From a virus, in IMG/VR virus record IMGVR_UViG_3300010885_081999, positions 1 through 64,000 of that record: a stretch of DNA of 64,000 nucleotides. The stretch is one strand, 5' to 3'. Shown one piece after another: positions 1 through 64,000 of the stretch. Made by a program: the position numbers and the translations under genes. Numbering within the stretch: position 1 is the stretch's first letter; each line of letters starts with the position of its first letter. Below the pieces are notes generated by a model. That model saw only the letters and a list, made by a program, of their open reading frames with translations. It did not search any database and had not been told where the DNA came from.

Positions 1-126
1 ACAGGTCCCACGGGACCGACAGGTGCGACAGGTCCCACAGGACCGACGGGGCCCACGGGACCGACAGGTGACACAGGTCCTAGAGGAACAGGAAGCACAG
101 GTCCCACGGGACCGACAGGTCCTGCA
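1..126 (+). repeat. Degenerate 9-nt tandem repeat encoding collagen GPT triplets
   Basis: ggtcccacg/ggaccgaca units repeated. Confidence 0.85.
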
Positions 127-612
127 GGATCCGGCGTGGCGAAGGTCGTGTCGACCACCGCTTCCTCCTCGGTGTCGAACTCCAACACCGCTACGATCCT
201 CACGACGCTCACGATCCCCGCGAACACGTTCACCGCAGGCGACCTCCTCACGCTCGAGGCGGCCTTCCTGAAGGGCGGCACCTCGGGCGGCGTGGCGATC
301 AACCTCGCGATCAACACTTCGAACTCGATTCCCGGCAGCGGTGGTTCCCTCGCGACGAAGTCGAACGTGAGCGGCGTGTGGCAGCCTCTGACTCGAAGGG
401 CAGCGATCGTGTCGACCGGCAGCGGCGGCGCGACGACGCTCTACAGCACGTCGACTTCGACGGACAACGACCTCGGCGTGGCTGCGGCCACGACGGCGTC
501 GGTCACCATCGACTGGACAGTCACTCAGTACTTGATAGCATGGGCACAGATGAGCGTCAGGTCAACGGGAGAGACGATCTCCTGTCAGTGGCTCAAGGTC
601 TCCAACGCCTGA
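1..612 (+). CDS. Collagen-like (Gly-X-Y) fibre/tail-fibre protein, 5' truncated
   Basis: Frame 1 from base 1 reads [29 protein letters not shown]...GPAGSG and runs in frame into ORF 136..612, a Ser/Thr-rich C-terminal domain. Confidence 0.8.
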
Positions 613-627
613 GTCGGTGCGAATGAT

Positions 628-669
628 GTCGGGTCGGATGCCTCGTCGGTGTCCGACCCGACTTCTTTT
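628..669 (+). terminator. Intrinsic terminator hairpin after the collagen-like gene
   Basis: GTCGGGTCGGA...TCCGACCCGAC stem followed by TTCTTTT, between convergent genes. Confidence 0.7.
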
Positions 670-1012
670 AAGCAGTTCTACCGAAGTCGTCGGAGAGACG
701 AACGACGTCGTCGAGCTCAGGAGTGGACACCTCGAGGACGTCGACGTCGCTCAACGCCGTCATTCGGTGGACCAACCCCGTCGTGATGTGAAAGCAGTCT
801 CCTGCTTCCATGTGGACCTCGTAGAGGGTGTCCTTCGTCTGACCCACTTCGAGGAGGAGGGAGCCACTCTGCACCATGATCGTCTCGTCCTTCACCTCGT
901 GATACTGCAGCGAAAGACGCTTTCCCGAGTCGATGTGCAGCACCTTTCCGACGTACTTCGGAGCCTCTGCCCAAACCAACTCATATCCCCACGGTTTTTC
1001 GATACGTCTCAT
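668..1012 (-). CDS. Cupin domain protein (mannose-6-phosphate isomerase C-terminal-like)
   Basis: EKPWG...LSLQYHEVKDET...HRM...EVSTPELDDVVRL pattern. Confidence 0.8.
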   Translation of the reverse strand: MRRIEKPWGYELVWAEAPKYVGKVLHIDSGKRLSLQYHEVKDETIMVQSGSLLLEVGQTKDTLYEVHMEAGDCFHITTGLVHRMTALSDVDVLEVSTPELDDVVRLSDDFGRTA

Positions 1013-1527
1013 GTCGATACCAGCCTTTCAGCGACGGTCCTGAGCCATTTCAGCTCGTGCTTCTTGCGCATCTTGAAAGAGAAACCCGAACGAACGAACA
1101 TGCGAAGGGCCGCGTCGGGCAACTCCACGAGCTCTTCGAAGGTGTACTTTCGATTGGAAGAGTGCTCCGCCTTCGTGATGAGGACGGTGGAGTCGTGCTT
1201 CCGCCAGAAGTCCCACCACGTGTCGAAGTCCTGCTCCTCACCCCTGAGGATCGACAGCGTCCTGTCGTACCTGTCCATGCGGTCGCCCACGACGCCGTGG
1301 GCACGTTGGATGTTTGTGACCTGCCCCTCCACGGCCTCGAACACCGCTGCCCGCGAGATGTGCGTGGGTCTCCAGACGTCCTCACCTTGGAAACCTGCGA
1401 TCGCCTCCTCGAAGGAGCGCTGGACGCACACGTCCGGAACGATGTTGTCCTGGATGAGGCTCCTCGAAGCGAGGTAAAATCGCTGAAGCTTCTCCTTCTC
1501 GGATTTTGTGGGATTGTCTGCGGGCAT
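1009..1527 (-). CDS. Hypothetical protein
   Basis: 172 aa ORF coupled (ATGA overlap) to the downstream gene. Confidence 0.65.
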   Translation of the reverse strand: MPADNPTKSEKEKLQRFYLASRSLIQDNIVPDVCVQRSFEEAIAGFQGEDVWRPTHISRAAVFEAVEGQVTNIQRAHGVVGDRMDRYDRTLSILRGEEQDFDTWWDFWRKHDSTVLITKAEHSSNRKYTFEELVELPDAALRMFVRSGFSFKMRKKHELKWLRTVAERLVST

Positions 1528-1543
1528 CTGCGTCTCTTCCTGC

Positions 1544-1813
1544 CTACTTCAGAGGTGGGATCAACGATTCACCCATGCATGTGGGTTGTGTGGTCGGGAC
1601 GGGACACACGGCGACGACCCTGTCGGTCGACCTCCAGTTGAAGCCCCACACTTCGCAGTTGCCTACGCGGAAGAGCGGCATTGCGCCCATCATCGCCTTC
1701 GAGTCCATCGTGAGGTCGCGGTGACGCTCTTCTGCTGCGGCATACGATGCGATCGCGATGAGGCCAATGAAGGCACCCCAAGCGAAACCCCTGATCGAGT
1801 CCTTGTTGATCAC
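1544..1813 (-). CDS. Hypothetical membrane/secreted protein
   Basis: N-terminal hydrophobic segment; overlaps the stop codon of the upstream gene. Confidence 0.55.
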   Translation of the reverse strand: MINKDSIRGFAWGAFIGLIAIASYAAAEERHRDLTMDSKAMMGAMPLFRVGNCEVWGFNWRSTDRVVAVCPVPTTQPTCMGESLIPPLK

Positions 1814-2043
1814 AAAGTCTTCTCCTTGTCGAAGTCCGAAGTCGAAAGAACTGGTTTCGTGAATGCCGCGGCGAAATGATTCACGTCCTCGGAAAGCTCC
1901 TCGAGAGTCTCTCCGTAGGGCGCCATCGCCGATTCCGTGTACATCGACGGGCGACCCTCCTTGTCGTAGTAGACCTCGTGGATCCCGAAGTGCGTGATGC
2001 CCTCAGAATCCGTGTGTTTCACCACTCGGTAGTTCCACGTCAT
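1810..2043 (-). CDS. Phage hypothetical protein (MTWNYRV...IHEVYYD type)
   Basis: 77 aa ORF preceded by a class A promoter. Confidence 0.7.
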   Translation of the reverse strand: MTWNYRVVKHTDSEGITHFGIHEVYYDKEGRPSMYTESAMAPYGETLEELSEDVNHFAAAFTKPVLSTSDFDKEKTL

Positions 2044-2075
2044 GATACCATCATATCATGCGCAGCGCAGACTTT

Positions 2076-2345
2076 TCACGCATGGTCGAGCTCACATTTG
2101 TCGACCCAGCCCACGACTTCGCCCGAGAAGATCTTGCAGGCGTTCATGCAGACTTCAAGCACGACTGCGAGCGTGTCCCTGTCGAGTCGTGACACGGGAA
2201 GCTCCGATCCAAATGTGAAGGGAGGATTGGGCCATACTTCCACGGTCAGGAAATTGAACGTGGGAACGATGCGCACGAGATTTCCTACTCTGAATCGAGG
2301 ACGATCATTCTTGAGGACATCCAGTGCCACGCTGCCCCTATCCAT
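2076..2345 (-). CDS. Hypothetical protein (possible SH3-like beta fold)
   Basis: 89 aa ORF filling a gap in a minus-strand operon. Confidence 0.45.
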   Translation of the reverse strand: MDRGSVALDVLKNDRPRFRVGNLVRIVPTFNFLTVEVWPNPPFTFGSELPVSRLDRDTLAVVLEVCMNACKIFSGEVVGWVDKCELDHA

Positions 2346-2971
2346 CGCTTGTACTCCGCGGCGTTCGTGTGGATGCCGTCCTCCAGAGGTATGACGAGAT
2401 CTTCGGACGCGAAGTAAATAGGAGCTGCAGACTTCACGAGTCGACGAACTTCATCGATCTTTGCAACTTTCTTTGTGCTGATCGCGGGGGGTCCGATCCA
2501 CACGACGAAGGCACCGGACTCGTCGATCGTCTTCACGAATTCCTCGAAGAGCTTTGGATTCTTCGACACCGACTCGAATCCCGCTGCATCGTTCGTGCCG
2601 AGCGACACGACCACGAGCGCCGGCTTATTGACCTTGAGGTCCTGCTTGATCCATGTGAGCCACTGTGTAGTCGTCGTTCCTACCGCAGCATGGGTCACGG
2701 CACGATAACCTGCGCCGACCGCGAGCCTCTTGAACTCAGTCGACATCCCGACGGCGAGCGAATCGCCGACGAGCATCACGGTGGCACCCTTCTTCAGTGC
2801 GGGCTCAGTGAGGACTTCTGAGCAGTCTTCCGCTGTGTCGTCGTGTGAGGGAGGTGCCGAAGAGACCGGTGGAGGAGGAGGCGTCTCGGAGACGGGTGCC
2901 GAGGCATCTGTGACAGGTGTCGGCTTGTTCACGCACGAAGCCATGATGAACAGTGTGAAAAATTTGCGCAT
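2285..2971 (-). CDS. SGNH/GDSL hydrolase, probable lipoprotein
   Basis: VGDSLA, SLGTND and DGIH blocks; MRKFFTLFIMASC lipobox-like start and Pro-rich linker. Confidence 0.8.
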   Translation of the reverse strand: MRKFFTLFIMASCVNKPTPVTDASAPVSETPPPPPVSSAPPSHDDTAEDCSEVLTEPALKKGATVMLVGDSLAVGMSTEFKRLAVGAGYRAVTHAAVGTTTTQWLTWIKQDLKVNKPALVVVSLGTNDAAGFESVSKNPKLFEEFVKTIDESGAFVVWIGPPAISTKKVAKIDEVRRLVKSAAPIYFASEDLVIPLEDGIHTNAAEYKRWIGAAWHWMSSRMIVLDSE

Positions 2972-3041
2972 TTCGTTCCATTGTAGCATACTTCACTCTC
3001 GTTTTTCAATCCACGTCTCGCAGAATAGTTATGATTGACTC

Positions 3042-4202
3042 ATGTCCATATTCAAGGAACACAGGACCAACGCGGACCGCGTGGCGTCTGACCGACGTCG
3101 TCACAAGCAGAAGATCGACAAGGCGATCCGCGAGGGGATTCATCACATCGTGGCCGACGAATCGATCATCGGAAACAACGGAAAGCAGAAGTTCCGGATC
3201 CCGGTGAGAGGAATCAAGGAGCACAGATTCGTCTACGGTGACAACGGGAAGCAGGTCGGTTCTGCACCTGGCAAGGACGTGAAGCGAGGCCAGAAGCTGG
3301 GAGGAAAAGAGCGCGGTCAGCCTGCGAGGCCTGACAAGCCCGGCTCAGAGAGCGGTGAAGAGTACTACGACGTCGAGATGTCGCTGGAGGAGCTTTCGGA
3401 GTACCTCTTCGCAGACCTGGGCCTCCCAGACCTCCAGAAGAAGCAGCTCACCAACATCTCCACGAACAAGTTGAAGCGTAGCGGCTACAGGACGGAAGGC
3501 ATCATGCCGCGGCTCGACAAGAAGAAGTCCGCGATAGCACGCATCAAGCGCATGAAGGCGGCAGGATTCGATCCCGAGAAGGCCGAGGAGGGTGAGACGT
3601 TTCCCTTCCACGAGGACGACCTCAAGTATCGTCACTACAAGCTGAAGGACGAACCCTGCACAAACGCTGTGGTCTTCTTCGTGATGGACGTGTCGGGATC
3701 GATGGACCAGGACAAGAAGTTCCTCGCTCGCTCCTTCTGCTTCCTCATGTATCAGTTCATTCGTTCGAAGTACGAGAACGTCGAGGTCGTCTTCGTGACG
3801 CACGATATGGAGGCACGCGAGGTGAACGAGAACGAGTTCTTCACGGTGGCGACGTCAGGTGGAACGTTCGCTTCGACGGGTCTCGAGAAGGTGAATAGCA
3901 TCGTCGAGGAGAGATTCCACCCCGACGCATGGAACCTCTACGCGTTTCACCTCTCGGACGGAGACAACTTCGACTCCGACAACGGCAAATACCTCCAGGA
4001 GCACTCGAAGCTCGAGTCCATGGTCCAGCTCTTCGGATATTGCGAACTCGAGCCGGAGAGGAGCTACATGGACGAGCAGAAGCTTTCTAGGATCCTCGCA
4101 CCGAGGATAAGAGAGAAGTCTCGCTGCATCACTATCAAGAAGAAGGAAGATGTCTGGCCGGCCTTCCGAGAGATGCTCGGCGCCGCGAAGGAAGGTGTGT
4201 GA
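3042..4202 (+). CDS. yeaH: YeaH/YhbH family (DUF444) vWA-domain protein
   Basis: DRRRH...IPVRGIKE; MIDAS motif MDVSGSM; SGGT; WNLYAFHLSDGDN. Confidence 0.9.
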   Translation: MSIFKEHRTNADRVASDRRRHKQKIDKAIREGIHHIVADESIIGNNGKQKFRIPVRGIKEHRFVYGDNGKQVGSAPGKDVKRGQKLGGKERGQPARPDKPGSESGEEYYDVEMSLEELSEYLFADLGLPDLQKKQLTNISTNKLKRSGYRTEGIMPRLDKKKSAIARIKRMKAAGFDPEKAEEGETFPFHEDDLKYRHYKLKDEPCTNAVVFFVMDVSGSMDQDKKFLARSFCFLMYQFIRSKYENVEVVFVTHDMEAREVNENEFFTVATSGGTFASTGLEKVNSIVEERFHPDAWNLYAFHLSDGDNFDSDNGKYLQEHSKLESMVQLFGYCELEPERSYMDEQKLSRILAPRIREKSRCITIKKKEDVWPAFREMLGAAKEGV

Positions 4203-5506
4203 TGGACTACAAGCTGACAGACCTCGAGGAATGGGACGAGAAGATCTGCGCGATCGCGAAAGGTCATGGGCTGGACTGGTACGAGATCGAGTACGAGTTC
4301 ATCGACTTCTTCTCGATGATCGGGGCGATGGCTTTCCACGGCCTCCCTTCGCACTTCAACCACTGGTCCTTCGGAAAGAGCTTCGAGAGGACGCACCAGA
4401 TGTACAACTTGGGCATGGAGGGTCTTCCATACGAGCTCATCATCAACTCGAATCCCTCGGTCGCCTACATGATGCGAGAGAATCCCCTCTATCTACAAAT
4501 CCTCATAATGGCACACTGTGTAGGTCATTCTGATTTTTTCAGAAATAATAGGACCTTCCAGGGTACCAGACCCGACACGATCGTGGGTCGCTGCAGGGCC
4601 GCGAAGAAGAGATTCCAAGACTACGTCGAGGATCCCTCGATAGGGATCGACAAGGTGGAGGCGGTCATCGATGCCTGCCACGCAGTCCAGTTCCAGATAC
4701 AGCGTCCGGGAATGAGACGACGGACCCGAGACGAGGTGATCGAGGAGCACAAGGCGAGGCTCAAGGCAGATCCCGAACTTCCCGACATCGACACGACGAG
4801 GAATCCCCTCGAGCCCGACTACGACATCCTGGGCTTCATCTCCGAGAACGCGAAGCTGCCCTCGTGGAAGCGCGACATCATCGACGTGTGTCGCGACGAG
4901 GGACGATACTTCTGGCCACAGATCCAGACGAAGATCATGAACGAAGGCTGGGCATCGTACTGGCACTACACTATCCTCCACGAGCTCGACCTGCCTCCTG
5001 AGCTGCACGTGGCATTCATCAAGTCACACAACCAGGTGATTCGTCCCCACATCGGTGGCATCAATCCCTACCACCTCGGCTTCCATCTCTTCCAGAGGAT
5101 CAAGGAGCGAATGGGAATGGACGAGTGCTTCATCGCTCGAGAGGTGCACAACGACGCGTCGTTCTTGAGACAGTACCTGAGGCAGGAAGACTGCGAAGAC
5201 CTCAATCTCTTCTCTTACTCTCGGAAAAGAAGCGGCGACGTGTCGGTCGACGACGTGTCCGACGAGGAAGGCTGGGAAGAGGTCAGGAGCAACCTCGTGA
5301 AGCAGGTCGGCGGCGGATCGATCCCGGTGCTGTACGTCGATGAAGCCAGACGAAACGGCAACCTAGTTCTAGGTCACGAACACGACGGAAGAGACCTAGA
5401 GCTGTCTGAGACGAAGTCCACGTTGGAGCATTTGGGCTACCTGTGGGACGACAAGGTCATTCTCAACACAATTGTTGACGGAAAGCTGCACCGAGTCGAG
5501 ACATGA
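4199..5506 (+). CDS. spoVR: SpoVR/YcgB family protein
   Basis: HWSFGK, YELIINSNP, AHCVGHSDFF, QTKIMNEGWASYWH and NPYHLG motifs. Confidence 0.92.
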   Translation: MMDYKLTDLEEWDEKICAIAKGHGLDWYEIEYEFIDFFSMIGAMAFHGLPSHFNHWSFGKSFERTHQMYNLGMEGLPYELIINSNPSVAYMMRENPLYLQILIMAHCVGHSDFFRNNRTFQGTRPDTIVGRCRAAKKRFQDYVEDPSIGIDKVEAVIDACHAVQFQIQRPGMRRRTRDEVIEEHKARLKADPELPDIDTTRNPLEPDYDILGFISENAKLPSWKRDIIDVCRDEGRYFWPQIQTKIMNEGWASYWHYTILHELDLPPELHVAFIKSHNQVIRPHIGGINPYHLGFHLFQRIKERMGMDECFIAREVHNDASFLRQYLRQEDCEDLNLFSYSRKRSGDVSVDDVSDEEGWEEVRSNLVKQVGGGSIPVLYVDEARRNGNLVLGHEHDGRDLELSETKSTLEHLGYLWDDKVILNTIVDGKLHRVET

Positions 5507-5515
5507 GTGTATAAT
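5487..5515 (+). promoter_or_regulatory. Class A promoter TGCAC-N18-TATAAT for prkA
   Basis: Internal promoter at the spoVR-prkA junction. Confidence 0.55.
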
Positions 5516-5534
5516 TCGGAGAGGAATGCAAAAG

Positions 5535-7469
5535 ATGAGCGTACGTAAAAACCTTCTGAGCAAGATCGCGGAAGCAAGATCCAAGTCAGAGTCTGAGAAG
5601 AAGTTCAACGGGACTTTGATGGACTACGTTGAGCTCGTGGAGAAGGACCCGACCATCGTGAAGACTGCGCATCAGCGCCTTTACGAATCGATCACAGAAC
5701 ACGGCTCGTACGCGATGCCCGATTCCGATCCGCGTAAGTTCAAGGTGTTCGACGGCGAGAACATCAAGATCCACAAGTACTTCGAGGGCGAGTTCTTCGG
5801 CATGGAGAACGTCGTCGCGAAGGTGATGTCGTTCCTCGACTCGGCAGCGCATAGAGGTGAGGAATCCCGTCAGGTCCTCCTCCTCATGGGACCCGTCGGC
5901 GCTGGTAAGTCGGCCCTCACGGAGCACATCAAGCGCGCTCTCGAAGGTAAGAAGTTCTTCCACCTGAAGGGTGATCCACACCGCGGCGAACCGCTCCAGC
6001 TCATCCCACGGTCTCTTCGACCTGAGTTCGAGAAGGAGCTCGGCGTGAAGATCGAGGGTGACATCTCACCTGTCGCTCGTCACAAGCTCCTCAACGACTT
6101 GAAGGGCAAGTACGAGGACTTCGAGGTCGAGGAGAGCTCTTTCTCTCAGCGTGCACGTCGTGGCGTGGCCGCAGTTCCTCCGATGGACGCGAACTCGCAG
6201 GACGTCTCGGTCCTCATCGGTTCGGTCGACATCTCCAAGCTCGACAAGTTTGCCGAGGACGATCCGCGTGCACTCTCTCTAAACGGTGCGTTCAACGTGG
6301 GCAACCGTGGCATCGTGGAGCTCGTCGAGGTGTTCAAGAACGAGATCGAGTTCCTCCACACCATCATCACTGCAACACAGGAGAAGAGAGTTCCTTCGCC
6401 CGGCAAGTCCGACATGTTGCACTTCGATGGTGTGATCCTCGCGCACTGCAACGAGGCCGAGTGGAACCGTTTCCAGAGTGAACACACCAACGAGGCGATC
6501 ATGGACCGCATCGTGAAGGTCGCCGTGCCGTACTGCCTGGAGCTCAACCAGGAGATCAAGATCTACGAGAAGATGCTCGGTAAGAGCGACTTCAACGTCC
6601 ACGTTGCACCCCACACCCTCAAGGTGGCATCGATGTTCTCCGTCATGTCCCGCCTCAAGCCCTCGGCCAAGTGTGATCCTCTGACCAAGCTGAAGATCTA
6701 CAACGGCGAGGACGTCCTCGAGAAGGGGCGCGTCAAGAAGGTCGACATCAAGGACCTCCGTGAGGAGGCGAAGCACGAGGGAATGGACGGAATCTCCACC
6801 CGATTCATCACGAAGGCGATAGACCATGCGCTGTCGAATTCGGACAAGGGAATGGTCACGCCCATCTCCGTCATGGACTCACTCACGAAGATGGTTCGTG
6901 AACAGATCACAGACGACGCATTCAAGAAGACGTGCCTCGAGATCCTCCAGAAGACGGTCCGCGACGAGTATCTCAAGATCCTCGAGACCGAGATCGCGAA
7001 GGCATTCGTCACCGCCTACGAGGAGCAGGCACAGAGCCTCTTCAACTCCTACCTCGACAACGCAGAGGCCTACACCACGAGGTCGAAGCTGAAGGACAAG
7101 GTCACGAAGGAGGAACGCCTCCCCGACGAGGACTTCATGAAGTCGATCGAAGAGAACATCGGCATCAGTGGCTCTGCCAAGGACGGTTTCCGAAGCGACG
7201 TCACCGCCTACATGTTTGCGAAGATGCGAAGAGGCGACAAGGTCGACTACAAGGCTTATGAGCCACTCCGCGAGGCGATCGAGGCATACCTCATCAATTC
7301 AGTGAAGTCTTTCGCTCGAATCGTGACGAAGTCCAAGTCACGTGATTCTGAACAGCAAGAGAAATACTCTGAGATGGTGAAGACGATGATCAAGGACTAC
7401 GGTTACACAGCCGAGTCTGCAGAAGAGATTCTGGCATACGCTTCGAATCACCTCTGGAGAGACGGCTGA
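5535..7469 (+). CDS. prkA: PrkA/YeaG family AAA+ serine protein kinase
   Basis: Walker A GPVGAGKS, GNRGIVELVEVFK, NEAIMDRI and EGMDGISTRF; SD GAGGA 9 nt upstream of ATG 5535. Confidence 0.92.
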   Translation: MSVRKNLLSKIAEARSKSESEKKFNGTLMDYVELVEKDPTIVKTAHQRLYESITEHGSYAMPDSDPRKFKVFDGENIKIHKYFEGEFFGMENVVAKVMSFLDSAAHRGEESRQVLLLMGPVGAGKSALTEHIKRALEGKKFFHLKGDPHRGEPLQLIPRSLRPEFEKELGVKIEGDISPVARHKLLNDLKGKYEDFEVEESSFSQRARRGVAAVPPMDANSQDVSVLIGSVDISKLDKFAEDDPRALSLNGAFNVGNRGIVELVEVFKNEIEFLHTIITATQEKRVPSPGKSDMLHFDGVILAHCNEAEWNRFQSEHTNEAIMDRIVKVAVPYCLELNQEIKIYEKMLGKSDFNVHVAPHTLKVASMFSVMSRLKPSAKCDPLTKLKIYNGEDVLEKGRVKKVDIKDLREEAKHEGMDGISTRFITKAIDHALSNSDKGMVTPISVMDSLTKMVREQITDDAFKKTCLEILQKTVRDEYLKILETEIAKAFVTAYEEQAQSLFNSYLDNAEAYTTRSKLKDKVTKEERLPDEDFMKSIEENIGISGSAKDGFRSDVTAYMFAKMRRGDKVDYKAYEPLREAIEAYLINSVKSFARIVTKSKSRDSEQQEKYSEMVKTMIKDYGYTAESAEEILAYASNHLWRDG

Positions 7470-7479
7470 TGTCCGGCCT

Positions 7480-8238
7480 TCACGTCAAATTGACGTAAGC
7501 GACCCACTCTGTACGGTCGACGGTGCCGCCTCTGCGGACGTTGGGCACCTTGCGTGTCACGACGGACGTCCAGGCATAGTCAGGAAAGTGATCCTGCGCC
7601 CCGTCGCCGTACGTGAATACGACGGGATTCGACGTCTTCGAGATCAGGTCGATCGTGTCCGAAGCCTTGTAGGAAGCTTCGTGATTCTTGACGCGACTCT
7701 TCTCTACATAGCCTGCAGTCGTGCCGAGATACGGCGGATCGACGAACAGCAGGTCTCCGTCTTGGTGAACGTATTCGTTCGCCGATCCGTGGATGACTTC
7801 GATGTCCTTAAGCCTAGGCAGGCACAGCGCCGTTTGCTCGTAAGGAAGTCTGTTCTGTGGATATATCTTCCACGCAGTGAGCTGCCCCACGAGCACTCCC
7901 GTCGTGTTGATCCTCACGTAAGTCTGTTGACCGAGGCTGAGACCTAGCATGAGACGGACATCGGGCTTGGTCGGTGTGTTCGGGTCTATCTTGATCGCTT
8001 CCACAGCATCGTGAAGGTCCTTGAGTTCGGACGGAGTCGTCTGCTTGAGCCACTGCCACATCGCGACGATGTCACCGTTCGTTTCATATCCCAGGCCAGG
8101 AAGGTCTGTCGACAGGAAATAGCATCCGCTCCCGAGGTAGGGCTCCACGATTCTCTTCGTGCCCTGAGGTGGTCTCTTGTAGTACTTGAGGAGCCTCGAT
8201 TTGCTGCCGCTGTACCTAAAAAGTCTCGATTGTTTCAT
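7480..8238 (-). CDS. Dam/D12-class DNA adenine methyltransferase
   Basis: YSGSKSRL, EPYLGSG and DPPY motifs. Confidence 0.8.
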   Translation of the reverse strand: MKQSRLFRYSGSKSRLLKYYKRPPQGTKRIVEPYLGSGCYFLSTDLPGLGYETNGDIVAMWQWLKQTTPSELKDLHDAVEAIKIDPNTPTKPDVRLMLGLSLGQQTYVRINTTGVLVGQLTAWKIYPQNRLPYEQTALCLPRLKDIEVIHGSANEYVHQDGDLLFVDPPYLGTTAGYVEKSRVKNHEASYKASDTIDLISKTSNPVVFTYGDGAQDHFPDYAWTSVVTRKVPNVRRGGTVDRTEWVAYVNLT

Positions 8239-8295
8239 TGATGATCTTGCCTCGTATAGTTATTTCCATGAGCAGTCGTTCACAGGAGGCCCGGC

Positions 8296-8973
8296 ATGAA
8301 GAAGTTCGTAGCATTGATGTGTCTGGCTTTCTTTGGGTCGGTAACATGTAGTGGCCAGCATCCAACAGAAAGTCCCAAGTACGGTAAGAAGGCGATGGTC
8401 GAGAGGCTGCAGAAGACGACTGTGGCGCTCGTCTTGCCTGACGACGAAGGAGGACTTCACGCTTACTGCAGCGGCGTCTGGGTCGGACCAAACACGGTCC
8501 TCACGGCGAAGCATTGCATAGAAGACCGACCCATAGTGGGGTACGAGACGCTTGGCGACACTCATGACAAGATCCCGAAGTTGGGTGTCGTCGTCGCTGT
8601 CGAAGAAGACAACGACCTTGCTCTGCTGAAAGTCGACCCAAAGACGATGCCTGAACATCCCGTCGCATTGCTCGGTGAGGAAGTATGGACGGGAGAACAC
8701 GTCAACATCGTAGGACACACAACGGGGTACTGGTGGACATACATCGAAGGTGTCGTGTCGTCCTCCGAGCTTCATGAGATGGTCAGCAAGGGAAGACGTC
8801 CTTACGCAATGCAGGTCTCTTCACCTGCATGGTTCGGAAACAGCGGAGGAGGAGCCTTTGACGATGAGGGTAAGCTCATTGGAATCAGCTCGTGGATCTC
8901 AGTGAAGGCACCAAACGTGTCGTTCTTCGTGCATCGAAGCATGATCAAGGACTTTCTCGAGAAGTATCGCTGA
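8296..8973 (+). CDS. Trypsin-like (S1) serine protease with signal peptide
   Basis: Catalytic triad TAKHC / DLALL / GNSGG. Confidence 0.88.
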   Translation: MKKFVALMCLAFFGSVTCSGQHPTESPKYGKKAMVERLQKTTVALVLPDDEGGLHAYCSGVWVGPNTVLTAKHCIEDRPIVGYETLGDTHDKIPKLGVVVAVEEDNDLALLKVDPKTMPEHPVALLGEEVWTGEHVNIVGHTTGYWWTYIEGVVSSSELHEMVSKGRRPYAMQVSSPAWFGNSGGGAFDDEGKLIGISSWISVKAPNVSFFVHRSMIKDFLEKYR

Positions 8974-9301
8974 CCTTCTTTTCCTTGAGGGACTTCTTCA
9001 CCACGATTCCGTACTTGTCGAGTCCCACGGGACTGAAGACGAACCACTGACCTCGAGTCTCATCGAACGTGTGGACATTTTCACCTTCGATCGAAGTCAC
9101 TGTACACAGTGATTTCTGCATCCTGCCGTCACGGAGACGGACGACCACGAGCTCGTCGCCTACGGATCCGATAAACTTTTCGTCTTGGACGGCATCAGGA
9201 AGAGCATCCAAGTTCCATTTGGAATTGACCTTCTTTGCCTTCGGCGCGTCTGACTCAGGCTTCTCTTTCTTCTTGTCTTTGAGAGGCTTTCTAGCAACCA
9301 T
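8945..9301 (-). CDS. Hypothetical protein
   Basis: 118 aa ORF with Lys-rich N-terminus, coupled to the upstream gene. Confidence 0.6.
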   Translation of the reverse strand: MVARKPLKDKKKEKPESDAPKAKKVNSKWNLDALPDAVQDEKFIGSVGDELVVVRLRDGRMQKSLCTVTSIEGENVHTFDETRGQWFVFSPVGLDKYGIVVKKSLKEKKVSDTSRESP

Positions 9302-9707
9302 GTCGTCTCCTCCACATGTAGTAAAGAGTCAAGGCGTGATCTTTGGGACATTCAGGCGGCATCGTGTTCTTCACGAAGATCTCCCAGGCTGCTGCAGCAT
9401 AGGGACCGATGCCAGGAAGCTCGGAAGCATGCTTCCACGTTGGTCTCAGAAAATGTTTCGACATCTCAATGATGTTTCTAGCACGCCTATTTCTGAAGCC
9501 TAAAGGCGCGATGATCGACGACAGGACATCAAAATCTGCCGCTGCCATCGATGAGGCGTCTGGGTACTTCGAGAAGAGCTTGGGAATCACTTTCTCCACG
9601 GCTCGACGGGTGGTGCAGTTCAACAACATGCATGTGACGAGAATCTTGAACTCGTCGGGCCAGAGGTCTTCTTGGATGAGACCGTAGGGCGACCTGGGAG
9701 GAATCAT
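9291..9707 (-). CDS. MBD4-like HhH-GPD DNA glycosylase
   Basis: PPRSPYGLIQE, LLNCT, PLGF, ELPGIGPY and KDHAL match the MBD4 glycosylase domain; start moved to ATG 9707. Confidence 0.82.
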   Translation of the reverse strand: MIPPRSPYGLIQEDLWPDEFKILVTCMLLNCTTRRAVEKVIPKLFSKYPDASSMAAADFDVLSSIIAPLGFRNRRARNIIEMSKHFLRPTWKHASELPGIGPYAAAAWEIFVKNTMPPECPKDHALTLYYMWRRRHGC

Positions 9708-9709
9708 GA

Positions 9710-10771
9710 TCAACTCCTGTTGAAGATCTTTGCGATTTTTTCGAGGTCTGCCTGGGTCTTCACGGGAACGTAGCGAGACGATCTCGGGACTGCGAGGAAG
9801 AGCGTCTTGAAATTTGACGTGAGTTCCTGGAGGAGCCGCTCGTATTGAACGAGGAGCTGGCCTGCGACGTTCTTCTTCACGCGATGCCACGACCATCTGA
9901 TCGCATTGAAATCGATGTCGGTGTTGAACACCATGGAGTTGGTACTGAGCCAGCCGAACTCGTCGACGTTGGTCTCAGGCGAGAGCCTGAATTGCTCCAC
10001 GATCTGCTCGAAACCGAGATGACTGCAGAGGACGCCTCCCGTGTCGTTCACGGTCCTCTCGACCACCTCACAAGTTACGGGCCTTCCTCCCACGATGTGC
10101 TGGCCTACGACTCCCGGATCCATCGTCGCATACACGTTGTCCACGTTGACGACGACGACTCTTTTCCCGCCTGACGAGACGAAATCGTCGTACAAGCCGC
10201 TGTTCTTCAGGGCAGGGATCACGTCACCGTGACCGCAAGGATGCAAGTCAGGCTGGCCATCGACGAAGTGGAGTCGATTGTCAGGCGTGAGCCTGAAGGA
10301 CTCGTATTGAGTGAAGACCTTGACGTGCTGTCCTCCGACTGCATTGAGGTGTGTCCGAATCTCGGCCTCGTTGCCGGGAGACGCCATGACCCACACGTTC
10401 TTCGCAGGTCCTGCCTGCAGCAGCTTCAGGCTCAAGAGGGACGTCGAAGTGCCTGGAAGTCGCAGGAAACCCTTGGATGTTCCGATTCGGGTACCACTGC
10501 CGCCCGCGAGGATGCAGTATGCCGTGGAACCGTCCTTGATGGCCTCGTTGCCTAGGCGATACGTGTCCTGGGACGCGTCCTCCAGTCTGCATGATGGCAC
10601 GGAAGGGTCTGGGATGTCGACAGAATAATCGACGGGTTTGACGAGGAGGTTCATCAGGTCGTGCGTCCCGAGGCCACCGAATCGATTTACCCTCTCAAGG
10701 GTCTCTAGAGGAAGACTCTCGAGTTGCTGCTGAAGTGTCACCAAGAAACCCGGAGTGCTTCTCATGACCAT
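9710..10771 (-). CDS. UDP-sugar pyrophosphorylase (UDPGP/UAP family)
   Basis: LAGGSGTRIG..K, PCGHGD, NVDN and PVK motifs. Confidence 0.82.
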   Translation of the reverse strand: MVMRSTPGFLVTLQQQLESLPLETLERVNRFGGLGTHDLMNLLVKPVDYSVDIPDPSVPSCRLEDASQDTYRLGNEAIKDGSTAYCILAGGSGTRIGTSKGFLRLPGTSTSLLSLKLLQAGPAKNVWVMASPGNEAEIRTHLNAVGGQHVKVFTQYESFRLTPDNRLHFVDGQPDLHPCGHGDVIPALKNSGLYDDFVSSGGKRVVVVNVDNVYATMDPGVVGQHIVGGRPVTCEVVERTVNDTGGVLCSHLGFEQIVEQFRLSPETNVDEFGWLSTNSMVFNTDIDFNAIRWSWHRVKKNVAGQLLVQYERLLQELTSNFKTLFLAVPRSSRYVPVKTQADLEKIAKIFNRS

Positions 10772-10772
10772 G

Positions 10773-10801
10773 ATTATAGGATGCCTCTTTCGATAAGTTC
10801 A
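10773..10801 (-). promoter_or_regulatory. Class A promoter TGAAC-N18-TATAAT
   Basis: Immediately upstream of the UDP-sugar pyrophosphorylase. Confidence 0.65.
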
Positions 10802-10810
10802 ATCGTCTGT

Positions 10811-11401
10811 CTATCTTGTGATCTTGCGTGACTCAGACAGAGCCTCGCCGTGGAGCGACTCGAGCATCTCCCTGAAGTAGTCTCCGAAAGAAGACCCGAG
10901 GAGCACGTCGCGAGTTTCCCAGCTCGGAACTCCCTCGTGTGACGGCTTAAGCTTGCCGTGATAGGACGTCACCTTGAATGTCGTGACGAGCTTGCCGTTG
11001 CTCACACGGGTGAACACGGGAAACAGCTCGTCTGCCTTGATGCCCGTCTCCTCCCAGAGCTCACGAGCTGCGGCTTCGAGGGGATCCTCCCCGTGTTCGA
11101 CGCCGCCGCCGGGCATGTTGAGGTCCGTCGCGTCGCCGAAGCGGGTGACAGCGAGGACCTTGTCGCCCTTCGTCACATAGACGACTGCGGCCTTGGGAAT
11201 CGAATCGAGACGCTGCTTTTCGGCCTGCGCTTCGGCCTCGACGTCACCGAGGAGCGACGTCCTGTTGCCTCTGACTGCGGCGTCACCTCTCAGGTTGCCG
11301 GGTGCGGTTGCCCTCAGGGTGGAGGCCATGCTGTAATCGCCTCTCACCTCTGTGACGTGTTCAGATCGACTTGAGGTCCTCTTCGTCTTCAGCTTCTTCA
11401 C
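10811..11401 (-). CDS. NUDIX hydrolase (start uncertain; alternative ATG at 11329)
   Basis: Nudix box GGGVEHGEDPLEAAARELWEETG. Confidence 0.85.
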   Translation of the reverse strand: MKKLKTKRTSSRSEHVTEVRGDYSMASTLRATAPGNLRGDAAVRGNRTSLLGDVEAEAQAEKQRLDSIPKAAVVYVTKGDKVLAVTRFGDATDLNMPGGGVEHGEDPLEAAARELWEETGIKADELFPVFTRVSNGKLVTTFKVTSYHGKLKPSHEGVPSWETRDVLLGSSFGDYFREMLESLHGEALSESRKITR

Positions 11402-11777
11402 GCTTTCGAATCTCCTTCTCGATCGTCCTGATCTCTGGCGAGAACTTTGCAGACAGTGCCTTCTTCGTCAACGACTTTGCCTTTTCGATGTCTCCCTTTG
11501 CACGGGCAGCGATCTTGGGCATCTTGATCCGTGCGAATTTGACGATCTTTTCCTTGGTTTCGTCGGGAAAGTCTATGTCGTAATACAGTTCCATGTCCTC
11601 GATCCACTCCGAAGAGAGGTCGTCTGCAGGACCCGTTCCAGTGAAGAAAGACTTCAGCTTGTCGAGGAAGCCTCGCTTCTTCGTCTTCTTCTCTTCGCTT
11701 TCTTTTTCGTTGCCACGCCAGTAGAACTCCTCGTTGAGGACGGACTTGACGTACTCTTTCAGCAGTCTGTCGTTCAT
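11361..11777 (-). CDS. Hypothetical protein with LLKEYV...LNEE leader (putative virion-internal)
   Basis: N-terminus MNDRLLKEYVKSVLNEE. Confidence 0.7.
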   Translation of the reverse strand: MNDRLLKEYVKSVLNEEFYWRGNEKESEEKKTKKRGFLDKLKSFFTGTGPADDLSSEWIEDMELYYDIDFPDETKEKIVKFARIKMPKIAARAKGDIEKAKSLTKKALSAKFSPEIRTIEKEIRKREEAEDEEDLKSI

Positions 11778-11778
11778 G

Positions 11779-12249
11779 TCAGGCCTTCTTCGCTTCCTTG
11801 AGCTTCTTTATGGTTCCGACGACGTCGATGACTTGACCGGCGGCTCGACGGGCATCGATCTCGAAGGGACTGTCATAATAGGGATCGCTTCCAGGGCAAC
11901 CCAGCTTTATCGCGATGTAGCTGAGAGCATACACGATGGGCTGGAACACACCGAGCCTCATGCACTGTTGGACGTGGCGTAGTTCATGGGTCACGAGGGC
12001 CGACTTCTCGTCGGGCGTCGCGTTGAGAACTACGACGTTTCCGATGGTGTGTCCTCCCCATGCCTTCCATGCGGAGTTGAGCCAAGCAGGCGACTTGTCA
12101 CGGAGGACCTGCCACACCATTGCGTCGCCTATCACACCGTGCCACCTGTACCACCCGACCAGCGTGAACAAACCTGCATAGGCAAGACCAGGAAGCGTCA
12201 CAGGAGATGCCCATGCATAACCCAAGATTTTTTTGACTTTGTCCCACAT
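11779..12249 (-). CDS. HExxH-containing putative metallopeptidase/membrane protein
   Basis: GHTIG...THELRHVQQ...PFEIDAR. Confidence 0.65.
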   Translation of the reverse strand: MWDKVKKILGYAWASPVTLPGLAYAGLFTLVGWYRWHGVIGDAMVWQVLRDKSPAWLNSAWKAWGGHTIGNVVVLNATPDEKSALVTHELRHVQQCMRLGVFQPIVYALSYIAIKLGCPGSDPYYDSPFEIDARRAAGQVIDVVGTIKKLKEAKKA

Positions 12250-12320
12250 GACAGTGTCCTCCGCGAGGCAAATATGATCGAAGTGCCCTCAGGCGTTCTC
12301 AATAACTATGCAGATTCCGC

Positions 12321-12327
12321 ATATTTA
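12321..12327 (+). promoter_or_regulatory. Class B (putative late) promoter motif ATAnTTA, example of about 19 copies
   Basis: ATATTTA 5 nt before ATG 12333; recurs upstream of many genes on both strands. Confidence 0.65.
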
Positions 12328-12332
12328 GAAGC

Positions 12333-12944
12333 ATGAAGATCACCGAGAGCAAACTCCGAGTCATCGTCAGAGAAGAGTATCTCAAGAATTCTGAGGCGGC
12401 AGGATTCACTCCCAACCTCACGGAGGGCATGAGATGGCACCTGACCGAATCAGTTCCGTTCGATAGACCAGTATACCGTGCAGGAACGGAAAAGTACTTC
12501 ACTTTGATCAGGGAGGCACGCAACCTCTACGGCTCCGGAGACTACACACCGATGAGCGACTTCGAGAGAGACCTGCTGGAATCTGACCTCGGTGAGTACG
12601 ACATGTTCGAGGGTGCGATGGTTCCTCTCGACTTTCCGTTCCGCGAAGGTGACCTCACGGAGGCGAAATACAAGGGCAAGGAAGTCGAACTCGGCAAGCC
12701 GAAGCACGGCGAGGGCGGCAAGGCCTACGTCTACGTCAGGGACCCAAAGTCAGGCAACGTGAAGAAGGTGAAGTTCGGTTCGTCGATGCCCGATGCGATG
12801 GGCGACTCAGACGCCGCGAGGAAGAGGCGCAAGTCGTTCGGTGATCGTCACGACTGTGCCAACAAGAAGGACAGGACGAAGCCGGGCTATTGGGCATGCA
12901 GGGCCACCAAGTTCTTCGGTAGGGACATACCCGGTTGGTGGTGA
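12333..12944 (+). CDS. Leader-tagged virion protein with conserved large-phage C-terminal domain
   Basis: MKITESKLRVIVREE leader; VYVRDPKSGNVKKVKFG...SFGDRHDC...GYWAC. Confidence 0.75.
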   Translation: MKITESKLRVIVREEYLKNSEAAGFTPNLTEGMRWHLTESVPFDRPVYRAGTEKYFTLIREARNLYGSGDYTPMSDFERDLLESDLGEYDMFEGAMVPLDFPFREGDLTEAKYKGKEVELGKPKHGEGGKAYVYVRDPKSGNVKKVKFGSSMPDAMGDSDAARKRRKSFGDRHDCANKKDRTKPGYWACRATKFFGRDIPGWW

Positions 12945-13216
12945 AGTTTCCGTTCGACGAAGAGACTCTCGAGAGCGGTTCGAGACTCCGAACTTTCTCA
13001 AGTGACTCTGCGCTAGAAGAACTGGTTTGGCACAGGGATGCCGACGACAGACTTGTGCGAGTCATCAAGTCGCAGGGCTGGTACATTCAGTTCGAAGATG
13101 AGCTGCCGAGAGAGATGCGGCCTGGTGACGTCTTCTTCATTCCGAAGGAGACGTGGCACCGTGTGATCCGCAAGAGTGACAGCCCACTCGTCGTCGAAAT
13201 CGAAAGTCAGTCGTAA
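12941..13216 (+). CDS. Small cupin-like protein
   Basis: ELVWHRD...FIPKETWHRVI; GTG start overlaps the upstream stop. Confidence 0.7.
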   Translation: MKFPFDEETLESGSRLRTFSSDSALEELVWHRDADDRLVRVIKSQGWYIQFEDELPREMRPGDVFFIPKETWHRVIRKSDSPLVVEIESQS

Positions 13217-13884
13217 TACGACGTCGCCGGTCGGCGCTTCTGCGGAGCGATCTTTCTCGCGCCGTGGTCGAACATCCACTGCGCGAGCTCGGGAAGGCCT
13301 GCCACGCCCGTTCCCCTGAGGTCAGTCGCCATGATGACGCCTGTGATTCCGCGACCTGCGGGGTCGTAGTTGAATGCGATGCTGTCCTTGCGGAGTCGAA
13401 TGGAGAACGCCTTCACGGAGTTGAGAGACGGCGTGCCGTAGGTGGTCACTCTGCCCAGCATCTTGAGGATCTTCTCGTCCTTCTTCGTGAGATTCTCTCC
13501 ACCGTCGACCTGCTTGATCTTCGCGAGAGCGGCCTTATGAGCCCATGCAGTGCCACCGGCACGAGAATCGTACTCAGGGACGCGGACGAGCTCGCCAGGA
13601 GCGAAGGTGGACGTCATGTCTGCGGCCCAGATCCACACTCCCGGACTACCTGGCTTGGGTCCTGCGCCGGGCTCCCACGACATGTCGTCTGGAAAGTCTG
13701 CGAGGTCTCCTGCGTCTTCGATCTCGTCGAAGAAGACTTCTTCACCGCCGTACTCGGGTTCTTCGACCGAGACGTACACGTCGCCTTCTTGAGGCATGGC
13801 ACCAGGGTTTCCCGCTGTGGCTTCGGTTACGCGAGCGACTTCTTCTTTGATGATGCGTCGAAGGTGATCGATGGAGATTCTCAT
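13207..13884 (-). CDS. Leader-tagged hypothetical protein
   Basis: MRISIDHLRRIIKEE leader; ATAGTTA upstream. Confidence 0.75.
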   Translation of the reverse strand: MRISIDHLRRIIKEEVARVTEATAGNPGAMPQEGDVYVSVEEPEYGGEEVFFDEIEDAGDLADFPDDMSWEPGAGPKPGSPGVWIWAADMTSTFAPGELVRVPEYDSRAGGTAWAHKAALAKIKQVDGGENLTKKDEKILKMLGRVTTYGTPSLNSVKAFSIRLRKDSIAFNYDPAGRGITGVIMATDLRGTGVAGLPELAQWMFDHGARKIAPQKRRPATSYYD

Positions 13885-13896
13885 GGCGTTTAACTA

Positions 13897-14733
13897 TCAC
13901 ACTCCCCACAGCTTGTCGAAGGTGCCCACGAACTTTTGCCATGTACCGTCCTTCACGATCGACGCGAACTCGAACTGGGAGAACCTCGACTTGACGGTGT
14001 CCCAGTCCTTGGCGGGAGTCGACGACGTCATGTCTGCGGCCTCGTCGCGAGACCACTCGACGAACTGAATGAGGTCCATGTTCCTCGTGAAGATCGCCTC
14101 GCGGTCACCTTGCAGGAGGTAGTCCTTGAACTCGTCGGTTCCCACGGCCTCCGCGAGCTTGGCGGCCGTCTTGTCACCACAGCCAGGAATGCCTGGGATG
14201 TTGTCGGTGGCGTCGCCGCGGAGGGCCTTCCACACGACGTAGGGATAGTTCTCGGGTGCCTTGACGAACTCCTTGCGGACAGGATTGTAGAGACGCATGT
14301 TGGGATTCGTCTCGAGCAGTTGGATGAAGTCTGAATCGGAGGACGCCACGACCCAGTCGATGGCCGACGACGACGAGCGGACGAGGTTTGCGATCGTGTC
14401 GTCGGCCTCGTGTCGGGGATGCCGCACGACGGAGACGGGGAAGTGATTGACCAGAAGCTCCTTGATGATGTCGACCTGTCGAAAGAATTTCGCCATCTCG
14501 GCGGCACGTGGGTCGTCCGCTGCCACCACACGGTTCGCCTTGTACTCGCCCATCAGTTCGTGACGTGCCTGTGGCCGGCCTTCGAGGGCGACGTAGACGC
14601 GTGTCGGCTTGAACTGTTCGACGAGAGCACGAAATCCGCGAAAGAAGTTGAAGACGACGGGATGATCCCCTGCGAGGAAGCCGCTGCGTGCACGATGTGC
14701 TGCGTTCATGAAGTCGAGGGCGAGGATTGTCAT
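13897..14733 (-). CDS. 5'-3' exonuclease / flap endonuclease (PolA-N / T4 RNase H family)
   Basis: YKANR, EADD, SDSDF and GDATDNIPGIPGCG motifs. Confidence 0.9.
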   Translation of the reverse strand: MTILALDFMNAAHRARSGFLAGDHPVVFNFFRGFRALVEQFKPTRVYVALEGRPQARHELMGEYKANRVVAADDPRAAEMAKFFRQVDIIKELLVNHFPVSVVRHPRHEADDTIANLVRSSSSAIDWVVASSDSDFIQLLETNPNMRLYNPVRKEFVKAPENYPYVVWKALRGDATDNIPGIPGCGDKTAAKLAEAVGTDEFKDYLLQGDREAIFTRNMDLIQFVEWSRDEAADMTSSTPAKDWDTVKSRFSQFEFASIVKDGTWQKFVGTFDKLWGV

Positions 14734-14805
14734 GAGTCTACTATACCACCGATCCGGTTGACTTTGCAAAGTTGACGGTCTACTTGTCCTGCGTAGGTCC
14801 AGAGA

Positions 14806-15807
14806 TCACAGTGTTTTCGATTGATTCTGGAACCAGACGCGGGCGTGATTCATGCATGCCTTGTACGCCTCTTTGGCGTCGAGCTTCGAGGCCTCGAGTT
14901 CCGCCGAAGTCTCCTTCAGCAGGTCGGAGTTGATCCACTTGAGAAATGCTCCCATGTCGCGCACGTCGTAGAGTGCACCCGACCCGACAGCAGCGGCATG
15001 TGCAGCTCCCTGCTCAAGCCTCGGTGTGGTGACCACGAGGTCCACGAACTCCACGAGAGCCTCCACAGACGTGGCGCTCACCTGCACAGGCTTCGTGCGT
15101 GCCACGGTGTTGTGCTTCTCGCCCTTCGCCTTGAACACGAGGTTCTTGAACGTGGAATACGAGTCGCCGCGCCCCACGGGATACAGGACCAAACCCTCTC
15201 CCACACCTTCGACGCCGAATTCATCTGCAACCCACGGGTCCCTGTTCTCCACGTCGGACACCCTCACATTGATCTTGTCGACGACGTCTTGAAGACGTGA
15301 CCCGGTCGACAGCCAGTCGACGGCATACTCTTCCCCGCCGTTGAACCACGGGATGACGCGGACTTCGGGGATGCCCTCCACGAGGGCGGTGAGGAACGCA
15401 GGATCGAAGCCGATGCCGTCGATCTCAGGTGCTCGCATGCCGAACACCGCGAAAACCTTTCCCGGAATCTTGCTGACTGCGACGCCCTTCTGGATCCCGG
15501 GACCGCACCACTCCCCGAACACGACGATGGTGAAGTTACGCGCCAGACGAGCGAAGTCGGACTCGTGTCGTGCGACCCAGCGGGCGAAACCTGCGTTGTC
15601 GTTGTCTGGGGTGATCACAGACGTGCGAGAGAGTGCCGTGACGGTGCCGTCCGGATCGATCCTCACACCTGCGTTCGTGCCGTGGAGCTTCACTTTCGCA
15701 CGATACGTCACCGCGGAGGAGTCACCCAGGACGTGGGGAGACTTCTCGAGTTGACGTCTCAGCGAGTGGAAGTTCTCGATCTCGGTCCAGGAAATGTGTT
15801 CCTTCAT
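14806..15807 (-). CDS. RNA ligase (Rnl2-like)
   Basis: KLHGTN motif I, FGEWCG, FAVF, EGLV and FKAK motifs. Confidence 0.82.
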   Translation of the reverse strand: MKEHISWTEIENFHSLRRQLEKSPHVLGDSSAVTYRAKVKLHGTNAGVRIDPDGTVTALSRTSVITPDNDNAGFARWVARHESDFARLARNFTIVVFGEWCGPGIQKGVAVSKIPGKVFAVFGMRAPEIDGIGFDPAFLTALVEGIPEVRVIPWFNGGEEYAVDWLSTGSRLQDVVDKINVRVSDVENRDPWVADEFGVEGVGEGLVLYPVGRGDSYSTFKNLVFKAKGEKHNTVARTKPVQVSATSVEALVEFVDLVVTTPRLEQGAAHAAAVGSGALYDVRDMGAFLKWINSDLLKETSAELEASKLDAKEAYKACMNHARVWFQNQSKTL

Positions 15808-15817
15808 GTCTCTGATC

Positions 15818-15991
15818 CTACTCCTCTGATACGACGATCTTCAGGTCTGCTTCGTCGGGCGCGCCCTTGTAGGGGCAGTTCCGACACCTGTGGTTGCAGC
15901 AATAACCCCTGCGGAGGAGGAAGTCGCGTGTGAGCACGACCTTGCCGTCCTCGAGGGTGTAGTCTATTTGGAGTTCAAGTCTTCCGCGCAT
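15818..15991 (-). CDS. Small Cys-rich protein (DUF5522-like), not in the ORF track
   Basis: Manual translation, 57 aa: MRGRLELQIDY...FLLRRGYCCNHRCRNCPY... Confidence 0.65.
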   Translation of the reverse strand: MRGRLELQIDYTLEDGKVVLTRDFLLRRGYCCNHRCRNCPYKGAPDEADLKIVVSEE

Positions 15992-16016
15992 GTGTCAAAT
16001 ATGCGCGTCTCTCCCG

Positions 16017-16202
16017 TCACGACGTGACTTCGTCGTCGTCGAAAGTGAAGACGTCACAGACGTCACCCATGATGGCGTTGACGACTTCCACCTCGACGGC
16101 CTCGGGCGTGGGGTTGTCCACGTGCTTGTGTGCGCGGTTCCACCCGCGGCGGAATCCCTCCTCGACTGCACGCTGCAAGATCACATACGACTTTGCCTTC
16201 AT
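16017..16202 (-). CDS. Small phage hypothetical protein
   Basis: MKAKSYVILQRAVEEGFRRGWNRAHKH; ATG overlaps the PolX stop. Confidence 0.65.
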   Translation of the reverse strand: MKAKSYVILQRAVEEGFRRGWNRAHKHVDNPTPEAVEVEVVNAIMGDVCDVFTFDDDEVTS

Positions 16203-16786
16203 TGTGCCACCTTCACGTACTTCTTGATCACCCTGTGGTCGACACGTTCCTCGGGCGGAACGAAGTCCATCTCGAGGAGGTCGAAGAAGTCCTGCTCCTC
16301 GGGAATCCACAGCTGTTCGCCCGTGGGCATCGTCGGCATCGCGTCGGTCATGCGGCCGCCGCCCGACAGCTTCTTCCAACGCTTGAACATGCCGGGGATG
16401 AAGCCGTTGAAGGCGTTACCGTCGGGACCGACGCCGCTGCCCGTCCGCATCATGAAGAGGCCACCCCAGTTGTTGGGCGAAGCGAGGAAGAGGTCGAGGT
16501 TCATCTCCTCTGCGAGGCGGACCCGGATGTATCGGGCACCGGGCTTCGGTGACCACGGGATGACACCAGGAACGCCCGGTTTAATCGTTTGACCAACATC
16601 ACCAAGCAATTTGACGAGTTTATCCTGGTTGGCCTGGATGCCCACGATCTCGATGTCACCCACCACCGGCTTTCGACGTCGGATGGAGCCTGCGATCTCC
16701 GCACGGTCCATCGCAGGTGCGATGTGTTGCATCACCTTCGATGCGATGTCGATGGCTGAGGTGAGCTCGATCTTTCCGATTCCCAT
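16199..16786 (-). CDS. Minimal family X DNA polymerase (palm + thumb)
   Basis: AGSIRR...GDIEIV, LDLF, RTGS and FVPPEER. Confidence 0.8.
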   Translation of the reverse strand: MGIGKIELTSAIDIASKVMQHIAPAMDRAEIAGSIRRRKPVVGDIEIVGIQANQDKLVKLLGDVGQTIKPGVPGVIPWSPKPGARYIRVRLAEEMNLDLFLASPNNWGGLFMMRTGSGVGPDGNAFNGFIPGMFKRWKKLSGGGRMTDAMPTMPTGEQLWIPEEQDFFDLLEMDFVPPEERVDHRVIKKYVKVAQ

Positions 16787-16790
16787 GGTT

Positions 16791-17201
16791 CTAATCTACC
16801 ACGAGAGGGTCCTTCTTTGCACGGCGTCGCGACTTGATTTCTTCAAGTCTGTCGAGCAGTTGACGTTCTTCGCGATCGATCTCGGCGTCTTTCCATTCAT
16901 CGACGAGATCACTTGTGAACCACGTGTTTCGTGGGCCGTACTTCGACTCGTATTCCGCGATCGCCTCGTCCCAGTAGGAGATCCACGTCACTCTGTTCCG
17001 CCTGCAACGTTCAAGCCACATGACGCCGTCAAGTCTATTGCGGTCGTAGAGCTCCTGTTGGAGGTTGTCGGTGATCATGTTGATCCTTCCGGATCTCCTG
17101 ATCCACTCGACGTCCCTGACCTCCTCGAAGGAAGGTGCTGCACGCATCTTCCTGTCCCATGCCTTGATCGTCTCCTCGGTCGTGGGGATCTTCGTCTGCA
17201 T
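16791..17201 (-). CDS. Hypothetical protein
   Basis: 136 aa ORF in operon. Confidence 0.6.
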   Translation of the reverse strand: MQTKIPTTEETIKAWDRKMRAAPSFEEVRDVEWIRRSGRINMITDNLQQELYDRNRLDGVMWLERCRRNRVTWISYWDEAIAEYESKYGPRNTWFTSDLVDEWKDAEIDREERQLLDRLEEIKSRRRAKKDPLVVD

Positions 17202-17212
17202 GTGTCACTCCG

Positions 17213-17638
17213 TCACATGTCGGGGAGCTTGATCTTCGCGACTGTTCCGTCGGGAAGCATCACGGTGGTCGTGTCAGGTGCCTGCTGAGAAGGCTCCGAG
17301 CGATGTGTGAAGTCAGGAAGGTCATCGATCGTCTGGGCAGAAGCTTGGTCCGTCCCGTACCATTCCTTCGACTTCGAGACGGCAGCATCGACGATCTTGT
17401 TGACCATCGTCGTCGCCCTCTTCACGAGGACGGACCGAGCCTTCTCTGCATTGTCGAAGATCTCGCCGTCGATCTCGTCGAGCATGACGGTCGTCGCCCC
17501 GCTCGAGCCCGCCTGAAGGACGTATCGTACGTCCTCACCCTGCAGTGTCTTCTTCGTGATCACTTCGACCACCTGCATGGGATACACCTGACTCTTCTTC
17601 GCGAGGACGACGAAGATGACCTGTCCTATCGTGTACAT
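17213..17638 (-). CDS. Hypothetical protein
   Basis: 141 aa ORF in operon. Confidence 0.65.
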   Translation of the reverse strand: MYTIGQVIFVVLAKKSQVYPMQVVEVITKKTLQGEDVRYVLQAGSSGATTVMLDEIDGEIFDNAEKARSVLVKRATTMVNKIVDAAVSKSKEWYGTDQASAQTIDDLPDFTHRSEPSQQAPDTTTVMLPDGTVAKIKLPDM

Positions 17639-17641
17639 GTC

Positions 17642-17983
17642 CTACTCCTCCTCGACGTCGTCGGATTCGTCCTCCGAGTCGTCTCCACGTGGGTCCGTAG
17701 TGATCTGAAACACAGAAAGTGCAGGAGTCCCCGCGTGTGCCACGACGTAGTCGGGAGCATCGTCACCCACTGGAAGACCTGCAGCCTCTGCTGCCGTGTG
17801 GATCTTCTTCCAGAGCATCGATTCGACGAGGGTGCGTCCCTCGAGCTCTGCGAGGGCCTGACTCAGCGTCTTCGATGCGTCTGGTGGAAGGACGACGCTG
17901 AACATGTCCCTGAGGTGGAGAAGCTCGAACTTCGTGAGTCTGAGGTCGTACGTCTTTCGTTTCTTGATATCGTTCGTTTTCAA
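17642..17983 (-). CDS. Hypothetical protein
   Basis: 113 aa ORF, TTG start with GGAGG SD. Confidence 0.6.
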   Translation of the reverse strand: MKTNDIKKRKTYDLRLTKFELLHLRDMFSVVLPPDASKTLSQALAELEGRTLVESMLWKKIHTAAEAAGLPVGDDAPDYVVAHAGTPALSVFQITTDPRGDDSEDESDDVEEE

Positions 17984-18031
17984 TGTAGTCCTCCTGTGCT
18001 GGGTTCGTCCGAGCTTCTCGCACCGTTCGTG

Positions 18032-18319
18032 TCACTGCGCGGGATCTGTCAGTGCCTCGATGAAGAGGTCGAAGGTGTCGCGGTGGACGACCTCACGCTG
18101 GATCTTCACGACCTTGAGCGCCGCCTGGAGGGTCTTGTAGTCGAGCTTCTCCTCGTACTCTTCGATGATCTCCTTGCGGTCAGTCTTGAGGAGCTCGATC
18201 TCGTTGTCGACCGACTCGATCTTGCCGACGAACTCCTTCACCAGAGATCGAAGTGCATTGATCTCGTCGGGTTGCATCGTCGCCGTGTTGTAGTTCTTGG
18301 GTGCTTGCTTCTTAGGCAT
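18032..18319 (-). CDS. GapR/DUF2312 / T4 DsbA-like DNA-binding protein
   Basis: LRSLVKEFVGKIESVDNEIELLKTDRKEIIEE...DYKTLQAALKV helical pattern. Confidence 0.6.
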   Translation of the reverse strand: MPKKQAPKNYNTATMQPDEINALRSLVKEFVGKIESVDNEIELLKTDRKEIIEEYEEKLDYKTLQAALKVVKIQREVVHRDTFDLFIEALTDPAQ

Positions 18320-18351
18320 GCATCAATGATACACAACGACGAGGCCTTTGT

Positions 18352-19464
18352 TCAGAGTGCCTTTATCTTTTGGATCACAGCACGATAGTCCTTGATGTAC
18401 TGCGCTTCTTCGGGTATGCCGGCCTTGAGGACCTTGTCGACGTGATCCTCGAGGCTCTTGATGTAGAACTCCTTGGAAGCCTTTCGCGAGCCGTCGACGA
18501 GCATCTTCTCCGCCTTGGTTTTCTCCTGAGGTGGGAGCTTCTTGATCTCCTCGACCTTCGCCTTCGCGTCGCCTTTCAACTTGCTTCCTGCGGCCTTCTC
18601 GATGTCCTCGATCGTCTTCACCTTCTTGAGGACGTTCTCGGCCTGTGAGAAGACGTCGGTCAGCGTCTTCCTGTAGACCTTCGTCGCATCGGCCTGCATC
18701 TTCTTGACCTGCGGTGCATCGAGGGCCTTCGCGAGGAACTTCTTGCTGGAGAGTATCTTTGCGGGAGTGAACTTCTTCTTGTCGTCTGGCTCGTCGTCTT
18801 CTCTCAGCTGTGACTCTCCCCACATGGAGCGAGGACCGTCCTTCTTCTTGGAGGGCTTGGATCCGCCTCTGCCGTCGTCGCCCAGTGCCATCCTACCGGC
18901 GGCCTCCAGCTTCGACGTGACGGAGTCGTACAGTTCATCGGAAAAACCACCCGTCACTGCGGATAGAAGCTCCTTGGACACGGCGGCGCTCTTCTTCGTG
19001 GCGACCGCACCGAGGACGAGAGCAGGCGACGCCATGAACGCGAGGAGTCCTGCGTCGGGCGACGCCAGAGCTGCGTCGGTGCGCGCATACACGTCCTTGT
19101 ACTCACCCTTGATCTTCTCGATGTCTTCCTTTTCCTTGTCGAAGACGTCTGCATAGTTGTAGCCGTATATCGGGATCAGCGTGGTGAGTACCGTCTGAAG
19201 GCCGACCCAGAGGACGGTCCTCGCCTTACGGGTGATCTCCTTGGTCTTTCCTACTGCCGTCTTGAAGACGTCGACGAACGGTCCGATGAAGGCATCGTAC
19301 ATGTCGTTGCCGCTGCCGTAATGTGCTCCGCCCATGCCCATGCCCGAATCGTACGAAGAAAATCCTCCGCCGAACATCGCGGGATTGCCGCCAGCCTCAT
19401 CCTCAACGAGGAGGGAATTCCTGACGTATTCACGCAGCAGAATCTCGTCTCTTCTATATCGCAT
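18352..19464 (-). CDS. Leader-tagged hypothetical protein (putative virion-internal)
   Basis: ILLREYVRNSLLVE leader; ATATTTA upstream. Confidence 0.7.
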   Translation of the reverse strand: MRYRRDEILLREYVRNSLLVEDEAGGNPAMFGGGFSSYDSGMGMGGAHYGSGNDMYDAFIGPFVDVFKTAVGKTKEITRKARTVLWVGLQTVLTTLIPIYGYNYADVFDKEKEDIEKIKGEYKDVYARTDAALASPDAGLLAFMASPALVLGAVATKKSAAVSKELLSAVTGGFSDELYDSVTSKLEAAGRMALGDDGRGGSKPSKKKDGPRSMWGESQLREDDEPDDKKKFTPAKILSSKKFLAKALDAPQVKKMQADATKVYRKTLTDVFSQAENVLKKVKTIEDIEKAAGSKLKGDAKAKVEEIKKLPPQEKTKAEKMLVDGSRKASKEFYIKSLEDHVDKVLKAGIPEEAQYIKDYRAVIQKIKAL

Positions 19465-19472
19465 CGTGCATC

Positions 19473-19497
19473 TAAATATACTTCGATCCCATATTTA
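19473..19497. promoter_or_regulatory. Back-to-back ATATTTA motifs driving divergent genes
   Basis: TAAATAT at 19473-19479 (minus) and ATATTTA at 19491-19497 (plus). Confidence 0.65.
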
Positions 19498-19503
19498 TGG
19501 GTC

Positions 19504-20097
19504 ATGAGAAGCATTGGACTCGTCCCCATGGCAGCGAAGCCGTATCACGCAGGTCACGACGGTCTCGTGAGGATCGCAGCGAAGGAGAACGATGAGGTAC
19601 GTCTGTTCGTGTCGCTGCTCGACAGGGTGCGAAAGGGAGAGACTCCCGTATACGGAGTCGACATGAAGAAGGTCTGGGACCTCTTCATAGAGCCGTCTCT
19701 GCCTGGAAACGTCGAGGTCCAGTACGTCAACGTTCCCGTCCAGGAAGTGTATCGATCGATCGAGGAAGCTGAAGGAGACGAAGACGTCCTGTTCAGGATC
19801 TATTCTGACGACGAGGACATCTTGAAGTACAGCGACGCGTCGCTGTCTAAGTCTGCGCCAAAGCTGTTCGCCAACGGACAGATCGAAAGACGCGGAGTGG
19901 CGAGATCAGAGACGGTTCCCGTCAGCGGAACAGAGATGAGGGGCTACATCGGGTCAGGTGACGTAGAGAAGTTCATCGAGTTGCTTCCTCCCGCCGTGAG
20001 GAAGAACGGTCAAGAGATCTACGATCTCCTCAGCAGACGCCCGATGGGTGAGAGCCTGCTGAGGAGATATGTCGGATTGTGCTTATCAGCGTCTTGA
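19504..20097 (+). CDS. Cytidylyltransferase-like (HxGH) nucleotidyltransferase
   Basis: KPYHAGH and VSGTEMR motifs; C-terminal ESLLRRYV. Confidence 0.75.
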   Translation: MRSIGLVPMAAKPYHAGHDGLVRIAAKENDEVRLFVSLLDRVRKGETPVYGVDMKKVWDLFIEPSLPGNVEVQYVNVPVQEVYRSIEEAEGDEDVLFRIYSDDEDILKYSDASLSKSAPKLFANGQIERRGVARSETVPVSGTEMRGYIGSGDVEKFIELLPPAVRKNGQEIYDLLSRRPMGESLLRRYVGLCLSAS

Positions 20098-21366
20098 CGT
20101 CTTCTTTGCAGACAGGGCGTTTGCTACTACACTCTGTACTTTCTTCAGGGTTGTTGCAGCACTTCCTCCTGGTGCTTTGGCCATGGGACCTGCATGAACT
20201 TTGTACTGTATCACCAAATTAGTGCCTTGAAGTGAAACTGCTTCTGGCATGCTGTCTTTCACTGCACTAATGCTCTTCAGCTCTGGGGGGGTCAGGCTGA
20301 TTCTTGACGTTGATCCTCCCGTACCAGGTCTAAACATCAGAATAGGCTTGTGGGAAGTGTCACTTGGGATGTTATTTTTGGCATCGCGTGCGTAAAGATG
20401 ACCATTTTCTCCAACGTCAAGCTTGTACAAGTTTCCAGCTTTCTTGAGTGTCATGCCAGCGATGTCAGAAACTATGATGAAAGCACATTCGTCAGCAGGA
20501 TCTCCCTTGGGTCCATAGATGAATACTTCTGCAATCTTTGGGTCGTCAATTTCTGCATACCAGCCAGAGACATAAGACGTCTCGCCTGCAACTAACATGT
20601 CCTTGTATGTCGCTGTGGATTCTTCGATAAACTTCTGAGTGAAGTCAATCAGTTTCTTTTCGTTCTTGTCGCCAGAACCTGATGCATTCAAATTCTGAAG
20701 CAGTCTAGTCACTGCTGAGTAAGTCTGAGGGGGCATGTTGCCTTTTTGTACCTTGTGTGATATGCCCGTGCCTTCTATTTGGTTTCCAGACGTATCGACC
20801 AGAATAAAGTCCGAGTGTGCTGCCTTGTTCTCGTTCTTTATGATTCCGCCGACGCCGGAGAAATTCTTGCCAGCAATTTGAACAGTTATCGGCTTTCTAC
20901 CGCCTTGCGTAGCTTCGTCAAATGAAGCCTGCAAGTTTTGAAGAGCTCCTGCCTCTGCATGCAATTCTTCGCCCTTAGAGACGAGCCAGCTGTATTTCGC
21001 GCCTGGCGTCACACTCATACTGTAGACGTTAGGTGATTTATCAAATTCAGCGTTTCTCTGGGGGCGCTTACCCTTAGCCAAACTATTGGCTGCACCTATC
21101 TCATCAGGTGTAAAGTCTCTGTTCAGCAAATTGATGTTGAGCTCAGAACCATCTGGTGTCAAAACACCCACCAGACGTCTGTCTAAGTCATCTGGGTTGA
21201 CCTTGACTCTCTTTTTTGTCAATGCTGCTGTGATTGCAGTCTTGACAGGGACAGGTGCGTTGGAAAACTTCACACCAAAGTAAGGTCGCTCTGGCCGAAT
21301 AGTGCCTTCTAGCAGTGGCCTAAGACCCAAAGCTAGCTTCAGATACTCTCTCAATAGTTTGCTCAT
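20086..21366 (-). CDS. Leader-tagged putative PD-(D/E)xK-like nuclease (lower GC)
   Basis: MSKLLREYLK...LLE leader; HSDFILVD...GISHK motif; AT-richer codon usage. Confidence 0.55.
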   Translation of the reverse strand: MSKLLREYLKLALGLRPLLEGTIRPERPYFGVKFSNAPVPVKTAITAALTKKRVKVNPDDLDRRLVGVLTPDGSELNINLLNRDFTPDEIGAANSLAKGKRPQRNAEFDKSPNVYSMSVTPGAKYSWLVSKGEELHAEAGALQNLQASFDEATQGGRKPITVQIAGKNFSGVGGIIKNENKAAHSDFILVDTSGNQIEGTGISHKVQKGNMPPQTYSAVTRLLQNLNASGSGDKNEKKLIDFTQKFIEESTATYKDMLVAGETSYVSGWYAEIDDPKIAEVFIYGPKGDPADECAFIIVSDIAGMTLKKAGNLYKLDVGENGHLYARDAKNNIPSDTSHKPILMFRPGTGGSTSRISLTPPELKSISAVKDSMPEAVSLQGTNLVIQYKVHAGPMAKAPGGSAATTLKKVQSVVANALSAKKTSRR

Positions 21367-22628
21367 GACTTCTTCCCTTTTCTTCCGTACTTAAACAGAC
21401 CCAGTATCTGGTTCGCAGCGGCAAAACTGCCCGTGAACTTGTAGGCGTTGCCCTTGTAGATGAAGACGACGCCCTCCATGGGAGACGTGATGTTCTCCAC
21501 GGATTTGAGCTTGTCCATCTGCGCTGCGAGGACAGACATCGACATCTCGTCGCCGCTCGACTCGATCGAGTCGATTGCATTCTGCACCTCACCGCGGAGG
21601 CGCTCAACTTCGCGTGCCGTGTCGTCGATCAGCGTGGACTGCAGTCCCTTGAGTACCTCGACTGCGAAGTCGTTGACCGCCAGCTCGATGGGCCTCACGA
21701 ACGACTTCAGCAGGGCAGGAGAATTCCTCACAAATGCAGATACCTGTTCTCCTGTCGATTTGTCCAACTTTTTCTTGATGTCGTTGAGAGACGGTGCACC
21801 GTCCTCCTCGAGGCAGCGAGACATCACCATGCCCTCTATGTCGGGAGGGAGTCCCAGTTCTTCCACCTTCTCAGAGAGAAGCTCCCTGAGGTAGTCGCCC
21901 ATCGTGTCGGAGTCGGAAACTCCCGCATCGGCCATCGCAGACTCGATCTGTGAAGTCGTCGAGGAATAGACCTCTCCGTTCGACAGGTTCTTCATCCTCA
22001 CGATCGAAGGCCCTCTCACCTTCCAGCCCGTGGCCTCCACTGCGGACTGCATCCTGTCGATGTACTGCGTCAATATGTCGACTCCCCCCGCATCGTCCTG
22101 AGTCATCTGCACCGATCCGTCGGACGACCTCTTGAACACGGGCCACCCGTGGAAGACGACGTTGTTGGAGTCGTAGTTGATCACGTTGGGGTTCTTCGTG
22201 TAGATGACCTCCATCGAGTACCACCGATTCGCCGAGTCCCCGAAGACATTGCGCTTCACCTTGCCTGGTAGGGCTCCGATCGCTCCTTCGAGCACCTTGA
22301 AGGCCTTGGTGAAGGCCTCCTCCACGGATCCTCTTCCCGCGAACTTGGCGGCCAGAGCAGCAGCGTCCATGCCGCCGCCCTTGATGTCTGAGCCACGTGT
22401 CACCTTCACCTGACCCTCGGAGTCGTCGTAGGAGAAGACGAGGTTCATGCCGTCCATCTTCTCTGACACCTTCTCGAGGCGACCCGTTGAAGCCTTGCGA
22501 AGGATGGACTTGATCTCCCCGAAGGTGAGCTCCTTGTTGTCGTATAGATGCTGAAGGTGGCCGACAAGCCCTCCGCATAACAGGAGCTGCTTTCCTCCAA
22601 AGGGATAATGAAGACGTTCACGAAGCAT
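21363..22628 (-). CDS. RNA-ligase-fold nucleotidyltransferase-like protein of large phages
   Basis: GGLVGHLQHLYD, EKMDG (KxDG), EGVV and YKFTG. Confidence 0.65.
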   Translation of the reverse strand: MLRERLHYPFGGKQLLLCGGLVGHLQHLYDNKELTFGEIKSILRKASTGRLEKVSEKMDGMNLVFSYDDSEGQVKVTRGSDIKGGGMDAAALAAKFAGRGSVEEAFTKAFKVLEGAIGALPGKVKRNVFGDSANRWYSMEVIYTKNPNVINYDSNNVVFHGWPVFKRSSDGSVQMTQDDAGGVDILTQYIDRMQSAVEATGWKVRGPSIVRMKNLSNGEVYSSTTSQIESAMADAGVSDSDTMGDYLRELLSEKVEELGLPPDIEGMVMSRCLEEDGAPSLNDIKKKLDKSTGEQVSAFVRNSPALLKSFVRPIELAVNDFAVEVLKGLQSTLIDDTAREVERLRGEVQNAIDSIESSGDEMSMSVLAAQMDKLKSVENITSPMEGVVFIYKGNAYKFTGSFAAANQILGLFKYGRKGKKS

Positions 22629-22760
22629 TATTCGCCTCAAAAAGATTAAGCAACATTTCACACGACATATGACTTTTCGACTTTTTGCTTTGTTCTCTGA
22701 AGAAGGAATGATTCTTAGATTTGAAAGACATGCAGTTACTTCAACAGCTAGACCGCCTAA
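22629..22760 (-). pseudogene. Remnant of an HNH endonuclease C-terminus
   Basis: AT-rich spacer translates GGLAVEVTACLSNLRIIPSSENKAKSRK, similar to GLPPEVIGDISNLEFIPAVDNVRKQSR of ORF 41667..42566. Confidence 0.55.
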
Positions 22761-23027
22761 CTATTTCTGCTTCTCGTTGATCTGATTCTTCTTCTTCGCG
22801 GACTGAAGTTCCTTGCGGAGGTGGTTGTACACGTTGCGGTAGTGTCCCCTCTTCTCGGAGCCTTGAGGATACTTGTCGCGCCAATAGGCTGCGTCAGAGC
22901 AACGTGCCTCGAGATCGGCCACGTGGTCGTCCGAGCCCCACTCGGATGTGCGATCCCCGCTGAGAAGGGCCTGTTTCATTTTTCGCTCTATGATGAGCCT
23001 GACGTACGTCTCAATCAGCTTTTCCAT
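22761..23027 (-). CDS. Leader-tagged hypothetical protein
   Basis: N-terminus MEKLIETYVRLIIE. Confidence 0.65.
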   Translation of the reverse strand: MEKLIETYVRLIIERKMKQALLSGDRTSEWGSDDHVADLEARCSDAAYWRDKYPQGSEKRGHYRNVYNHLRKELQSAKKKNQINEKQK

Positions 23028-23211
23028 CTGCTTCCTCCAACGCCCTTTTCATGGCGGACGTGAGATAGTACTTGACATGTCGTTCGGTGATGTGGTTCAC
23101 CGTGTCGAGGTCGAAGGACGTCCTGATCCTCTCAAGAAGCGTCTCAGACATGTCGAGCGTGAAAACCTGTCCTGACTTCATCTGGATCTCGATTGTCTTT
23201 GCGACGTGCAT
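23011..23211 (-). CDS. Hypothetical protein
   Basis: 66 aa ORF with GAGGAG SD. Confidence 0.6.
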   Translation of the reverse strand: MHVAKTIEIQMKSGQVFTLDMSETLLERIRTSFDLDTVNHITERHVKYYLTSAMKRALEEADGKAD

Positions 23212-23218
23212 TTTCTCC

Positions 23219-23845
23219 TCACTTCTTCTTCGGTGTGATGGGAACGGGGCCCGACGTGTCCTCTGACGACGGCTTCTTCTCTGACTTCTCCTTCTCAGGA
23301 GCCTTTATCACGTTGGGCTTGATGGACTTCGTCTTCTTCTCTTCCTTGTCGCCCTTCTTCATCTCGACGTCGGGGTCAGGATCTGCGGGATTCGTCGCAT
23401 CTGCAGCCGGGATCTCTCCCGTCACGATCTGTGCGAGGCCCTTGAGGAACGCGAGGAGCGCGACCTTCTCGGCCTTGGAGAGGCTTTTGACGTACTCGTC
23501 GAGGTGTGCGGATATTGATTCGTCCTTGAAGGACTTGCCGCTACGTATCGTGTTGAGCTTGTCGACGATGTCCTTCGTCTCGATCTCACCCTTCTTGAGC
23601 TTGTCCTTCTCGGCGTCTGTCGTCTTCGACGATCCTGAGTCTGACGTCTCCTTGTCGTCCTTCTTCTCTTCCCCTTCGTCATCACCACCGAAGAGGTCGT
23701 CGTCTTCCTCGCCGAGCATCTTCTGCTGCTTCTCTTTCTCGTCCACAGCGTTCTGGTAGAGCGACTGCTTGAGGCTCTCCTTCATGATGGCCTCAATGGC
23801 CTTTGACAACGAACGACCTGACTGAATCTTAGTTTGCTTTTCCAT
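23219..23845 (-). CDS. Highly charged hypothetical protein (putative head/core component)
   Basis: 208 aa; ATATTTA upstream; D/E/K-rich. Confidence 0.7.
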   Translation of the reverse strand: MEKQTKIQSGRSLSKAIEAIMKESLKQSLYQNAVDEKEKQQKMLGEEDDDLFGGDDEGEEKKDDKETSDSGSSKTTDAEKDKLKKGEIETKDIVDKLNTIRSGKSFKDESISAHLDEYVKSLSKAEKVALLAFLKGLAQIVTGEIPAADATNPADPDPDVEMKKGDKEEKKTKSIKPNVIKAPEKEKSEKKPSSEDTSGPVPITPKKK

Positions 23846-23872
23846 TGAACTCCACCGCCTCTAAATATATCT

Positions 23873-24277
23873 TCATGTCGGAATTAGATCCACTCCTAGC
23901 GTGCACGTCTTGCTTTGTGGATCGAAGTCGAGGACCTTGGGTGACGCGACGTCGAAGAGGCCAAAGAGCTGAATGTCGTCGTCGCCGAGCGTGACGAAGC
24001 ACGTCTTACACTTCAAGAGTCCCGTGGTGAACTTCTTCATGATGCCGTATGCGTCTGCGGTCTTGACACGCAAGTCCACCTTGATCGATCCAGACGATTC
24101 CAGGGAAAATCCCACGGCGGCGCCTGAGACGTAGGTGTCTTCTTCCTCGCCCGAATTGAAGAGCATCGATACGACGAGGAAGGCATCCTCGTACGCCTTG
24201 ACGTTCTCTTCTAGTTCAGGAACGACGCCCTTCAAGGCGTCACTCATCAGCAGTCTATCTACCAGCGCTTCGTTCAT
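23873..24277 (-). CDS. Hypothetical protein
   Basis: 134 aa ORF in operon. Confidence 0.6.
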   Translation of the reverse strand: MNEALVDRLLMSDALKGVVPELEENVKAYEDAFLVVSMLFNSGEEEDTYVSGAAVGFSLESSGSIKVDLRVKTADAYGIMKKFTTGLLKCKTCFVTLGDDDIQLFGLFDVASPKVLDFDPQSKTCTLGVDLIPT

Positions 24278-24641
24278 GCGAACGACTATACACTACGTCC
24301 TTGTATAGTTCATCCGCCCACTTTGCGTACTCTTTGTCGAGTTCGGTCACTTCGCCGATGTCCTTCGTCTGGAGGTTCAGCGTGACCGCCTCCTCGGTGA
24401 CGTGGATGGACGCATGATGCCCCACTTCAGCTTCGTGGTCGAGAAGCTGCTTCACGAAGTCATTTCTTTGCTCTTGCAATCTGAACGTGTAGGTCTTCTG
24501 AAGAGAACCGTCCTTCTTCGACCACTTGTTCACTGCGATGAGTGGAACGTCGGTCGCTTGCGGAATGACAGGCAGGCCGCCGAACGACATGGGTCGACGT
24601 GCCTTATCGAGAAATTCTTCGTGAAGACGTGTCAGCTTCAT
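24255..24641 (-). CDS. Pterin-4-alpha-carbinolamine dehydratase-like protein
   Basis: W...LQKTYTF...VGHHASI...LQTKDIGEVTELD. Confidence 0.75.
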   Translation of the reverse strand: MKLTRLHEEFLDKARRPMSFGGLPVIPQATDVPLIAVNKWSKKDGSLQKTYTFRLQEQRNDFVKQLLDHEAEVGHHASIHVTEEAVTLNLQTKDIGEVTELDKEYAKWADELYKDVVYSRSHERSAGR

Positions 24642-24653
24642 TCGATGTCCTTG

Positions 24654-25406
24654 TCACAGTATGACTGCCCCGCCGACGACGGCCGCCTCAGTGAAAGACG
24701 AACCGTGAGTCCAGACCTTCTTGTTCCTGTCGACGACGCATGAGCCGCCCTTGAAACTGAGGTCTCTCTCCTTGCCTACTCTGTTGGACACTACGACGTT
24801 CGCAGAAGTCTCTTCTGCGAGTTCGACCCACGACGAATCAGGATAACCGTAATCGGAACCCCAATTGGTGAGAAGTGCTATCGTGTCGACAGACCCCTGC
24901 TTGTAGAAGCGTTGCTCCGATTTGTAGAATTTATACGTGTCCCTGTAGTTGTTCATCACGTCGCGGCAAATGAGCACGCCGAGGCGCCCAGCACGTGTGG
25001 TGACCACGGGATGCATCGATTCAGATGCCACGGACCAGAGGTTATCGGACCCCCACAAGTTGTGCTTCTGGCAGTTGGCGACGAGACCCGAGGGTCCGAC
25101 GACAGCAGCAGAGTTGTACAGCTTGCCTTCGCAGACTTCAACGTAGCCGAAGACGATGTGCGTGTTGAAGCGACGTGCGATGGGAAGGAAGGCTTCGGTC
25201 TGAAATCCTCCCTTCTGTTGTGCACAGTCGGCAGCCTCCCGCGAGTTCTCGAGGACGTAGCCGCTGGTGCACAGCTCTGGGAGGACCACCAGAGCTGCAC
25301 CTTTGCCTGCCGCCTCGAAAGCCATCTGTTGTGCAGTCTTCAAGTTGGCATACACGTCGTGTATCACCGGCTTGAACTGCACTGCTGCTACGATGGGTGT
25401 CTGCAT
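24654..25406 (-). CDS. Carbon-nitrogen hydrolase (nitrilase superfamily)
   Basis: E-K-C triad: VLPEL, QKHNL, LICRD; also YNSAAV and FKGGS. Confidence 0.88.
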   Translation of the reverse strand: MQTPIVAAVQFKPVIHDVYANLKTAQQMAFEAAGKGAALVVLPELCTSGYVLENSREAADCAQQKGGFQTEAFLPIARRFNTHIVFGYVEVCEGKLYNSAAVVGPSGLVANCQKHNLWGSDNLWSVASESMHPVVTTRAGRLGVLICRDVMNNYRDTYKFYKSEQRFYKQGSVDTIALLTNWGSDYGYPDSSWVELAEETSANVVVSNRVGKERDLSFKGGSCVVDRNKKVWTHGSSFTEAAVVGGAVIL

Positions 25407-25409
25407 GAC

Positions 25410-26282
25410 TTACTCCAGGGGATCGATGACCTTTTGACCCGACTTGCGCGCCTTTGAGAGCGACTTGTCGAGGAACTCTCGGAAGCCGTCGAGGCCTGCG
25501 ACGATGTTCGGGTGGTCCTTCATCAACTGGACGTCCGCGGACGTGAGCTCACCGGACTTGCGAAGAAAGTCGATGTAGTCGTTCATCGCGGTGAGGGTGA
25601 GGATCTCTGCCTCGTCGGAATCCATCGTCATCACGAACTTCGCCTTCTCGAGTGCCCTCTGGACTGCCTGGCGGGCGCCTGGCACTCCTGCATATCCGAG
25701 CTCCTTTGCGATCTCTTCGAATGTCGCTTCCTCGTCGCTTGCCATCGTATAGCCGCGCTTCGTCGACTTGATCGCGCCTGTGCCCTTGCATGCCTTGCAG
25801 TCCTTGCCGTCAGGCATGATTCCTTCGCCCTCGCAGGCCTCACACTCTTGATAACCTGCACGAACGCCAGACCCGATGGATCCAGCGAGGCCTGCAGAAG
25901 CGAGGTCGTTGTAGGAAGCCTCTCGAAGCATCTTTCTCACAGCGAGACGGATCGTCTCTTCAACCTTCTTGTCCTTGTTCATCTCTTTGTCCTCTTCTTT
26001 CATGTCTTCGACGACGTCTGTGACGGCAGAGTAGAAAGATTCTGCGTCGTCGTCCGAAATGCTATCTATGAGGGTCGATAAAGCCGAACGAAGTTCCATT
26101 CGGTTTTTCGGCCTGAAGTTGGGATTGCCCGGATCTGTCTCTGCAGCAGAGGGATCCACGACAGGCGACACACCTACGGGAGCCGTCGATAGGTCTCCGG
26201 TCGACTGCCAACCCATGCCCGGCGTCGTGATCATCTCGCGGATGTATTCGCGGACGGCGATGTCGCTGACGACGAGCTTCAT
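25410..26282 (-). CDS. Hypothetical protein with DnaJ-type Zn finger and HTH-like region
   Basis: CEACEGEG and CKACKGTG; TFEEIAKELG...ARQAVQRALEK; start moved to MKLVV (26282). Confidence 0.65.
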   Translation of the reverse strand: MKLVVSDIAVREYIREMITTPGMGWQSTGDLSTAPVGVSPVVDPSAAETDPGNPNFRPKNRMELRSALSTLIDSISDDDAESFYSAVTDVVEDMKEEDKEMNKDKKVEETIRLAVRKMLREASYNDLASAGLAGSIGSGVRAGYQECEACEGEGIMPDGKDCKACKGTGAIKSTKRGYTMASDEEATFEEIAKELGYAGVPGARQAVQRALEKAKFVMTMDSDEAEILTLTAMNDYIDFLRKSGELTSADVQLMKDHPNIVAGLDGFREFLDKSLSKARKSGQKVIDPLE

Positions 26283-26581
26283 TGACCTGCCGGTGCCTCG
26301 GGTGTCGGTGTCGATGCCTGAGGCGCATGTGCATCCGTGTGCTTGCGACCGAAGTAGAGCGCAAGGACGGGTGTGAGATAGGCCGCACAGACCGACGGGT
26401 CGAAGGGTCTGATTGAGAACGGACCGATCTTCTCGAAGATCGATGCGATATAGACGACCGTCGTCGTGACGAACGCCACCGTGGCGAAGGTCGCCGACAT
26501 CGAAGGCTTGCCATTCGTGCCTATGATCCATCCTCGCGAAGGCTCCTGCGACTTGATCGTTTTCTTGGACGATTCTGACAT
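26279..26581 (-). CDS. Two-TM membrane protein, holin candidate
   Basis: GKPSMSATF...TM1...AAYLTPVLALYFGRK. Confidence 0.5.
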   Translation of the reverse strand: MSESSKKTIKSQEPSRGWIIGTNGKPSMSATFATVAFVTTTVVYIASIFEKIGPFSIRPFDPSVCAAYLTPVLALYFGRKHTDAHAPQASTPTPEAPAGQ

Positions 26582-26617
26582 GACTGTCCCCTTACCCAGC
26601 TAAATAGGCAGTTGACT

Positions 26618-27148
26618 TCATTTAGTCGCTTGTGTTACCGCAAAAACGGTGAGCACGGTAACGATGACACCGGCTCCTGCACCGATTCCGAACCACAGAG
26701 TCCTGTCAGGTGCGCTGTCTTGCGCCTTCTTGAGTTCCGTCTCGAGCAGTTGAATCCTCTTCAAGTTGGCTTCGTTCGTCGCCTCCGCCCTTGACTTGTC
26801 AGAAGCATAGAGGATGTTGAGCTCGTTGTACTTGAAGTCCTTCTTCGCTTCCGAGCTCCTGACAGCTACTTCGACTTCGATCTGAGTCCTCTCCTTTGCA
26901 GTCGAGAGGTCCGTCGCGACGGAGGCCGCGGCCCTGGGAGAGAAGAGTATGCCAGGAAACGGAGCAGGCTGACCCTGCTTCAGTGGTGCGATCACGGCAG
27001 GGTCTTGAGGCGTCGTGGGAGCCTGTGGGTCGGGGCTCGCCGGAGTAGCTGTCGTCTCAGCGGGAGGCTTTGGAGGATCTGCCCACGAGATCGTTGACAG
27101 GGTCATTGAGGTCACGAGGATCGATGCTATTAGTCTTTTCATGGTCAT
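26618..27148 (-). CDS. Exported coiled-coil protein with C-terminal TM (spanin-like)
   Basis: Signal peptide, Pro-rich linker, GQPAPFPGILF, coiled coil, WFGIGAGAGVIV. Confidence 0.5.
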   Translation of the reverse strand: MTMKRLIASILVTSMTLSTISWADPPKPPAETTATPASPDPQAPTTPQDPAVIAPLKQGQPAPFPGILFSPRAAASVATDLSTAKERTQIEVEVAVRSSEAKKDFKYNELNILYASDKSRAEATNEANLKRIQLLETELKKAQDSAPDRTLWFGIGAGAGVIVTVLTVFAVTQATK

Positions 27149-27549
27149 TTCTCCGGAACCACTAGGGGGAAACCCGTGACGTCGCTGAGCTGCTTCGCCA
27201 TGCCCACGGGATCGTCCTTGTACTTCTTGACGAGCTGATTCACCTGTTCGGTCTTCCTGTCCTCCAGCTTCTTGATCTTCTCGTCGTAGTTCTTCTTTGC
27301 GTTGTTGAGGTCCGTCTCGAGCTTCTGGTAGTTCTCCTCGTGCGCCTTGCGCTCCTTGTCCTGGGCGTCCTTGAGCTTCTTCATCTCTTCGTCGTTGATG
27401 GTTTGTTGTTTCTGAAGCTGCGTGACGAGGTCGGACTTCTGACGAGACAGGAGGACATAGCCTGCGACGCAGGCGGCGAGGACGAGAAGCATGGGCACGA
27501 CGTGGGGTTTCACGTAGCCCCACAGTTTATTCAGGAATAGCAGAATCAT
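27145..27549 (-). CDS. N-terminal TM + coiled-coil protein (i-spanin-like)
   Basis: Single TM followed by a long K/E/Q heptad region. Confidence 0.5.
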   Translation of the reverse strand: MILLFLNKLWGYVKPHVVPMLLVLAACVAGYVLLSRQKSDLVTQLQKQQTINDEEMKKLKDAQDKERKAHEENYQKLETDLNNAKKNYDEKIKKLEDRKTEQVNQLVKKYKDDPVGMAKQLSDVTGFPLVVPEK

Positions 27550-27556
27550 GATAACC

Positions 27557-27859
27557 TCAGTTTGGTTTCTCTGATTTTTCTCTTCGCATCCCAGGAAGGT
27601 CCACGTCAGATTCTGAAGACTTCAGGTGACGCAGTATGACTTCCTGCGCTGCGAAGAGCTCGTTGATGGCCGTGTTGTGGCTGTACACGGTCACGGTGAG
27701 GAGCGACACTGTCTTTGCGAGGTTCTTGAACTCGTCTGCGAGGAGCTTCACCGATCCTGCAAGCATGTTGACGTCGTCAGGAAGCTCGACGCTTTTCTTG
27801 ACGATCGAGGTCAAGAGCGCGAACATGCCGCTTTCATTCTTCGGTGTTGTCTTTTCCAT
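27557..27859 (-). CDS. Hypothetical protein
   Basis: MEKTTPK start; coiled-coil character. Confidence 0.55.
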   Translation of the reverse strand: MEKTTPKNESGMFALLTSIVKKSVELPDDVNMLAGSVKLLADEFKNLAKTVSLLTVTVYSHNTAINELFAAQEVILRHLKSSESDVDLPGMRREKSEKPN

Positions 27860-28148
27860 CTTCGGTGCCTTCCAACAGATTGTACAACGTCTCGCTGTCG
27901 AGTTCACCGATGTGAAGGTGACGATTCCTGTTCGTCTTCTCTAGCGTGGCGATCAGCTTCTTCTTTGCCACTCTCTGGAGGAGACGCTCTGCCTTTGGAC
28001 TCTCAGACAACACCATGTCGGCAGCCTCCTGAAAGAGATCCTGCATGGTAATGCCGTACCTGAAGAGCTTCTCTCTGAGGGCGGCATGAGACTCCTTCGT
28101 CAATTTCACGTGAACACTCTTCCTTCCGAAGAAGAGGTCGTGTCTCAT
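27834..28148 (-). CDS. Hypothetical protein, possible ribbon-helix-helix DNA binder
   Basis: KSVHVKLTKESHAALREKLFRYGITMQDLF. Confidence 0.55.
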   Translation of the reverse strand: MRHDLFFGRKSVHVKLTKESHAALREKLFRYGITMQDLFQEAADMVLSESPKAERLLQRVAKKKLIATLEKTNRNRHLHIGELDSETLYNLLEGTEDGKDNTEE

Positions 28149-28723
28149 GCACCGCCTCCGCCGGCTGGGCCTGCGGCCGCGGCCTTCGGTGCCTGGAACT
28201 CCGTCTCGTCTTCCTTCTCAGACTGCGAGACTCCGATCTCGACGCCGTAGGACTCGAGTAGTTCCTCCTTGAACGTCTCCACTGCAGACTTGTCGTAGTT
28301 CTTTGCGAGGTAATTGGACGCCCTGCGGAGGATCGTGTTGCGGATCTCGAGGAGGTTGTCGTAGTTGTCGACGAGGCGCATCACGTCAGTGACGAAAGAT
28401 CCGACGTCGATGTCGTCGGAGGAGAGCTTCTCTGGCTCTGCGTCCTCCTTCTCCTCGTCTCCCTTCTCTTCGTCTTTGTCGTCCTCTTTCTCGTCTTCTT
28501 CCTCGTCAGCCTCGACGAGGAATCTCCTCGTCATCATACGAAAGTTGAGGCCTTCGTTCTTCGCATTCTTTGCCTCTGCCTCGTACTCCGACAGATACTT
28601 GTCGATCTGAGCATCGAGAGAGTCCTCACCCTTCTCTTTCTCAGGCTCAGCAGCCTCGACGATTCTTGAGGTGCTTCCTCTTCGAAGGGATCGAGCCAGC
28701 TCCTTCAGCAGGGAAGTCATCAC
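28145..28723 (-). CDS. Acidic hypothetical protein (putative head/core component)
   Basis: 192 aa; DSLDAQIDKYL; acidic tract after FLVE. Confidence 0.65.
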   Translation of the reverse strand: MMTSLLKELARSLRRGSTSRIVEAAEPEKEKGEDSLDAQIDKYLSEYEAEAKNAKNEGLNFRMMTRRFLVEADEEEDEKEDDKDEEKGDEEKEDAEPEKLSSDDIDVGSFVTDVMRLVDNYDNLLEIRNTILRRASNYLAKNYDKSAVETFKEELLESYGVEIGVSQSEKEDETEFQAPKAAAAGPAGGGGA

Positions 28724-29457
28724 TTCACCACCTGGGCCATCGCTTCTGCCTTCTTGAAGCGGTCCTCAATGACCGACCAGTTGAACTCTCTCATCTGCGA
28801 AATGAGGTAGGACTTGGGATCATTGAGATAGTCCTTGTAGTACGCGTGCTCCCACATGTCGACGACGACGAGGGGATAGAAGCCCATCGGGACGCTGCCT
28901 GCATGGTCGTCTATCATGAAGTTGACGTACTTCTTCAGGAAGAGGTGGTAGCCACAGACTGCCCAACCGCCACGTGATGCGAGGGCACACGCCATGAAAT
29001 CCCTCTGCCAGTCGTCGAACGTCCCGAAGTCACGCTGTAGCCTGAGGAAGGCGAGAGAATCCATCACCACCTCGCTGTGCGGATCGAAGCAGTTTGCGAA
29101 GTACAGCTCGTGGAGCCACACGGCGTTGAGGTTCCACGTCTCGTCGAGCTTCAGCGTCCTAAACTGAGAGTGGCGATGATTGACGTCCGATCTCTCTGCA
29201 GTGTCGAGCTCCGCCGACACCTTGTTGAGGGACTCGACGTAGTTCTTGTACTTCTCGATGTGCGCTGACTTCGTCTTCTGGGAGACGAATTCCGAGACCT
29301 GCTTGAACTGCTTCGGCTCGGCAACGTATGACTCGTTCAAAGACTCGTCGGAGGGTAGCTTCGCAGTCTCCTTGACGAGATGTGACTGGATGGTTCTCTT
29401 GATGATACCGTCGACGTCGATGCCGGCGAGAGGATGCTTCTTGTCAATCGATTTCAT
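28720..29457 (-). CDS. Fe/Mn superoxide dismutase family protein with N-terminal extension
   Basis: AHIEKY, LHELYF, DFGTFDDW and VDMWEHAYY metal-ligand motifs. Confidence 0.85.
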   Translation of the reverse strand: MKSIDKKHPLAGIDVDGIIKRTIQSHLVKETAKLPSDESLNESYVAEPKQFKQVSEFVSQKTKSAHIEKYKNYVESLNKVSAELDTAERSDVNHRHSQFRTLKLDETWNLNAVWLHELYFANCFDPHSEVVMDSLAFLRLQRDFGTFDDWQRDFMACALASRGGWAVCGYHLFLKKYVNFMIDDHAGSVPMGFYPLVVVDMWEHAYYKDYLNDPKSYLISQMREFNWSVIEDRFKKAEAMAQVVK

Positions 29458-29725
29458 AGTTCTTCTCCAGGTCTTCTTTGTTCACGAGAAACTGCTTTCC
29501 TTCGGGCGTCTTCAGGATCACGTCGCGAGGGCCGACAGACATGACGGTGTAGAGAAACTGCGTTTTCTTGTGGCGCAGCTTCAGGTCTGTATCGATCAGC
29601 GTCTTTTCCTCGCCGTCGACCTTGCCCTTCATGACAGCGTCAACTGTTTCCGAGAGGGCAGCAACCTTTGCGTTCCATTCCTCTCTCATGATTCGTATGA
29701 TGTCGGCCTCTTCGAGTTTTTTCAT
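29444..29725 (-). CDS. Leader-like hypothetical protein
   Basis: DIIRIMREEW; ATATTTA upstream. Confidence 0.65.
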   Translation of the reverse strand: MKKLEEADIIRIMREEWNAKVAALSETVDAVMKGKVDGEEKTLIDTDLKLRHKKTQFLYTVMSVGPRDVILKTPEGKQFLVNKEDLEKNYEID

Positions 29726-29727
29726 GG

Positions 29728-30153
29728 CTAACCTGTAAATATCACGTCGGCGTATCTATTGACGACTACGTCACAAGATTGGAGGATCTTGATGCCGTTG
29801 AGATCCCTGTACTCTTCGTCATAGACGACCTCTGAGATGTCGGCATTCACGATAAGCTTTGCGCACTGCACGCAAGGTGAGTGCGTGAGGTACATGATCT
29901 TCTTGCGATTGAAGTTGTAGTCACACTTGACGAGTGCATTCACTTCAGCATGTATGAAACCACTCTGTCCTGGGTCCGCCGAATCGGGAACGTTAGGTCC
30001 TCCCCTGTAGTTTCCGTTGTATCCCAGTGAGAGGAGACGAGTGTTGTCGTCTGAGACGACGATCGCTCCCACCTTGAGACGAGGATCGTAGGACCTCTCG
30101 GCCACGGTTCGAGCGATCGACATCCAGGATTCGTGCCAGGACGGTCTACGCAT
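29728..30153 (-). CDS. dCMP deaminase (ComEB-like)
   Basis: RPSW, VGAIVV, GYNG, HAEVNA and SPCVQC. Confidence 0.9.
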   Translation of the reverse strand: MRRPSWHESWMSIARTVAERSYDPRLKVGAIVVSDDNTRLLSLGYNGNYRGGPNVPDSADPGQSGFIHAEVNALVKCDYNFNRKKIMYLTHSPCVQCAKLIVNADISEVVYDEEYRDLNGIKILQSCDVVVNRYADVIFTG

Positions 30154-30154
30154 G

Positions 30155-30733
30155 TCAGTTCTCGTGGATCTTAGGACGCAGGTCGATCGAGATGTGATGC
30201 GAGTAGCATCTCGGCTCATAGAGCTCTGCACCTCCCACCTCGATCTCTTCGCCGTTTGTCTGCTTCTTGTGTGTGTAGTGGGCGTCCCTGCCGCAGACTG
30301 TGCACACAGCAGTGCATTTCTCGACGTGAGTCGACCACACGAGCATCTTCTCGATCTCGTGAAAAGGCTTGCCCGAGTAAGACATTTCGAGCGAGGAGAC
30401 GACGATGGTGAAACCGCTCTTGTAGAGCCAGATGAGGGACTCTGCGATGCCTGGAATCATGAAGGCCTCGTCGACCGCGATGACGTGAGGATTCTCGTCG
30501 AGGTTCGTGAGATGCTCGAGGATGTCCGCACCCGACTTGATGCACACAGCGGGAACCTTCCAGCCACCGTGGGTGACGACCTCACTAGGACTGTATCTGT
30601 CGTCGATCAGCGGCTTGAAGACGACGACTTTCTTGTGTTGATACTTGTATTTCTCGAGAGTTGAAAGGAGTCGCGACGTCTTCGACCCAAACATCGGCCC
30701 AGTGTAAACGATGAACTCAGGATTGCTCAACAT
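30155..30733 (-). CDS. tdk: Thymidine kinase
   Basis: GPMFGSKT, VDEA, CTVCG and VGGAELYEPRC. Confidence 0.92.
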   Translation of the reverse strand: MLSNPEFIVYTGPMFGSKTSRLLSTLEKYKYQHKKVVVFKPLIDDRYSPSEVVTHGGWKVPAVCIKSGADILEHLTNLDENPHVIAVDEAFMIPGIAESLIWLYKSGFTIVVSSLEMSYSGKPFHEIEKMLVWSTHVEKCTAVCTVCGRDAHYTHKKQTNGEEIEVGGAELYEPRCYSHHISIDLRPKIHEN

Positions 30734-30742
30734 TCTCTTACC

Positions 30743-31699
30743 TCACATGTCCTTGATCTTGTCCCAAGACTTCTCATACCACTCGATGGTTCGATCGAGT
30801 CCGTCCCAAAACCGAACAAGCGGAACGTAACCGAGAACCGCTGTGGTCTTCGATATGTCTGCCTGTGTGTGCATCACGTCTCCAGCACGCCACGGAGCTG
30901 TGTGGTGCTGGGCATAAGGATAGACTTCCTGGAGTTTTCCGAGCACCTCTGCGTTTGATGTCCTGTCGCCGCAGGCCACGTTGAGAGGTTCTGCGGCCAA
31001 TGGACCGACGTGCTCGACTGCTCTCATGCAAGCATCGACGACGTTGTCGACGTAGCACATGTCCCGTGTCTGCGAGCCGTCTCCGTCCGATCGCATGGAG
31101 TCGCCCTTCTTGATCGCAGTCAACCATGCCGAGACCGCGGTCGAATAAGGCGAATTTCCTAGCTGATTGGGTCCGAAGACGTTGAAGAAGCGAAGGGCGA
31201 CGGAATCAAGACCGTAGAGGTTGTAGTAGACCTTCATGTAGTCTTCGATGATCGACTTCTGGAGTGCGTAAGGTGACTTTGGATCCTTGGGATACGTCGT
31301 CGGAGTCGGCATGAAGTCTGCACCGCCATATACAGAACTCGATGATGCGAAGACGAACCGTCTCGCGTTGCCGCGGCAGGCCTGCATGAGGCGCAACGTC
31401 TTCGTCACATTCGTCTCGTGTGTCTCAAGAGGAAACTCCACGGAATAGCTCACACGAGGCACAGCGGCCAAGTGAACGACGGCGTCGAATTGCCCTGAGA
31501 CGACAGCATGAAGCACGTTCGGTGCCGAGAAGTCGCTTACCAGGAAGTTGTCTGATTCGACGAATCGAGAGTCGAGAAACTCTTCGTGGCCGTTGCTCAT
31601 GTCGTCCACGCCGAAGACATCCCAGCCTGATTCGAGGCATTTCTTCGTCAGGTTGCTGCCGATGAATCCCGCAGCACCTGTGATGAGAACCTTAGTCAT
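30743..31699 (-). CDS. NAD-dependent NDP-sugar epimerase/dehydratase
   Basis: TGAAGFIG, ASSSSVYG, YALQK and FNVFGP. Confidence 0.92.
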   Translation of the reverse strand: MTKVLITGAAGFIGSNLTKKCLESGWDVFGVDDMSNGHEEFLDSRFVESDNFLVSDFSAPNVLHAVVSGQFDAVVHLAAVPRVSYSVEFPLETHETNVTKTLRLMQACRGNARRFVFASSSSVYGGADFMPTPTTYPKDPKSPYALQKSIIEDYMKVYYNLYGLDSVALRFFNVFGPNQLGNSPYSTAVSAWLTAIKKGDSMRSDGDGSQTRDMCYVDNVVDACMRAVEHVGPLAAEPLNVACGDRTSNAEVLGKLQEVYPYAQHHTAPWRAGDVMHTQADISKTTAVLGYVPLVRFWDGLDRTIEWYEKSWDKIKDM

Positions 31700-31705
31700 G
31701 CGTCC

Positions 31706-31734
31706 ATTATAGGACGCATGCCTTCAAGAGTTCA
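31706..31734 (-). promoter_or_regulatory. Class A sigma70-like promoter TGAAC-N18-TATAAT, 6 nt before ATG
   Basis: Same architecture found at more than 12 other gene starts. Confidence 0.65.
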
Positions 31735-32502
31735 CCTCGTCTTGATCACGATTTCGACACCTTTGGGATCGGTGGTCAAAAAAGCCTTGAGGCGGTCGCC
31801 CTCGTAATCGATCATGACACCCTCATCTTCACTAGTGAGTTCTCCCTTGAGTGAGGACTCGAATCCCAGCTTCTTCATCACCTCGTCGCAGTACAAGGCA
31901 ATCTGATCCAGCATGGCGAGCTGTTTCGATGGCACCAGGACCCTGACGTTGACAGAAGTCTTGCTCAGCTCTTCGATGGTGACCTTTGATCCCTCAGACT
32001 CAAGGTCTTTCTTGATCGCGGAAGCGACGGCCATCTTGTCGGTGGGTGAAGGAGGTGCCGCAGTGACCTCCCCGCCCTTCATGACGGCGACGACCTTCTT
32101 TGCGAGAGCGCCCGCGTCGATCTTCTTCACTCTGCGGCCGGGTTCATAGTTCATCGGATTGAGGAATCCACCTACCATGTCAAGGACGGCATCGTGGACG
32201 TAGTACTCGACCATGCTGAGCCATTCGTCCCTTCTGTCGACGGGGTCCTTGATGCCCCTCATCTCTGACTCGATGTTTGACCAAGCGTCCCACATCGCTC
32301 CGAAAACCGGACCGCCCTCGTAAGAAGTATCTGAAGCCTCGTCGACGAGGTCTTCCGGGGCCCCTGCGGCCGTGAGTGCTGCAGAGAACACATTACGAAA
32401 CTTCATGAAGCTGTCGGGCGGGGAGGCAGCAGCCTTCGCGGCTTCGGCGATTTGCCTCTTGACAGAGGCACGAATCATTCGACGGAGTTCGTTGAGAGTC
32501 AT
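31732..32502 (-). CDS. Leader-tagged hypothetical protein
   Basis: MTLNELRRMIRASVKRQIAE; ATACTTA upstream. Confidence 0.7.
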   Translation of the reverse strand: MTLNELRRMIRASVKRQIAEAAKAAASPPDSFMKFRNVFSAALTAAGAPEDLVDEASDTSYEGGPVFGAMWDAWSNIESEMRGIKDPVDRRDEWLSMVEYYVHDAVLDMVGGFLNPMNYEPGRRVKKIDAGALAKKVVAVMKGGEVTAAPPSPTDKMAVASAIKKDLESEGSKVTIEELSKTSVNVRVLVPSKQLAMLDQIALYCDEVMKKLGFESSLKGELTSEDEGVMIDYEGDRLKAFLTTDPKGVEIVIKTR

Positions 32503-32517
32503 GCGTCTAAGTATTCT

Positions 32518-33513
32518 TCACTTCTTCCAGAAGTCATACATTCCCTTGGCGACCTCGTATTTCATCATCTTGACGGGACGTGGCGGCTGCTCCTTCGCCC
32601 AGACGAACATCTTCTCGACGAGGTCCTCAAAGTCTGTGTCGTCTACGAATCCCAGGTCTCTCTTCGCCTTTGTGTGGTCGCAGTAGGCGTGCTGCACCTC
32701 GTCACGAGGCTCGAGGTGGACTATCGCCACGTCGTGTCCCAATTTGGCCGCGACGCGTCGGAATCGAGAAGCCGCATCGGCGATCGTCATGTGTGAATCG
32801 GCACCCATGTTGTACGTCTCACCGTCGCCGGCATTCATCAAGGTCTCAAAGGGCGCCATGTAGTACTTGATGTCTGAGAACGACCGCGTCTGTGAGCCAT
32901 CACCGAAGACTGTGATGGGCTGACCCGACAATGTCTGTCTAATCCAGATGCCTAACACATTCCTGTATTTGTCCCAGATATTCTGGTGTACTCCAAAGAC
33001 GTTGTGCGGACGCACGACAGTGTAGTTGAGACCGAAGAGCCTGTGGGCCTGCTTCAGGTCCAACTCCACAGCATACTTTGCGATGCCGTAGGGATCTTCA
33101 GGCATCGGCACAAAGTCCTCGACGTAGGGCGGGTGATGATGGCTTCCGTAGACGTCCATGGACGACGTGAAGACAATCTTCTTCGAGTCGTGATTGACGC
33201 ACGCATTGATCACGTTTGCAGACCCCACCACGTTGTTCGAGTAGTTGAAGCTCCTGATGAAGGGACTGAGCCCCACCGCAGCATAGGCAGCGAAGTGATA
33301 GACGTACTGGGGTCTTCGTGTCCGAAATGCCTCGTCGACCGCGGACGAATCGACGAGGTTCACCTCCAAGAAATCGAGTCGTTCGTCGAGGTTCTCTCTA
33401 TAACCACCACTCAAGTCGTCGATGCCCGTCACCGTGTGACCGCGGTCGAGAAGGTGTCTCGAGAAATGACTTCCTAGTAGGCCTGCCACGCCTGTGATCA
33501 ATACACTCGCCAT
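32518..33513 (-). CDS. NAD-dependent NDP-sugar epimerase/dehydratase
   Basis: TGVAGLLG, TSSMDVYG, YGIAK and HNVFG. Confidence 0.92.
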   Translation of the reverse strand: MASVLITGVAGLLGSHFSRHLLDRGHTVTGIDDLSGGYRENLDERLDFLEVNLVDSSAVDEAFRTRRPQYVYHFAAYAAVGLSPFIRSFNYSNNVVGSANVINACVNHDSKKIVFTSSMDVYGSHHHPPYVEDFVPMPEDPYGIAKYAVELDLKQAHRLFGLNYTVVRPHNVFGVHQNIWDKYRNVLGIWIRQTLSGQPITVFGDGSQTRSFSDIKYYMAPFETLMNAGDGETYNMGADSHMTIADAASRFRRVAAKLGHDVAIVHLEPRDEVQHAYCDHTKAKRDLGFVDDTDFEDLVEKMFVWAKEQPPRPVKMMKYEVAKGMYDFWKK

Positions 33514-33522
33514 GATCCAGCA

Positions 33523-34428
33523 TTATACAGCATCACGACGCACGTGGAGGCTGTCGAACTGAACGACGAGTCTCACTGAGTTGACAGCCCAGCCGAAGGT
33601 CCGAGGAATTTCGGTGGAAAGGTGGGCAAGGAATCGAAGGTCGAGTGTACCGTTCTTCACGGAGTCCGTGCTCCTCAGAAGACTGATGACCTTGAGGTCG
33701 CCATCACGAGGCAAGAAGTGTATCGAAGAGATGCACGTGTCGCTGTGGTAGTAGAACCGCCTCGAGTCGAGTCCTTGTGGCGCTCCATAGGGATTTTTCC
33801 CTGACATCTCGTCGTGGATCACTTCCTCGCACGACTTGAGGATGTCCAAGAAGTACTCGCCTTCGTGGGGATCGTTGAGGATGGAGGGATCCGTGTACTG
33901 AGGTGGGACGTCGAACTCCACGCGTGCCTGCACCTCTTGGTCCTTTGACAGGAAAGTACAGTGTCTAATCGTGTGACCAAACACCCCCGGAGATTGTTCC
34001 GAATATTCCTGGATGTCCCTGCTGACTTCTCGTGCCTGGTCCGACAGGGAAGCGTCCCTCGAGAGGACGAGGACGTTGGGAAGTGCGATGATCTTCGAGA
34101 CCTCTTCCTGGAAGATCCTGTAGAGTTTCAAGAGCGAAGCGTCGTCCTGGAACTCGTCGCCTCGTGAGCGTAGTCTCTCGAGGACGACGTTGACAGGAGG
34201 CATCAGGACGACGAGGAAGTTGTTGAGATCACAGAGCTCTTCGCGGAGGGCAGCTCGATGCTCCGCCTCAGGCCGTCCGTAGAGACGCGCATAGCACAGC
34301 ATCGAGAGGAAGGACCGGTCTTGAATGTTGTACTTGAACTTCGTTTCCTTGTGCAGGGCTGAATAGAGCGAAGTCTTGCCGCTGCAGTCCGGTCCCTCTA
34401 GAATGACGTATTTGATCGGAATGTTCAT
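33523..34428 (-). CDS. NMP kinase fused to a thymidylate-synthase/dCMP-hydroxymethylase-like domain
   Basis: N-terminal EGPDCSGKT and DRSFLS; C-terminal SRR...CISSIHF...LRSTDSVKNGTLD...DSLHV. Confidence 0.7.
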   Translation of the reverse strand: MNIPIKYVILEGPDCSGKTSLYSALHKETKFKYNIQDRSFLSMLCYARLYGRPEAEHRAALREELCDLNNFLVVLMPPVNVVLERLRSRGDEFQDDASLLKLYRIFQEEVSKIIALPNVLVLSRDASLSDQAREVSRDIQEYSEQSPGVFGHTIRHCTFLSKDQEVQARVEFDVPPQYTDPSILNDPHEGEYFLDILKSCEEVIHDEMSGKNPYGAPQGLDSRRFYYHSDTCISSIHFLPRDGDLKVISLLRSTDSVKNGTLDLRFLAHLSTEIPRTFGWAVNSVRLVVQFDSLHVRRDAV

Positions 34429-36752
34429 GCCATCTGCCTCATCTTGAAGATCGAAGTCGAGAAGCCCCACTGAGGATCGTGTTGTGCCTTGCCTACCCAC
34501 AGGGTGTAGGGTTTGATCTCCTCCTGCGGCGTGCCCCATACTCGAATCCACGCGATCCTAAACTCGTCGTCCATCGCTTTACAACGATAGAACGACTTTC
34601 CGTTCTTCGTCTTCTTCAGCTCGGCGGACGCCATGCAGAACCAGCCGATGCCCTCCGTGCCCGGCGGGATGTCGTGGAGGCGAGGCACTTCCTTCGACGC
34701 GACCTTCTCCATGATCTCGGGTGGAAAGAGGAGGTCTGCGTCGATCGTGGACGTGAGGTCGAAGCGTAGGTTGATCTTCTCGTCACGAGTCCAGTCCTCC
34801 GTTTCTGCGAGCTCCTCGAGGAGGAAGTCGACGATGGGAATCACGGGTTCACCGGCCTTCGCCTTCTTCTTCAGTTGCGATGCAGTGAGACCGTAGAGGC
34901 CCTTTCGGAGGGTCTCGTAGTTCTTTTCCTCGGTGAGTGCGAGGAGGAGCTGCCGATGATTCGCGATGCGGCCGTACTGGAAGTCCTCGAGGGACTCTAG
35001 GCCTTCGATCTGACACAGGGCGGAGAGCACCGTCTTGTTCACCTTGCTGTGTCTCCATTCGCCGGCGTCGTCGTACAGCATCCCCTTGAGGTCCTTATAC
35101 GGTCGGTTGACCATGATCTCCTCGACGGCGGCGTTTCCGATGCCCTTCACCGAACCGAGGGGCGGAACGAAGGCGTTGGCCTCGTCGGAGAAGTCCCACT
35201 GCTTGCCCGAGTAGTTGACGTCGTGCTTCGAGAAGCTGTATCCCAATGCCTTCACCTCGGAGATCACCTTGGAGAGCTCCTTGGGATTGGACGAGGCAGA
35301 CTGCAGGATCGTGGCGAGCCAGTCCTTCTCGTAGTGGGTGTGGAGCCATGCCGCGTAGTAGGAGTCGATGGCATAGGACACGGAGTGGGACTTGTTGAAG
35401 CCGTAGAGCGAGAAGAACTCGATCTTGTCGAACAGCGCATTGGTGATGTCTTCCGAGATTCCGTGGATTTCTTTGGCGCCCTTCACGAACTTCTCGCGGA
35501 GCATCACCTTCTCGCCCGACTTCTTGTCGAGTGTGTCGAGTGACTTCTTCACGAGCGTCTTCCTCATCTGGTCGGACTCGCCCGGTGAGAAACCGCCGAG
35601 CTCCACGGCGAGGCTCATGAACTGTTCCTGGAAGGCGATGAAGCCGCGGGTCACACCGAGCACCTTCTCGATGAGCGGATGGTCGTACTTGATGCCCTCG
35701 ATGTTCTTACCGGCGTCGACGTACATATTGTGGACGTTCGCCTTGAGGGGACCGGGTCGGTAGATGGCAGTGATCGCCGCGAGCTCGTCGATCGTGTTGG
35801 GCTTCGCCTGCATGCAGAACTTCCGGGCTCCGCTGGCAGTGAACTGGAAGACGCCGACGAAGCGACCTTCCTGGTACACGTGCTTCCACACCGCGGGGTC
35901 GTCCTGCTTCACGTATCGACAGTTGAGGTGCTTGTCGAAGAACGCCTTGACGTCGAGGAACGTCGGATCGGGATTGCCCTGCTTCACGAGGATGCGTCGG
36001 ATGCAGTTCTCGACGTCCTTGAGGAGGGTGAGTCCCAGGAAGTCGAACTTGAGGAAGCCGTTGTCCTCGAGGTTGCGGAAGTTCATGCCCTCGGTCCACG
36101 GAGTCTGAAGCTCGCCGCGGACGCCGATGATGGGCATCGTGGCGGACAACTCCTCGGGATCGGCGACGAGGACGCCGCCGGCGTGACGGCCCACGGATCG
36201 GTTCTGCATGAAGAGCGTGCTGATGTGGTCCTCGACCTCCGGGTACTTCTCCATGAAGGCCTTGTACTTCGGAGAGAACCTCATACAGTCCTCGTGCTTC
36301 AGGACGAAGACGGACTTCTCCTGGTCCTCGTCCCGGGCGAGAGGCTCGACCTCCGCTTGGAGCGGGCCTGTCACCTCATTCACCTCCTCGAACGGAATGC
36401 CGTAGATTTTTGAGATGTCCTTGACGAGGGACTTCAGCTTCAGGGTGTTGAAGTTGGACACGGGAATGACCGCGTCCTCACCGAAGAGATTTCGAGCTTC
36501 CTCGATCAACACGTCTCGATCTGCAGCATCAGAGTCGATATCGGGCCACGAAGTATTGTGTGTCAGTGCAAAGTCCTTGCCTACTGTTGACACAAAAAAC
36601 GTATGATCATTAGCAACCTCGATGTCGACGTATTCTTCAGCTTTGTCGCTAAAGATGACTTCTTCGATCTCTACTTCTTCAAACTCGAGAGTTGACAACA
36701 AGATTTTTTGTTCCTTTGTAGTTTCTGAATTCGAGATTTGGAATGACATCAA
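34425..36752 (-). CDS. dnaE: DNA polymerase III alpha, C-terminal fragment preceded by split-intein IntC (likely TTG start about 36701)
   Basis: YVDIEV..DHTFFV...THN then TSWPDIDSD, GRHAGG, KFDFLGL, YRPGP and YGFNKSHS. Confidence 0.92.
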   Translation of the reverse strand: MMSFQISNSETTKEQKILLSTLEFEEVEIEEVIFSDKAEEYVDIEVANDHTFFVSTVGKDFALTHNTSWPDIDSDAADRDVLIEEARNLFGEDAVIPVSNFNTLKLKSLVKDISKIYGIPFEEVNEVTGPLQAEVEPLARDEDQEKSVFVLKHEDCMRFSPKYKAFMEKYPEVEDHISTLFMQNRSVGRHAGGVLVADPEELSATMPIIGVRGELQTPWTEGMNFRNLEDNGFLKFDFLGLTLLKDVENCIRRILVKQGNPDPTFLDVKAFFDKHLNCRYVKQDDPAVWKHVYQEGRFVGVFQFTASGARKFCMQAKPNTIDELAAITAIYRPGPLKANVHNMYVDAGKNIEGIKYDHPLIEKVLGVTRGFIAFQEQFMSLAVELGGFSPGESDQMRKTLVKKSLDTLDKKSGEKVMLREKFVKGAKEIHGISEDITNALFDKIEFFSLYGFNKSHSVSYAIDSYYAAWLHTHYEKDWLATILQSASSNPKELSKVISEVKALGYSFSKHDVNYSGKQWDFSDEANAFVPPLGSVKGIGNAAVEEIMVNRPYKDLKGMLYDDAGEWRHSKVNKTVLSALCQIEGLESLEDFQYGRIANHRQLLLALTEEKNYETLRKGLYGLTASQLKKKAKAGEPVIPIVDFLLEELAETEDWTRDEKINLRFDLTSTIDADLLFPPEIMEKVASKEVPRLHDIPPGTEGIGWFCMASAELKKTKNGKSFYRCKAMDDEFRIAWIRVWGTPQEEIKPYTLWVGKAQHDPQWGFSTSIFKMRQMA

Positions 36753-37929
36753 ACAACTCCTGAGTCTTTAGGCTGTTATAGAAATCTTTCATATAGAGCA
36801 CACGAATGTTCAATCCGTCTGCCTTTAGCACTTCGAGAGCAAGCAAATTCTTCTCAAAGGCATGATCTCTTCTTCCTGCTTTCAGCTCTACATACTCGTT
36901 AGTATCTGGATGAAAGAAGTCCGGTGTGTAGCTTACTTCTGTTTCAGCGACTTTTACGGAGAAGGTCTTGTGTTCGTAATGAACTTCAATTCCTACATGA
37001 TTGCAGTAACGAAAGTAGTCAGCCTCGAGCGAACTTCTGAAGTAGATTCCTAAGTCAGAACGAACGCCAGATCGACCCCTAGAATAGAGTTTGATCTCTC
37101 CGCTTGATTGAGCTGCATACTGACACTTGCGTCCACAAAATCTTACCACAGACGTAGTGTACTTTTCAAAATTACTACCGCAGACTTTACATGGGACTAT
37201 CACTCTTGTTGCAGTTCGACTTGCATCCCTGGCACATGGGAGTGAACAGTATTTACGGTTGCTGCCTTCGATTACTTCGAAATTTGCGCCACATGAACTG
37301 CAAATCAGAGTGACGCGCTCTTTTTCGCTTGACTTAGCATACGACCGATTTTGGCATGCTCTCGAGCAATACTTCGATTGTTTCGCTAAACTGGGCGGTA
37401 ACGTGTAGTCTCTTTCACAGTAGTTGCACTTGAGCGTCATTGATGAAATTGACTTTTCTCTCCTTTTTGCACCTTTGCATTCTTTCGAGCAGTACTTCTT
37501 GTTGCAAGAACTGAAGCCTCCCTGTGTATGGGTGAAGGTGACAACGAAGTCCTTGTTGCAATGTTTGCATGTGAGAGATTTCGTGCTTGTGTTTCCCATG
37601 AATCTTCTCCGTTATGATTCACTGGGATACGTATCATGTCACGGAGACTTCTTCTTGACGAAGAGCAGCTTGTCGCCCTTCTTGAGGTCGGTCGTCATAA
37701 CTTCTTTCACTTCGCCAGCGCGACGGACGAGCCAGCGATGGTTTGGCGAGCATGAGAAATTCTCTCTCGAAGTCTTGATGACAGCATTGATGTCATGTCC
37801 TACATCATCTTCCTTGTCGATGACAGACTCATAAGTACCGCCATGCGTGAGGACCTTCTCTCCAAGGCCGAGGTCTTTGATGGGCTTGACTCCATTTTCT
37901 GTCAAGACAAGTGAGTCTTTCTGAAGACA
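36555..37929 (-). mobile_element. Split intein (IntN 37639-37929, IntC about 36555-36701) plus intervening endonuclease
   Basis: IntN begins CLQKDSLV with block B CSPNHRW; IntC ends HN/T; whole segment is lower in GC than the dnaE exteins. Confidence 0.88.
36679..37599 (-). CDS. Free-standing homing endonuclease: CxxC/YCSxxC Zn repeats + PD-(D/E)xK nuclease
   Basis: Four CxxC...(Y/F)CxxxC repeats; FRSSLE...YTPDF...YVELK. Confidence 0.8.
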   Translation of the reverse strand: MGNTSTKSLTCKHCNKDFVVTFTHTQGGFSSCNKKYCSKECKGAKRREKSISSMTLKCNYCERDYTLPPSLAKQSKYCSRACQNRSYAKSSEKERVTLICSSCGANFEVIEGSNRKYCSLPCARDASRTATRVIVPCKVCGSNFEKYTTSVVRFCGRKCQYAAQSSGEIKLYSRGRSGVRSDLGIYFRSSLEADYFRYCNHVGIEVHYEHKTFSVKVAETEVSYTPDFFHPDTNEYVELKAGRRDHAFEKNLLALEVLKADGLNIRVLYMKDFYNSLKTQELFDVIPNLEFRNYKGTKNLVVNSRV

Positions 37930-39405
37930 ACGGTGCCGACCGAGGAATCGGCTCCACAGGAGACCGTACGGAATCGGATCGATCTGGGTGATGCCGAGGA
38001 GGTAGTTGACGAGAGAACCGGGACCGCTGCCACGTCCGGGTCCGAAGAGGGTCCGCGTCTCGGCACGCTTGAAGATCTTGTACATTGTCACGAAGTACGA
38101 GGCATGACCCAGGTACTTGATGTCGGACAGCTCGGACTTCGCTCGTTCGACGTACTCGGGCTTGTCCACCATTCCCTCGCGGACGAGTCCCTCCTTGACG
38201 AGGTCGGTGAGCTGCTGGAATGCGGTCCTCTCAGGAGTGTCGAGCTTCGGGAGCTTCGCCTTGACATCGACCCAGGTGTCCTCGCAGTTCTGCCAAGCGA
38301 GGTCGTGGGTCCGCTCGATCGCGTCGCGGACCTCCTCCTCAGCACCTCGGTAGAAGTCGTAGGAGTCGTACGACGACTTGAACTCGTCCCACATCTGGGT
38401 GGCGTTCTTGGGATACAGCTCGCACTTCAGGTCCTCGAACTTGGGCAGCGCCGTCTGATCCAGCTTCGCACCCATCCAGCCGAGCTTCTTGTAGAGCTCG
38501 CGGGCCTGCCATTTGGAGGGATCGGGATAGTGGGCATCGCAGGTGGCGATCAGCTTCACGCCGCTTCGTCGAGACAGGTCGATGAGGTACTTGTTCACCA
38601 CGTGCTGCTTCGGCAGCTTGTTGAACTGTAGCTCGAGGAAGAAGTTGTCACGACCGACCGCGTCGGTGAACCTGTCGGTGAGGTTCTGCAGCTCACTGAT
38701 GATCTGATCGGATGTCTTACCGTACGCCTCGCCGCGGAGGATCGTGCCGCTGTAGATGCCGCCGAGGCACGCCGTCGACCAGATGATGCCCTTACCCCAC
38801 TTTCGGAGGAGGTCGAAGTCGATGCGAGGATAGCGGTAGAAGCCGTCCTTGAAAGACGCCTTCACGAGGCGGTTGATGTTCGCGAGACCCTCGGCTGTCT
38901 GGGCGACCGCGACGAGGTGGTATCGACGCTGCCAGTCGGGCTTCTCCTTGTAGTCGTCCGACTTGGTCTCTGCCTCGTCCTCGACGACGTGGCCTCCCGC
39001 CTCCTCTTCCTCTGCGACCTCGTCTGCGTCGACGTCCGTCCGGACCTTCGCCTTCTTCTCAGCTTCGGCCGCGGTCTTCGCGTCCTTGATCGACTGCTTG
39101 TGTGCTTCGTAGTCGAGCTTCCACTGTGCGAGCGAAGTAACAAAGTAGAACTCCACGCCGTAGAGCTGTCTGTACTTCACGCCCTTCTTCTGCAGCTTCT
39201 TTGCCGCAGAATGTGCATGGGCGAGACCGTTGCCGTTGCCGTGGTCGGTGAGGGCCCACGCGTCCTGCCCTTGCGACTCGGAGGTCACGAACTTCACGTG
39301 ATCCTCGGGATACCCGAGGCCGTCGAATGTCGAAAATCCGCTGTGATTGTGGAAGGAAACGAACTTCTGGGGAGGGCGAATCAGATCGACGGGACGATTT
39401 GACAT
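37639..39405 (-). CDS. dnaE: DNA polymerase III alpha, N-terminal fragment (PHP domain) fused to split-intein IntN
   Basis: HNHSGFSTFDG, TDHG, CDAHY, GPGRGS, LLGITQIDP and LLWSRFL, then a 96-aa IntN. Confidence 0.92.
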   Translation of the reverse strand: MSNRPVDLIRPPQKFVSFHNHSGFSTFDGLGYPEDHVKFVTSESQGQDAWALTDHGNGNGLAHAHSAAKKLQKKGVKYRQLYGVEFYFVTSLAQWKLDYEAHKQSIKDAKTAAEAEKKAKVRTDVDADEVAEEEEAGGHVVEDEAETKSDDYKEKPDWQRRYHLVAVAQTAEGLANINRLVKASFKDGFYRYPRIDFDLLRKWGKGIIWSTACLGGIYSGTILRGEAYGKTSDQIISELQNLTDRFTDAVGRDNFFLELQFNKLPKQHVVNKYLIDLSRRSGVKLIATCDAHYPDPSKWQARELYKKLGWMGAKLDQTALPKFEDLKCELYPKNATQMWDEFKSSYDSYDFYRGAEEEVRDAIERTHDLAWQNCEDTWVDVKAKLPKLDTPERTAFQQLTDLVKEGLVREGMVDKPEYVERAKSELSDIKYLGHASYFVTMYKIFKRAETRTLFGPGRGSGPGSLVNYLLGITQIDPIPYGLLWSRFLGRHRCLQKDSLVLTENGVKPIKDLGLGEKVLTHGGTYESVIDKEDDVGHDINAVIKTSRENFSCSPNHRWLVRRAGEVKEVMTTDLKKGDKLLFVKKKSP

Positions 39406-39462
39406 GTTACACCAACCATAACACGTGAGGAAGCCCGTTTACACTCGGATTTTCGAAAACGA

Positions 39463-39487
39463 TTCGGGCTCCACAGAGGAGCCCGAA
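39463..39487. terminator. Hairpin downstream of 39515..40117
   Basis: TTCGGGCTCC-acaga-GGAGCCCGAA perfect 10-bp stem. Confidence 0.6.
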
Positions 39488-39514
39488 GTCGCAACGATCT
39501 GTCAGAGGTCTATT

Positions 39515-40117
39515 TCAGACCCGGTAGCCCTTGTCCACAGCCAGCGTCTCTGCCTCTATGCCAGCAGCTTCGAGCTGATCGACGATGGCTTGTGCCTCCT
39601 CCTCTGAAGCGAAGGCACGAGACGAATTGTAGCCGGGGTTGGCGCTCGAAGCACCCACGAGCTTGAACTTGATGCCATTTTTCGCAGCAATTGCATCGAA
39701 GGTCTTCTTGGTCTTGTCCCACTCCTTCGCAGAAAGGCCAGAATAAGACGGCGGAAGTATGTGTCCGCTGAGGGCAACAACCCACTCTCTCGGGGCCGAA
39801 GAGAAAGAGTCTATGTATTCGAGGACCGCGGAGGTCATGTTGGCCTCGGTCGCTCCCTGGGAGATCCAGTCCGCCATCCTGTCGACGATTGGATCGGTCT
39901 CTTTAGGGGGATACATGACGCCTGGGAGACCACGAAGATACGACCAGGCTTCAACGGCAGCGCCGTATGCATTGCCTGTCTTAAAGGCCTTGACGAACCC
40001 TGCGTTGGCCAATACCCTCTTGACGATCTGTGCACTGACGTCGGTTCCTTCGCGGAGGGCGACCTTCTGCACTTCTTCCTTGATGATTCTGCGAAGCTGA
40101 CTGACTGTGATCTTCAT
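39515..40117 (-). CDS. Leader-tagged hypothetical protein
   Basis: MKITVSQLRRIIKEEVQKVALRE; ATATTTA upstream. Confidence 0.75.
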   Translation of the reverse strand: MKITVSQLRRIIKEEVQKVALREGTDVSAQIVKRVLANAGFVKAFKTGNAYGAAVEAWSYLRGLPGVMYPPKETDPIVDRMADWISQGATEANMTSAVLEYIDSFSSAPREWVVALSGHILPPSYSGLSAKEWDKTKKTFDAIAAKNGIKFKLVGASSANPGYNSSRAFASEEEAQAIVDQLEAAGIEAETLAVDKGYRV

Positions 40118-40160
40118 GCGTTTTTCCTTTTGATCGAAAGAAATGCAAATAAATATTCCG

Positions 40161-41153
40161 TCAGGCCGGAAAGTGCTGCAGCAGGTCCACTTTCTTTGCG
40201 GCTGCCTCGTCGAGGTACTTCAGCGGGTTGTAGTCCTCGGATCCCCTGATCCACTCCAGGGTCTCTCGAATACCCTGCGACAAATCAAGTTCTGGTTTCC
40301 ACCCAAGCTTTTCCCTGATTTTCTGAGAGGACAATCGGTGGTTACCGAGGTAGTCCGTCTTGGGATGCCACACCAGCCGTCCGCTCGTGCCAGGGAGGTG
40401 GGCATCGACTTCGGACACGACCTCGGACGCGGGACGGGCAGTCTCCGCCGCAACGTTCCAGTCGGTTCCCCATCCCTGACCCATGGGATCTCGGCACACG
40501 ACCTCGATCGCCTTGCAGAAGTCCGACACGTGGAGGTAGTCCTTCACCTTGGTGGGATCGAGGAACATGTCGATCGAAGGTCGACCTTTCAGGGAGGCAT
40601 AGATCGACTTCGCGATGAGGGAGTTCATGTCACCGAGACCTCCGAAGGCGAAGAGGGGACGCACGATCGTCCATCGATTCGCCATCGCGGTGACGATCTG
40701 CTCGGCCGCGAGCTTCTGGACGCCGTAATATGTCCGCGGGCACTTGTCAGAGGCTTCCGTGATCCACTCGTCCTGGTATTTCGGAGTATCGTAGATCACC
40801 GTCGTGCCGAGGTAGCAGACAGCCGCCTTGGCCCTGTTCGCAGCCCGGACGATGTTGTAGGTGCCTTGCACGTTGGAAAGCACAGCTTCCTGAGGATCGA
40901 GCGCGACGACGTCTGTACCTACGACGGCCGCATTGTGCACGACGACGTCGATGTCGTTACCGTAGAGAACGTTGTACCATGCATCTTCTGAGTTCTGCCA
41001 GATGCATGCCTCCCCCGTCTTCGGAACCTTCTTGGGTTCTGCTGCGTCGGAGAAGAGCTCACCGTCAGTGACGACCTCGTGCTTACGAGACTCGAGGACG
41101 ACCTTGAGGTTGCGTGAGATCAGCCCGTTTTGGCCCGTGATGTAGAACTTCAT
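40161..41153 (-). CDS. Divergent NAD-dependent NDP-sugar epimerase/dehydratase
   Basis: ITGQNGLIS, HNAA, YGVQK and DYLHVSD; start MKFYITG. Confidence 0.85.
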   Translation of the reverse strand: MKFYITGQNGLISRNLKVVLESRKHEVVTDGELFSDAAEPKKVPKTGEACIWQNSEDAWYNVLYGNDIDVVVHNAAVVGTDVVALDPQEAVLSNVQGTYNIVRAANRAKAAVCYLGTTVIYDTPKYQDEWITEASDKCPRTYYGVQKLAAEQIVTAMANRWTIVRPLFAFGGLGDMNSLIAKSIYASLKGRPSIDMFLDPTKVKDYLHVSDFCKAIEVVCRDPMGQGWGTDWNVAAETARPASEVVSEVDAHLPGTSGRLVWHPKTDYLGNHRLSSQKIREKLGWKPELDLSQGIRETLEWIRGSEDYNPLKYLDEAAAKKVDLLQHFPA

Positions 41154-41170
41154 TGTACCTCCATCATAAA

Positions 41171-41206
41171 CGGCTCGGGCGGCCATTTTCACAGCCGCCC
41201 GAGCCG
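41171..41206. promoter_or_regulatory. 13-bp inverted repeat overlapping the epimerase promoter
   Basis: CGGCTCGGGCGGC-N10-GCCGCCCGAGCCG. Confidence 0.55.
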
Positions 41207-41214
41207 AAGCTATC

Positions 41215-41670
41215 TCACTCAATTTCCTTGTCGTACGGTTCGTAGAGCATCTTTCCTGCGGCCTTGCTGCGATCGAGATAATCCTCGAGCTCTTCGAATG
41301 AAGTACACACGCGTGCACCTGATCTACTCAACATGAGGTTGAATTTTGCTCCAGCTGGGAGTCCGGCGCAGAAGTAGATGATGTGCTTGTCGAAGGCTGT
41401 TGCATATCCGCACTCCATGATAGTGCCCAAGTCCTTATCGCGAGTGTTGACGACAAGGAAGTCAGATTCGCGGATGTGTTTCAAATTACCCTGATAAGTC
41501 GCATCCTGAACCTCACGGGAAGCATTTGGTGGGCAAATGAAGATTCGTCGTGGAGACGCCATGTCAATCCAGTCCTTACGTGCCTCCATGATTTGTTCGA
41601 GTCTGGTGAGCTCGGCGTCTTGAACGGGGTTGAACCAGCCTGCGGCGAGGTACATCTTTTTGCGATTCAT
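41215..41670 (-). CDS. Nucleoside 2'-deoxyribosyltransferase / nucleotide N-glycosidase (NDT/MilB/Rcl family)
   Basis: YLAAGWF, SPR, DLGTIMECGYA and NLML. Confidence 0.8.
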   Translation of the reverse strand: MNRKKMYLAAGWFNPVQDAELTRLEQIMEARKDWIDMASPRRIFICPPNASREVQDATYQGNLKHIRESDFLVVNTRDKDLGTIMECGYATAFDKHIIYFCAGLPAGAKFNLMLSRSGARVCTSFEELEDYLDRSKAAGKMLYEPYDKEIE

Positions 41671-42566
41671 CTTTGATTTGCCTTTCTAGTTGTGTATTCC
41701 AATAGTAGCATGTCTTTATCAATTGAACAACGTGACTGTTTACGCACGTTGTCAACTGCAGGAATGAATTCTAAGTTAGAAATGTCACCAATGACTTCTG
41801 GTGGCAGGCCTTGCCTAAAGCCTTCGGCAACAGAGAACTTGTGATCTAGGTGATACTCACCTCGCTTATCGTGGTTGTCGAGTTGATCTATCGGTTGCAT
41901 ACGAGTGAAATGATCAACTCTTCTTCTATAGTCCTGAAATTCAGGTAGATCATCGACGTACTGTTGCCAAGTTTTTCCATGCGTCTTGAGCAGCTTCTTG
42001 TCCATAGAAGAAGAGATAAACGCTGGCGATAAGACGATGTTGTGCACTCCAAACTTTTCGACACAAGTTTCTTCTGCTCGAGATCGTAGAATAGGAGATT
42101 CGAAAGTCGATGGGCCACCCCATCTATCAGTCATCGTTTGGCGCCGCCGGGCAAGCACTTCGGGATTTTCAATCGGAGACTTATAGCCGTATCTCTTCAA
42201 ATTTGTCTCTTCGATCTTGGCCCTAAACTCTTCCGTCTGAGAGTAAACATCGACTCCATAACGCTCGCGAGTAGTCTTCTTCGACTTCTCTTTGGTTGAG
42301 TCAAGCTCAAATGTGCTAGCAACACCATACTTTCTAATGTTGTTATTTTTGCGTTTTTCTTTTATCTCATCGCAAGACATTGGAAAGTCTGTCCCGTGCT
42401 TCTCTAAACTCTTCTTTCGACGAAGCTCGTATGTGATACCGCCTTTCTTCTGGGCAAGGTAGATGCACTCTTTCGAGCAAAAGAAGAAGCCAGATTTGTT
42501 GCTAAGCGGATTCTTTGGCACGAATATCGTCTTGCACTGCGAGCAGATTTTCTCTTTCATCGCCAA
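41667..42566 (-). CDS. Putative HNH homing endonuclease with KYG repeats (lower GC)
   Basis: CSQC/FCSKEC, repeated (K/R)YG units, YHLDHKFS...SNLEFIPAVDNVRK. Confidence 0.72.
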   Translation of the reverse strand: MAMKEKICSQCKTIFVPKNPLSNKSGFFFCSKECIYLAQKKGGITYELRRKKSLEKHGTDFPMSCDEIKEKRKNNNIRKYGVASTFELDSTKEKSKKTTRERYGVDVYSQTEEFRAKIEETNLKRYGYKSPIENPEVLARRRQTMTDRWGGPSTFESPILRSRAEETCVEKFGVHNIVLSPAFISSSMDKKLLKTHGKTWQQYVDDLPEFQDYRRRVDHFTRMQPIDQLDNHDKRGEYHLDHKFSVAEGFRQGLPPEVIGDISNLEFIPAVDNVRKQSRCSIDKDMLLLEYTTRKANQR

Positions 42567-42681
42567 TCCTCTCTCGAATGATCTCGGCGACGAATTGACT
42601 CATCAGTAATCCATGTTGAGCACAATACACCTTCAGCGCTTTGTGAGTCTCTTCGTCCACCGAGATCTTCGATTGTTTCAT
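42502..42681 (-). CDS. Small ribbon-helix-helix-like regulator, not in the ORF track
   Basis: Manual translation, 59 aa: MKQSKISVDEETHKALKVYCAQHGLLMSQFVAEIIRERI... Confidence 0.6.
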   Translation of the reverse strand: MKQSKISVDEETHKALKVYCAQHGLLMSQFVAEIIRERIGDERENLLAVQDDIRAKESA

Positions 42682-42717
42682 GGCTATACGTATCTAAGCA
42701 AGTACTAAAGTACTTAG

Positions 42718-43701
42718 TTACTTACCTACCTTCCAATCGTTGTGCTGCCTCTTGATGGCATTCCAGTCTGTCATGTCTGCGTTCCACAGCTCGGTGAATC
42801 GCTTCTGTGGTCCGTTGCCGTGGGTGCCGTTGATGTCCTCGCGGGTCGACTGATAGATCGTGTCCTGTGGATGGAACTCGAACGTGTCGTTCTTCGGGAT
42901 GGGCCAGTAGAGGTTCGTGCCTCGCGACACGAACTTGTCACCTTCCTTGACGCGGAAGGTCTTGATGTAGTGCATGTCGGGCTTGTTGAAGTCGATCACG
43001 GACGTGAACTCGGGGATCACCTTCGCCACCTCGACTGCCATGCGAGACGCGAGGAGGTTGTCGGCAGCCGGCTGGATCTGGGTGTCCATTCGCTGGTAGA
43101 TGAAGCCGATGAGCTCCTTGAGTGGGAGGCGCATGTAGTAGAACGACGTCATGCACTTCGGGAGGATGAGTCGGGCATCCATCATCGACACGACCTTCGA
43201 ATCCGTCATGTCGGCATAGAGCTGCTTCGAGTCCTCGACGAGCTTCTTCCATCGAGCGTGGAACTCAGGAGAGTTCTGGACGGGCTCGGGAATCACAGCG
43301 TCGTCGTCTCGGAGGTCACGGTCGCCCGTGCACTGGGCGGCGAAGGTGCCGGCACGATGGCGGATGATGTGTGTCACCTCCTGAAACGAGAGGCCGCTGA
43401 GACGGAAAGTGAAGCCGAGGCACTCCATGGGAGCGGGAAGCGTGCGGCCGCCGAACACGTCCTCGAGGTTCTTCGACAGCTCACGCTGGGTGACGCCGCT
43501 GGTGGGATCGATGTCCGGGCGGTCTGCCCACGTCGCCTTGACGTAGTGCCACGCGACGTTCCAGGCCTGCTGACGCGTGGGAGCGTCGACTAGCTCCACC
43601 TTGAGGGCATCGAGGTTGTTGTGGAACTGGGTCTTCGGTTCTTGACCGAACTTGAGGACCATGGGAAGCTCAATGGGTTGAAGATCACGATTGATGGGCA
43701 T
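42718..43701 (-). CDS. Divergent ThyX-fold (flavin-dependent) protein
   Basis: FTFRLSGLS...HIIRHRAGTFAAQCTGDR and DARLILP; canonical ESxRY replaced. Confidence 0.75.
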   Translation of the reverse strand: MPINRDLQPIELPMVLKFGQEPKTQFHNNLDALKVELVDAPTRQQAWNVAWHYVKATWADRPDIDPTSGVTQRELSKNLEDVFGGRTLPAPMECLGFTFRLSGLSFQEVTHIIRHRAGTFAAQCTGDRDLRDDDAVIPEPVQNSPEFHARWKKLVEDSKQLYADMTDSKVVSMMDARLILPKCMTSFYYMRLPLKELIGFIYQRMDTQIQPAADNLLASRMAVEVAKVIPEFTSVIDFNKPDMHYIKTFRVKEGDKFVSRGTNLYWPIPKNDTFEFHPQDTIYQSTREDINGTHGNGPQKRFTELWNADMTDWNAIKRQHNDWKVGK

Positions 43702-43777
43702 TCTTACCTCTGTGTTTGAATTGATGCAGACTCTTGTATCCTAAACAGACAAGTCGTTTCTTTGCATCGTCGGGACG

Positions 43778-44722
43778 TCAAATGACGTAATCGACGAAAC
43801 TGATGGGGTCGCTGCCCTCTGGGACATACACGACGTTCTTCATTCCCTCGACCTCGGCGTTGTAAGTCTTTTCGGGAACGATCACAGGCACTCCGTGTTT
43901 CGCGTATTCCGCTGCGTGCTTCGCAGAATCATCGACGGCGAAATACTTGCCGGTGGAGTAGTAGGGTTGGTCGGTGAGCCACACGTATTTCTCAGGCGTG
44001 AATGTCACGCCGTCGGCCGCGATGTCGTGCCTCGAAAGCCAGGAGTACGTGTCGTAGAAGGCGGTGAGATTGGAGGCAGGACGTGCAGTGACGATCTGGA
44101 TCCAGTATCCTCTGTCCTTGAGGTGCCTCAGGAGACCCGTGTACTTTTCGTTGCGTTCGAGCAGGAGAAATCCGTGTGTGTCGATGAAGGTCTTGAAGAG
44201 GACCTCGTTGTTGAGTCCGCTCTTCTTCAGTTCTTCTGTGGCATAATACTGTTTGCTCTTGGGATCGAGAAAGCAACCCGTCGTTTCGGTCACCCATCCA
44301 CAGAATGAAGACCTGAACTCGGCGAGGACGTCGTCCATGTCGAACAGGGCGACAGGCTGTCCGGCCCACTTCTTTGTGGAAAGCTCGTGCCTGTAGTGGA
44401 GGAAGTCGTCCTTCTGCGACAAGGCGGCCTCGAAAGTGGAGGCGCCGATTCCCCAGAGGTTCAACATCGCGAGGATGTAACGGTATGCGTCGACGGACTT
44501 GTAGAGTATCTTCTGCACGTCGACGGGATGCTTGACACCTCGATGATCCTTGTAGTTGACGCCCTCAACGATTCCGCTTGCTTCGGCGTGAAGTGCAAGA
44601 ACGAACGTCTTGAGAAGCTCTTGCTTCTGCCAGTCGTCCAGCTTCTCAGGATCGAAGAAGATGTCTGAGAAGGCCTTCTGACGCCCTAGGGCTTCGTGCA
44701 GCTTCGACCAGTCGTTCATCAA
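43778..44722 (-). CDS. All-alpha NTP-PPase-like domain fused to HAD 5'(3')-deoxyribonucleotidase-like domain
   Basis: N-terminal LALHAE...NYKDHR...VDAYRY; C-terminal FDMDDVL, IVTARP and VDDS. Confidence 0.7.
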   Translation of the reverse strand: MMNDWSKLHEALGRQKAFSDIFFDPEKLDDWQKQELLKTFVLALHAEASGIVEGVNYKDHRGVKHPVDVQKILYKSVDAYRYILAMLNLWGIGASTFEAALSQKDDFLHYRHELSTKKWAGQPVALFDMDDVLAEFRSSFCGWVTETTGCFLDPKSKQYYATEELKKSGLNNEVLFKTFIDTHGFLLLERNEKYTGLLRHLKDRGYWIQIVTARPASNLTAFYDTYSWLSRHDIAADGVTFTPEKYVWLTDQPYYSTGKYFAVDDSAKHAAEYAKHGVPVIVPEKTYNAEVEGMKNVVYVPEGSDPISFVDYVI

Positions 44723-45096
44723 TAGTCCTTCTTGATTCGATCGTTGATGATCTTGTCCTTCTTGAGATAGGCTTCGAACAGCTCATCCGCCGTGATTCCC
44801 AGCATGATGGGCACCGCGAGAAAGAAGTTGAACGCATCCACGTACTCCTCGAGGAATGCCTCCTGATCGAAGTCTTTCACCTCTGTCGCACGATGCGGCT
44901 TCCAGTTCTTCAGGTGCTGAAGCGCCTCGAACATCTCCTCGACGCCCTTCAGGACGTTGTCGCGCACTGCGATCTGACCCTCCTTCGAGGTGATGTCGAC
45001 GGGCCACTTCTGCAACACGGCGGGCCTCGCAGCAGCGAGGTCTTTCATGAACTTCTCTCGAAGCTCCAGCATTTTCGATAGACGGTCTTCTTGCAT
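44719..45096 (-). CDS. Dimeric dUTPase/dCTPase (MazG-like, T4 gp56 type)
   Basis: EEMFEA...NWKPHR...LEEYVDAFNFF...YLKK. Confidence 0.8.
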   Translation of the reverse strand: MQEDRLSKMLELREKFMKDLAAARPAVLQKWPVDITSKEGQIAVRDNVLKGVEEMFEALQHLKNWKPHRATEVKDFDQEAFLEEYVDAFNFFLAVPIMLGITADELFEAYLKKDKIINDRIKKDY

Positions 45097-45152
45097 GACT
45101 AAGTTCATCATACACATGGGTCAAACTGCAGTACAATCGATATTTACGGTAC

Positions 45153-45458
45153 ATGAGAAACGTCCGAAACATCGCGAAGATCCTTCAGGAGAGATTCGGT
45201 GACCCGATAGGAAGCTATGCAGGAGACGCACCCGTCGGTGTGAGAGACGAAGTTTCCGTCTGTCCACACTGCGGAATGATGCCGGTCGGCGGTCGATGTG
45301 GATGTTCTGAGGACTGTGGATGCGGAGCACCTTCGGGCGAATGCAGCTGCGGCATGAAGACAGAGGGCGCCGACGTGACGGACGAGGGCCTCTCGACGTG
45401 CGACGAATGCGGAATGCTCGAGGTCGAAGGCGGGTGCGGATGCACCCACGAGATGTGA
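45153..45458 (+). CDS. Cys-rich small protein (metallothionein-like)
   Basis: CPHC, CGC, CGC, CSC, CDEC, CGC; ATATTTA upstream. Confidence 0.65.
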   Translation: MRNVRNIAKILQERFGDPIGSYAGDAPVGVRDEVSVCPHCGMMPVGGRCGCSEDCGCGAPSGECSCGMKTEGADVTDEGLSTCDECGMLEVEGGCGCTHEM

Positions 45459-45467
45459 GAGGACCAC

Positions 45468-46100
45468 GTGAAGTTCTCTGTCGGCGTCGTGAAGTACGGT
45501 GACATGCCATCGAAGCAGTGGTACATGTCGCCACAACACAAGGCGTGGTACTACCACACTCCCAGGACATCGCCTTCGGAGGAGCTGACGCCAAAGTTCC
45601 TCGAGGCGACGCTCGATGCTCCGCTGCGTCTCTTGGCACTGGGACTCAACTCCCTAGGATACACGACACTGCCTTCTTGCAGCGGACACTACAAGTCAGC
45701 CGACGAACTGAACGAGGCGTACGACGCCCTGGTTGACGACGCAAGAAAGATCAGAAAATCGGGCTTAGAACTAATCGACGTTGAGACGGGGAATATTCTG
45801 ACCCATCACGACGAGTCCTGGCACCTTCCCTGGGACCGACGGGAGTTCGCTGCAGCAGCGAGCGGTACCGATGGACGTCCTGAAGGCTACCTCGGATTCT
45901 GCGTTCCGAAGAACGACGGCTACAAGGTGGGCAAGGCAGTGGACGACGCCGTCTCCTCAACGATGGGTACCCGTTATGAGACGAAGAGGTCCCCGACGGG
46001 CTACGTGTTCGAGCTGAGGGTCCACACCGGAAAACAGAAATCCCAGGACGACGCATGGCGTGACCTGGGAGATTCCGTGATGTTGGGACTGTTGAAGTAG
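45468..46100 (+). CDS. Hypothetical protein
   Basis: 210 aa; LNSLGYTTLPSCSGH motif; GAGGA SD. Confidence 0.65.
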   Translation: MKFSVGVVKYGDMPSKQWYMSPQHKAWYYHTPRTSPSEELTPKFLEATLDAPLRLLALGLNSLGYTTLPSCSGHYKSADELNEAYDALVDDARKIRKSGLELIDVETGNILTHHDESWHLPWDRREFAAAASGTDGRPEGYLGFCVPKNDGYKVGKAVDDAVSSTMGTRYETKRSPTGYVFELRVHTGKQKSQDDAWRDLGDSVMLGLLK

Positions 46101-46101
46101 A

Positions 46102-46764
46102 TCAGAGCATCGCGAGAGCAGACTGTAGAGTGGTTCTGTCCACCTTTCCAGCAAGCTGGTCGCCGACGTACTCCTTGAACACCGGATCGCTCACGTCATC
46201 GCATCCCAAATCGGGGCAATGTCCTTCGTAGTTGCGAATGATGTAGTCAACAAGCTTGACTGGGTCGGCAGGTATAACGTCCATCGACCGTCTACGAGGA
46301 CCGCCGCCGTCGTGTTCGGCAACGAAGCCCCAATCGCCGCTCTTCCATGCCGCGAACTCCTCTTGGGTGATGCGAGCGTGGCCCTCTTTCAACGACTTCG
46401 CCTTGCGCTTGCGAGACTCGCCCATTGGTGCAGCGGGCATCGAAACCGACGGCTTGTCGTAAGCACGAAGCTTCTCGTCACCCTCAAGGTAATCCTTGAC
46501 GTGCTCCAGGTCGGTGTGAGCAGAGGCCACGAGGTCCTGCACCCAAGCAGGAAGCTGGTCTCCCATCTCGATGAGACCGCAGATGGTCTCGGCCATGTCC
46601 TTGACGTCTGACATGCGAGACTTCACCATGTAACCCTCGTCGTCCATCGGGTGACCGGACTCAAAACCGTGGAGGAAGCGCTGGGGATCCTTGCCTCCGG
46701 CAGGCATCATGGACTCGACTTCTTCCTTGATGATCTTGCGTAGTTGTGTTGCTGTGAGCTTCAT
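46102..46764 (-). CDS. Leader-tagged virion protein
   Basis: MKLTATQLRKIIKEE; EGYMVKS...LPAWVQ...DYL domain typical of large-phage head proteins. Confidence 0.75.
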   Translation of the reverse strand: MKLTATQLRKIIKEEVESMMPAGGKDPQRFLHGFESGHPMDDEGYMVKSRMSDVKDMAETICGLIEMGDQLPAWVQDLVASAHTDLEHVKDYLEGDEKLRAYDKPSVSMPAAPMGESRKRKAKSLKEGHARITQEEFAAWKSGDWGFVAEHDGGGPRRRSMDVIPADPVKLVDYIIRNYEGHCPDLGCDDVSDPVFKEYVGDQLAGKVDRTTLQSALAML

Positions 46765-46776
46765 TGTAGTCGTCCT

Positions 46777-47235
46777 TTACTTCTTCCTTGTTGCCTTGAA
46801 ATCCGCAGTCGCCTTGCCTGTGGGTTGGAATTTCTGACCGAAGCCGGCCTTCCACAGCATGCCTGTGGCCGTCTCGGCGTAGTAGAAGTCGCCGTCCCTG
46901 AAGAACTTCACGAGCTTGTTCTTCTTTGCCTCTGCAGGAGTCGTCCTCGTCGCACCGAATGCCTGCTCCGCGGGCACCGGTTGGAGCCTCTGACCCAGAG
47001 GAGTCGTCGCGACGTACTCATCGCGACGATTCTTGCGTAGCGTCTCGGCAGCTCGGGCTGCGGCCACGACGAGGTCAAGTTGCTCGTCGTCGATATCATC
47101 GAGAGAAGATACACCAAAGAGGCTGAGAAGCGGCGTCTCGTCGACTCTCGCGCCGTATTTGTCCTTGATGACCTCAGTGATAGAAGTCATTTCTTCTTTG
47201 ATGATCCTGCGAAGTTGTGTTGCTGTGAGTTTCAT
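46777..47235 (-). CDS. Leader-tagged hypothetical protein
   Basis: MKLTATQLRRIIKEEMTSITE. Confidence 0.75.
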   Translation of the reverse strand: MKLTATQLRRIIKEEMTSITEVIKDKYGARVDETPLLSLFGVSSLDDIDDEQLDLVVAAARAAETLRKNRRDEYVATTPLGQRLQPVPAEQAFGATRTTPAEAKKNKLVKFFRDGDFYYAETATGMLWKAGFGQKFQPTGKATADFKATRKK

Positions 47236-47237
47236 CG

Positions 47238-47483
47238 TCACCACCGGCTCCCTCTACGGCCGTAACTTCCGCCTGAGCTTCCGCCCTCAAAGGGAGTCGC
47301 CTCCCCGTCCTCGAGCCACGAGTATTCGGGGCTCTCAGCAGAGTCGAAGTACTCCTCATTGCCCTCGTCGTCCACGAGGTATAGCTCAGTGCCGCGGCGC
47401 ACGATCGACTGTTCGTGCTCGAGCAGCACCTTCTGCAGTTCTTCTTTGATGATACGGCGGAGTTGTGTCGTTGTGATCTTCAT
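47238..47483 (-). CDS. Leader-tagged hypothetical protein
   Basis: MKITTTQLRRIIKEELQKVLLE. Confidence 0.75.
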   Translation of the reverse strand: MKITTTQLRRIIKEELQKVLLEHEQSIVRRGTELYLVDDEGNEEYFDSAESPEYSWLEDGEATPFEGGSSGGSYGRRGSRW

Positions 47484-48037
47484 TGCGGTAGCACCCTTTG
47501 CTTCAGTAGATATACGTGTCCTTCGTGCTTGTCCTCGATGCCCTGTAGCATGTTGTCGAGGCCACGCGTCATCGTGCCGCACTCCTTAAGGAGCTCGGCG
47601 AGGTGGGACATCACCTTCAAGAAGTTCATCTCGGCGAGATACGACCGCTTCGCGAGCTCGGTGGGCTGCGGGATGGTCGACGTCATGCCGTATCCCTGGA
47701 CGAGTTTCATGAGCTGTGAAGTGACGAGGACGAGGTCCACACACGCGGTGGAGCCGAGACCGATCGACTTCTCGGCGACTGTGTCGACGTCCTCGACTGT
47801 CGCCTCGTGGATGCGCTGAAAGAGGAGGTGATCACCGTAGAAAGGATCACCCTTCGTGATCCAGTGGTGGTTCTGGTGCACCGCCGCGAGGAACTTGAGG
47901 TGGACGAGAGCCACCGAGAGCTGTGCATAGGGCGTGGATCCCCACTGTGCGACCATGTTGTCGGTCATGATGTCGAGGTTCGGCTCGACGACGATCGCCA
48001 TCTCGAGAGTCTCTGAAAGCCTTCTCTTTGTCATCAC
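47480..48037 (-). CDS. Dps/ferritin-like protein
   Basis: HQNHHWITKGDPFYGDHLLF...DTVAEK ferroxidase pattern. Confidence 0.82.
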   Translation of the reverse strand: MMTKRRLSETLEMAIVVEPNLDIMTDNMVAQWGSTPYAQLSVALVHLKFLAAVHQNHHWITKGDPFYGDHLLFQRIHEATVEDVDTVAEKSIGLGSTACVDLVLVTSQLMKLVQGYGMTSTIPQPTELAKRSYLAEMNFLKVMSHLAELLKECGTMTRGLDNMLQGIEDKHEGHVYLLKQRVLPQ

Positions 48038-49182
48038 TTCAGCTCCAAGTTAAAGCCAACGAGGTCCACGCCAAGGGGATGAGGTCCCCACGTGATCCTG
48101 TACGGTTCGCCACGCAGCGACTGCTGGTTGTTCCAATGCGACACATAAGCGTCGAGAGCCTTCTCGGCTTTCGCATCGAAGCCACCCGGAACGGATGCCT
48201 TGACGGGCACGAGAGTCTCGGAGTTTCGGCCCTCGCCGATCCGATACTTCTTGATGCCTGCTGGAACCGTCGACTTGCGGACGGAGAATATCTTCTCCGC
48301 CTTCTCGATGTACTCTGAGGACGAGAGCGACGCCTCGAGGAGGTCTGCGACGGGATTCGCTGGTACTTCGATGACGGGCATCACGGCCTCGTCGAGGTGT
48401 GCCTCGGACCGAAGCCGGCGGACGATCGACATCAGCGATCCTTCACCGAGGACCTCCTTGTCGCGGTCCTCGATGCACTTGTATATCGCCTTGAGAAGCT
48501 TCTCTCTGTCCACCTTCACGCCTGAAGTGGCGTAGTGCGAGGCGGAGACCCGAGTCGCGAGGATCTCTTCCCACTGTCCCTCCAGGTTGGTGCCGTATTC
48601 CTTGCACAGCTTGTGTGCGAGCCTCTCGTACCAAGTGTCGGGCAGGTCCTTCAGGGGATCGGGAGACTTGACTGCGTCGCCGAGCGGGCCGTCGCCGTAC
48701 ATGTCGAAGGGCTCGTCCTGGGTCTTCGGCGTCGGAAGTCCTCCTTCTGCGAGGCGCTTCTCACGGGCGATCGAACGAAGCTGATCGTCACCGGGATTCA
48801 TCTTGACGGCCTCCTTCACGAGGGAGAGGGGGAGGCGGCGTGCAGCGGCACATCTCACGGAAGACGCTGCGTCTTCGAGGAGCCTGGCTGCGTGTCTCTC
48901 TGGAAGGAGACGGGCTGCGACCTTGCGGAGGACGACGGACTTGCTCGATGCCGCCTCGATGAGGACGGTGGTCTTTATCGCGGTGCGGTTGACTCCTCGT
49001 CCCGTGGACTCGAGGAGGTCGAGTTGTTCGATGGCGGCCTCTGCGACTTTCTCGCAGTTGCTTGAGACCATCACCGGAGGCCCAAATACTCTGAAAAGCT
49101 CGTCGCGAAGTGCGGTTCTGCTCTTCTCTTCTCTAATTGTGTTCTTCGCTACTCGCTGCAGCTCTTGAAGCTTCAGATGCAT
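48034..49182 (-). CDS. Leader-like protein with HEAT-like repeats
   Basis: LQELQRVAKNTIREE; LRKVAARLLP / VRCAAARRLP. Confidence 0.65.
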   Translation of the reverse strand: MHLKLQELQRVAKNTIREEKSRTALRDELFRVFGPPVMVSSNCEKVAEAAIEQLDLLESTGRGVNRTAIKTTVLIEAASSKSVVLRKVAARLLPERHAARLLEDAASSVRCAAARRLPLSLVKEAVKMNPGDDQLRSIAREKRLAEGGLPTPKTQDEPFDMYGDGPLGDAVKSPDPLKDLPDTWYERLAHKLCKEYGTNLEGQWEEILATRVSASHYATSGVKVDREKLLKAIYKCIEDRDKEVLGEGSLMSIVRRLRSEAHLDEAVMPVIEVPANPVADLLEASLSSSEYIEKAEKIFSVRKSTVPAGIKKYRIGEGRNSETLVPVKASVPGGFDAKAEKALDAYVSHWNNQQSLRGEPYRITWGPHPLGVDLVGFNLELK

Positions 49183-49230
49183 GTTGAATAGACTCCTTTG
49201 CGTAAGTATCCGACAAGGAGTAAATCATAA

Positions 49231-49419
49231 TCACTTAGAGGACAATTTCATGTCCTTTGCCCATGCCCTGATCTTCTTCTTCGCCCAGTTGGGGACATAG
49301 ACGCTGTCCTCTTCGAAGGCAGGATCGTCCATGAGCTCCATGGTATAGGTCTCGTCAGGCTGTGATCCTCCGAAGACCTTCCTCACTGTCTCGCGTAGTT
49401 GTCCTATCGTCATCCTCAT
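49231..49419 (-). CDS. Small leader-like hypothetical protein
   Basis: MRMTIGQLRETVRK; ATACTTA 6 nt upstream. Confidence 0.6.
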   Translation of the reverse strand: MRMTIGQLRETVRKVFGGSQPDETYTMELMDDPAFEEDSVYVPNWAKKKIRAWAKDMKLSSK

Positions 49420-49952
49420 GACTGGTAAGTATCGCTTCCGAAGAAAGCAGTCCAGTCGGGATGCCACGTGTGGTGAGGATTGTACTCCCAGAAGTGGAGT
49501 ACGCTAGGATCTGTCGGGTTCTTTCGAAGCTGCATTCCGACCTCCGACAGCGTCCGAGACCCCTTCTTCCAGTTGCACCGCTTGCACGACGCGACGCAGT
49601 TCTTCCAGTTAGTCGGTCCGCCTCTGGATCGCGGCATGACGTGGTCGATCGTGATCGTCTTCTGGTCGAGCTTGATGCCGCAGTACTGACACTGCCAGTT
49701 GTCACGATTGAACAACACCCACTTCCTGAAGCGAGGCGCGGTGTACTTCCTGTTGACTCTCTCGAGGAGTCGAAGAGTCGCAGGCATCTCGAACGACCTC
49801 GAGGGTGAGGACACCCTCTCGTTCCACAGACTTGGCCTCTCGCTCATCGAGATGACCTCGGCACGTCCCTTGAAGATGAGGTTGAGGGCTCTGAAGCCCG
49901 ACACGAAGTTGAGAGGCGACCAATCTGCGTTGAGGAGGAGTACTCTGTTCAT
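49416..49952 (-). CDS. HNH endonuclease (McrA-like)
   Basis: VLLLNAD..PL, RDNWQCQYCG, TIDHVMPRSRGG and NCVASCKRCN. Confidence 0.88.
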   Translation of the reverse strand: MNRVLLLNADWSPLNFVSGFRALNLIFKGRAEVISMSERPSLWNERVSSPSRSFEMPATLRLLERVNRKYTAPRFRKWVLFNRDNWQCQYCGIKLDQKTITIDHVMPRSRGGPTNWKNCVASCKRCNWKKGSRTLSEVGMQLRKNPTDPSVLHFWEYNPHHTWHPDWTAFFGSDTYQS

Positions 49953-50905
49953 GACATCATCTTGAAGTCGAAGAAGACCTCGCCGGTATCCGCGTCTACG
50001 TGAGTGATGGCACCGATGGGAATCGGGCTCGTGTGAGGACCATGTGAGAAGCTGTAGCCGTACGTGCAAGGAACACCTGCACCGAAGTATTCGAGTATGA
50101 CGTCCTCCACGGAGGGCACCTTGGGATCTGTCCTGCAGTCGACGTCCTCGAACTCTCCGATCACGACGGCGGAGAGGCACGTGTAGAAGCCTGCGAGGCG
50201 AAGATGGAGAAGCTCACGTGAGATCTCTTCGCCGCCCTTGTGGACGTCCTCGATGAACAAGACCTTCCCACCGGGATCTGGCATGTATGGGGTTCCGATG
50301 AGATGCACGAAGGTGTCCATGTTGCCTCCCACGGCGATGCCGACCGCGGAGCCCGGCGACACCACCCTGGGAAAGTGAGGATTGAAGTCGAAGGGACGAG
50401 AGCCCCACACCTGATCGGACTTCAGCAGCTCCAGCGTCAGCTTGAAGGACTCAGAGTCTGCCTCGCGGATCTTCCGCCCCTTGTCGAGCCTTATCGACGG
50501 TGTCTGGGCATTGAAGCTGATGAGACCCGATTTCGAGAGGATGCCCGTGTTGATGGCGGTGAGGTCGGACATCCCGACGAAGGCCTTGCGAGATGCACGA
50601 ATCGTGTCGTAGTCGAGGTAGGGAAGGAGCGCCGCACTTCCCTCGCCGCCCACCGCGCCGATCACACCTGCGACGCTGGGATTCGAGAAGGCCCAGTTGA
50701 GCTCGTCGACCCTGTCCTTGACGGAGGCAGCATGGGCTGCCGTGGTCTTCAACGACTTGACGCAAGGACCGAGAACGGGTTCGAGTCCGCACTCTCTGAT
50801 GATGTCTATGCCTGCCTGAACCTCATCTGTGATGATAGGACCGGAAGGTGCCACGATCGCGACTCTTGAACCCGAACGCAATCGCTTAGGTGAGATGATG
50901 TTCAT
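49949..50905 (-). CDS. LD-carboxypeptidase (S66, LdcA/MccF family)
   Basis: IVAPS, GMSDLT (Ser), FIEDV (Glu), FSHG (His) and PIG. Confidence 0.85.
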   Translation of the reverse strand: MNIISPKRLRSGSRVAIVAPSGPIITDEVQAGIDIIRECGLEPVLGPCVKSLKTTAAHAASVKDRVDELNWAFSNPSVAGVIGAVGGEGSAALLPYLDYDTIRASRKAFVGMSDLTAINTGILSKSGLISFNAQTPSIRLDKGRKIREADSESFKLTLELLKSDQVWGSRPFDFNPHFPRVVSPGSAVGIAVGGNMDTFVHLIGTPYMPDPGGKVLFIEDVHKGGEEISRELLHLRLAGFYTCLSAVVIGEFEDVDCRTDPKVPSVEDVILEYFGAGVPCTYGYSFSHGPHTSPIPIGAITHVDADTGEVFFDFKMMS

Positions 50906-50913
50906 GTCGTTAA

Positions 50914-51720
50914 CTATCCTTGGATCTCGACCTTTTCGTTCGAGCCGAAGCGGGTCCTCATCACGTCGATTGCATGCTGACTTTCGTCGCACACGATGAA
51001 ATTTCGACCTGTCTGTAGGGCGGCGTCGGCCGTCGTGCCGCTGCCTGCGAAAGGATCCACGACGAGCTCGCCGGCGTTCGAGGATGCGAGCACTGCCCTC
51101 TTCACGAGTTTCACGGGTTTCTGATTGGGATATCCCAAGCGTTCCTTCGAGGCGGTACCGACGATAGACATCGACCAGACATCGGTAGGTACCTGACCCT
51201 CCATTATCCTCTTCTCGGCTTCCTCACGAGTCCGGCCGACGTACTGTAGTTCCGGGGCTGCATAGGGCACCCTATCGATGTCGCCCCAGTTGAAGGTGTG
51301 TCGACCCTTCTTCTTGACGTAGACGAGGATGTTGTCATGCTTCGTGGGCCACTTGTCCTTTCCGCGACCGCCGAAGTTATACGACCACACGACGTCGTTG
51401 AGGAAGTTCTCCATTCCGAAGATCTCGTCGCACATCACCTTCGCATAGTGGACCCAGCGCCAGTCCAGGTGAAGGTAGAGAGTTCCTGTCTCCTTGAGGA
51501 CCCTGTGCATGTCTCTCAGGTGAGGCTCCAAGAAATCGAGATAATCTTCGTACTTATCACAGTATTGTATTTTGGAGACTATGTTGCCGAGTTTGCGGCG
51601 AGCCATTGTCTGCATGTCACCCGTCCCAAACGGTGGGTCGGTATAGATCATGTCGACAGAGTCGGTCTGGAGCGACTCGAGAAGCTCCGACGCCCTGCAC
51701 CGACGTATCGTGCCGCTCAT
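50914..51720 (-). CDS. DNA methyltransferase (N6A/N4C, beta class)
   Basis: DPPF, YPNQKP and DPFAGSGTT. Confidence 0.9.
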   Translation of the reverse strand: MSGTIRRCRASELLESLQTDSVDMIYTDPPFGTGDMQTMARRKLGNIVSKIQYCDKYEDYLDFLEPHLRDMHRVLKETGTLYLHLDWRWVHYAKVMCDEIFGMENFLNDVVWSYNFGGRGKDKWPTKHDNILVYVKKKGRHTFNWGDIDRVPYAAPELQYVGRTREEAEKRIMEGQVPTDVWSMSIVGTASKERLGYPNQKPVKLVKRAVLASSNAGELVVDPFAGSGTTADAALQTGRNFIVCDESQHAIDVMRTRFGSNEKVEIQG

Positions 51721-52502
51721 CGCTTCCTCTTGCCGTTTCTCAGTGCCTCGACGGCCTCGTCGAACATCTTCGTGTCTCGCTCGACGCAGATCCAGCGCCT
51801 GTCCAGCTTCCTCGCGGCGAAGGCAGCAGTCATGGATCCTGCGAAGGGATCGAGGACCCAGTCGCCCGGGTTCGTGTTCGCCTCGATGGGAATCTCGTAC
51901 ACCTTCAGCGGCTTCTGTGTCGGATGGACCTTGCCGCTGAAGATCTCCGTGGTGTCCATCCACACGTTGGTTCGACGGTAGAACTCGCTCTTCGCCGGGT
52001 ATTTGGCGTTGTAGCCGGCGTAGCCTCTCTTCGTCTCGAGGTACGGCACGTTAAAGACTGCAGGCTTCTTGACGTTTCCCTTCACGAGGTAGAGTACGTC
52101 CTCCCGCGTTGCGAGGTAGTTGTGTTGAACTCCGTACGCCCTCTTCTTCGACCACGTGATGATGTTCGCCATGCGGAGAGGTGTCTCACCCTCGAGACGT
52201 GCAGCATATTCGAAAAACGGCCTGAATCCCGGCACGCCGTAGCCACCCCAGACATAGAACGCCCCTCCGTCCACGAGAAGGTCCGTGTAGGAATTGGTCC
52301 AGCCCATCATCCAGTCGACGAAGGCCTTCTGACCCTTGTTCCACTTGTCCCATTCTTCATCGATGATGTTTCCGTAGGGAGGGTCGGTGACGACGAGGTG
52401 GGAAAGCTTGTCGCCCATTCTGGACTTCACCTCATCGAGGACGTCCTGTTGTGTACAGTCACCGTTGATGGCGACGCCATCGTTGAAAACTTCGACTCTC
52501 AT
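51717..52502 (-). CDS. DNA methyltransferase (N6A/N4C, beta class)
   Basis: DPPY, HPTQKP and DPFAGS. Confidence 0.9.
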   Translation of the reverse strand: MRVEVFNDGVAINGDCTQQDVLDEVKSRMGDKLSHLVVTDPPYGNIIDEEWDKWNKGQKAFVDWMMGWTNSYTDLLVDGGAFYVWGGYGVPGFRPFFEYAARLEGETPLRMANIITWSKKRAYGVQHNYLATREDVLYLVKGNVKKPAVFNVPYLETKRGYAGYNAKYPAKSEFYRRTNVWMDTTEIFSGKVHPTQKPLKVYEIPIEANTNPGDWVLDPFAGSMTAAFAARKLDRRWICVERDTKMFDEAVEALRNGKRKR

Positions 52503-52552
52503 GTGCCTCTCATCGTCATTATAGTCAACGCGGCTTCGATGTTCAGATCCTG

Positions 52553-53416
52553 TCAAGGCAGCTGGATCGTGCCAATCATGCGAGGATTTCCGTACTCCGC
52601 CCCGCCGACGTGACAGAACAAGTTCTCCTCGATCTGATCGTCGAACTGTCCGTGGGTGTGGCCACAGAACACCTCGAACCTCGTCTGAGGGTTTGCTGCA
52701 GCGACATCAGTCAATGCGTCGCCCATCAGCTTCGAAGTGTACCACGGCATCGCCGCGGCGGAACCCGATTTCCCGTTGTGACGATGCACTTGTGGAAAAG
52801 GCGGGACATGCGTGAGGACGATCACTATCCGATGATCGCGAGCAGCAGCAGATGCGACTTCTCTCACGTGCTCTGCGGCCTCGAACGAGGCCTTCCTGGA
52901 GATCGAGACGATGTTTCCAATGGAGAAGTTCGCTAGCGGTAGAAGACGGGCCCAGGGAAGTCCCGTGGAACCCGCATTGACGTAGTCCTCGATCTTGTGC
53001 CAGTCCGTCATGACGATGTTGGAACGGGCGACATCTCCCCAGTAAGCATCGTACCAACCGTCGTGGCCCACCACGGCAGTGTTCTCCGTGAGCGAAACGT
53101 GTCTTTCGTTGGTGAGATACCGAAGGTTCTTGGAGTCCTTGCAAAGGGAAACGACTTCACCCCTCACTCTCTCGAAAGATCCACCGTAGAAATCGTGGTT
53201 GCCGAGGACGAAATAGATGGGTTTGTCCACGACCGAATCGAGTATCCTGAGATGGCGAACGATGTCGTTTGCCAAGGAGATGTCACCTGTCAAGAAGACG
53301 CCGTCCACGCCAGAATTCGACAGAGGACGTGCGAATTCCTCGTGGACCCGCCCGGTTTCGTTGGGACCGTCGATGAAATCGAGATGGATGTCGGTGCACC
53401 ATGCGAATTTCTTCAC
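52553..53416 (-). CDS. Calcineurin-like metallophosphoesterase
   Basis: DIH, GD, GNHD, THVPP and GHTH. Confidence 0.88.
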   Translation of the reverse strand: MKKFAWCTDIHLDFIDGPNETGRVHEEFARPLSNSGVDGVFLTGDISLANDIVRHLRILDSVVDKPIYFVLGNHDFYGGSFERVRGEVVSLCKDSKNLRYLTNERHVSLTENTAVVGHDGWYDAYWGDVARSNIVMTDWHKIEDYVNAGSTGLPWARLLPLANFSIGNIVSISRKASFEAAEHVREVASAAARDHRIVIVLTHVPPFPQVHRHNGKSGSAAAMPWYTSKLMGDALTDVAAANPQTRFEVFCGHTHGQFDDQIEENLFCHVGGAEYGNPRMIGTIQLP

Positions 53417-53898
53417 TTCGTGGTTCCTGTAGTCCAGCGTTGAGCCCGCTTCTTTTCATACTCCTCACGGCAAGGAGCACAGAGGGTTCTGATCCAGCCG
53501 TCGTTGGACGACTTTCCTGGGTTGCCGCATTCCTCACAGAGCTTGTATGACATCGCCTCAGTCATTCGAATCATGCCGTGCACCTCTTCGTCAGCATATC
53601 CGACGTAGAAGCGAAGGCCTCCGAACTTCTCCTTCACCTGTGCGGCGACGACCTGAAGGTCTTCCTCGGGCACGAGGTCTTCTTCTTTGACCTCGCCCCG
53701 GGCGTGAGCATACTTTTGTCTGCTGATCTTTTGATCGACGTGTTGCTGGATCTGGTAACAAAGGGTGTCGATCAGGTCGTACCAGCCGTCGGCGCATGAA
53801 AATCCCCAGCACATGCAGGTCGCTTGTGGAGAACCGTTTCGGTCACGAAAGATCTTGGGATACTTCTCGCAGAGCTGTGCGTCTTTCTCGGGAGTCAT
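53413..53898 (-). CDS. Conserved phage protein with C-terminal Zn ribbon
   Basis: GW, QVKEKFGGLRFY and CEECG...WIRTLC. Confidence 0.75.
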   Translation of the reverse strand: MTPEKDAQLCEKYPKIFRDRNGSPQATCMCWGFSCADGWYDLIDTLCYQIQQHVDQKISRQKYAHARGEVKEEDLVPEEDLQVVAAQVKEKFGGLRFYVGYADEEVHGMIRMTEAMSYKLCEECGNPGKSSNDGWIRTLCAPCREEYEKKRAQRWTTGTTK

Positions 53899-53973
53899 AG
53901 AATCATGATATACCAAACAGTGTCAGTTATACACTGAGTGAAGAAATATCGAGATCGTTGCGGCAAAACAAGA

Positions 53974-54002
53974 GTGCCTCTGAGCGGGGTACTCAGAGGC
54001 AC
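53974..54002 (-). terminator. Intrinsic terminator
   Basis: GTGCCTCTGAG-N7-CTCAGAGGCAC followed by a T-rich tract on the minus strand. Confidence 0.7.
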
Positions 54003-54007
54003 ATCTG

Positions 54008-55195
54008 TCAGGCAGCGATCTTAATCGCGTCCAGATCGTCAAGTGCTGCAAGAATCTTGGCGATGGATCCCTCGTCTGCCTCGGGTCCAACTGCCTTCTT
54101 GACGTCTTCTAGCGCTGCGCCGTATTTTTTCTTGGCTTCTTCGGCAGCTTCTTTGGCCTTTTCGTCGCTCTTGCCTATGTTCTTGAGGTCTACGCCTGCA
54201 TCTTTAGCTGCCTTCTCGATAGCCTCGGGCTTCTTCTCGCCGATCTTCGCAATGACTCCTTCGAGTCCTATGTCGCCGATCTGCTTCTCGAGCTCATCCA
54301 CATTTATCTTCAAGGCTTTGGCAAGGTTTTCTCTGAAGCCGTCGTACATCGCTGTCTTCTGCTGAAGACCCTTGGCAAGGTCTTCTGCCTCTTCTTTCCA
54401 ATTGTGATCGTCTTCTGTCAACAAGCCTCTTCTGCCGCCGAAGCCTGCAAGCTGCTGCCACCTCTCAATGATTCTTTTCCCTCTTTCTTGAGAGGCACCG
54501 ACTTCTTTCGCCGCCTTGAGCAAGTCTTTGGCGTTAGGTCTGAAGATGCCTTCCGCCACAAGATGTCCAGACTTCATCAGCGCTTGGATGACTTGCGAAG
54601 TCAACTTGACATCCGTCCCTGTTTGCTTTGAGATGGATTTAGCAAGAACTTCTGTGGCTTTTTCGGGAGTGACCTTCTTTTCTTCAGCATCAGCAAGTGC
54701 TTTGTCGGGATCTATGTTCGCTGCCTGCGCAGCGCTTCTGACAAGAGCAGGAGTCGCCTGTTCTGGCTTGCCAGGATCGATTGCTGTGCCTGGCTTTGGC
54801 CCGCCAGATTCACCCTTGTCTCCGCCCTCGCCGCCTGTGGGCTTCGCAGAAGCGACTGCGGCGGGATCCACGCCGGCACCATCCAGGACTCCTTTGAGGA
54901 ATTCATTCACGACTCCTTCGTCAACGCCTGCTTTTGACGCAACGTCCTTGAGATCCTTCACCGCCTTGGTGATGTTGTCCTTGGCAGTGGCGAAGAGCTT
55001 CTGGTTCGCTTTGTCCTTGAAGAGCTTACCAAGATCAGCACCTACTTCCATGCCGCCTCCGAGAAATGCCTTGACCTTGTCAAGGAATCCCAGCTCGAGG
55101 AGCATGTCGTACTGCCTGTTGCTGATATTGCCTTCAAGAAGTTGCGTGTAAAGCTTGTACTTCAGTGCAGCGTTATTCATTGCGTGTTTCCTCAT
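54008..55195 (-). CDS. Ala/Lys-rich putative virion-internal protein
   Basis: Multiple LLE/LTE sites, internal IERWQQLAG, ATACTTA upstream. Confidence 0.7.
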   Translation of the reverse strand: MRKHAMNNAALKYKLYTQLLEGNISNRQYDMLLELGFLDKVKAFLGGGMEVGADLGKLFKDKANQKLFATAKDNITKAVKDLKDVASKAGVDEGVVNEFLKGVLDGAGVDPAAVASAKPTGGEGGDKGESGGPKPGTAIDPGKPEQATPALVRSAAQAANIDPDKALADAEEKKVTPEKATEVLAKSISKQTGTDVKLTSQVIQALMKSGHLVAEGIFRPNAKDLLKAAKEVGASQERGKRIIERWQQLAGFGGRRGLLTEDDHNWKEEAEDLAKGLQQKTAMYDGFRENLAKALKINVDELEKQIGDIGLEGVIAKIGEKKPEAIEKAAKDAGVDLKNIGKSDEKAKEAAEEAKKKYGAALEDVKKAVGPEADEGSIAKILAALDDLDAIKIAA

Positions 55196-55217
55196 CAGAA
55201 CTAAGTATCTTGCAATC

Positions 55218-55260
55218 AAAAAAAGAAAGCGACAGGAGTACAGAAGAGCCCCTGTCGCTT
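55218..55260 (-). terminator. Intrinsic terminator after hsp20
   Basis: AAGCGACAGG...CCTGTCGCTT with a T run on the minus strand. Confidence 0.7.
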
Positions 55261-55280
55261 CGGTATCGTATCTGTGATTT

Positions 55281-55664
55281 CTACTTCAGTTTGATCTCAA
55301 TGTTCTTGACTGACGCAGCTGCCGTCTTCTTGAACGATAGGGTCAGGACTCCGTCCTCAAGCGAGGCATCAGCAGTGTCAGCGTCGTATTCTCTAGAGAG
55401 TCGATAGGTGTGCTTGAAGTCTTCTCCTCGAAGCTTGCCGGTCACCTTCACGTCCCTCCCCGTGACCTGCACGGAAAGGTCAGTCGATTTGACGCCGGGA
55501 AGATCGATCGACAGTCTGAGTCCTGAGTCAGTGGCTTCTGTGCGATATGCCGACGACGTCCATTTCTTCGATCTCGACGCTGTCCCATAGTAGTCGTCGA
55601 AGAGGCGAAAAGTGTCGAAGAGGTCGGGTGTCTTCAGCATCGAATCGTAGTAATTGACAAGCAT
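55281..55664 (-). CDS. Small heat-shock protein (Hsp20)
   Basis: DLPGV...V.G...ASLEDGVLTL...IEI. Confidence 0.88.
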   Translation of the reverse strand: MLVNYYDSMLKTPDLFDTFRLFDDYYGTASRSKKWTSSAYRTEATDSGLRLSIDLPGVKSTDLSVQVTGRDVKVTGKLRGEDFKHTYRLSREYDADTADASLEDGVLTLSFKKTAAASVKNIEIKLK

Positions 55665-55838
55665 GACGTTTCTTTCTCCTTTGTTCTGACGAGGTTGTCT
55701 CCTCGTTGGAATGCAAGATAATCACCTCGCGGAAGGAGGTAACCCCTCGAGAGAAAACTTTTTACTCGTCGTCGTCCATTACGAAGAATCTTACGTAGAA
55801 CAACACGGAAAACATGCACACGAGAACGATGAAGGAGA

Positions 55839-56078
55839 TCACACGAAGAACTTGCCTCTCAGGTCCTTCTTCTCGGCGGCCTCTGATTCGTACTTCTTGT
55901 GCATGTCCTCGACCGACTTGACGTACTCGGGATCCAGAGTGAGACAGTTCTCTTCTGTCTTGTCCTCTACGAGGCGAACTTGACGAAAGAGGTCAGCGCC
56001 ATCGATCCCAAAGATGACGGCTTCTTGAAAGATCTGGATCATGCGCATCGCGACGGCGTCTGAAATCTTGTAGCTCAT
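55839..56078 (-). CDS. Hypothetical protein
   Basis: 79 aa; AGGAG SD. Confidence 0.65.
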   Translation of the reverse strand: MSYKISDAVAMRMIQIFQEAVIFGIDGADLFRQVRLVEDKTEENCLTLDPEYVKSVEDMHKKYESEAAEKKDLRGKFFV

Positions 56079-56123
56079 TGGTAAACTCCTGTGTGTCGAT
56101 ACTACACTGTTGACGATTTTCGG

Positions 56124-56717
56124 TCAAGCTGGGATGCAACGGACAGTTGCGAGGATCGTCCTAATCTCCTGTGCGACTTTCTCCTTCGACTTCTCACAGT
56201 CTACGACGTGGACCTTCTCCTCTTGAGCGTCCACCCACTTCGCGTAGAGATCCCTCACTTTTTGCTGCAGGACGGTGTCTTTCTCGTAGGCGTCCTCGGC
56301 CTCGTGGGCATGTGCCTTGCCGAGAAGGACGAGCGTGAAATCGGGACAACGTAGAAGTCGATACATCTTGTCGATCGTGGCCTCATCGATCCCCTCGGCC
56401 ATTCCGTACACAGAAGTCGAAGGACTCCACCTGTCGAAGATGATGTAGTCGTACTCGTGCTCGAGTTTGACGAGCTGGAAGCTCTGAAAAATCCATCTAT
56501 TCAAGACCTGTAACCACTGGAAAGTTTTTGGAAACTTTTTCGCAGACCCATTCCGCAACATCCAGTAGATCAATCGATAGGTGACGTTGTCGTGGATCGG
56601 CACCTCGACGACGCATGCCCTCTTCTTGAGGGCTCCCGTGATGTGATCGCAGAGCATTTGGCTCTGTGTCGCCTTTCCGACACGGTCCGGTCCCTCGATG
56701 ACGATGATCCTGCTCAT
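56124..56717 (-). CDS. tmk: Thymidylate kinase
   Basis: EGPDRVGKATQ, FDRWSPS and PDFT. Confidence 0.85.
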   Translation of the reverse strand: MSRIIVIEGPDRVGKATQSQMLCDHITGALKKRACVVEVPIHDNVTYRLIYWMLRNGSAKKFPKTFQWLQVLNRWIFQSFQLVKLEHEYDYIIFDRWSPSTSVYGMAEGIDEATIDKMYRLLRCPDFTLVLLGKAHAHEAEDAYEKDTVLQQKVRDLYAKWVDAQEEKVHVVDCEKSKEKVAQEIRTILATVRCIPA

Positions 56718-57400
56718 TCGAACGGCTCCCTGAGAGTGCTCACATACTGTCCGTGTGGAACCATTTCCTCGAAAGTCAACTTGAACGCCTCCAGCGTGGC
56801 ATCGAACACGCCGAGGTCGGACACCTGTGCGAGCATCTCGTGTGCAAGCTCCCTGACTTCGAGTTGTGCGTGCTTAGAATAGCGCAGCTTGAGAAAGTGA
56901 TAGAAGCTGCGGAAGTTGAACATGACGTCTGCTGTGATCTGGTTTCCGTAGGGGAGGTAGAATCGGGCAGATTCCTTTGCCCTCTTGCGAGGCATTCCTT
57001 TCGAGACGAGTCGTTCTAGCGTCTCGTGATACTTGTGGAGAGAATACTCGAGGTGTGTGATGTACTTCTCTCGTTCCTCGGTGTCCCAATCGACAGGAAC
57101 ATAGTACTTGTCGTCTTTCAACTCCTTGTATCGGGCCGACTCCGCATTGACGGAGACGCCGATTCGATGCTTCAAGATGTGAATGTGTGTCGCTACGTCC
57201 GTGGTGACGAGGAAGTGCAACGCACTCTTCTCGAAGGGCGTCTCGTGACTGTTCTCAGCCAGCATCTGCAAGAGAGAAGGAATTCGGGCTCTCTTCTCTT
57301 CTGTCAAGTCTCTCGACGTCGACGTCCAAGCAGAGAGCCCGTGTGTTTCGTCGGAACCATAATGTCCGACAAGCTCTACTTTGTTTTCTTGTGCAGGCAT
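56714..57400 (-). CDS. thyX: Flavin-dependent thymidylate synthase
   Basis: HETPFE, KHRIGVSVNAESARY, ESARFYLP, NFRS and HAQLEVR. Confidence 0.92.
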   Translation of the reverse strand: MPAQENKVELVGHYGSDETHGLSAWTSTSRDLTEEKRARIPSLLQMLAENSHETPFEKSALHFLVTTDVATHIHILKHRIGVSVNAESARYKELKDDKYYVPVDWDTEEREKYITHLEYSLHKYHETLERLVSKGMPRKRAKESARFYLPYGNQITADVMFNFRSFYHFLKLRYSKHAQLEVRELAHEMLAQVSDLGVFDATLEAFKLTFEEMVPHGQYVSTLREPFE

Positions 57401-57456
57401 GTTCCGATCTTACACCGGAATGCGCCAAAGTTCAAACGTGAGGTGTCTTCTCAGTC

Positions 57457-57738
57457 TCAGAGAACGGCGTCGATCGCATGCATCATGATGCTGAAAATTG
57501 CCTCTGAGCGGACGTCGCCTCGTTCTGCCTTCTCAGCGTATGCCTGCATGAAGGCTTCTTCGAGACCCGGAAGCGAAAATACCTTGGGAGCATCCGTCGT
57601 CGTCGTGTAGAGGTCCCAGTAGTGTTTCGCCTCACGTGAGATTCGAGGATCAACGGGAGGTGCCACGTCGGCTTCGCCTAGAGCCTTCTGAGCTTCTTCT
57701 CTGATTATCCTGCGGAGTTGTGTCGTAGTGATCTTCAT
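57457..57738 (-). CDS. Leader-tagged hypothetical protein
   Basis: MKITTTQLRRIIREEAQKALGE. Confidence 0.75.
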   Translation of the reverse strand: MKITTTQLRRIIREEAQKALGEADVAPPVDPRISREAKHYWDLYTTTTDAPKVFSLPGLEEAFMQAYAEKAERGDVRSEAIFSIMMHAIDAVL

Positions 57739-57752
57739 GACGCTTCTCCTAA

Positions 57753-58046
57753 CTATGTGCTCCTGATGAATTGTAGCATCTTGTCCTCGAGAACTTTCTT
57801 GATGTCTTCTTCAATCTCTTCGAGGACTTCGTTCGCTGCAGCGAGCATCTCTCTCTGACGTACCGAATCCGATGCTGTTATCTGTATGTGACGTTTGAGG
57901 TGACGCTTGAGTCCCTCGGCTGCGTCGGATGCCACCTGCGACAGAGCGAAGTCAGGTATGCCACGAGCATAGTCTTCCGCAAGGACAGTTCGAATTTCTT
58001 CGACGACCAAACGCCTCAGTCCTGCCCTCGCGTCTTTCAAGGTCAC
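57753..58046 (-). CDS. Leader-like hypothetical protein
   Basis: LRRLVVEEIRTVLAE. Confidence 0.65.
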   Translation of the reverse strand: MTLKDARAGLRRLVVEEIRTVLAEDYARGIPDFALSQVASDAAEGLKRHLKRHIQITASDSVRQREMLAAANEVLEEIEEDIKKVLEDKMLQFIRST

Positions 58047-58492
58047 ACCTCTTCAGTGTAGGCGAGCTTGGAGTTGTGGACGAGCAAAGCTATCTGATCG
58101 ACGTATCTCTCAGCAGCTGCCGTGATGTCAGAGACGAGTTCCTGTTGGACTTCCATGACTCCGTCCTGGTCGAAATCCTCCAGGTCGTTGCTGAGGGTCG
58201 TCGGAGACATCTTCTCGACTCCGTACTTCTTCAGGGTGTCGGCAAGGACCTTGTACATGGCCTTGTCGAGGTCCTTCAAGAAGGCCTGCGCCATCTCGAC
58301 AGACTTCTCGCTGACGATCCCCGAGACTTCCATCTCAAAGTTGTCAGGATTCTCTGCTTCGAACATGAGCGTCTCGACGAGACGTGACTGAGACTGCATG
58401 CGATTTCTGGCATGATAGGCAGCAGAGATTTCTTCACGACCCTCGTTGAGGATGTCGGAGATGCTCAAAGCCTGACGTCTTCCTAGTTTCAT
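58043..58492 (-). CDS. Hypothetical protein (putative virion)
   Basis: 149 aa; ILNE/LVE/LMFE sites; ATACTTA upstream. Confidence 0.65.
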   Translation of the reverse strand: MKLGRRQALSISDILNEGREEISAAYHARNRMQSQSRLVETLMFEAENPDNFEMEVSGIVSEKSVEMAQAFLKDLDKAMYKVLADTLKKYGVEKMSPTTLSNDLEDFDQDGVMEVQQELVSDITAAAERYVDQIALLVHNSKLAYTEEV

Positions 58493-58557
58493 TTCTGTGA
58501 CTCCTTCGTCTAAGTATCGTCTCCATCGTGATTTGGTGATCTAAGATTCCACTTGGA

Positions 58558-61155
58558 TCAGCCGCATTTGCTCGCGCCGCAGTTGACGCAGGTCACGCAG
58601 CCCTCCTTGTAGACGAGGCCATCGACTCCACAATTGCTGCAGTTCTTGTCGGAAGCCGACTTTGTTCCGTCCGGGATGTATCCCTTCAGGACTCGGGCGA
58701 GGACCCGCGAGAAGCTCTGCATGTCACTGTGTTTGTCCTTCTGCAGCTGCTCCACGACGTAACTGACGGGAACACCATGACGAAGCGCCAGTGAAAGCGT
58801 GCGAGTGAAAGCACCGTGATTCGGATTCGCGAAGAGCTCCACGACGTCCTTGAAGAGGAGGTGGTCGTCGTCGCCCAGAGGAATGGAGAGATTGTACGTC
58901 GCGACGCCGTCCTTCTTTCCGTTCTTGACGAGGACTCCGCTCTTCACCTTCTTGGGCACTTCGACGTGTGAAGAGAGACCACAGAACACCTCGTAAGGAG
59001 CTCCATCGAGCTTACCCACGAGCACGAGATAGCTCTCAGGTCCCCCAGAACCCTTCACGTTAATGCGGTGAATATCACACGGTAATTCCTTCGGACGTTT
59101 TGGTGCATGATTCTCTGTGACCTTCGACGGCTGCTCGTCGGTCGGGGCGGCCTCAGCCTTCTTTGGCTCGTCGGCAACGAGTACTCCAGTCCTGCAACCG
59201 TCGCGATAGATCGTGACGCCCTTGCAACCCGTCTCCCAACCGCGCATGTAGATCTCCTTGACAACGTCGACCGACGTGGAGTTGGGAATGTTCGTAGTGT
59301 TGGAGATCGAGTGGCAGATCCATTTCTGCGCTGCCGCCTGGAGGTCGACCTTCTTGACCCAGTCGATGTCGTTGGCGGTACCACCGAAGTACGGTGACTC
59401 CTTGACGTCCGTCTCGGTCTTGTGGTTGGCATCCATCCACTTCTTGAAAGCGTGGTGATAGACGGTGTACTCCTGCCACTTGTCGCCCATGGGATCCACG
59501 AAGTCGACACGAGCTGTAGGGTCTGCAGACGTCACCTTCTTCCGACGCTTGTAGAAGAGCATGAAGGCAGGCTCGATTCCCGAGGTCGTCTGCGTGAGGC
59601 ACGAGACGGAACCGGCCGGAGCCGTTGTGGTCAGAGCGATGTTTCTGCGACCGAACTTGTCGTAGTTCGCTGCAAGCTCTGGGTCGGCCTCGAGCACCTG
59701 GAGGATGAACGGGTGCTTCGACTCGAAGTTGTGCGAGTACACCGGGAACGCTCCGCGTTCCTCTGCCATCTTGACGGAAGAACGGTAGGCGTTGAGGCAC
59801 AGTCCCTTATAGAGAGTCTCTGTCATCGTGATAGAGATGTCGCTACCGTACACGAAGTTCATGGCAGCGAGTGCGTCTCCGAGGCCCGTCACGCCAAGTC
59901 CGGTCCTACGACCACCGAGAGCCGCCGACTTGATCTTGTTCCACAACTCGAGCTCGGACCTCTTCACATCCATCGGCTCTGGATCCGCCTCGATCTTTGC
60001 GATGATCCTGTCTACCGCCTCGATCTCCAGGTCGATGAGGTCGTCCATGAGCCGCTGGGCCTTCTGAACTGTTGCGTGGAAGCGAGGCATGTCGTAAGCT
60101 GCCTCGGATGTGAACGACTTCTTGACAAACTTGTAGAGGTTGACGAGAAGAAGACGACAAGAATCGTACGGAGAAAGGACGATCTCCCCACAAGGATTGG
60201 TCGACACCGACTTGTAACCGTCGTAGCACTCGGTGGGTGTGCGCTTCTTGACCGTGTCCCAGAAGAGGAGTCCAGGCTCAGCCGAAGCCCATGCTGCCTC
60301 GATGATCTCGTGCCATAGTTCCTTGGCGTCTACCCAGCTCTCCACGGTGTGGACCGCATCCGCTTGAACAGGGAAGCGTAGATGGACCTTGCCACCGTCC
60401 TTCACCGCCTGCATGAACTCGTCAGTGAGACGGATGGAGATGTTTGCGCCAGTCACCTTCTTGAGGTCGCGCTTGATGTTGATGAAGGTGCGAATCTCGG
60501 GGTGGTGGACATCGATCGTGAGCATCAGGGCTCCTCGACGACCACCCTGCGCAACCTCACGGCAGGTGTTGGAGAACCTCTCCATGAAGACGCTGATGCC
60601 GTCGGTGGTACGTGCAGCGTTGGCAGTGACCAAGCCCTTGGGTCGAATCGTAGAGATGTCGAAGCCGACGCCGCCTCTACGCTTCATGATCTGCGCCTGC
60701 TCCTGGTCGGCCTTGAGGATGCCGGCATAGGAGTCGTAAGGTGACTCCACGACGAAGCAGTTGGAGAGTGACTGGTACTGATAGGGATTCCCGACCGCAG
60801 ACATGGGAGAACCCTGCGGGACGACAGGTCCCAGACCGCGAGACTCCGCAGCCAGCTCATCCAAGGTCATGACTTCACGTCGAGAAGCATCGATGTGCTC
60901 AACGTCGGCGAGGAGACAGAAGATCTCCTTCTCCGACATCGGGTTGGGATACTTTGCCTCGATTCGTGCGAACTCTCGTGCGAGTCGTCGGTGCATGTCC
61001 GACGGCGTCTTCTCGAGAATGTTGCCTGAGTTGTCCCTCAGCGCGTACTTGGACACGAAGACAGAGGCGGCGAGTTCGTCACCGCCAAAGTATTCCAACG
61101 TCGCGCTGTAAGCCTCGTCCTGTGTGTACTTGGTCATGATTTGCGATTGCTCCAT
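58558..61155 (-). CDS. nrdJ: Class II (adenosylcobalamin-dependent) ribonucleotide reductase with C-terminal TSCPD/Zn-ribbon region
   Basis: SNCF, GGVG, QGGRRGA, TNPCGE, TTAPAGS, KGVTIYRDG and KEGCVTCVNCG. Confidence 0.9.
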   Translation of the reverse strand: MEQSQIMTKYTQDEAYSATLEYFGGDELAASVFVSKYALRDNSGNILEKTPSDMHRRLAREFARIEAKYPNPMSEKEIFCLLADVEHIDASRREVMTLDELAAESRGLGPVVPQGSPMSAVGNPYQYQSLSNCFVVESPYDSYAGILKADQEQAQIMKRRGGVGFDISTIRPKGLVTANAARTTDGISVFMERFSNTCREVAQGGRRGALMLTIDVHHPEIRTFINIKRDLKKVTGANISIRLTDEFMQAVKDGGKVHLRFPVQADAVHTVESWVDAKELWHEIIEAAWASAEPGLLFWDTVKKRTPTECYDGYKSVSTNPCGEIVLSPYDSCRLLLVNLYKFVKKSFTSEAAYDMPRFHATVQKAQRLMDDLIDLEIEAVDRIIAKIEADPEPMDVKRSELELWNKIKSAALGGRRTGLGVTGLGDALAAMNFVYGSDISITMTETLYKGLCLNAYRSSVKMAEERGAFPVYSHNFESKHPFILQVLEADPELAANYDKFGRRNIALTTTAPAGSVSCLTQTTSGIEPAFMLFYKRRKKVTSADPTARVDFVDPMGDKWQEYTVYHHAFKKWMDANHKTETDVKESPYFGGTANDIDWVKKVDLQAAAQKWICHSISNTTNIPNSTSVDVVKEIYMRGWETGCKGVTIYRDGCRTGVLVADEPKKAEAAPTDEQPSKVTENHAPKRPKELPCDIHRINVKGSGGPESYLVLVGKLDGAPYEVFCGLSSHVEVPKKVKSGVLVKNGKKDGVATYNLSIPLGDDDHLLFKDVVELFANPNHGAFTRTLSLALRHGVPVSYVVEQLQKDKHSDMQSFSRVLARVLKGYIPDGTKSASDKNCSNCGVDGLVYKEGCVTCVNCGASKCG

Positions 61156-61175
61156 GATGTGGATCCTTAACTATA

Positions 61176-62612
61176 CTACAATGCTCGTGCTTCTTCAGCG
61201 ACGTTCGGGCTGGTTTTCTGAGGAGGGAATTCGTTCTTCATTTCCTTCCACTTCGCGCGAAGAGCTTGACGTTGGGCCTCTTCTTCGGACACCACCGCCG
61301 TGTCAGGAGCGTCTGACTCTCCTGTGATCTCAAACTTACTACGTGCCGTGTTCATCTTCAGAGGAAAGACAAGGCCGTCTCGGCCTGCACGATTCTTAGC
61401 CACATAGAGGCGACCCCAGCCGCTTGCTTTCTCGTGTGGTCGCCTCGAGACCGAGACGATGAGGTCGCAAATCATCGCCTTGCCGTAGGCCTCTGACATG
61501 TTCGTCATGTCGATCACCTCGGCATTCGCACCCTCTTTGTTCGACTGTGATGCAGTCCAGATGGGTACGCCAAGCTCCATCGCGAGGCCTCGTAGCTCCT
61601 CGTAGACGAGCTTGAGCTCGTGTCGTAGAGAGTCGAACTGTCGAGTCGACCTCATGATGTCAGCGTAGTCGATGATGATGATGTCTGGCTTGAATCCCTT
61701 TAGGTCGAGACGTTCGATGTGCGACTTGATCGTGTAGATGGATGCTGTATTTGTGGGATATTCTTTGATGAACAACCGACCAAGTCGATTGTCCTCGTAG
61801 AACTTCTTGACCTCCTCCTTACGGTCCATCACCTCGTTCGAGTCGATGTCACAGAGATTGGAGTCGTACCTGATACCGACTGCCGTCTCGGACAGCTCGA
61901 AGGTGTAGTGGAGGACGTTCTTGCCTTCACGAAGGGCGTTGGCTCCAATCATGGTGAGCCAGTGAGACTTGCCGCTGCCGGAGGCACCGACGACGCAGAG
62001 GAGTTCACCCTTGCCGCTGCCGCCGTTGAGGATCTCTTTCTTGTCGAGCTCCGGGATTCGAGTCGGAATGGTGTCACGCTTCAACTTCGTGAAACGTGCG
62101 TCCATCTCGTTGAAGAAGTCGTGTCCCACAGAGGGAGCAGTACCGACTTGGACGGCCTTCTTGATCGTCTCCACGATGGACTCATATTTGTTCGCCTGCA
62201 TCTGGTCGACTGCAGACTCGAGAGCCTTCTTGAGTGCCTGCTTCCTGCAGAACTCGAGCGACTTCTCCTTGACGTACTGAAGGTCGCCAGGATCTGGGTT
62301 CGCCTTCATTCTCTGGAGGTAGTCGATGATCTGGTCCCGCAGGATGACGTCCGTTCCCGTCTTCAGATCGTCACGAATGATCGTGACGAGAAGCTGTAGC
62401 GTCGGAAACACCTTGTATTTCTTCGAATACGCAAAGTAACGATCCGCCAAGAACTTGAGATAATTCACCTCGAAGTAGGAGATGTCGACCACCTCCGTCA
62501 TCTGTTCGGCCCATTTGTGATCGGTCAGAAGAGCTTGTCCGAGTTTCTCCTGGAAGGACTTGCCGAACTGACCGAAAGTTACGCCTGAGTGCTTATTGTC
62601 GTTTTCTAGCAT
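61176..62612 (-). CDS. Replicative DnaB-like (T4 gp41-type) helicase
   Basis: GASGSGKS, IIIDYAD, WTASQ and AKNRAG. Confidence 0.9.
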   Translation of the reverse strand: MLENDNKHSGVTFGQFGKSFQEKLGQALLTDHKWAEQMTEVVDISYFEVNYLKFLADRYFAYSKKYKVFPTLQLLVTIIRDDLKTGTDVILRDQIIDYLQRMKANPDPGDLQYVKEKSLEFCRKQALKKALESAVDQMQANKYESIVETIKKAVQVGTAPSVGHDFFNEMDARFTKLKRDTIPTRIPELDKKEILNGGSGKGELLCVVGASGSGKSHWLTMIGANALREGKNVLHYTFELSETAVGIRYDSNLCDIDSNEVMDRKEEVKKFYEDNRLGRLFIKEYPTNTASIYTIKSHIERLDLKGFKPDIIIIDYADIMRSTRQFDSLRHELKLVYEELRGLAMELGVPIWTASQSNKEGANAEVIDMTNMSEAYGKAMICDLIVSVSRRPHEKASGWGRLYVAKNRAGRDGLVFPLKMNTARSKFEITGESDAPDTAVVSEEEAQRQALRAKWKEMKNEFPPQKTSPNVAEEARAL

Positions 62613-63583
62613 TGACTCTCCGAAGTATATCTCAGCTTCTCAATGCACTTGAGGTCATAGAAGAACCCCTCAGCATCAAAGTCGTTGATTCCTTCCTTTA
62701 CAAGGATCTTTAGTAGGCCCATCTTATTGATCACGGGAGCAAATGTATCGACCACATAATCCACCTTCTTCATCTGGTCAGGCGACATCATGTTTCCGTC
62801 GAGGTGGACGAGTTGCCAGTTCCTCTTCACGTCACCTGAGGACTCGTCGACCCTCTTGTATGCCACGCTGTCGTCCCTGTGACTCGTCGCATAGTCGAGG
62901 AGGTCTTGAAGCACGATCGTGTCGTCGCTTCCCAGCATGGGAAACTTCTTCGCGATGCTCTTGAAGCCCAAGCCTTTGACACCGGGAATGTTGTCGGAGT
63001 CGTCGCCGCAGAGGCACTTGGCGAGGGCAAAGTTGTGCGACTTGATGCGAAATTCTCCGAAGAGGTCATCGTTAGTGATGAACTTCTTCCTGTAGAGCGA
63101 GTAGATCTTCGTCCTTTCGTCCAGCAGCTGATACATGTCTTTGTCGGCAGAGACGATGACCTTGTCTACTTCCCGAAAAGTCGACCTGCAGAGATATGCG
63201 ACGACGTCGTCACCCTCGCAGTCAGACACGTAGATCTGGCACACGGGAACGTTCTTGAGAACGTTGAGGAGAGTGATGAGCTGGTGTTGCTTGTTCTCCT
63301 CAGAGTCTGGGATGTCGTCCTCGTAGAATCGATTGAGTCTTCCGGGCTTTCGATTCATCTTGTATTCTGAGTAGATCTTTCTTCGTCTCTGGGATCCTCC
63401 GCCTTCCCAAGTGACGTAGACCTGCGACGGCTGATATTCCCTACAGAGGCGTTGAAGCGTCTTGAGAAAACCGATGCATCCTCCCATCTGATAGCCATGG
63501 GAGGACATCTGTGGAAACGCACTGTATGCCCTGAGGTATGCGTTCATTCCGTCAATGATGAAGATGGGTCGCTCACTCGACAT
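62606..63583 (-). CDS. Second 5'-3' exonuclease / flap endonuclease
   Basis: IIDGMN, YKMNR, EGDD, SADKD and GDDSDNIPGVKGLG. Confidence 0.9.
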   Translation of the reverse strand: MSSERPIFIIDGMNAYLRAYSAFPQMSSHGYQMGGCIGFLKTLQRLCREYQPSQVYVTWEGGGSQRRRKIYSEYKMNRKPGRLNRFYEDDIPDSEENKQHQLITLLNVLKNVPVCQIYVSDCEGDDVVAYLCRSTFREVDKVIVSADKDMYQLLDERTKIYSLYRKKFITNDDLFGEFRIKSHNFALAKCLCGDDSDNIPGVKGLGFKSIAKKFPMLGSDDTIVLQDLLDYATSHRDDSVAYKRVDESSGDVKRNWQLVHLDGNMMSPDQMKKVDYVVDTFAPVINKMGLLKILVKEGINDFDAEGFFYDLKCIEKLRYTSESQC

Positions 63584-63628
63584 GGGTAGAACTTACCACA
63601 CGTCGAGTGAGCAGTACAAAGGATCGTC

Positions 63629-64000
63629 TCAAAGGATTTGCGATGCGATGAGACAGCCTCTTGCCACCGCGTGGAGAGGATCGGCGGCGTGGCGGACTTC
63701 CTTTACGGGAAGTGGGAATCCGTTTGCGATCAGCTTCTTCTCGAAGTGTGCCACGAATCCTTTCGCCTTCGACGTTCCTCCTGCCACGATCACGGGCAGG
63801 GGATCCTTGAAATTGGGGAGCGACTTGTGACCTTCCATCGAGGCAGCAAGCTGCTTCGTGGTGTAGTCGATGAGACGGTCGTAGTAGGACGACACGGCTG
63901 CGAGCACCTGGTTTTCGTTTGGTTCTGCGACAGTAAAGTCGCCCTGTTCTTTCTCGGCCTGAACGACGGAGTCAGACTCTCCCGTCGCGACGGCGGACAT
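63629..64000 (-). CDS. Actin-fold ATPase (MreB/FtsA/ParM-like), 5' truncated
   Basis: VIVAGGTS and DPLHAVARG adenosine/connect-2 motifs. Confidence 0.7.
   Translation of the reverse strand: MSAVATGESDSVVQAEKEQGDFTVAEPNENQVLAAVSSYYDRLIDYTTKQLAASMEGHKSLPNFKDPLPVIVAGGTSKAKGFVAHFEKKLIANGFPLPVKEVRHAADPLHAVARGCLIASQIL

Follow-up and report, generated by a model that had tools for sequence, protein, structure and literature searches.

The 64,000-nt stretch of viral DNA that we analysed (hereafter the window; positions 1 to 64,000 of IMG/VR record IMGVR_UViG_3300010885_081999) carries a fractured dnaE gene of an uncultured, probably large phage. We consider it highly likely that a mini-intein within this gene has been split by a mobile cassette, that the two halves rejoin the polymerase fragments by trans-splicing into a DnaE of 1201 aa, and that the endonuclease encoded between them acts in homing.

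One polymerase encoded by two adjacent genes

The polymerase is encoded by two open reading frames (ORFs), laid out as follows:

37639–39405, minus strand: dnaE-N, 588 aa (492-aa N-extein followed by the 96-aa IntN)
37930–39405, minus strand: N-extein, 492 codons; PHP domain and start of the palm, C-terminal end ...FLGRHR
ATG 36749 to 34425, minus strand: dnaE-C, 65-aa IntC followed by the 709-aa C-extein
34425–36554, minus strand: C-extein, 709 codons and stop, Thr+1 first; fingers, HhH and C-terminal domains after PDID
36552–36554, minus strand: Thr+1 codon, start of the C-extein (TSWPDIDSD)
36534–36545, minus strand: codons of the catalytic PDID motif, in the C-extein

The two dnaE ORFs are adjacent and co-oriented, and between them they account for a single conserved enzyme, with no part duplicated or missing. 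The N-extein matches the Pfam PHP domain (1.6e-23), and the C-extein matches DNA_pol3_finger (1.9e-35) and HHH_6. Two polymerase profiles are divided between the proteins: PF07733 of Pfam (positions 2–98 in the N protein and 96–260 in the C protein) and phrog_405 of PHROG (positions 42–439 and 441–1028, respectively). This clean cut of the profiles at the break argues that the split is not a product of chance. Joined end to end, the 492-aa and 709-aa exteins yield a predicted spliced DnaE of 1201 aa; a product of about this size had been put forward in the initial annotation, and it fits the uninterrupted homologues in three related loci (L005, L006 and L008), which have open frames of about 1200 codons. 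While ORF calling placed the start of the C gene at TTG 36752, ATG 36749 appears to be the better start codon, since it has AGGAG 7 nt upstream; this choice results in an IntC of 65 aa.

The source record is metagenome-assembled and 32% complete, which would be in keeping with a decaying or mis-assembled gene, i.e. with an erroneous stop at 37639 or a polymerase pseudogene. We regard this explanation as extremely improbable. N proteins of 588 aa with at least 90% identity are found on several independently assembled contigs of up to 145 kb (JGI, ENA and Logan), the 306-aa endonuclease proteins form 90%-identity clusters that likewise recur on several independent assemblies, and the whole arrangement is repeated in ten IMG/VR loci. 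The position of the N-gene stop recurs in one of these, L009, as well as in more diverged loci and, taken together with the independent assemblies, this indicates that the stop is not an assembly error. Finally, purifying selection acts on the exteins, on the intein and on the endonuclease: for the intein, comparison of the window with L009 and with another relative, L004, gives pN of 0.13–0.15 and a saturated pS of 0.78–0.82, and for the endonuclease pN is 0.22 and pS 0.82.

Beyond the window, the same record encodes a PolA-family ORF; given this ORF and the 32% completeness, DnaE need not be the sole polymerase of the phage. Megablast of the locus against GenBank phages returned no match, and the best DnaE matches in a tblastn search of GenBank phages were below 30% identity, none of them reaching into the intein.

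Intein halves with a complete set of splicing residues

The two intein halves comprise the following elements:

37642–37929, minus strand: IntN, 96 codons, with a Lys-rich C-terminal tail
37927–37929, minus strand: Cys1 codon, first residue of IntN
37738–37749, minus strand: block B S-P-N-H of IntN
36555–36749, minus strand: IntC, 65 codons (21-codon leader and 44-codon acidic core)
36687–36749, minus strand: IntC leader, 21 codons, in another frame of the endonuclease gene 3' end
36555–36686, minus strand: IntC core, 44 codons, with block F DIEVANDHTFF and block G THN

The initial annotation had read the N gene as a 492-aa extein ending in FLGRHR that is followed by a 96-aa IntN and a stop, with the Cys codon at 37927–37929 and a block B of CSPNH, and the C gene as an IntC ending in THN that is followed by TSWPDIDSD and a 709-aa extein. 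All of these assignments proved correct, with the stop (TGA) located at 37641–37639 and the Asn codon at 36555–36557. The splicing residues are complete in the window – Cys1, SPNH, D..H of block F, THN and Thr+1 – and constitute the residue set of a class 1 intein. An alignment of 15 N halves and 10 C halves from this site shows no variation at Cys1, the block B His or THN, and no residue other than Thr or Ser at the +1 position. In many inteins Thr+1 is a weaker nucleophile than Cys or Ser, and splicing could therefore be slow.

The closest point of reference is L004, which has a contiguous mini-intein of 141 aa at the same site: IntN is 78% identical to the N part of this intein, and the IntC core is 82% identical to its counterpart. 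The L004 intein sequence matches solved inteins in the PDB, a DNA polymerase intein among them, with E values of 9e-5 to 9e-3 (9e-5 for 9hth and 3.7e-3 for gp41-1), and Pfam Hint_2 scores 16.8 bits in the window, under its 28.4-bit cut-off. Single-sequence AF2 modelling of this mini-intein gave a pLDDT of 41, too low for use, so the HINT fold is predicted from the sequence matches.

The last 30 residues of IntN have a net charge of +5, and the IntC core one of -11. Such strong charge complementarity would fit an alternative in which the intein halves are splicing-dead and serve as a non-covalent clasp for the DnaE pieces, like the fragmented NrdA of phage Aeh1; non-covalent assembly is documented for a gene fractured by a homing endonuclease (PMC3045599). 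However, all of the splicing residues are present, and they have stayed invariant across lineages whose inteins are only 27–50% identical. Furthermore, the near-identical L004 allele is contiguous, and an active polymerase can arise from it only through cis-splicing. We consequently hold the clasp to be improbable and favour trans-splicing.

An exact 952-nt cassette in the Cys codon

A single cassette distinguishes the window from the L004 allele:

36688–37639, minus strand: endonuclease cassette, 952 nt, inside an intein Cys codon (TG^C)
36679–37599, minus strand: homing-endonuclease gene, 306 codons, free-standing, with its own start signals
37595–37625, minus strand: RNA hairpin, CCCAGUGAAUC paired with GAUUCAUGGG; Shine-Dalgarno GGAG in the loop and endonuclease AUG in the stem

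The first base of the cassette completes the TGA stop of IntN, and in the nucleotide alignment L004 has an uninterrupted TGT codon at this point. Excision of the cassette in silico restores CCG TGC GAG, encoding P-C-E as in L004, and the boundaries are exact to the base. Its GC content is 0.43, compared with 0.59–0.60 for the exteins. The cassette contains the stop of IntN and the endonuclease gene, whose start codon lies in a hairpin; it also provides IntC with its ribosome site, ATG and 21-codon leader.

The hairpin has a predicted stability of -14 kcal/mol (z -3.4), with one in 200 shuffled sequences folding equally well. Analogous hairpins form in L009, L010, L012 and L014 when these are folded singly, and the base changes preserve pairing; folding the aligned endonuclease 5' leaders with RNAalifold gives a weak consensus (4 pairs), as the hairpins occupy different positions in the alignment. 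A Shine-Dalgarno sequence precedes each of the two internal starts at a distance of 7 nt (GGAG for the endonuclease and AGGAG for IntC), and the endonuclease gene overlaps the IntC start by 71 nt. L009 has conserved the Shine-Dalgarno sequence, ATG and leader of IntC, and every other lineage also possesses them. We found no terminator-like sites on the minus strand between the three genes, and promoter-like sites were not above chance (3 found versus 2.6 expected); the three genes may well be co-transcribed.

Since the exact 952-nt excision would restore the frame with the Cys codon, one could envisage that the cassette is removed as an RNA intron, or bypassed in translation, and that a contiguous precursor then splices in cis. 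An Rfam scan of 36400–38000 at E up to 1, however, detected no group I or II intron or other RNA family, and splicing out the cassette would leave the dedicated Shine-Dalgarno sequence, ATG and leader of IntC without a purpose. We judge this scenario very unlikely, and expect the halves to be translated separately and joined as proteins.

A Zn-ribbon endonuclease with an E-PD-ExK nuclease domain

A free-standing endonuclease between the halves had been proposed in the initial annotation, and the 306-aa ORF at 36679–37599 bears this out. The protein has four CxxC...CxxxC Zn ribbons (residues ~9–159) and a nuclease domain (residues 175–306), with E192, P226, D227, E238 and K240 (E192 / P226-D227 / E238-x-K240) invariant in 59 homologues. 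A profile of the family matches T7 endonuclease I (1m0d) with an E value of 1.5e-5, aligning the catalytic motifs SxLE, YTPDF and VExK. The window protein itself scores 23.4 bits against PF05367, under the Pfam curated cut-off of 29.1 bits, and some of its homologues carry a precomputed PF05367 match. Among the fold matches returned by VIA-align for the AF2 model (pLDDT 87), TnsA (Z 7.2), I-Bth0305I (3r3p, Z 7.0), Vsr (1cw0, Z 6.1) and Bax1 (Z 6.1) tie within about 1 Z unit and identify the fold at the superfamily level only. T7 endonuclease I is not among the best 50 VIA-align matches, which is uninformative either way, and a Foldseek search with the whole model had no match that reached E 1e-3.

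We considered and rejected two other assignments. The enzyme is not of the EDxHD (Vsr-like) type, since the 59 homologues have no conserved His after the PD and do have the invariant Lys of ExK; nor is it a GIY-YIG enzyme, having four Zn ribbons and an E-PD-ExK nuclease instead. When profiles of this family and of a Vsr-like endonuclease at the locus L003 are compared, the alignment is confined to the Zn-finger region. As a positive control, the L003 endonuclease was searched against the PDB and 3r3p was not found; the absence of a 3r3p sequence match for the window family is therefore uninformative, and it is the motif argument that carries the point.

A scan of IMG/VR with the single endonuclease protein found nothing, and the IMG/VR relatives were obtained by an alignment-based scan. 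A tblastn search of 50,697 GenBank phage records yielded no full-length relative; the sole match was confined to a stretch of Zn fingers in Halobacterium phage ChaoS9. Judging from these searches, the family appears to be known only from metagenomes.

Empty, contiguous and split alleles of the same site

In related phages the site is found in several states. It is empty in L005, L006 and L008, which read FLGRHR/VSWPDID with Val replacing Thr at +1. Contiguous inteins occupy it in L004, P0088 and P0117, and the split form with the same endonuclease family is present in ten IMG/VR loci (L009–L014 and L085–L088) that represent four or five diverged lineages. In metagenomes, inteins at this site, whether split or contiguous, are common.

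Around the intein, a tract of about 2 kb is ~95% identical between L009 and L004, compared with 60–80% at the gene ends, and dS between the two loci is 0.09 in the intein and 0.51 in the extein. This tract is the result of genetic exchange between relatives. From their sequences, the two loci appear to differ by the exact loss or gain of the cassette in a near-identical background, the L004 intein being predicted to splice in cis. Between the window and L006, identity also drops at the site, but equally large drops occur elsewhere along the gene, so that this comparison does not single out a co-conversion tract or a recent homing event in the window genome.

In the protein sequence P0093, encoded on a 6.6-kb contig, the same PD-(D/E)xK nuclease appears to be fused in frame to an intein; a viral scan for the DNA encoding P0093 found only distant dnaE genes. 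If the fusion is real, we know of no earlier intein endonuclease domain outside the LAGLIDADG and HNH types. Perhaps one dnaE site and one endonuclease family have kept every proposed stage of the life cycle (empty site, mini-intein, split intein, the L009/L004 cassette change and the fused nuclease of P0093), with Zn ribbon plus E-PD-ExK constituting a new family of homing endonucleases that recognise DNA through modular ribbons, a suggestion that we advance tentatively and with more doubt than confidence.

Proposed origin and function of the locus

We propose that a gp41-1-like class 1 mini-intein ancestrally resided in the palm domain, four residues before PDID, and that the 952-nt mobile cassette would later have landed in the intein Cys codon, at the usual spot of an intein endonuclease domain. 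After co-transcription of the three genes, the basic tail of IntN would associate with the acidic IntC, and trans-splicing via Cys1 and Thr+1 would produce the 1201-aa DnaE with the junction ...GRHR-TSWPDID. The start codon of the endonuclease would be locked in the RNA hairpin. Once made, the enzyme would recognise DNA through its Zn ribbons and cut with its E-PD-ExK nuclease, the targets probably being cassette-less or wholly intein-less alleles, and repair would copy the element in.

If this is so, the window holds a gp41-1-related intein with Cys1 and Thr+1 that is split by nature. It could be a candidate for orthogonal protein ligation, and its putatively cis-splicing sister allele in L004 could serve as a positive control. 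Taken as a natural series, the related loci put the gene-breaking model of 2009 to a direct test. The cassette that breaks the gene would also supply the stop, start and ribosome site that keep both halves expressed, and the ~2-kb high-identity tract in two relatives shows that such elements mark the boundaries of phage genetic exchange.

Comparison with known systems

Like the window intein, the cyanobacterial split DnaE intein (Ssp, Npu) has Pol III alpha as its host protein, the halves of which are rejoined by trans-splicing, as we infer for the window. The sites differ, as the initial annotation had maintained: the cyanobacterial site Y/CFNKSH in the fingers is uninterrupted in the window, where YGFNKSH is intact in the C-extein and the insertion is at GRHR/TSWPDID. 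Moreover, the cyanobacterial halves are encoded at unlinked loci with no endonuclease gene, whereas those of the window are adjacent, with the endonuclease between them. The cyanobacterial intein also has Cys+1, an acidic IntN and a basic IntC, a charge polarity opposite to that seen in the window. Intein sites in Pol III alpha have been named a–g (Novikova 2016).

The gp41-1 split intein (6riz, 6qaz) is among the solved inteins closest to L004 (E 3.7e-3 over residues 5–130). It resembles the window intein in the Ser that opens block B (SEEH and SPNH, respectively), the ...H-x-F of block F and the THN end, but it resides in another host gene and site, the window has Thr at +1, and the similarity is low.

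T7 endonuclease I (PF05367; 1m0d, 2pfj) shares the SxLE, PD and ExK motifs with the window nuclease domain, although, unlike the window enzyme, it is a 149-aa junction resolvase without Zn ribbons. I-Bth0305I (EDxHD; 3r3p) has the same general organisation as the window endonuclease, with an N-terminal DNA-binding region and a C-terminal nuclease of the restriction-endonuclease fold (Z 7.0, rmsd 3.6 Å over 83 aligned residues), and both families occur between split-intein halves. The active-site signatures differ: the window family has the invariant Lys of ExK and no conserved His.

That fractured genes of this architecture were already known from phage metagenomes, as stated in the initial annotation, holds: the class was described by Dassa, London, Stoddard, Schueler-Furman and Pietrokovski (2009; PMC2677866), who reported three fractured loci, DnaE-1 to DnaE-3, with three different integration points. 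In their fractured genes the endonuclease and IntC overlap by 6–69 bp at the 3' end, IntN is 88–105 aa and IntC 33–54 aa long, and a hairpin precedes the endonuclease start codon (PMC2677866). The locus described here is a genuine member of this class, with trans-splicing predicted from its sequence. As in the loci of 2009, a phage-derived replication gene recovered from metagenomes serves as the host, a hairpin lies at the start codon, endonuclease and IntC overlap (by 71 nt), and the 96-aa IntN is within their range. In contrast, the IntC of 65 aa is longer because of its 21-aa leader, and the endonuclease combines four Zn ribbons with E-PD-ExK, while those of 2009 are GIY-YIG or Vsr-like EDxHD enzymes. 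Compared with the loci of 2009, the relatives of the window phage present one and the same site in three forms: without an intein, with a contiguous intein and with a split one.

Organisation of the split dnaE locus

The source of the window is a 103,725-bp IMG/VR virus record with a completeness rating of 32%, of which the window constitutes the first 64 kb. The minus strand of the window carries three genes in the same orientation, dnaE-N, a 306-codon ORF and dnaE-C, with the following features:

37639–39405 (−): dnaE-N, 588 aa, a 492-aa N-extein plus a 96-aa IntN
37641–37639 (−): TGA stop codon of IntN
36679–37599 (−): endonuclease ORF, 306 aa
36749 (−): ATG start codon of dnaE-C, with AGGAG 7 nt upstream

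The N-extein, which ends in ...FLGRHR, contains a PHP domain and covers the Pfam Pol III alpha profile up to position 98. IntN opens with Cys (37927–37929), contains S-P-N-H as block B and has a Lys-rich tail ending in ...KKKSP. ATG 36749 is the best start for dnaE-C, the TTG of the ORF listing lying one codon earlier; the 65-aa IntC ends in ...DIEVANDHTFFVSTVGKDFALTHN and is followed by Thr+1, the first residue of a 709-aa C-extein (TSWPDIDSD). The break cleanly cuts the polymerase profiles: PF07733 is divided into positions 2–98 and 96–260, and phrog_405 into 42–439 and 441–1028. The initial annotation, which had described both extein–intein fusions and a site differing from that of the cyanobacterial split DnaE (YGFNKSH is uninterrupted in the window), proved right in all details. 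The assembly at the split dnaE is sound, as judged by the same layout in other loci and by several independently assembled JGI, ENA and Logan contigs (up to 145 kb) encoding 588-aa N proteins and 306-aa middle proteins of at least 90% identity.

Outside the window, a 404-aa ORF at record position 70070–70699 (−) matches a PolA-family profile (40 bits, profile positions 111–350 of 381), so DnaE may not be the phage's sole polymerase-like protein.

One dnaE site in four states

Scanning IMG/VR with the N protein and, as a second query, with the middle-protein alignment yielded related phages which, together with metagenomic proteins, present the same dnaE site in four states: empty, contiguous, split and fused.

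States of the dnaE site (↓, junction; L, viral loci; P, metagenomic proteins)
Empty: L005, L006, L008; uninterrupted dnaE frames of ~1200 codons, FLGRHR↓VSWPDID or FLNRQK↓VAWPDID
Contiguous: L004; 141-aa mini-intein, ...KQKSP-C-EFEEVEIDEV...ALTHN↓TSWPDID
Contiguous: P0088, P0117; whole inteins at the same site
Split: L009; precisely the window's layout, with 66% identity between the two endonucleases
Split: L010, L011, L014; layout exactly as in the window, endonuclease 45% identical
Split: L012, L013; layout exactly as in the window, endonuclease 45% identical
Split: L085–L088; layout exactly as in the window, endonuclease 40% identical, FLNPHR↓C...THN↓SGAPDID
Fused: P0093; IntN, endonuclease-family nuclease domain and IntC in a single frame of the protein sequence

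In all the split loci the endonuclease between the halves belongs to the same family as the window's, and so does the nuclease part of P0093 (hhalign probability 99.8%, E 5e-29), which would be an intein carrying an in-frame PD-(D/E)xK endonuclease domain. P0093 itself is a 1371-aa protein from one 6.6-kb JGI contig, with the nuclease domain at residues 511–658 and, near the C-terminus, another intein, this one with a Vsr-like domain in frame. The +1 residue is Val in the empty alleles and Thr or Ser in the intein-bearing ones. Thr is an isostere of Val, which would plausibly account for the tolerance of a Thr nucleophile beside the active site.

Further inteins are found in dnaE of this group. 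In the related phage L003 (IMGVR_UViG_3300023179_008461, 1101–8785), dnaE is distributed over four ORFs with three different split inteins (WPDID↓SDAGD; TRGFM↓...N↓CFQEQ; YGFNK↓...N↓SHSVSY), each with one free-standing endonuclease gene bearing the Vsr-like motif E-x-D-G-D-(F/Y)-(F/W)-H; the first pair is oddly split, with an IntN of ~190 aa and an IntC of ~20 aa. P0085, P0090 and P0114 are N-terminal dnaE fragments of other metagenomic phages. At their N-termini lies the IntC of an additional, upstream intein (for example ...VHN↓SGAGSL, 32 residues before the window's site), and at their C-termini the IntN that belongs to the window's site, so dnaE is commonly fractured more than once in this group.

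The cassette carries both the stop and the start

The window and the contiguous allele L004 are in register up to ...TCT CCG TG, at which point a cassette of 952 bases, absent from L004, interrupts a Cys codon of the window (37639–36688), and homology restarts at C GAG TTT GAA. Removing the 952 nt in silico gives CCG TGC GAG, that is P-C-E, as in L004; the L009 cassette has the same junctions. The first cassette base turns TG into TGA, the IntN stop, which is followed by GGAG and, after 7 nt of spacer, the endonuclease ATG, while the 3′ end of the endonuclease gene provides, within the cassette, AGGAG, a 7-nt spacer and ATG 36749. The IntC leader occupies 21 cassette codons in a different frame from the endonuclease gene, the two overlapping by 71 nt (6–69 bp in 15 loci of Dassa et al. 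2009, PMC2677866). Both stop and start are thus cassette-borne, as proposed by Dassa et al., in whose model the invading element both terminates the upstream gene and supplies the downstream gene with its start (PMC2677866). In base composition the intein and cassette are foreign to dnaE: against 0.60 and 0.59 for the two exteins, GC falls to 0.50 in IntN, 0.43 for the cassette and 0.41 over the core of IntC, and in L004 it is 0.44 in the intein versus 0.59 in the exteins.

A hairpin at 37625–37595 (−) holds the endonuclease start codon in its stem and the Shine-Dalgarno motif in its loop (−14 kcal/mol, z −3.4; equal folding in 1 of 200 shuffles). Analogous AUG-pairing hairpins occur in L009, L010 and L014, the latter two with pairing-preserving changes, and in L012 AGGAG is sequestered in a perfect 9-bp stem (z −4.5); folding the L086 endonuclease start revealed no hairpin. 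For 15 of 16 loci, Dassa et al. described hairpins of this kind, which they connected with translational attenuation of the Aeh1 endonuclease (PMC2677866). Since we found no minus-strand terminator-like sites between the three genes, and promoter-like matches are at chance level, the genes are likely co-transcribed.

Descent and mobility

Identity declines in parallel across lineages for extein, intein and endonuclease: 81–84, 86–95 and 89%, respectively, for L010 versus L014, ~64–72, 77–82 and 66% for the window versus L009, and 47–48, 33–50 and 40% for the window versus L086. This argues that the split arrangement is old and has mostly been inherited along with dnaE. The split L009 and contiguous L004 share a ~2-kb tract of ~95% nucleotide identity with the intein at its centre, versus 60–80% at the gene ends, and dS is 0.09 in the intein versus 0.51 in the first 300 C-extein codons. 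Such a tract marks a recent exchange in the surroundings of the element, with precise gain or loss of the cassette inside it. The window's nearest extein relative is the empty-site L006; identity between the two dips at the site, and the dip is not distinctive.

The split intein is probably active

An alignment of homologues at this site (15 N halves and 10 C halves) shows no variation in Cys1, in the His of block B or in the terminal THN, despite intein identities of only 27–50% between lineages; block F follows the pattern (I/V)D(I/L)xV..D(H/K/E)(T/S)F. Both intein and endonuclease are under purifying selection: for the intein (window versus L004 or L009) pN is 0.13–0.15 with pS saturated at 0.78–0.82, and for the endonuclease the values are 0.22 and 0.82. 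Without splicing in cis, the contiguous sister allele could yield no polymerase. Net charge is +5 over the final 30 residues of IntN and −11 in the IntC core, which suits electrostatic capture. Association of the halves could also serve as a non-covalent clasp, a reading we consider improbable; the split intein probably trans-splices. An Rfam search of the region found no intron.

Among solved inteins, the L004 intein matches 9hth, a DNA polymerase intein (E 9e-5), gp41-1 (E 3.7e-3), whose block B likewise opens with Ser, and AceL NrdHF (E 8.9e-3). A search of 1.84 billion representative proteins turned up just three close relatives of the intein: P0084, P0085 and, at 77% identity, P0083 (588 aa), whose cluster includes the N protein of the window itself. 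The other 228 matches are generic inteins of at most 46% identity.

The endonuclease family

All 82 homologues of the endonuclease are metagenomic, and searching GenBank phages found no full-length relative. Aligning 59 sequences revealed invariant Cys pairs (CxxC...CxxxC) in the ribbons common to all members, shorter homologues lacking the first of the window endonuclease's four ribbons, and further invariant columns at R180, S189, E192, A193, R197, F213, Y224, P226-D227, E238 and K240. The family profile matches T7 endonuclease I (E 1.5e-5) with SxLE, YTPDF and VExK aligned, while PF05367 scores 23.4 bits on the window's protein, under the 29.1-bit cut-off. By fold search, an AF2 model built with the alignment (pLDDT 87) places the predicted nuclease domain in the restriction-endonuclease fold, the matches to TnsA (Z 7.2), I-Bth0305I (Z 7.0), Bax1 (Z 6.1) and Vsr (Z 6.1) being effectively tied. 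A conserved catalytic His is the defining feature of EDxHD enzymes; we rejected membership, as the endonuclease family has an invariant Lys instead. Profile comparison with the Vsr-like endonuclease of L003 aligned the Zn fingers only. Taken together, the E-PD-ExK-type residues, the lack of a conserved His and this restricted alignment make it a third nuclease type in fractured genes, beside the GIY-YIG and Vsr-like types of PMC2677866.

The endonuclease is present in one copy in the window's record. Shorter relatives (~255 aa, three ribbons) are free-standing and without any intein in L015–L084, many of them AT-rich viral contigs, where they mostly lie directly after an NAD-dependent epimerase-like gene (C-terminal end ...YNPLKYL..A...DL..FFPK), the same gene as at 40161–41318 in the window. 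In L007 a family member sits between the epimerase-like gene and dnaE.

A second free-standing homing-endonuclease-like ORF in the window (41667–42566 (−), 299 aa, phrog_3339, DUF7487) has an N-terminal CxxC...CSxxC ribbon of the same type as the dnaE endonuclease's; a homologue lies upstream of dnaE in L005.

Relation to known fractured genes

The locus is a real, well-preserved new member of the known fractured-gene class, and displays every sequence-testable hallmark of it (PMC2677866). Dassa et al. described three fractured DnaE loci with three integration points, all differing from the cyanobacterial one (PMC2677866), and the window's insertion point may equal one of these. Cellular Pol III alpha inteins are mostly located in the fingers, with further points in the PHP domain (Novikova et al.). 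The window's site is in the palm, four residues before PDID. The architecture was already known; the locus contributes the endonuclease family together with the allelic series.
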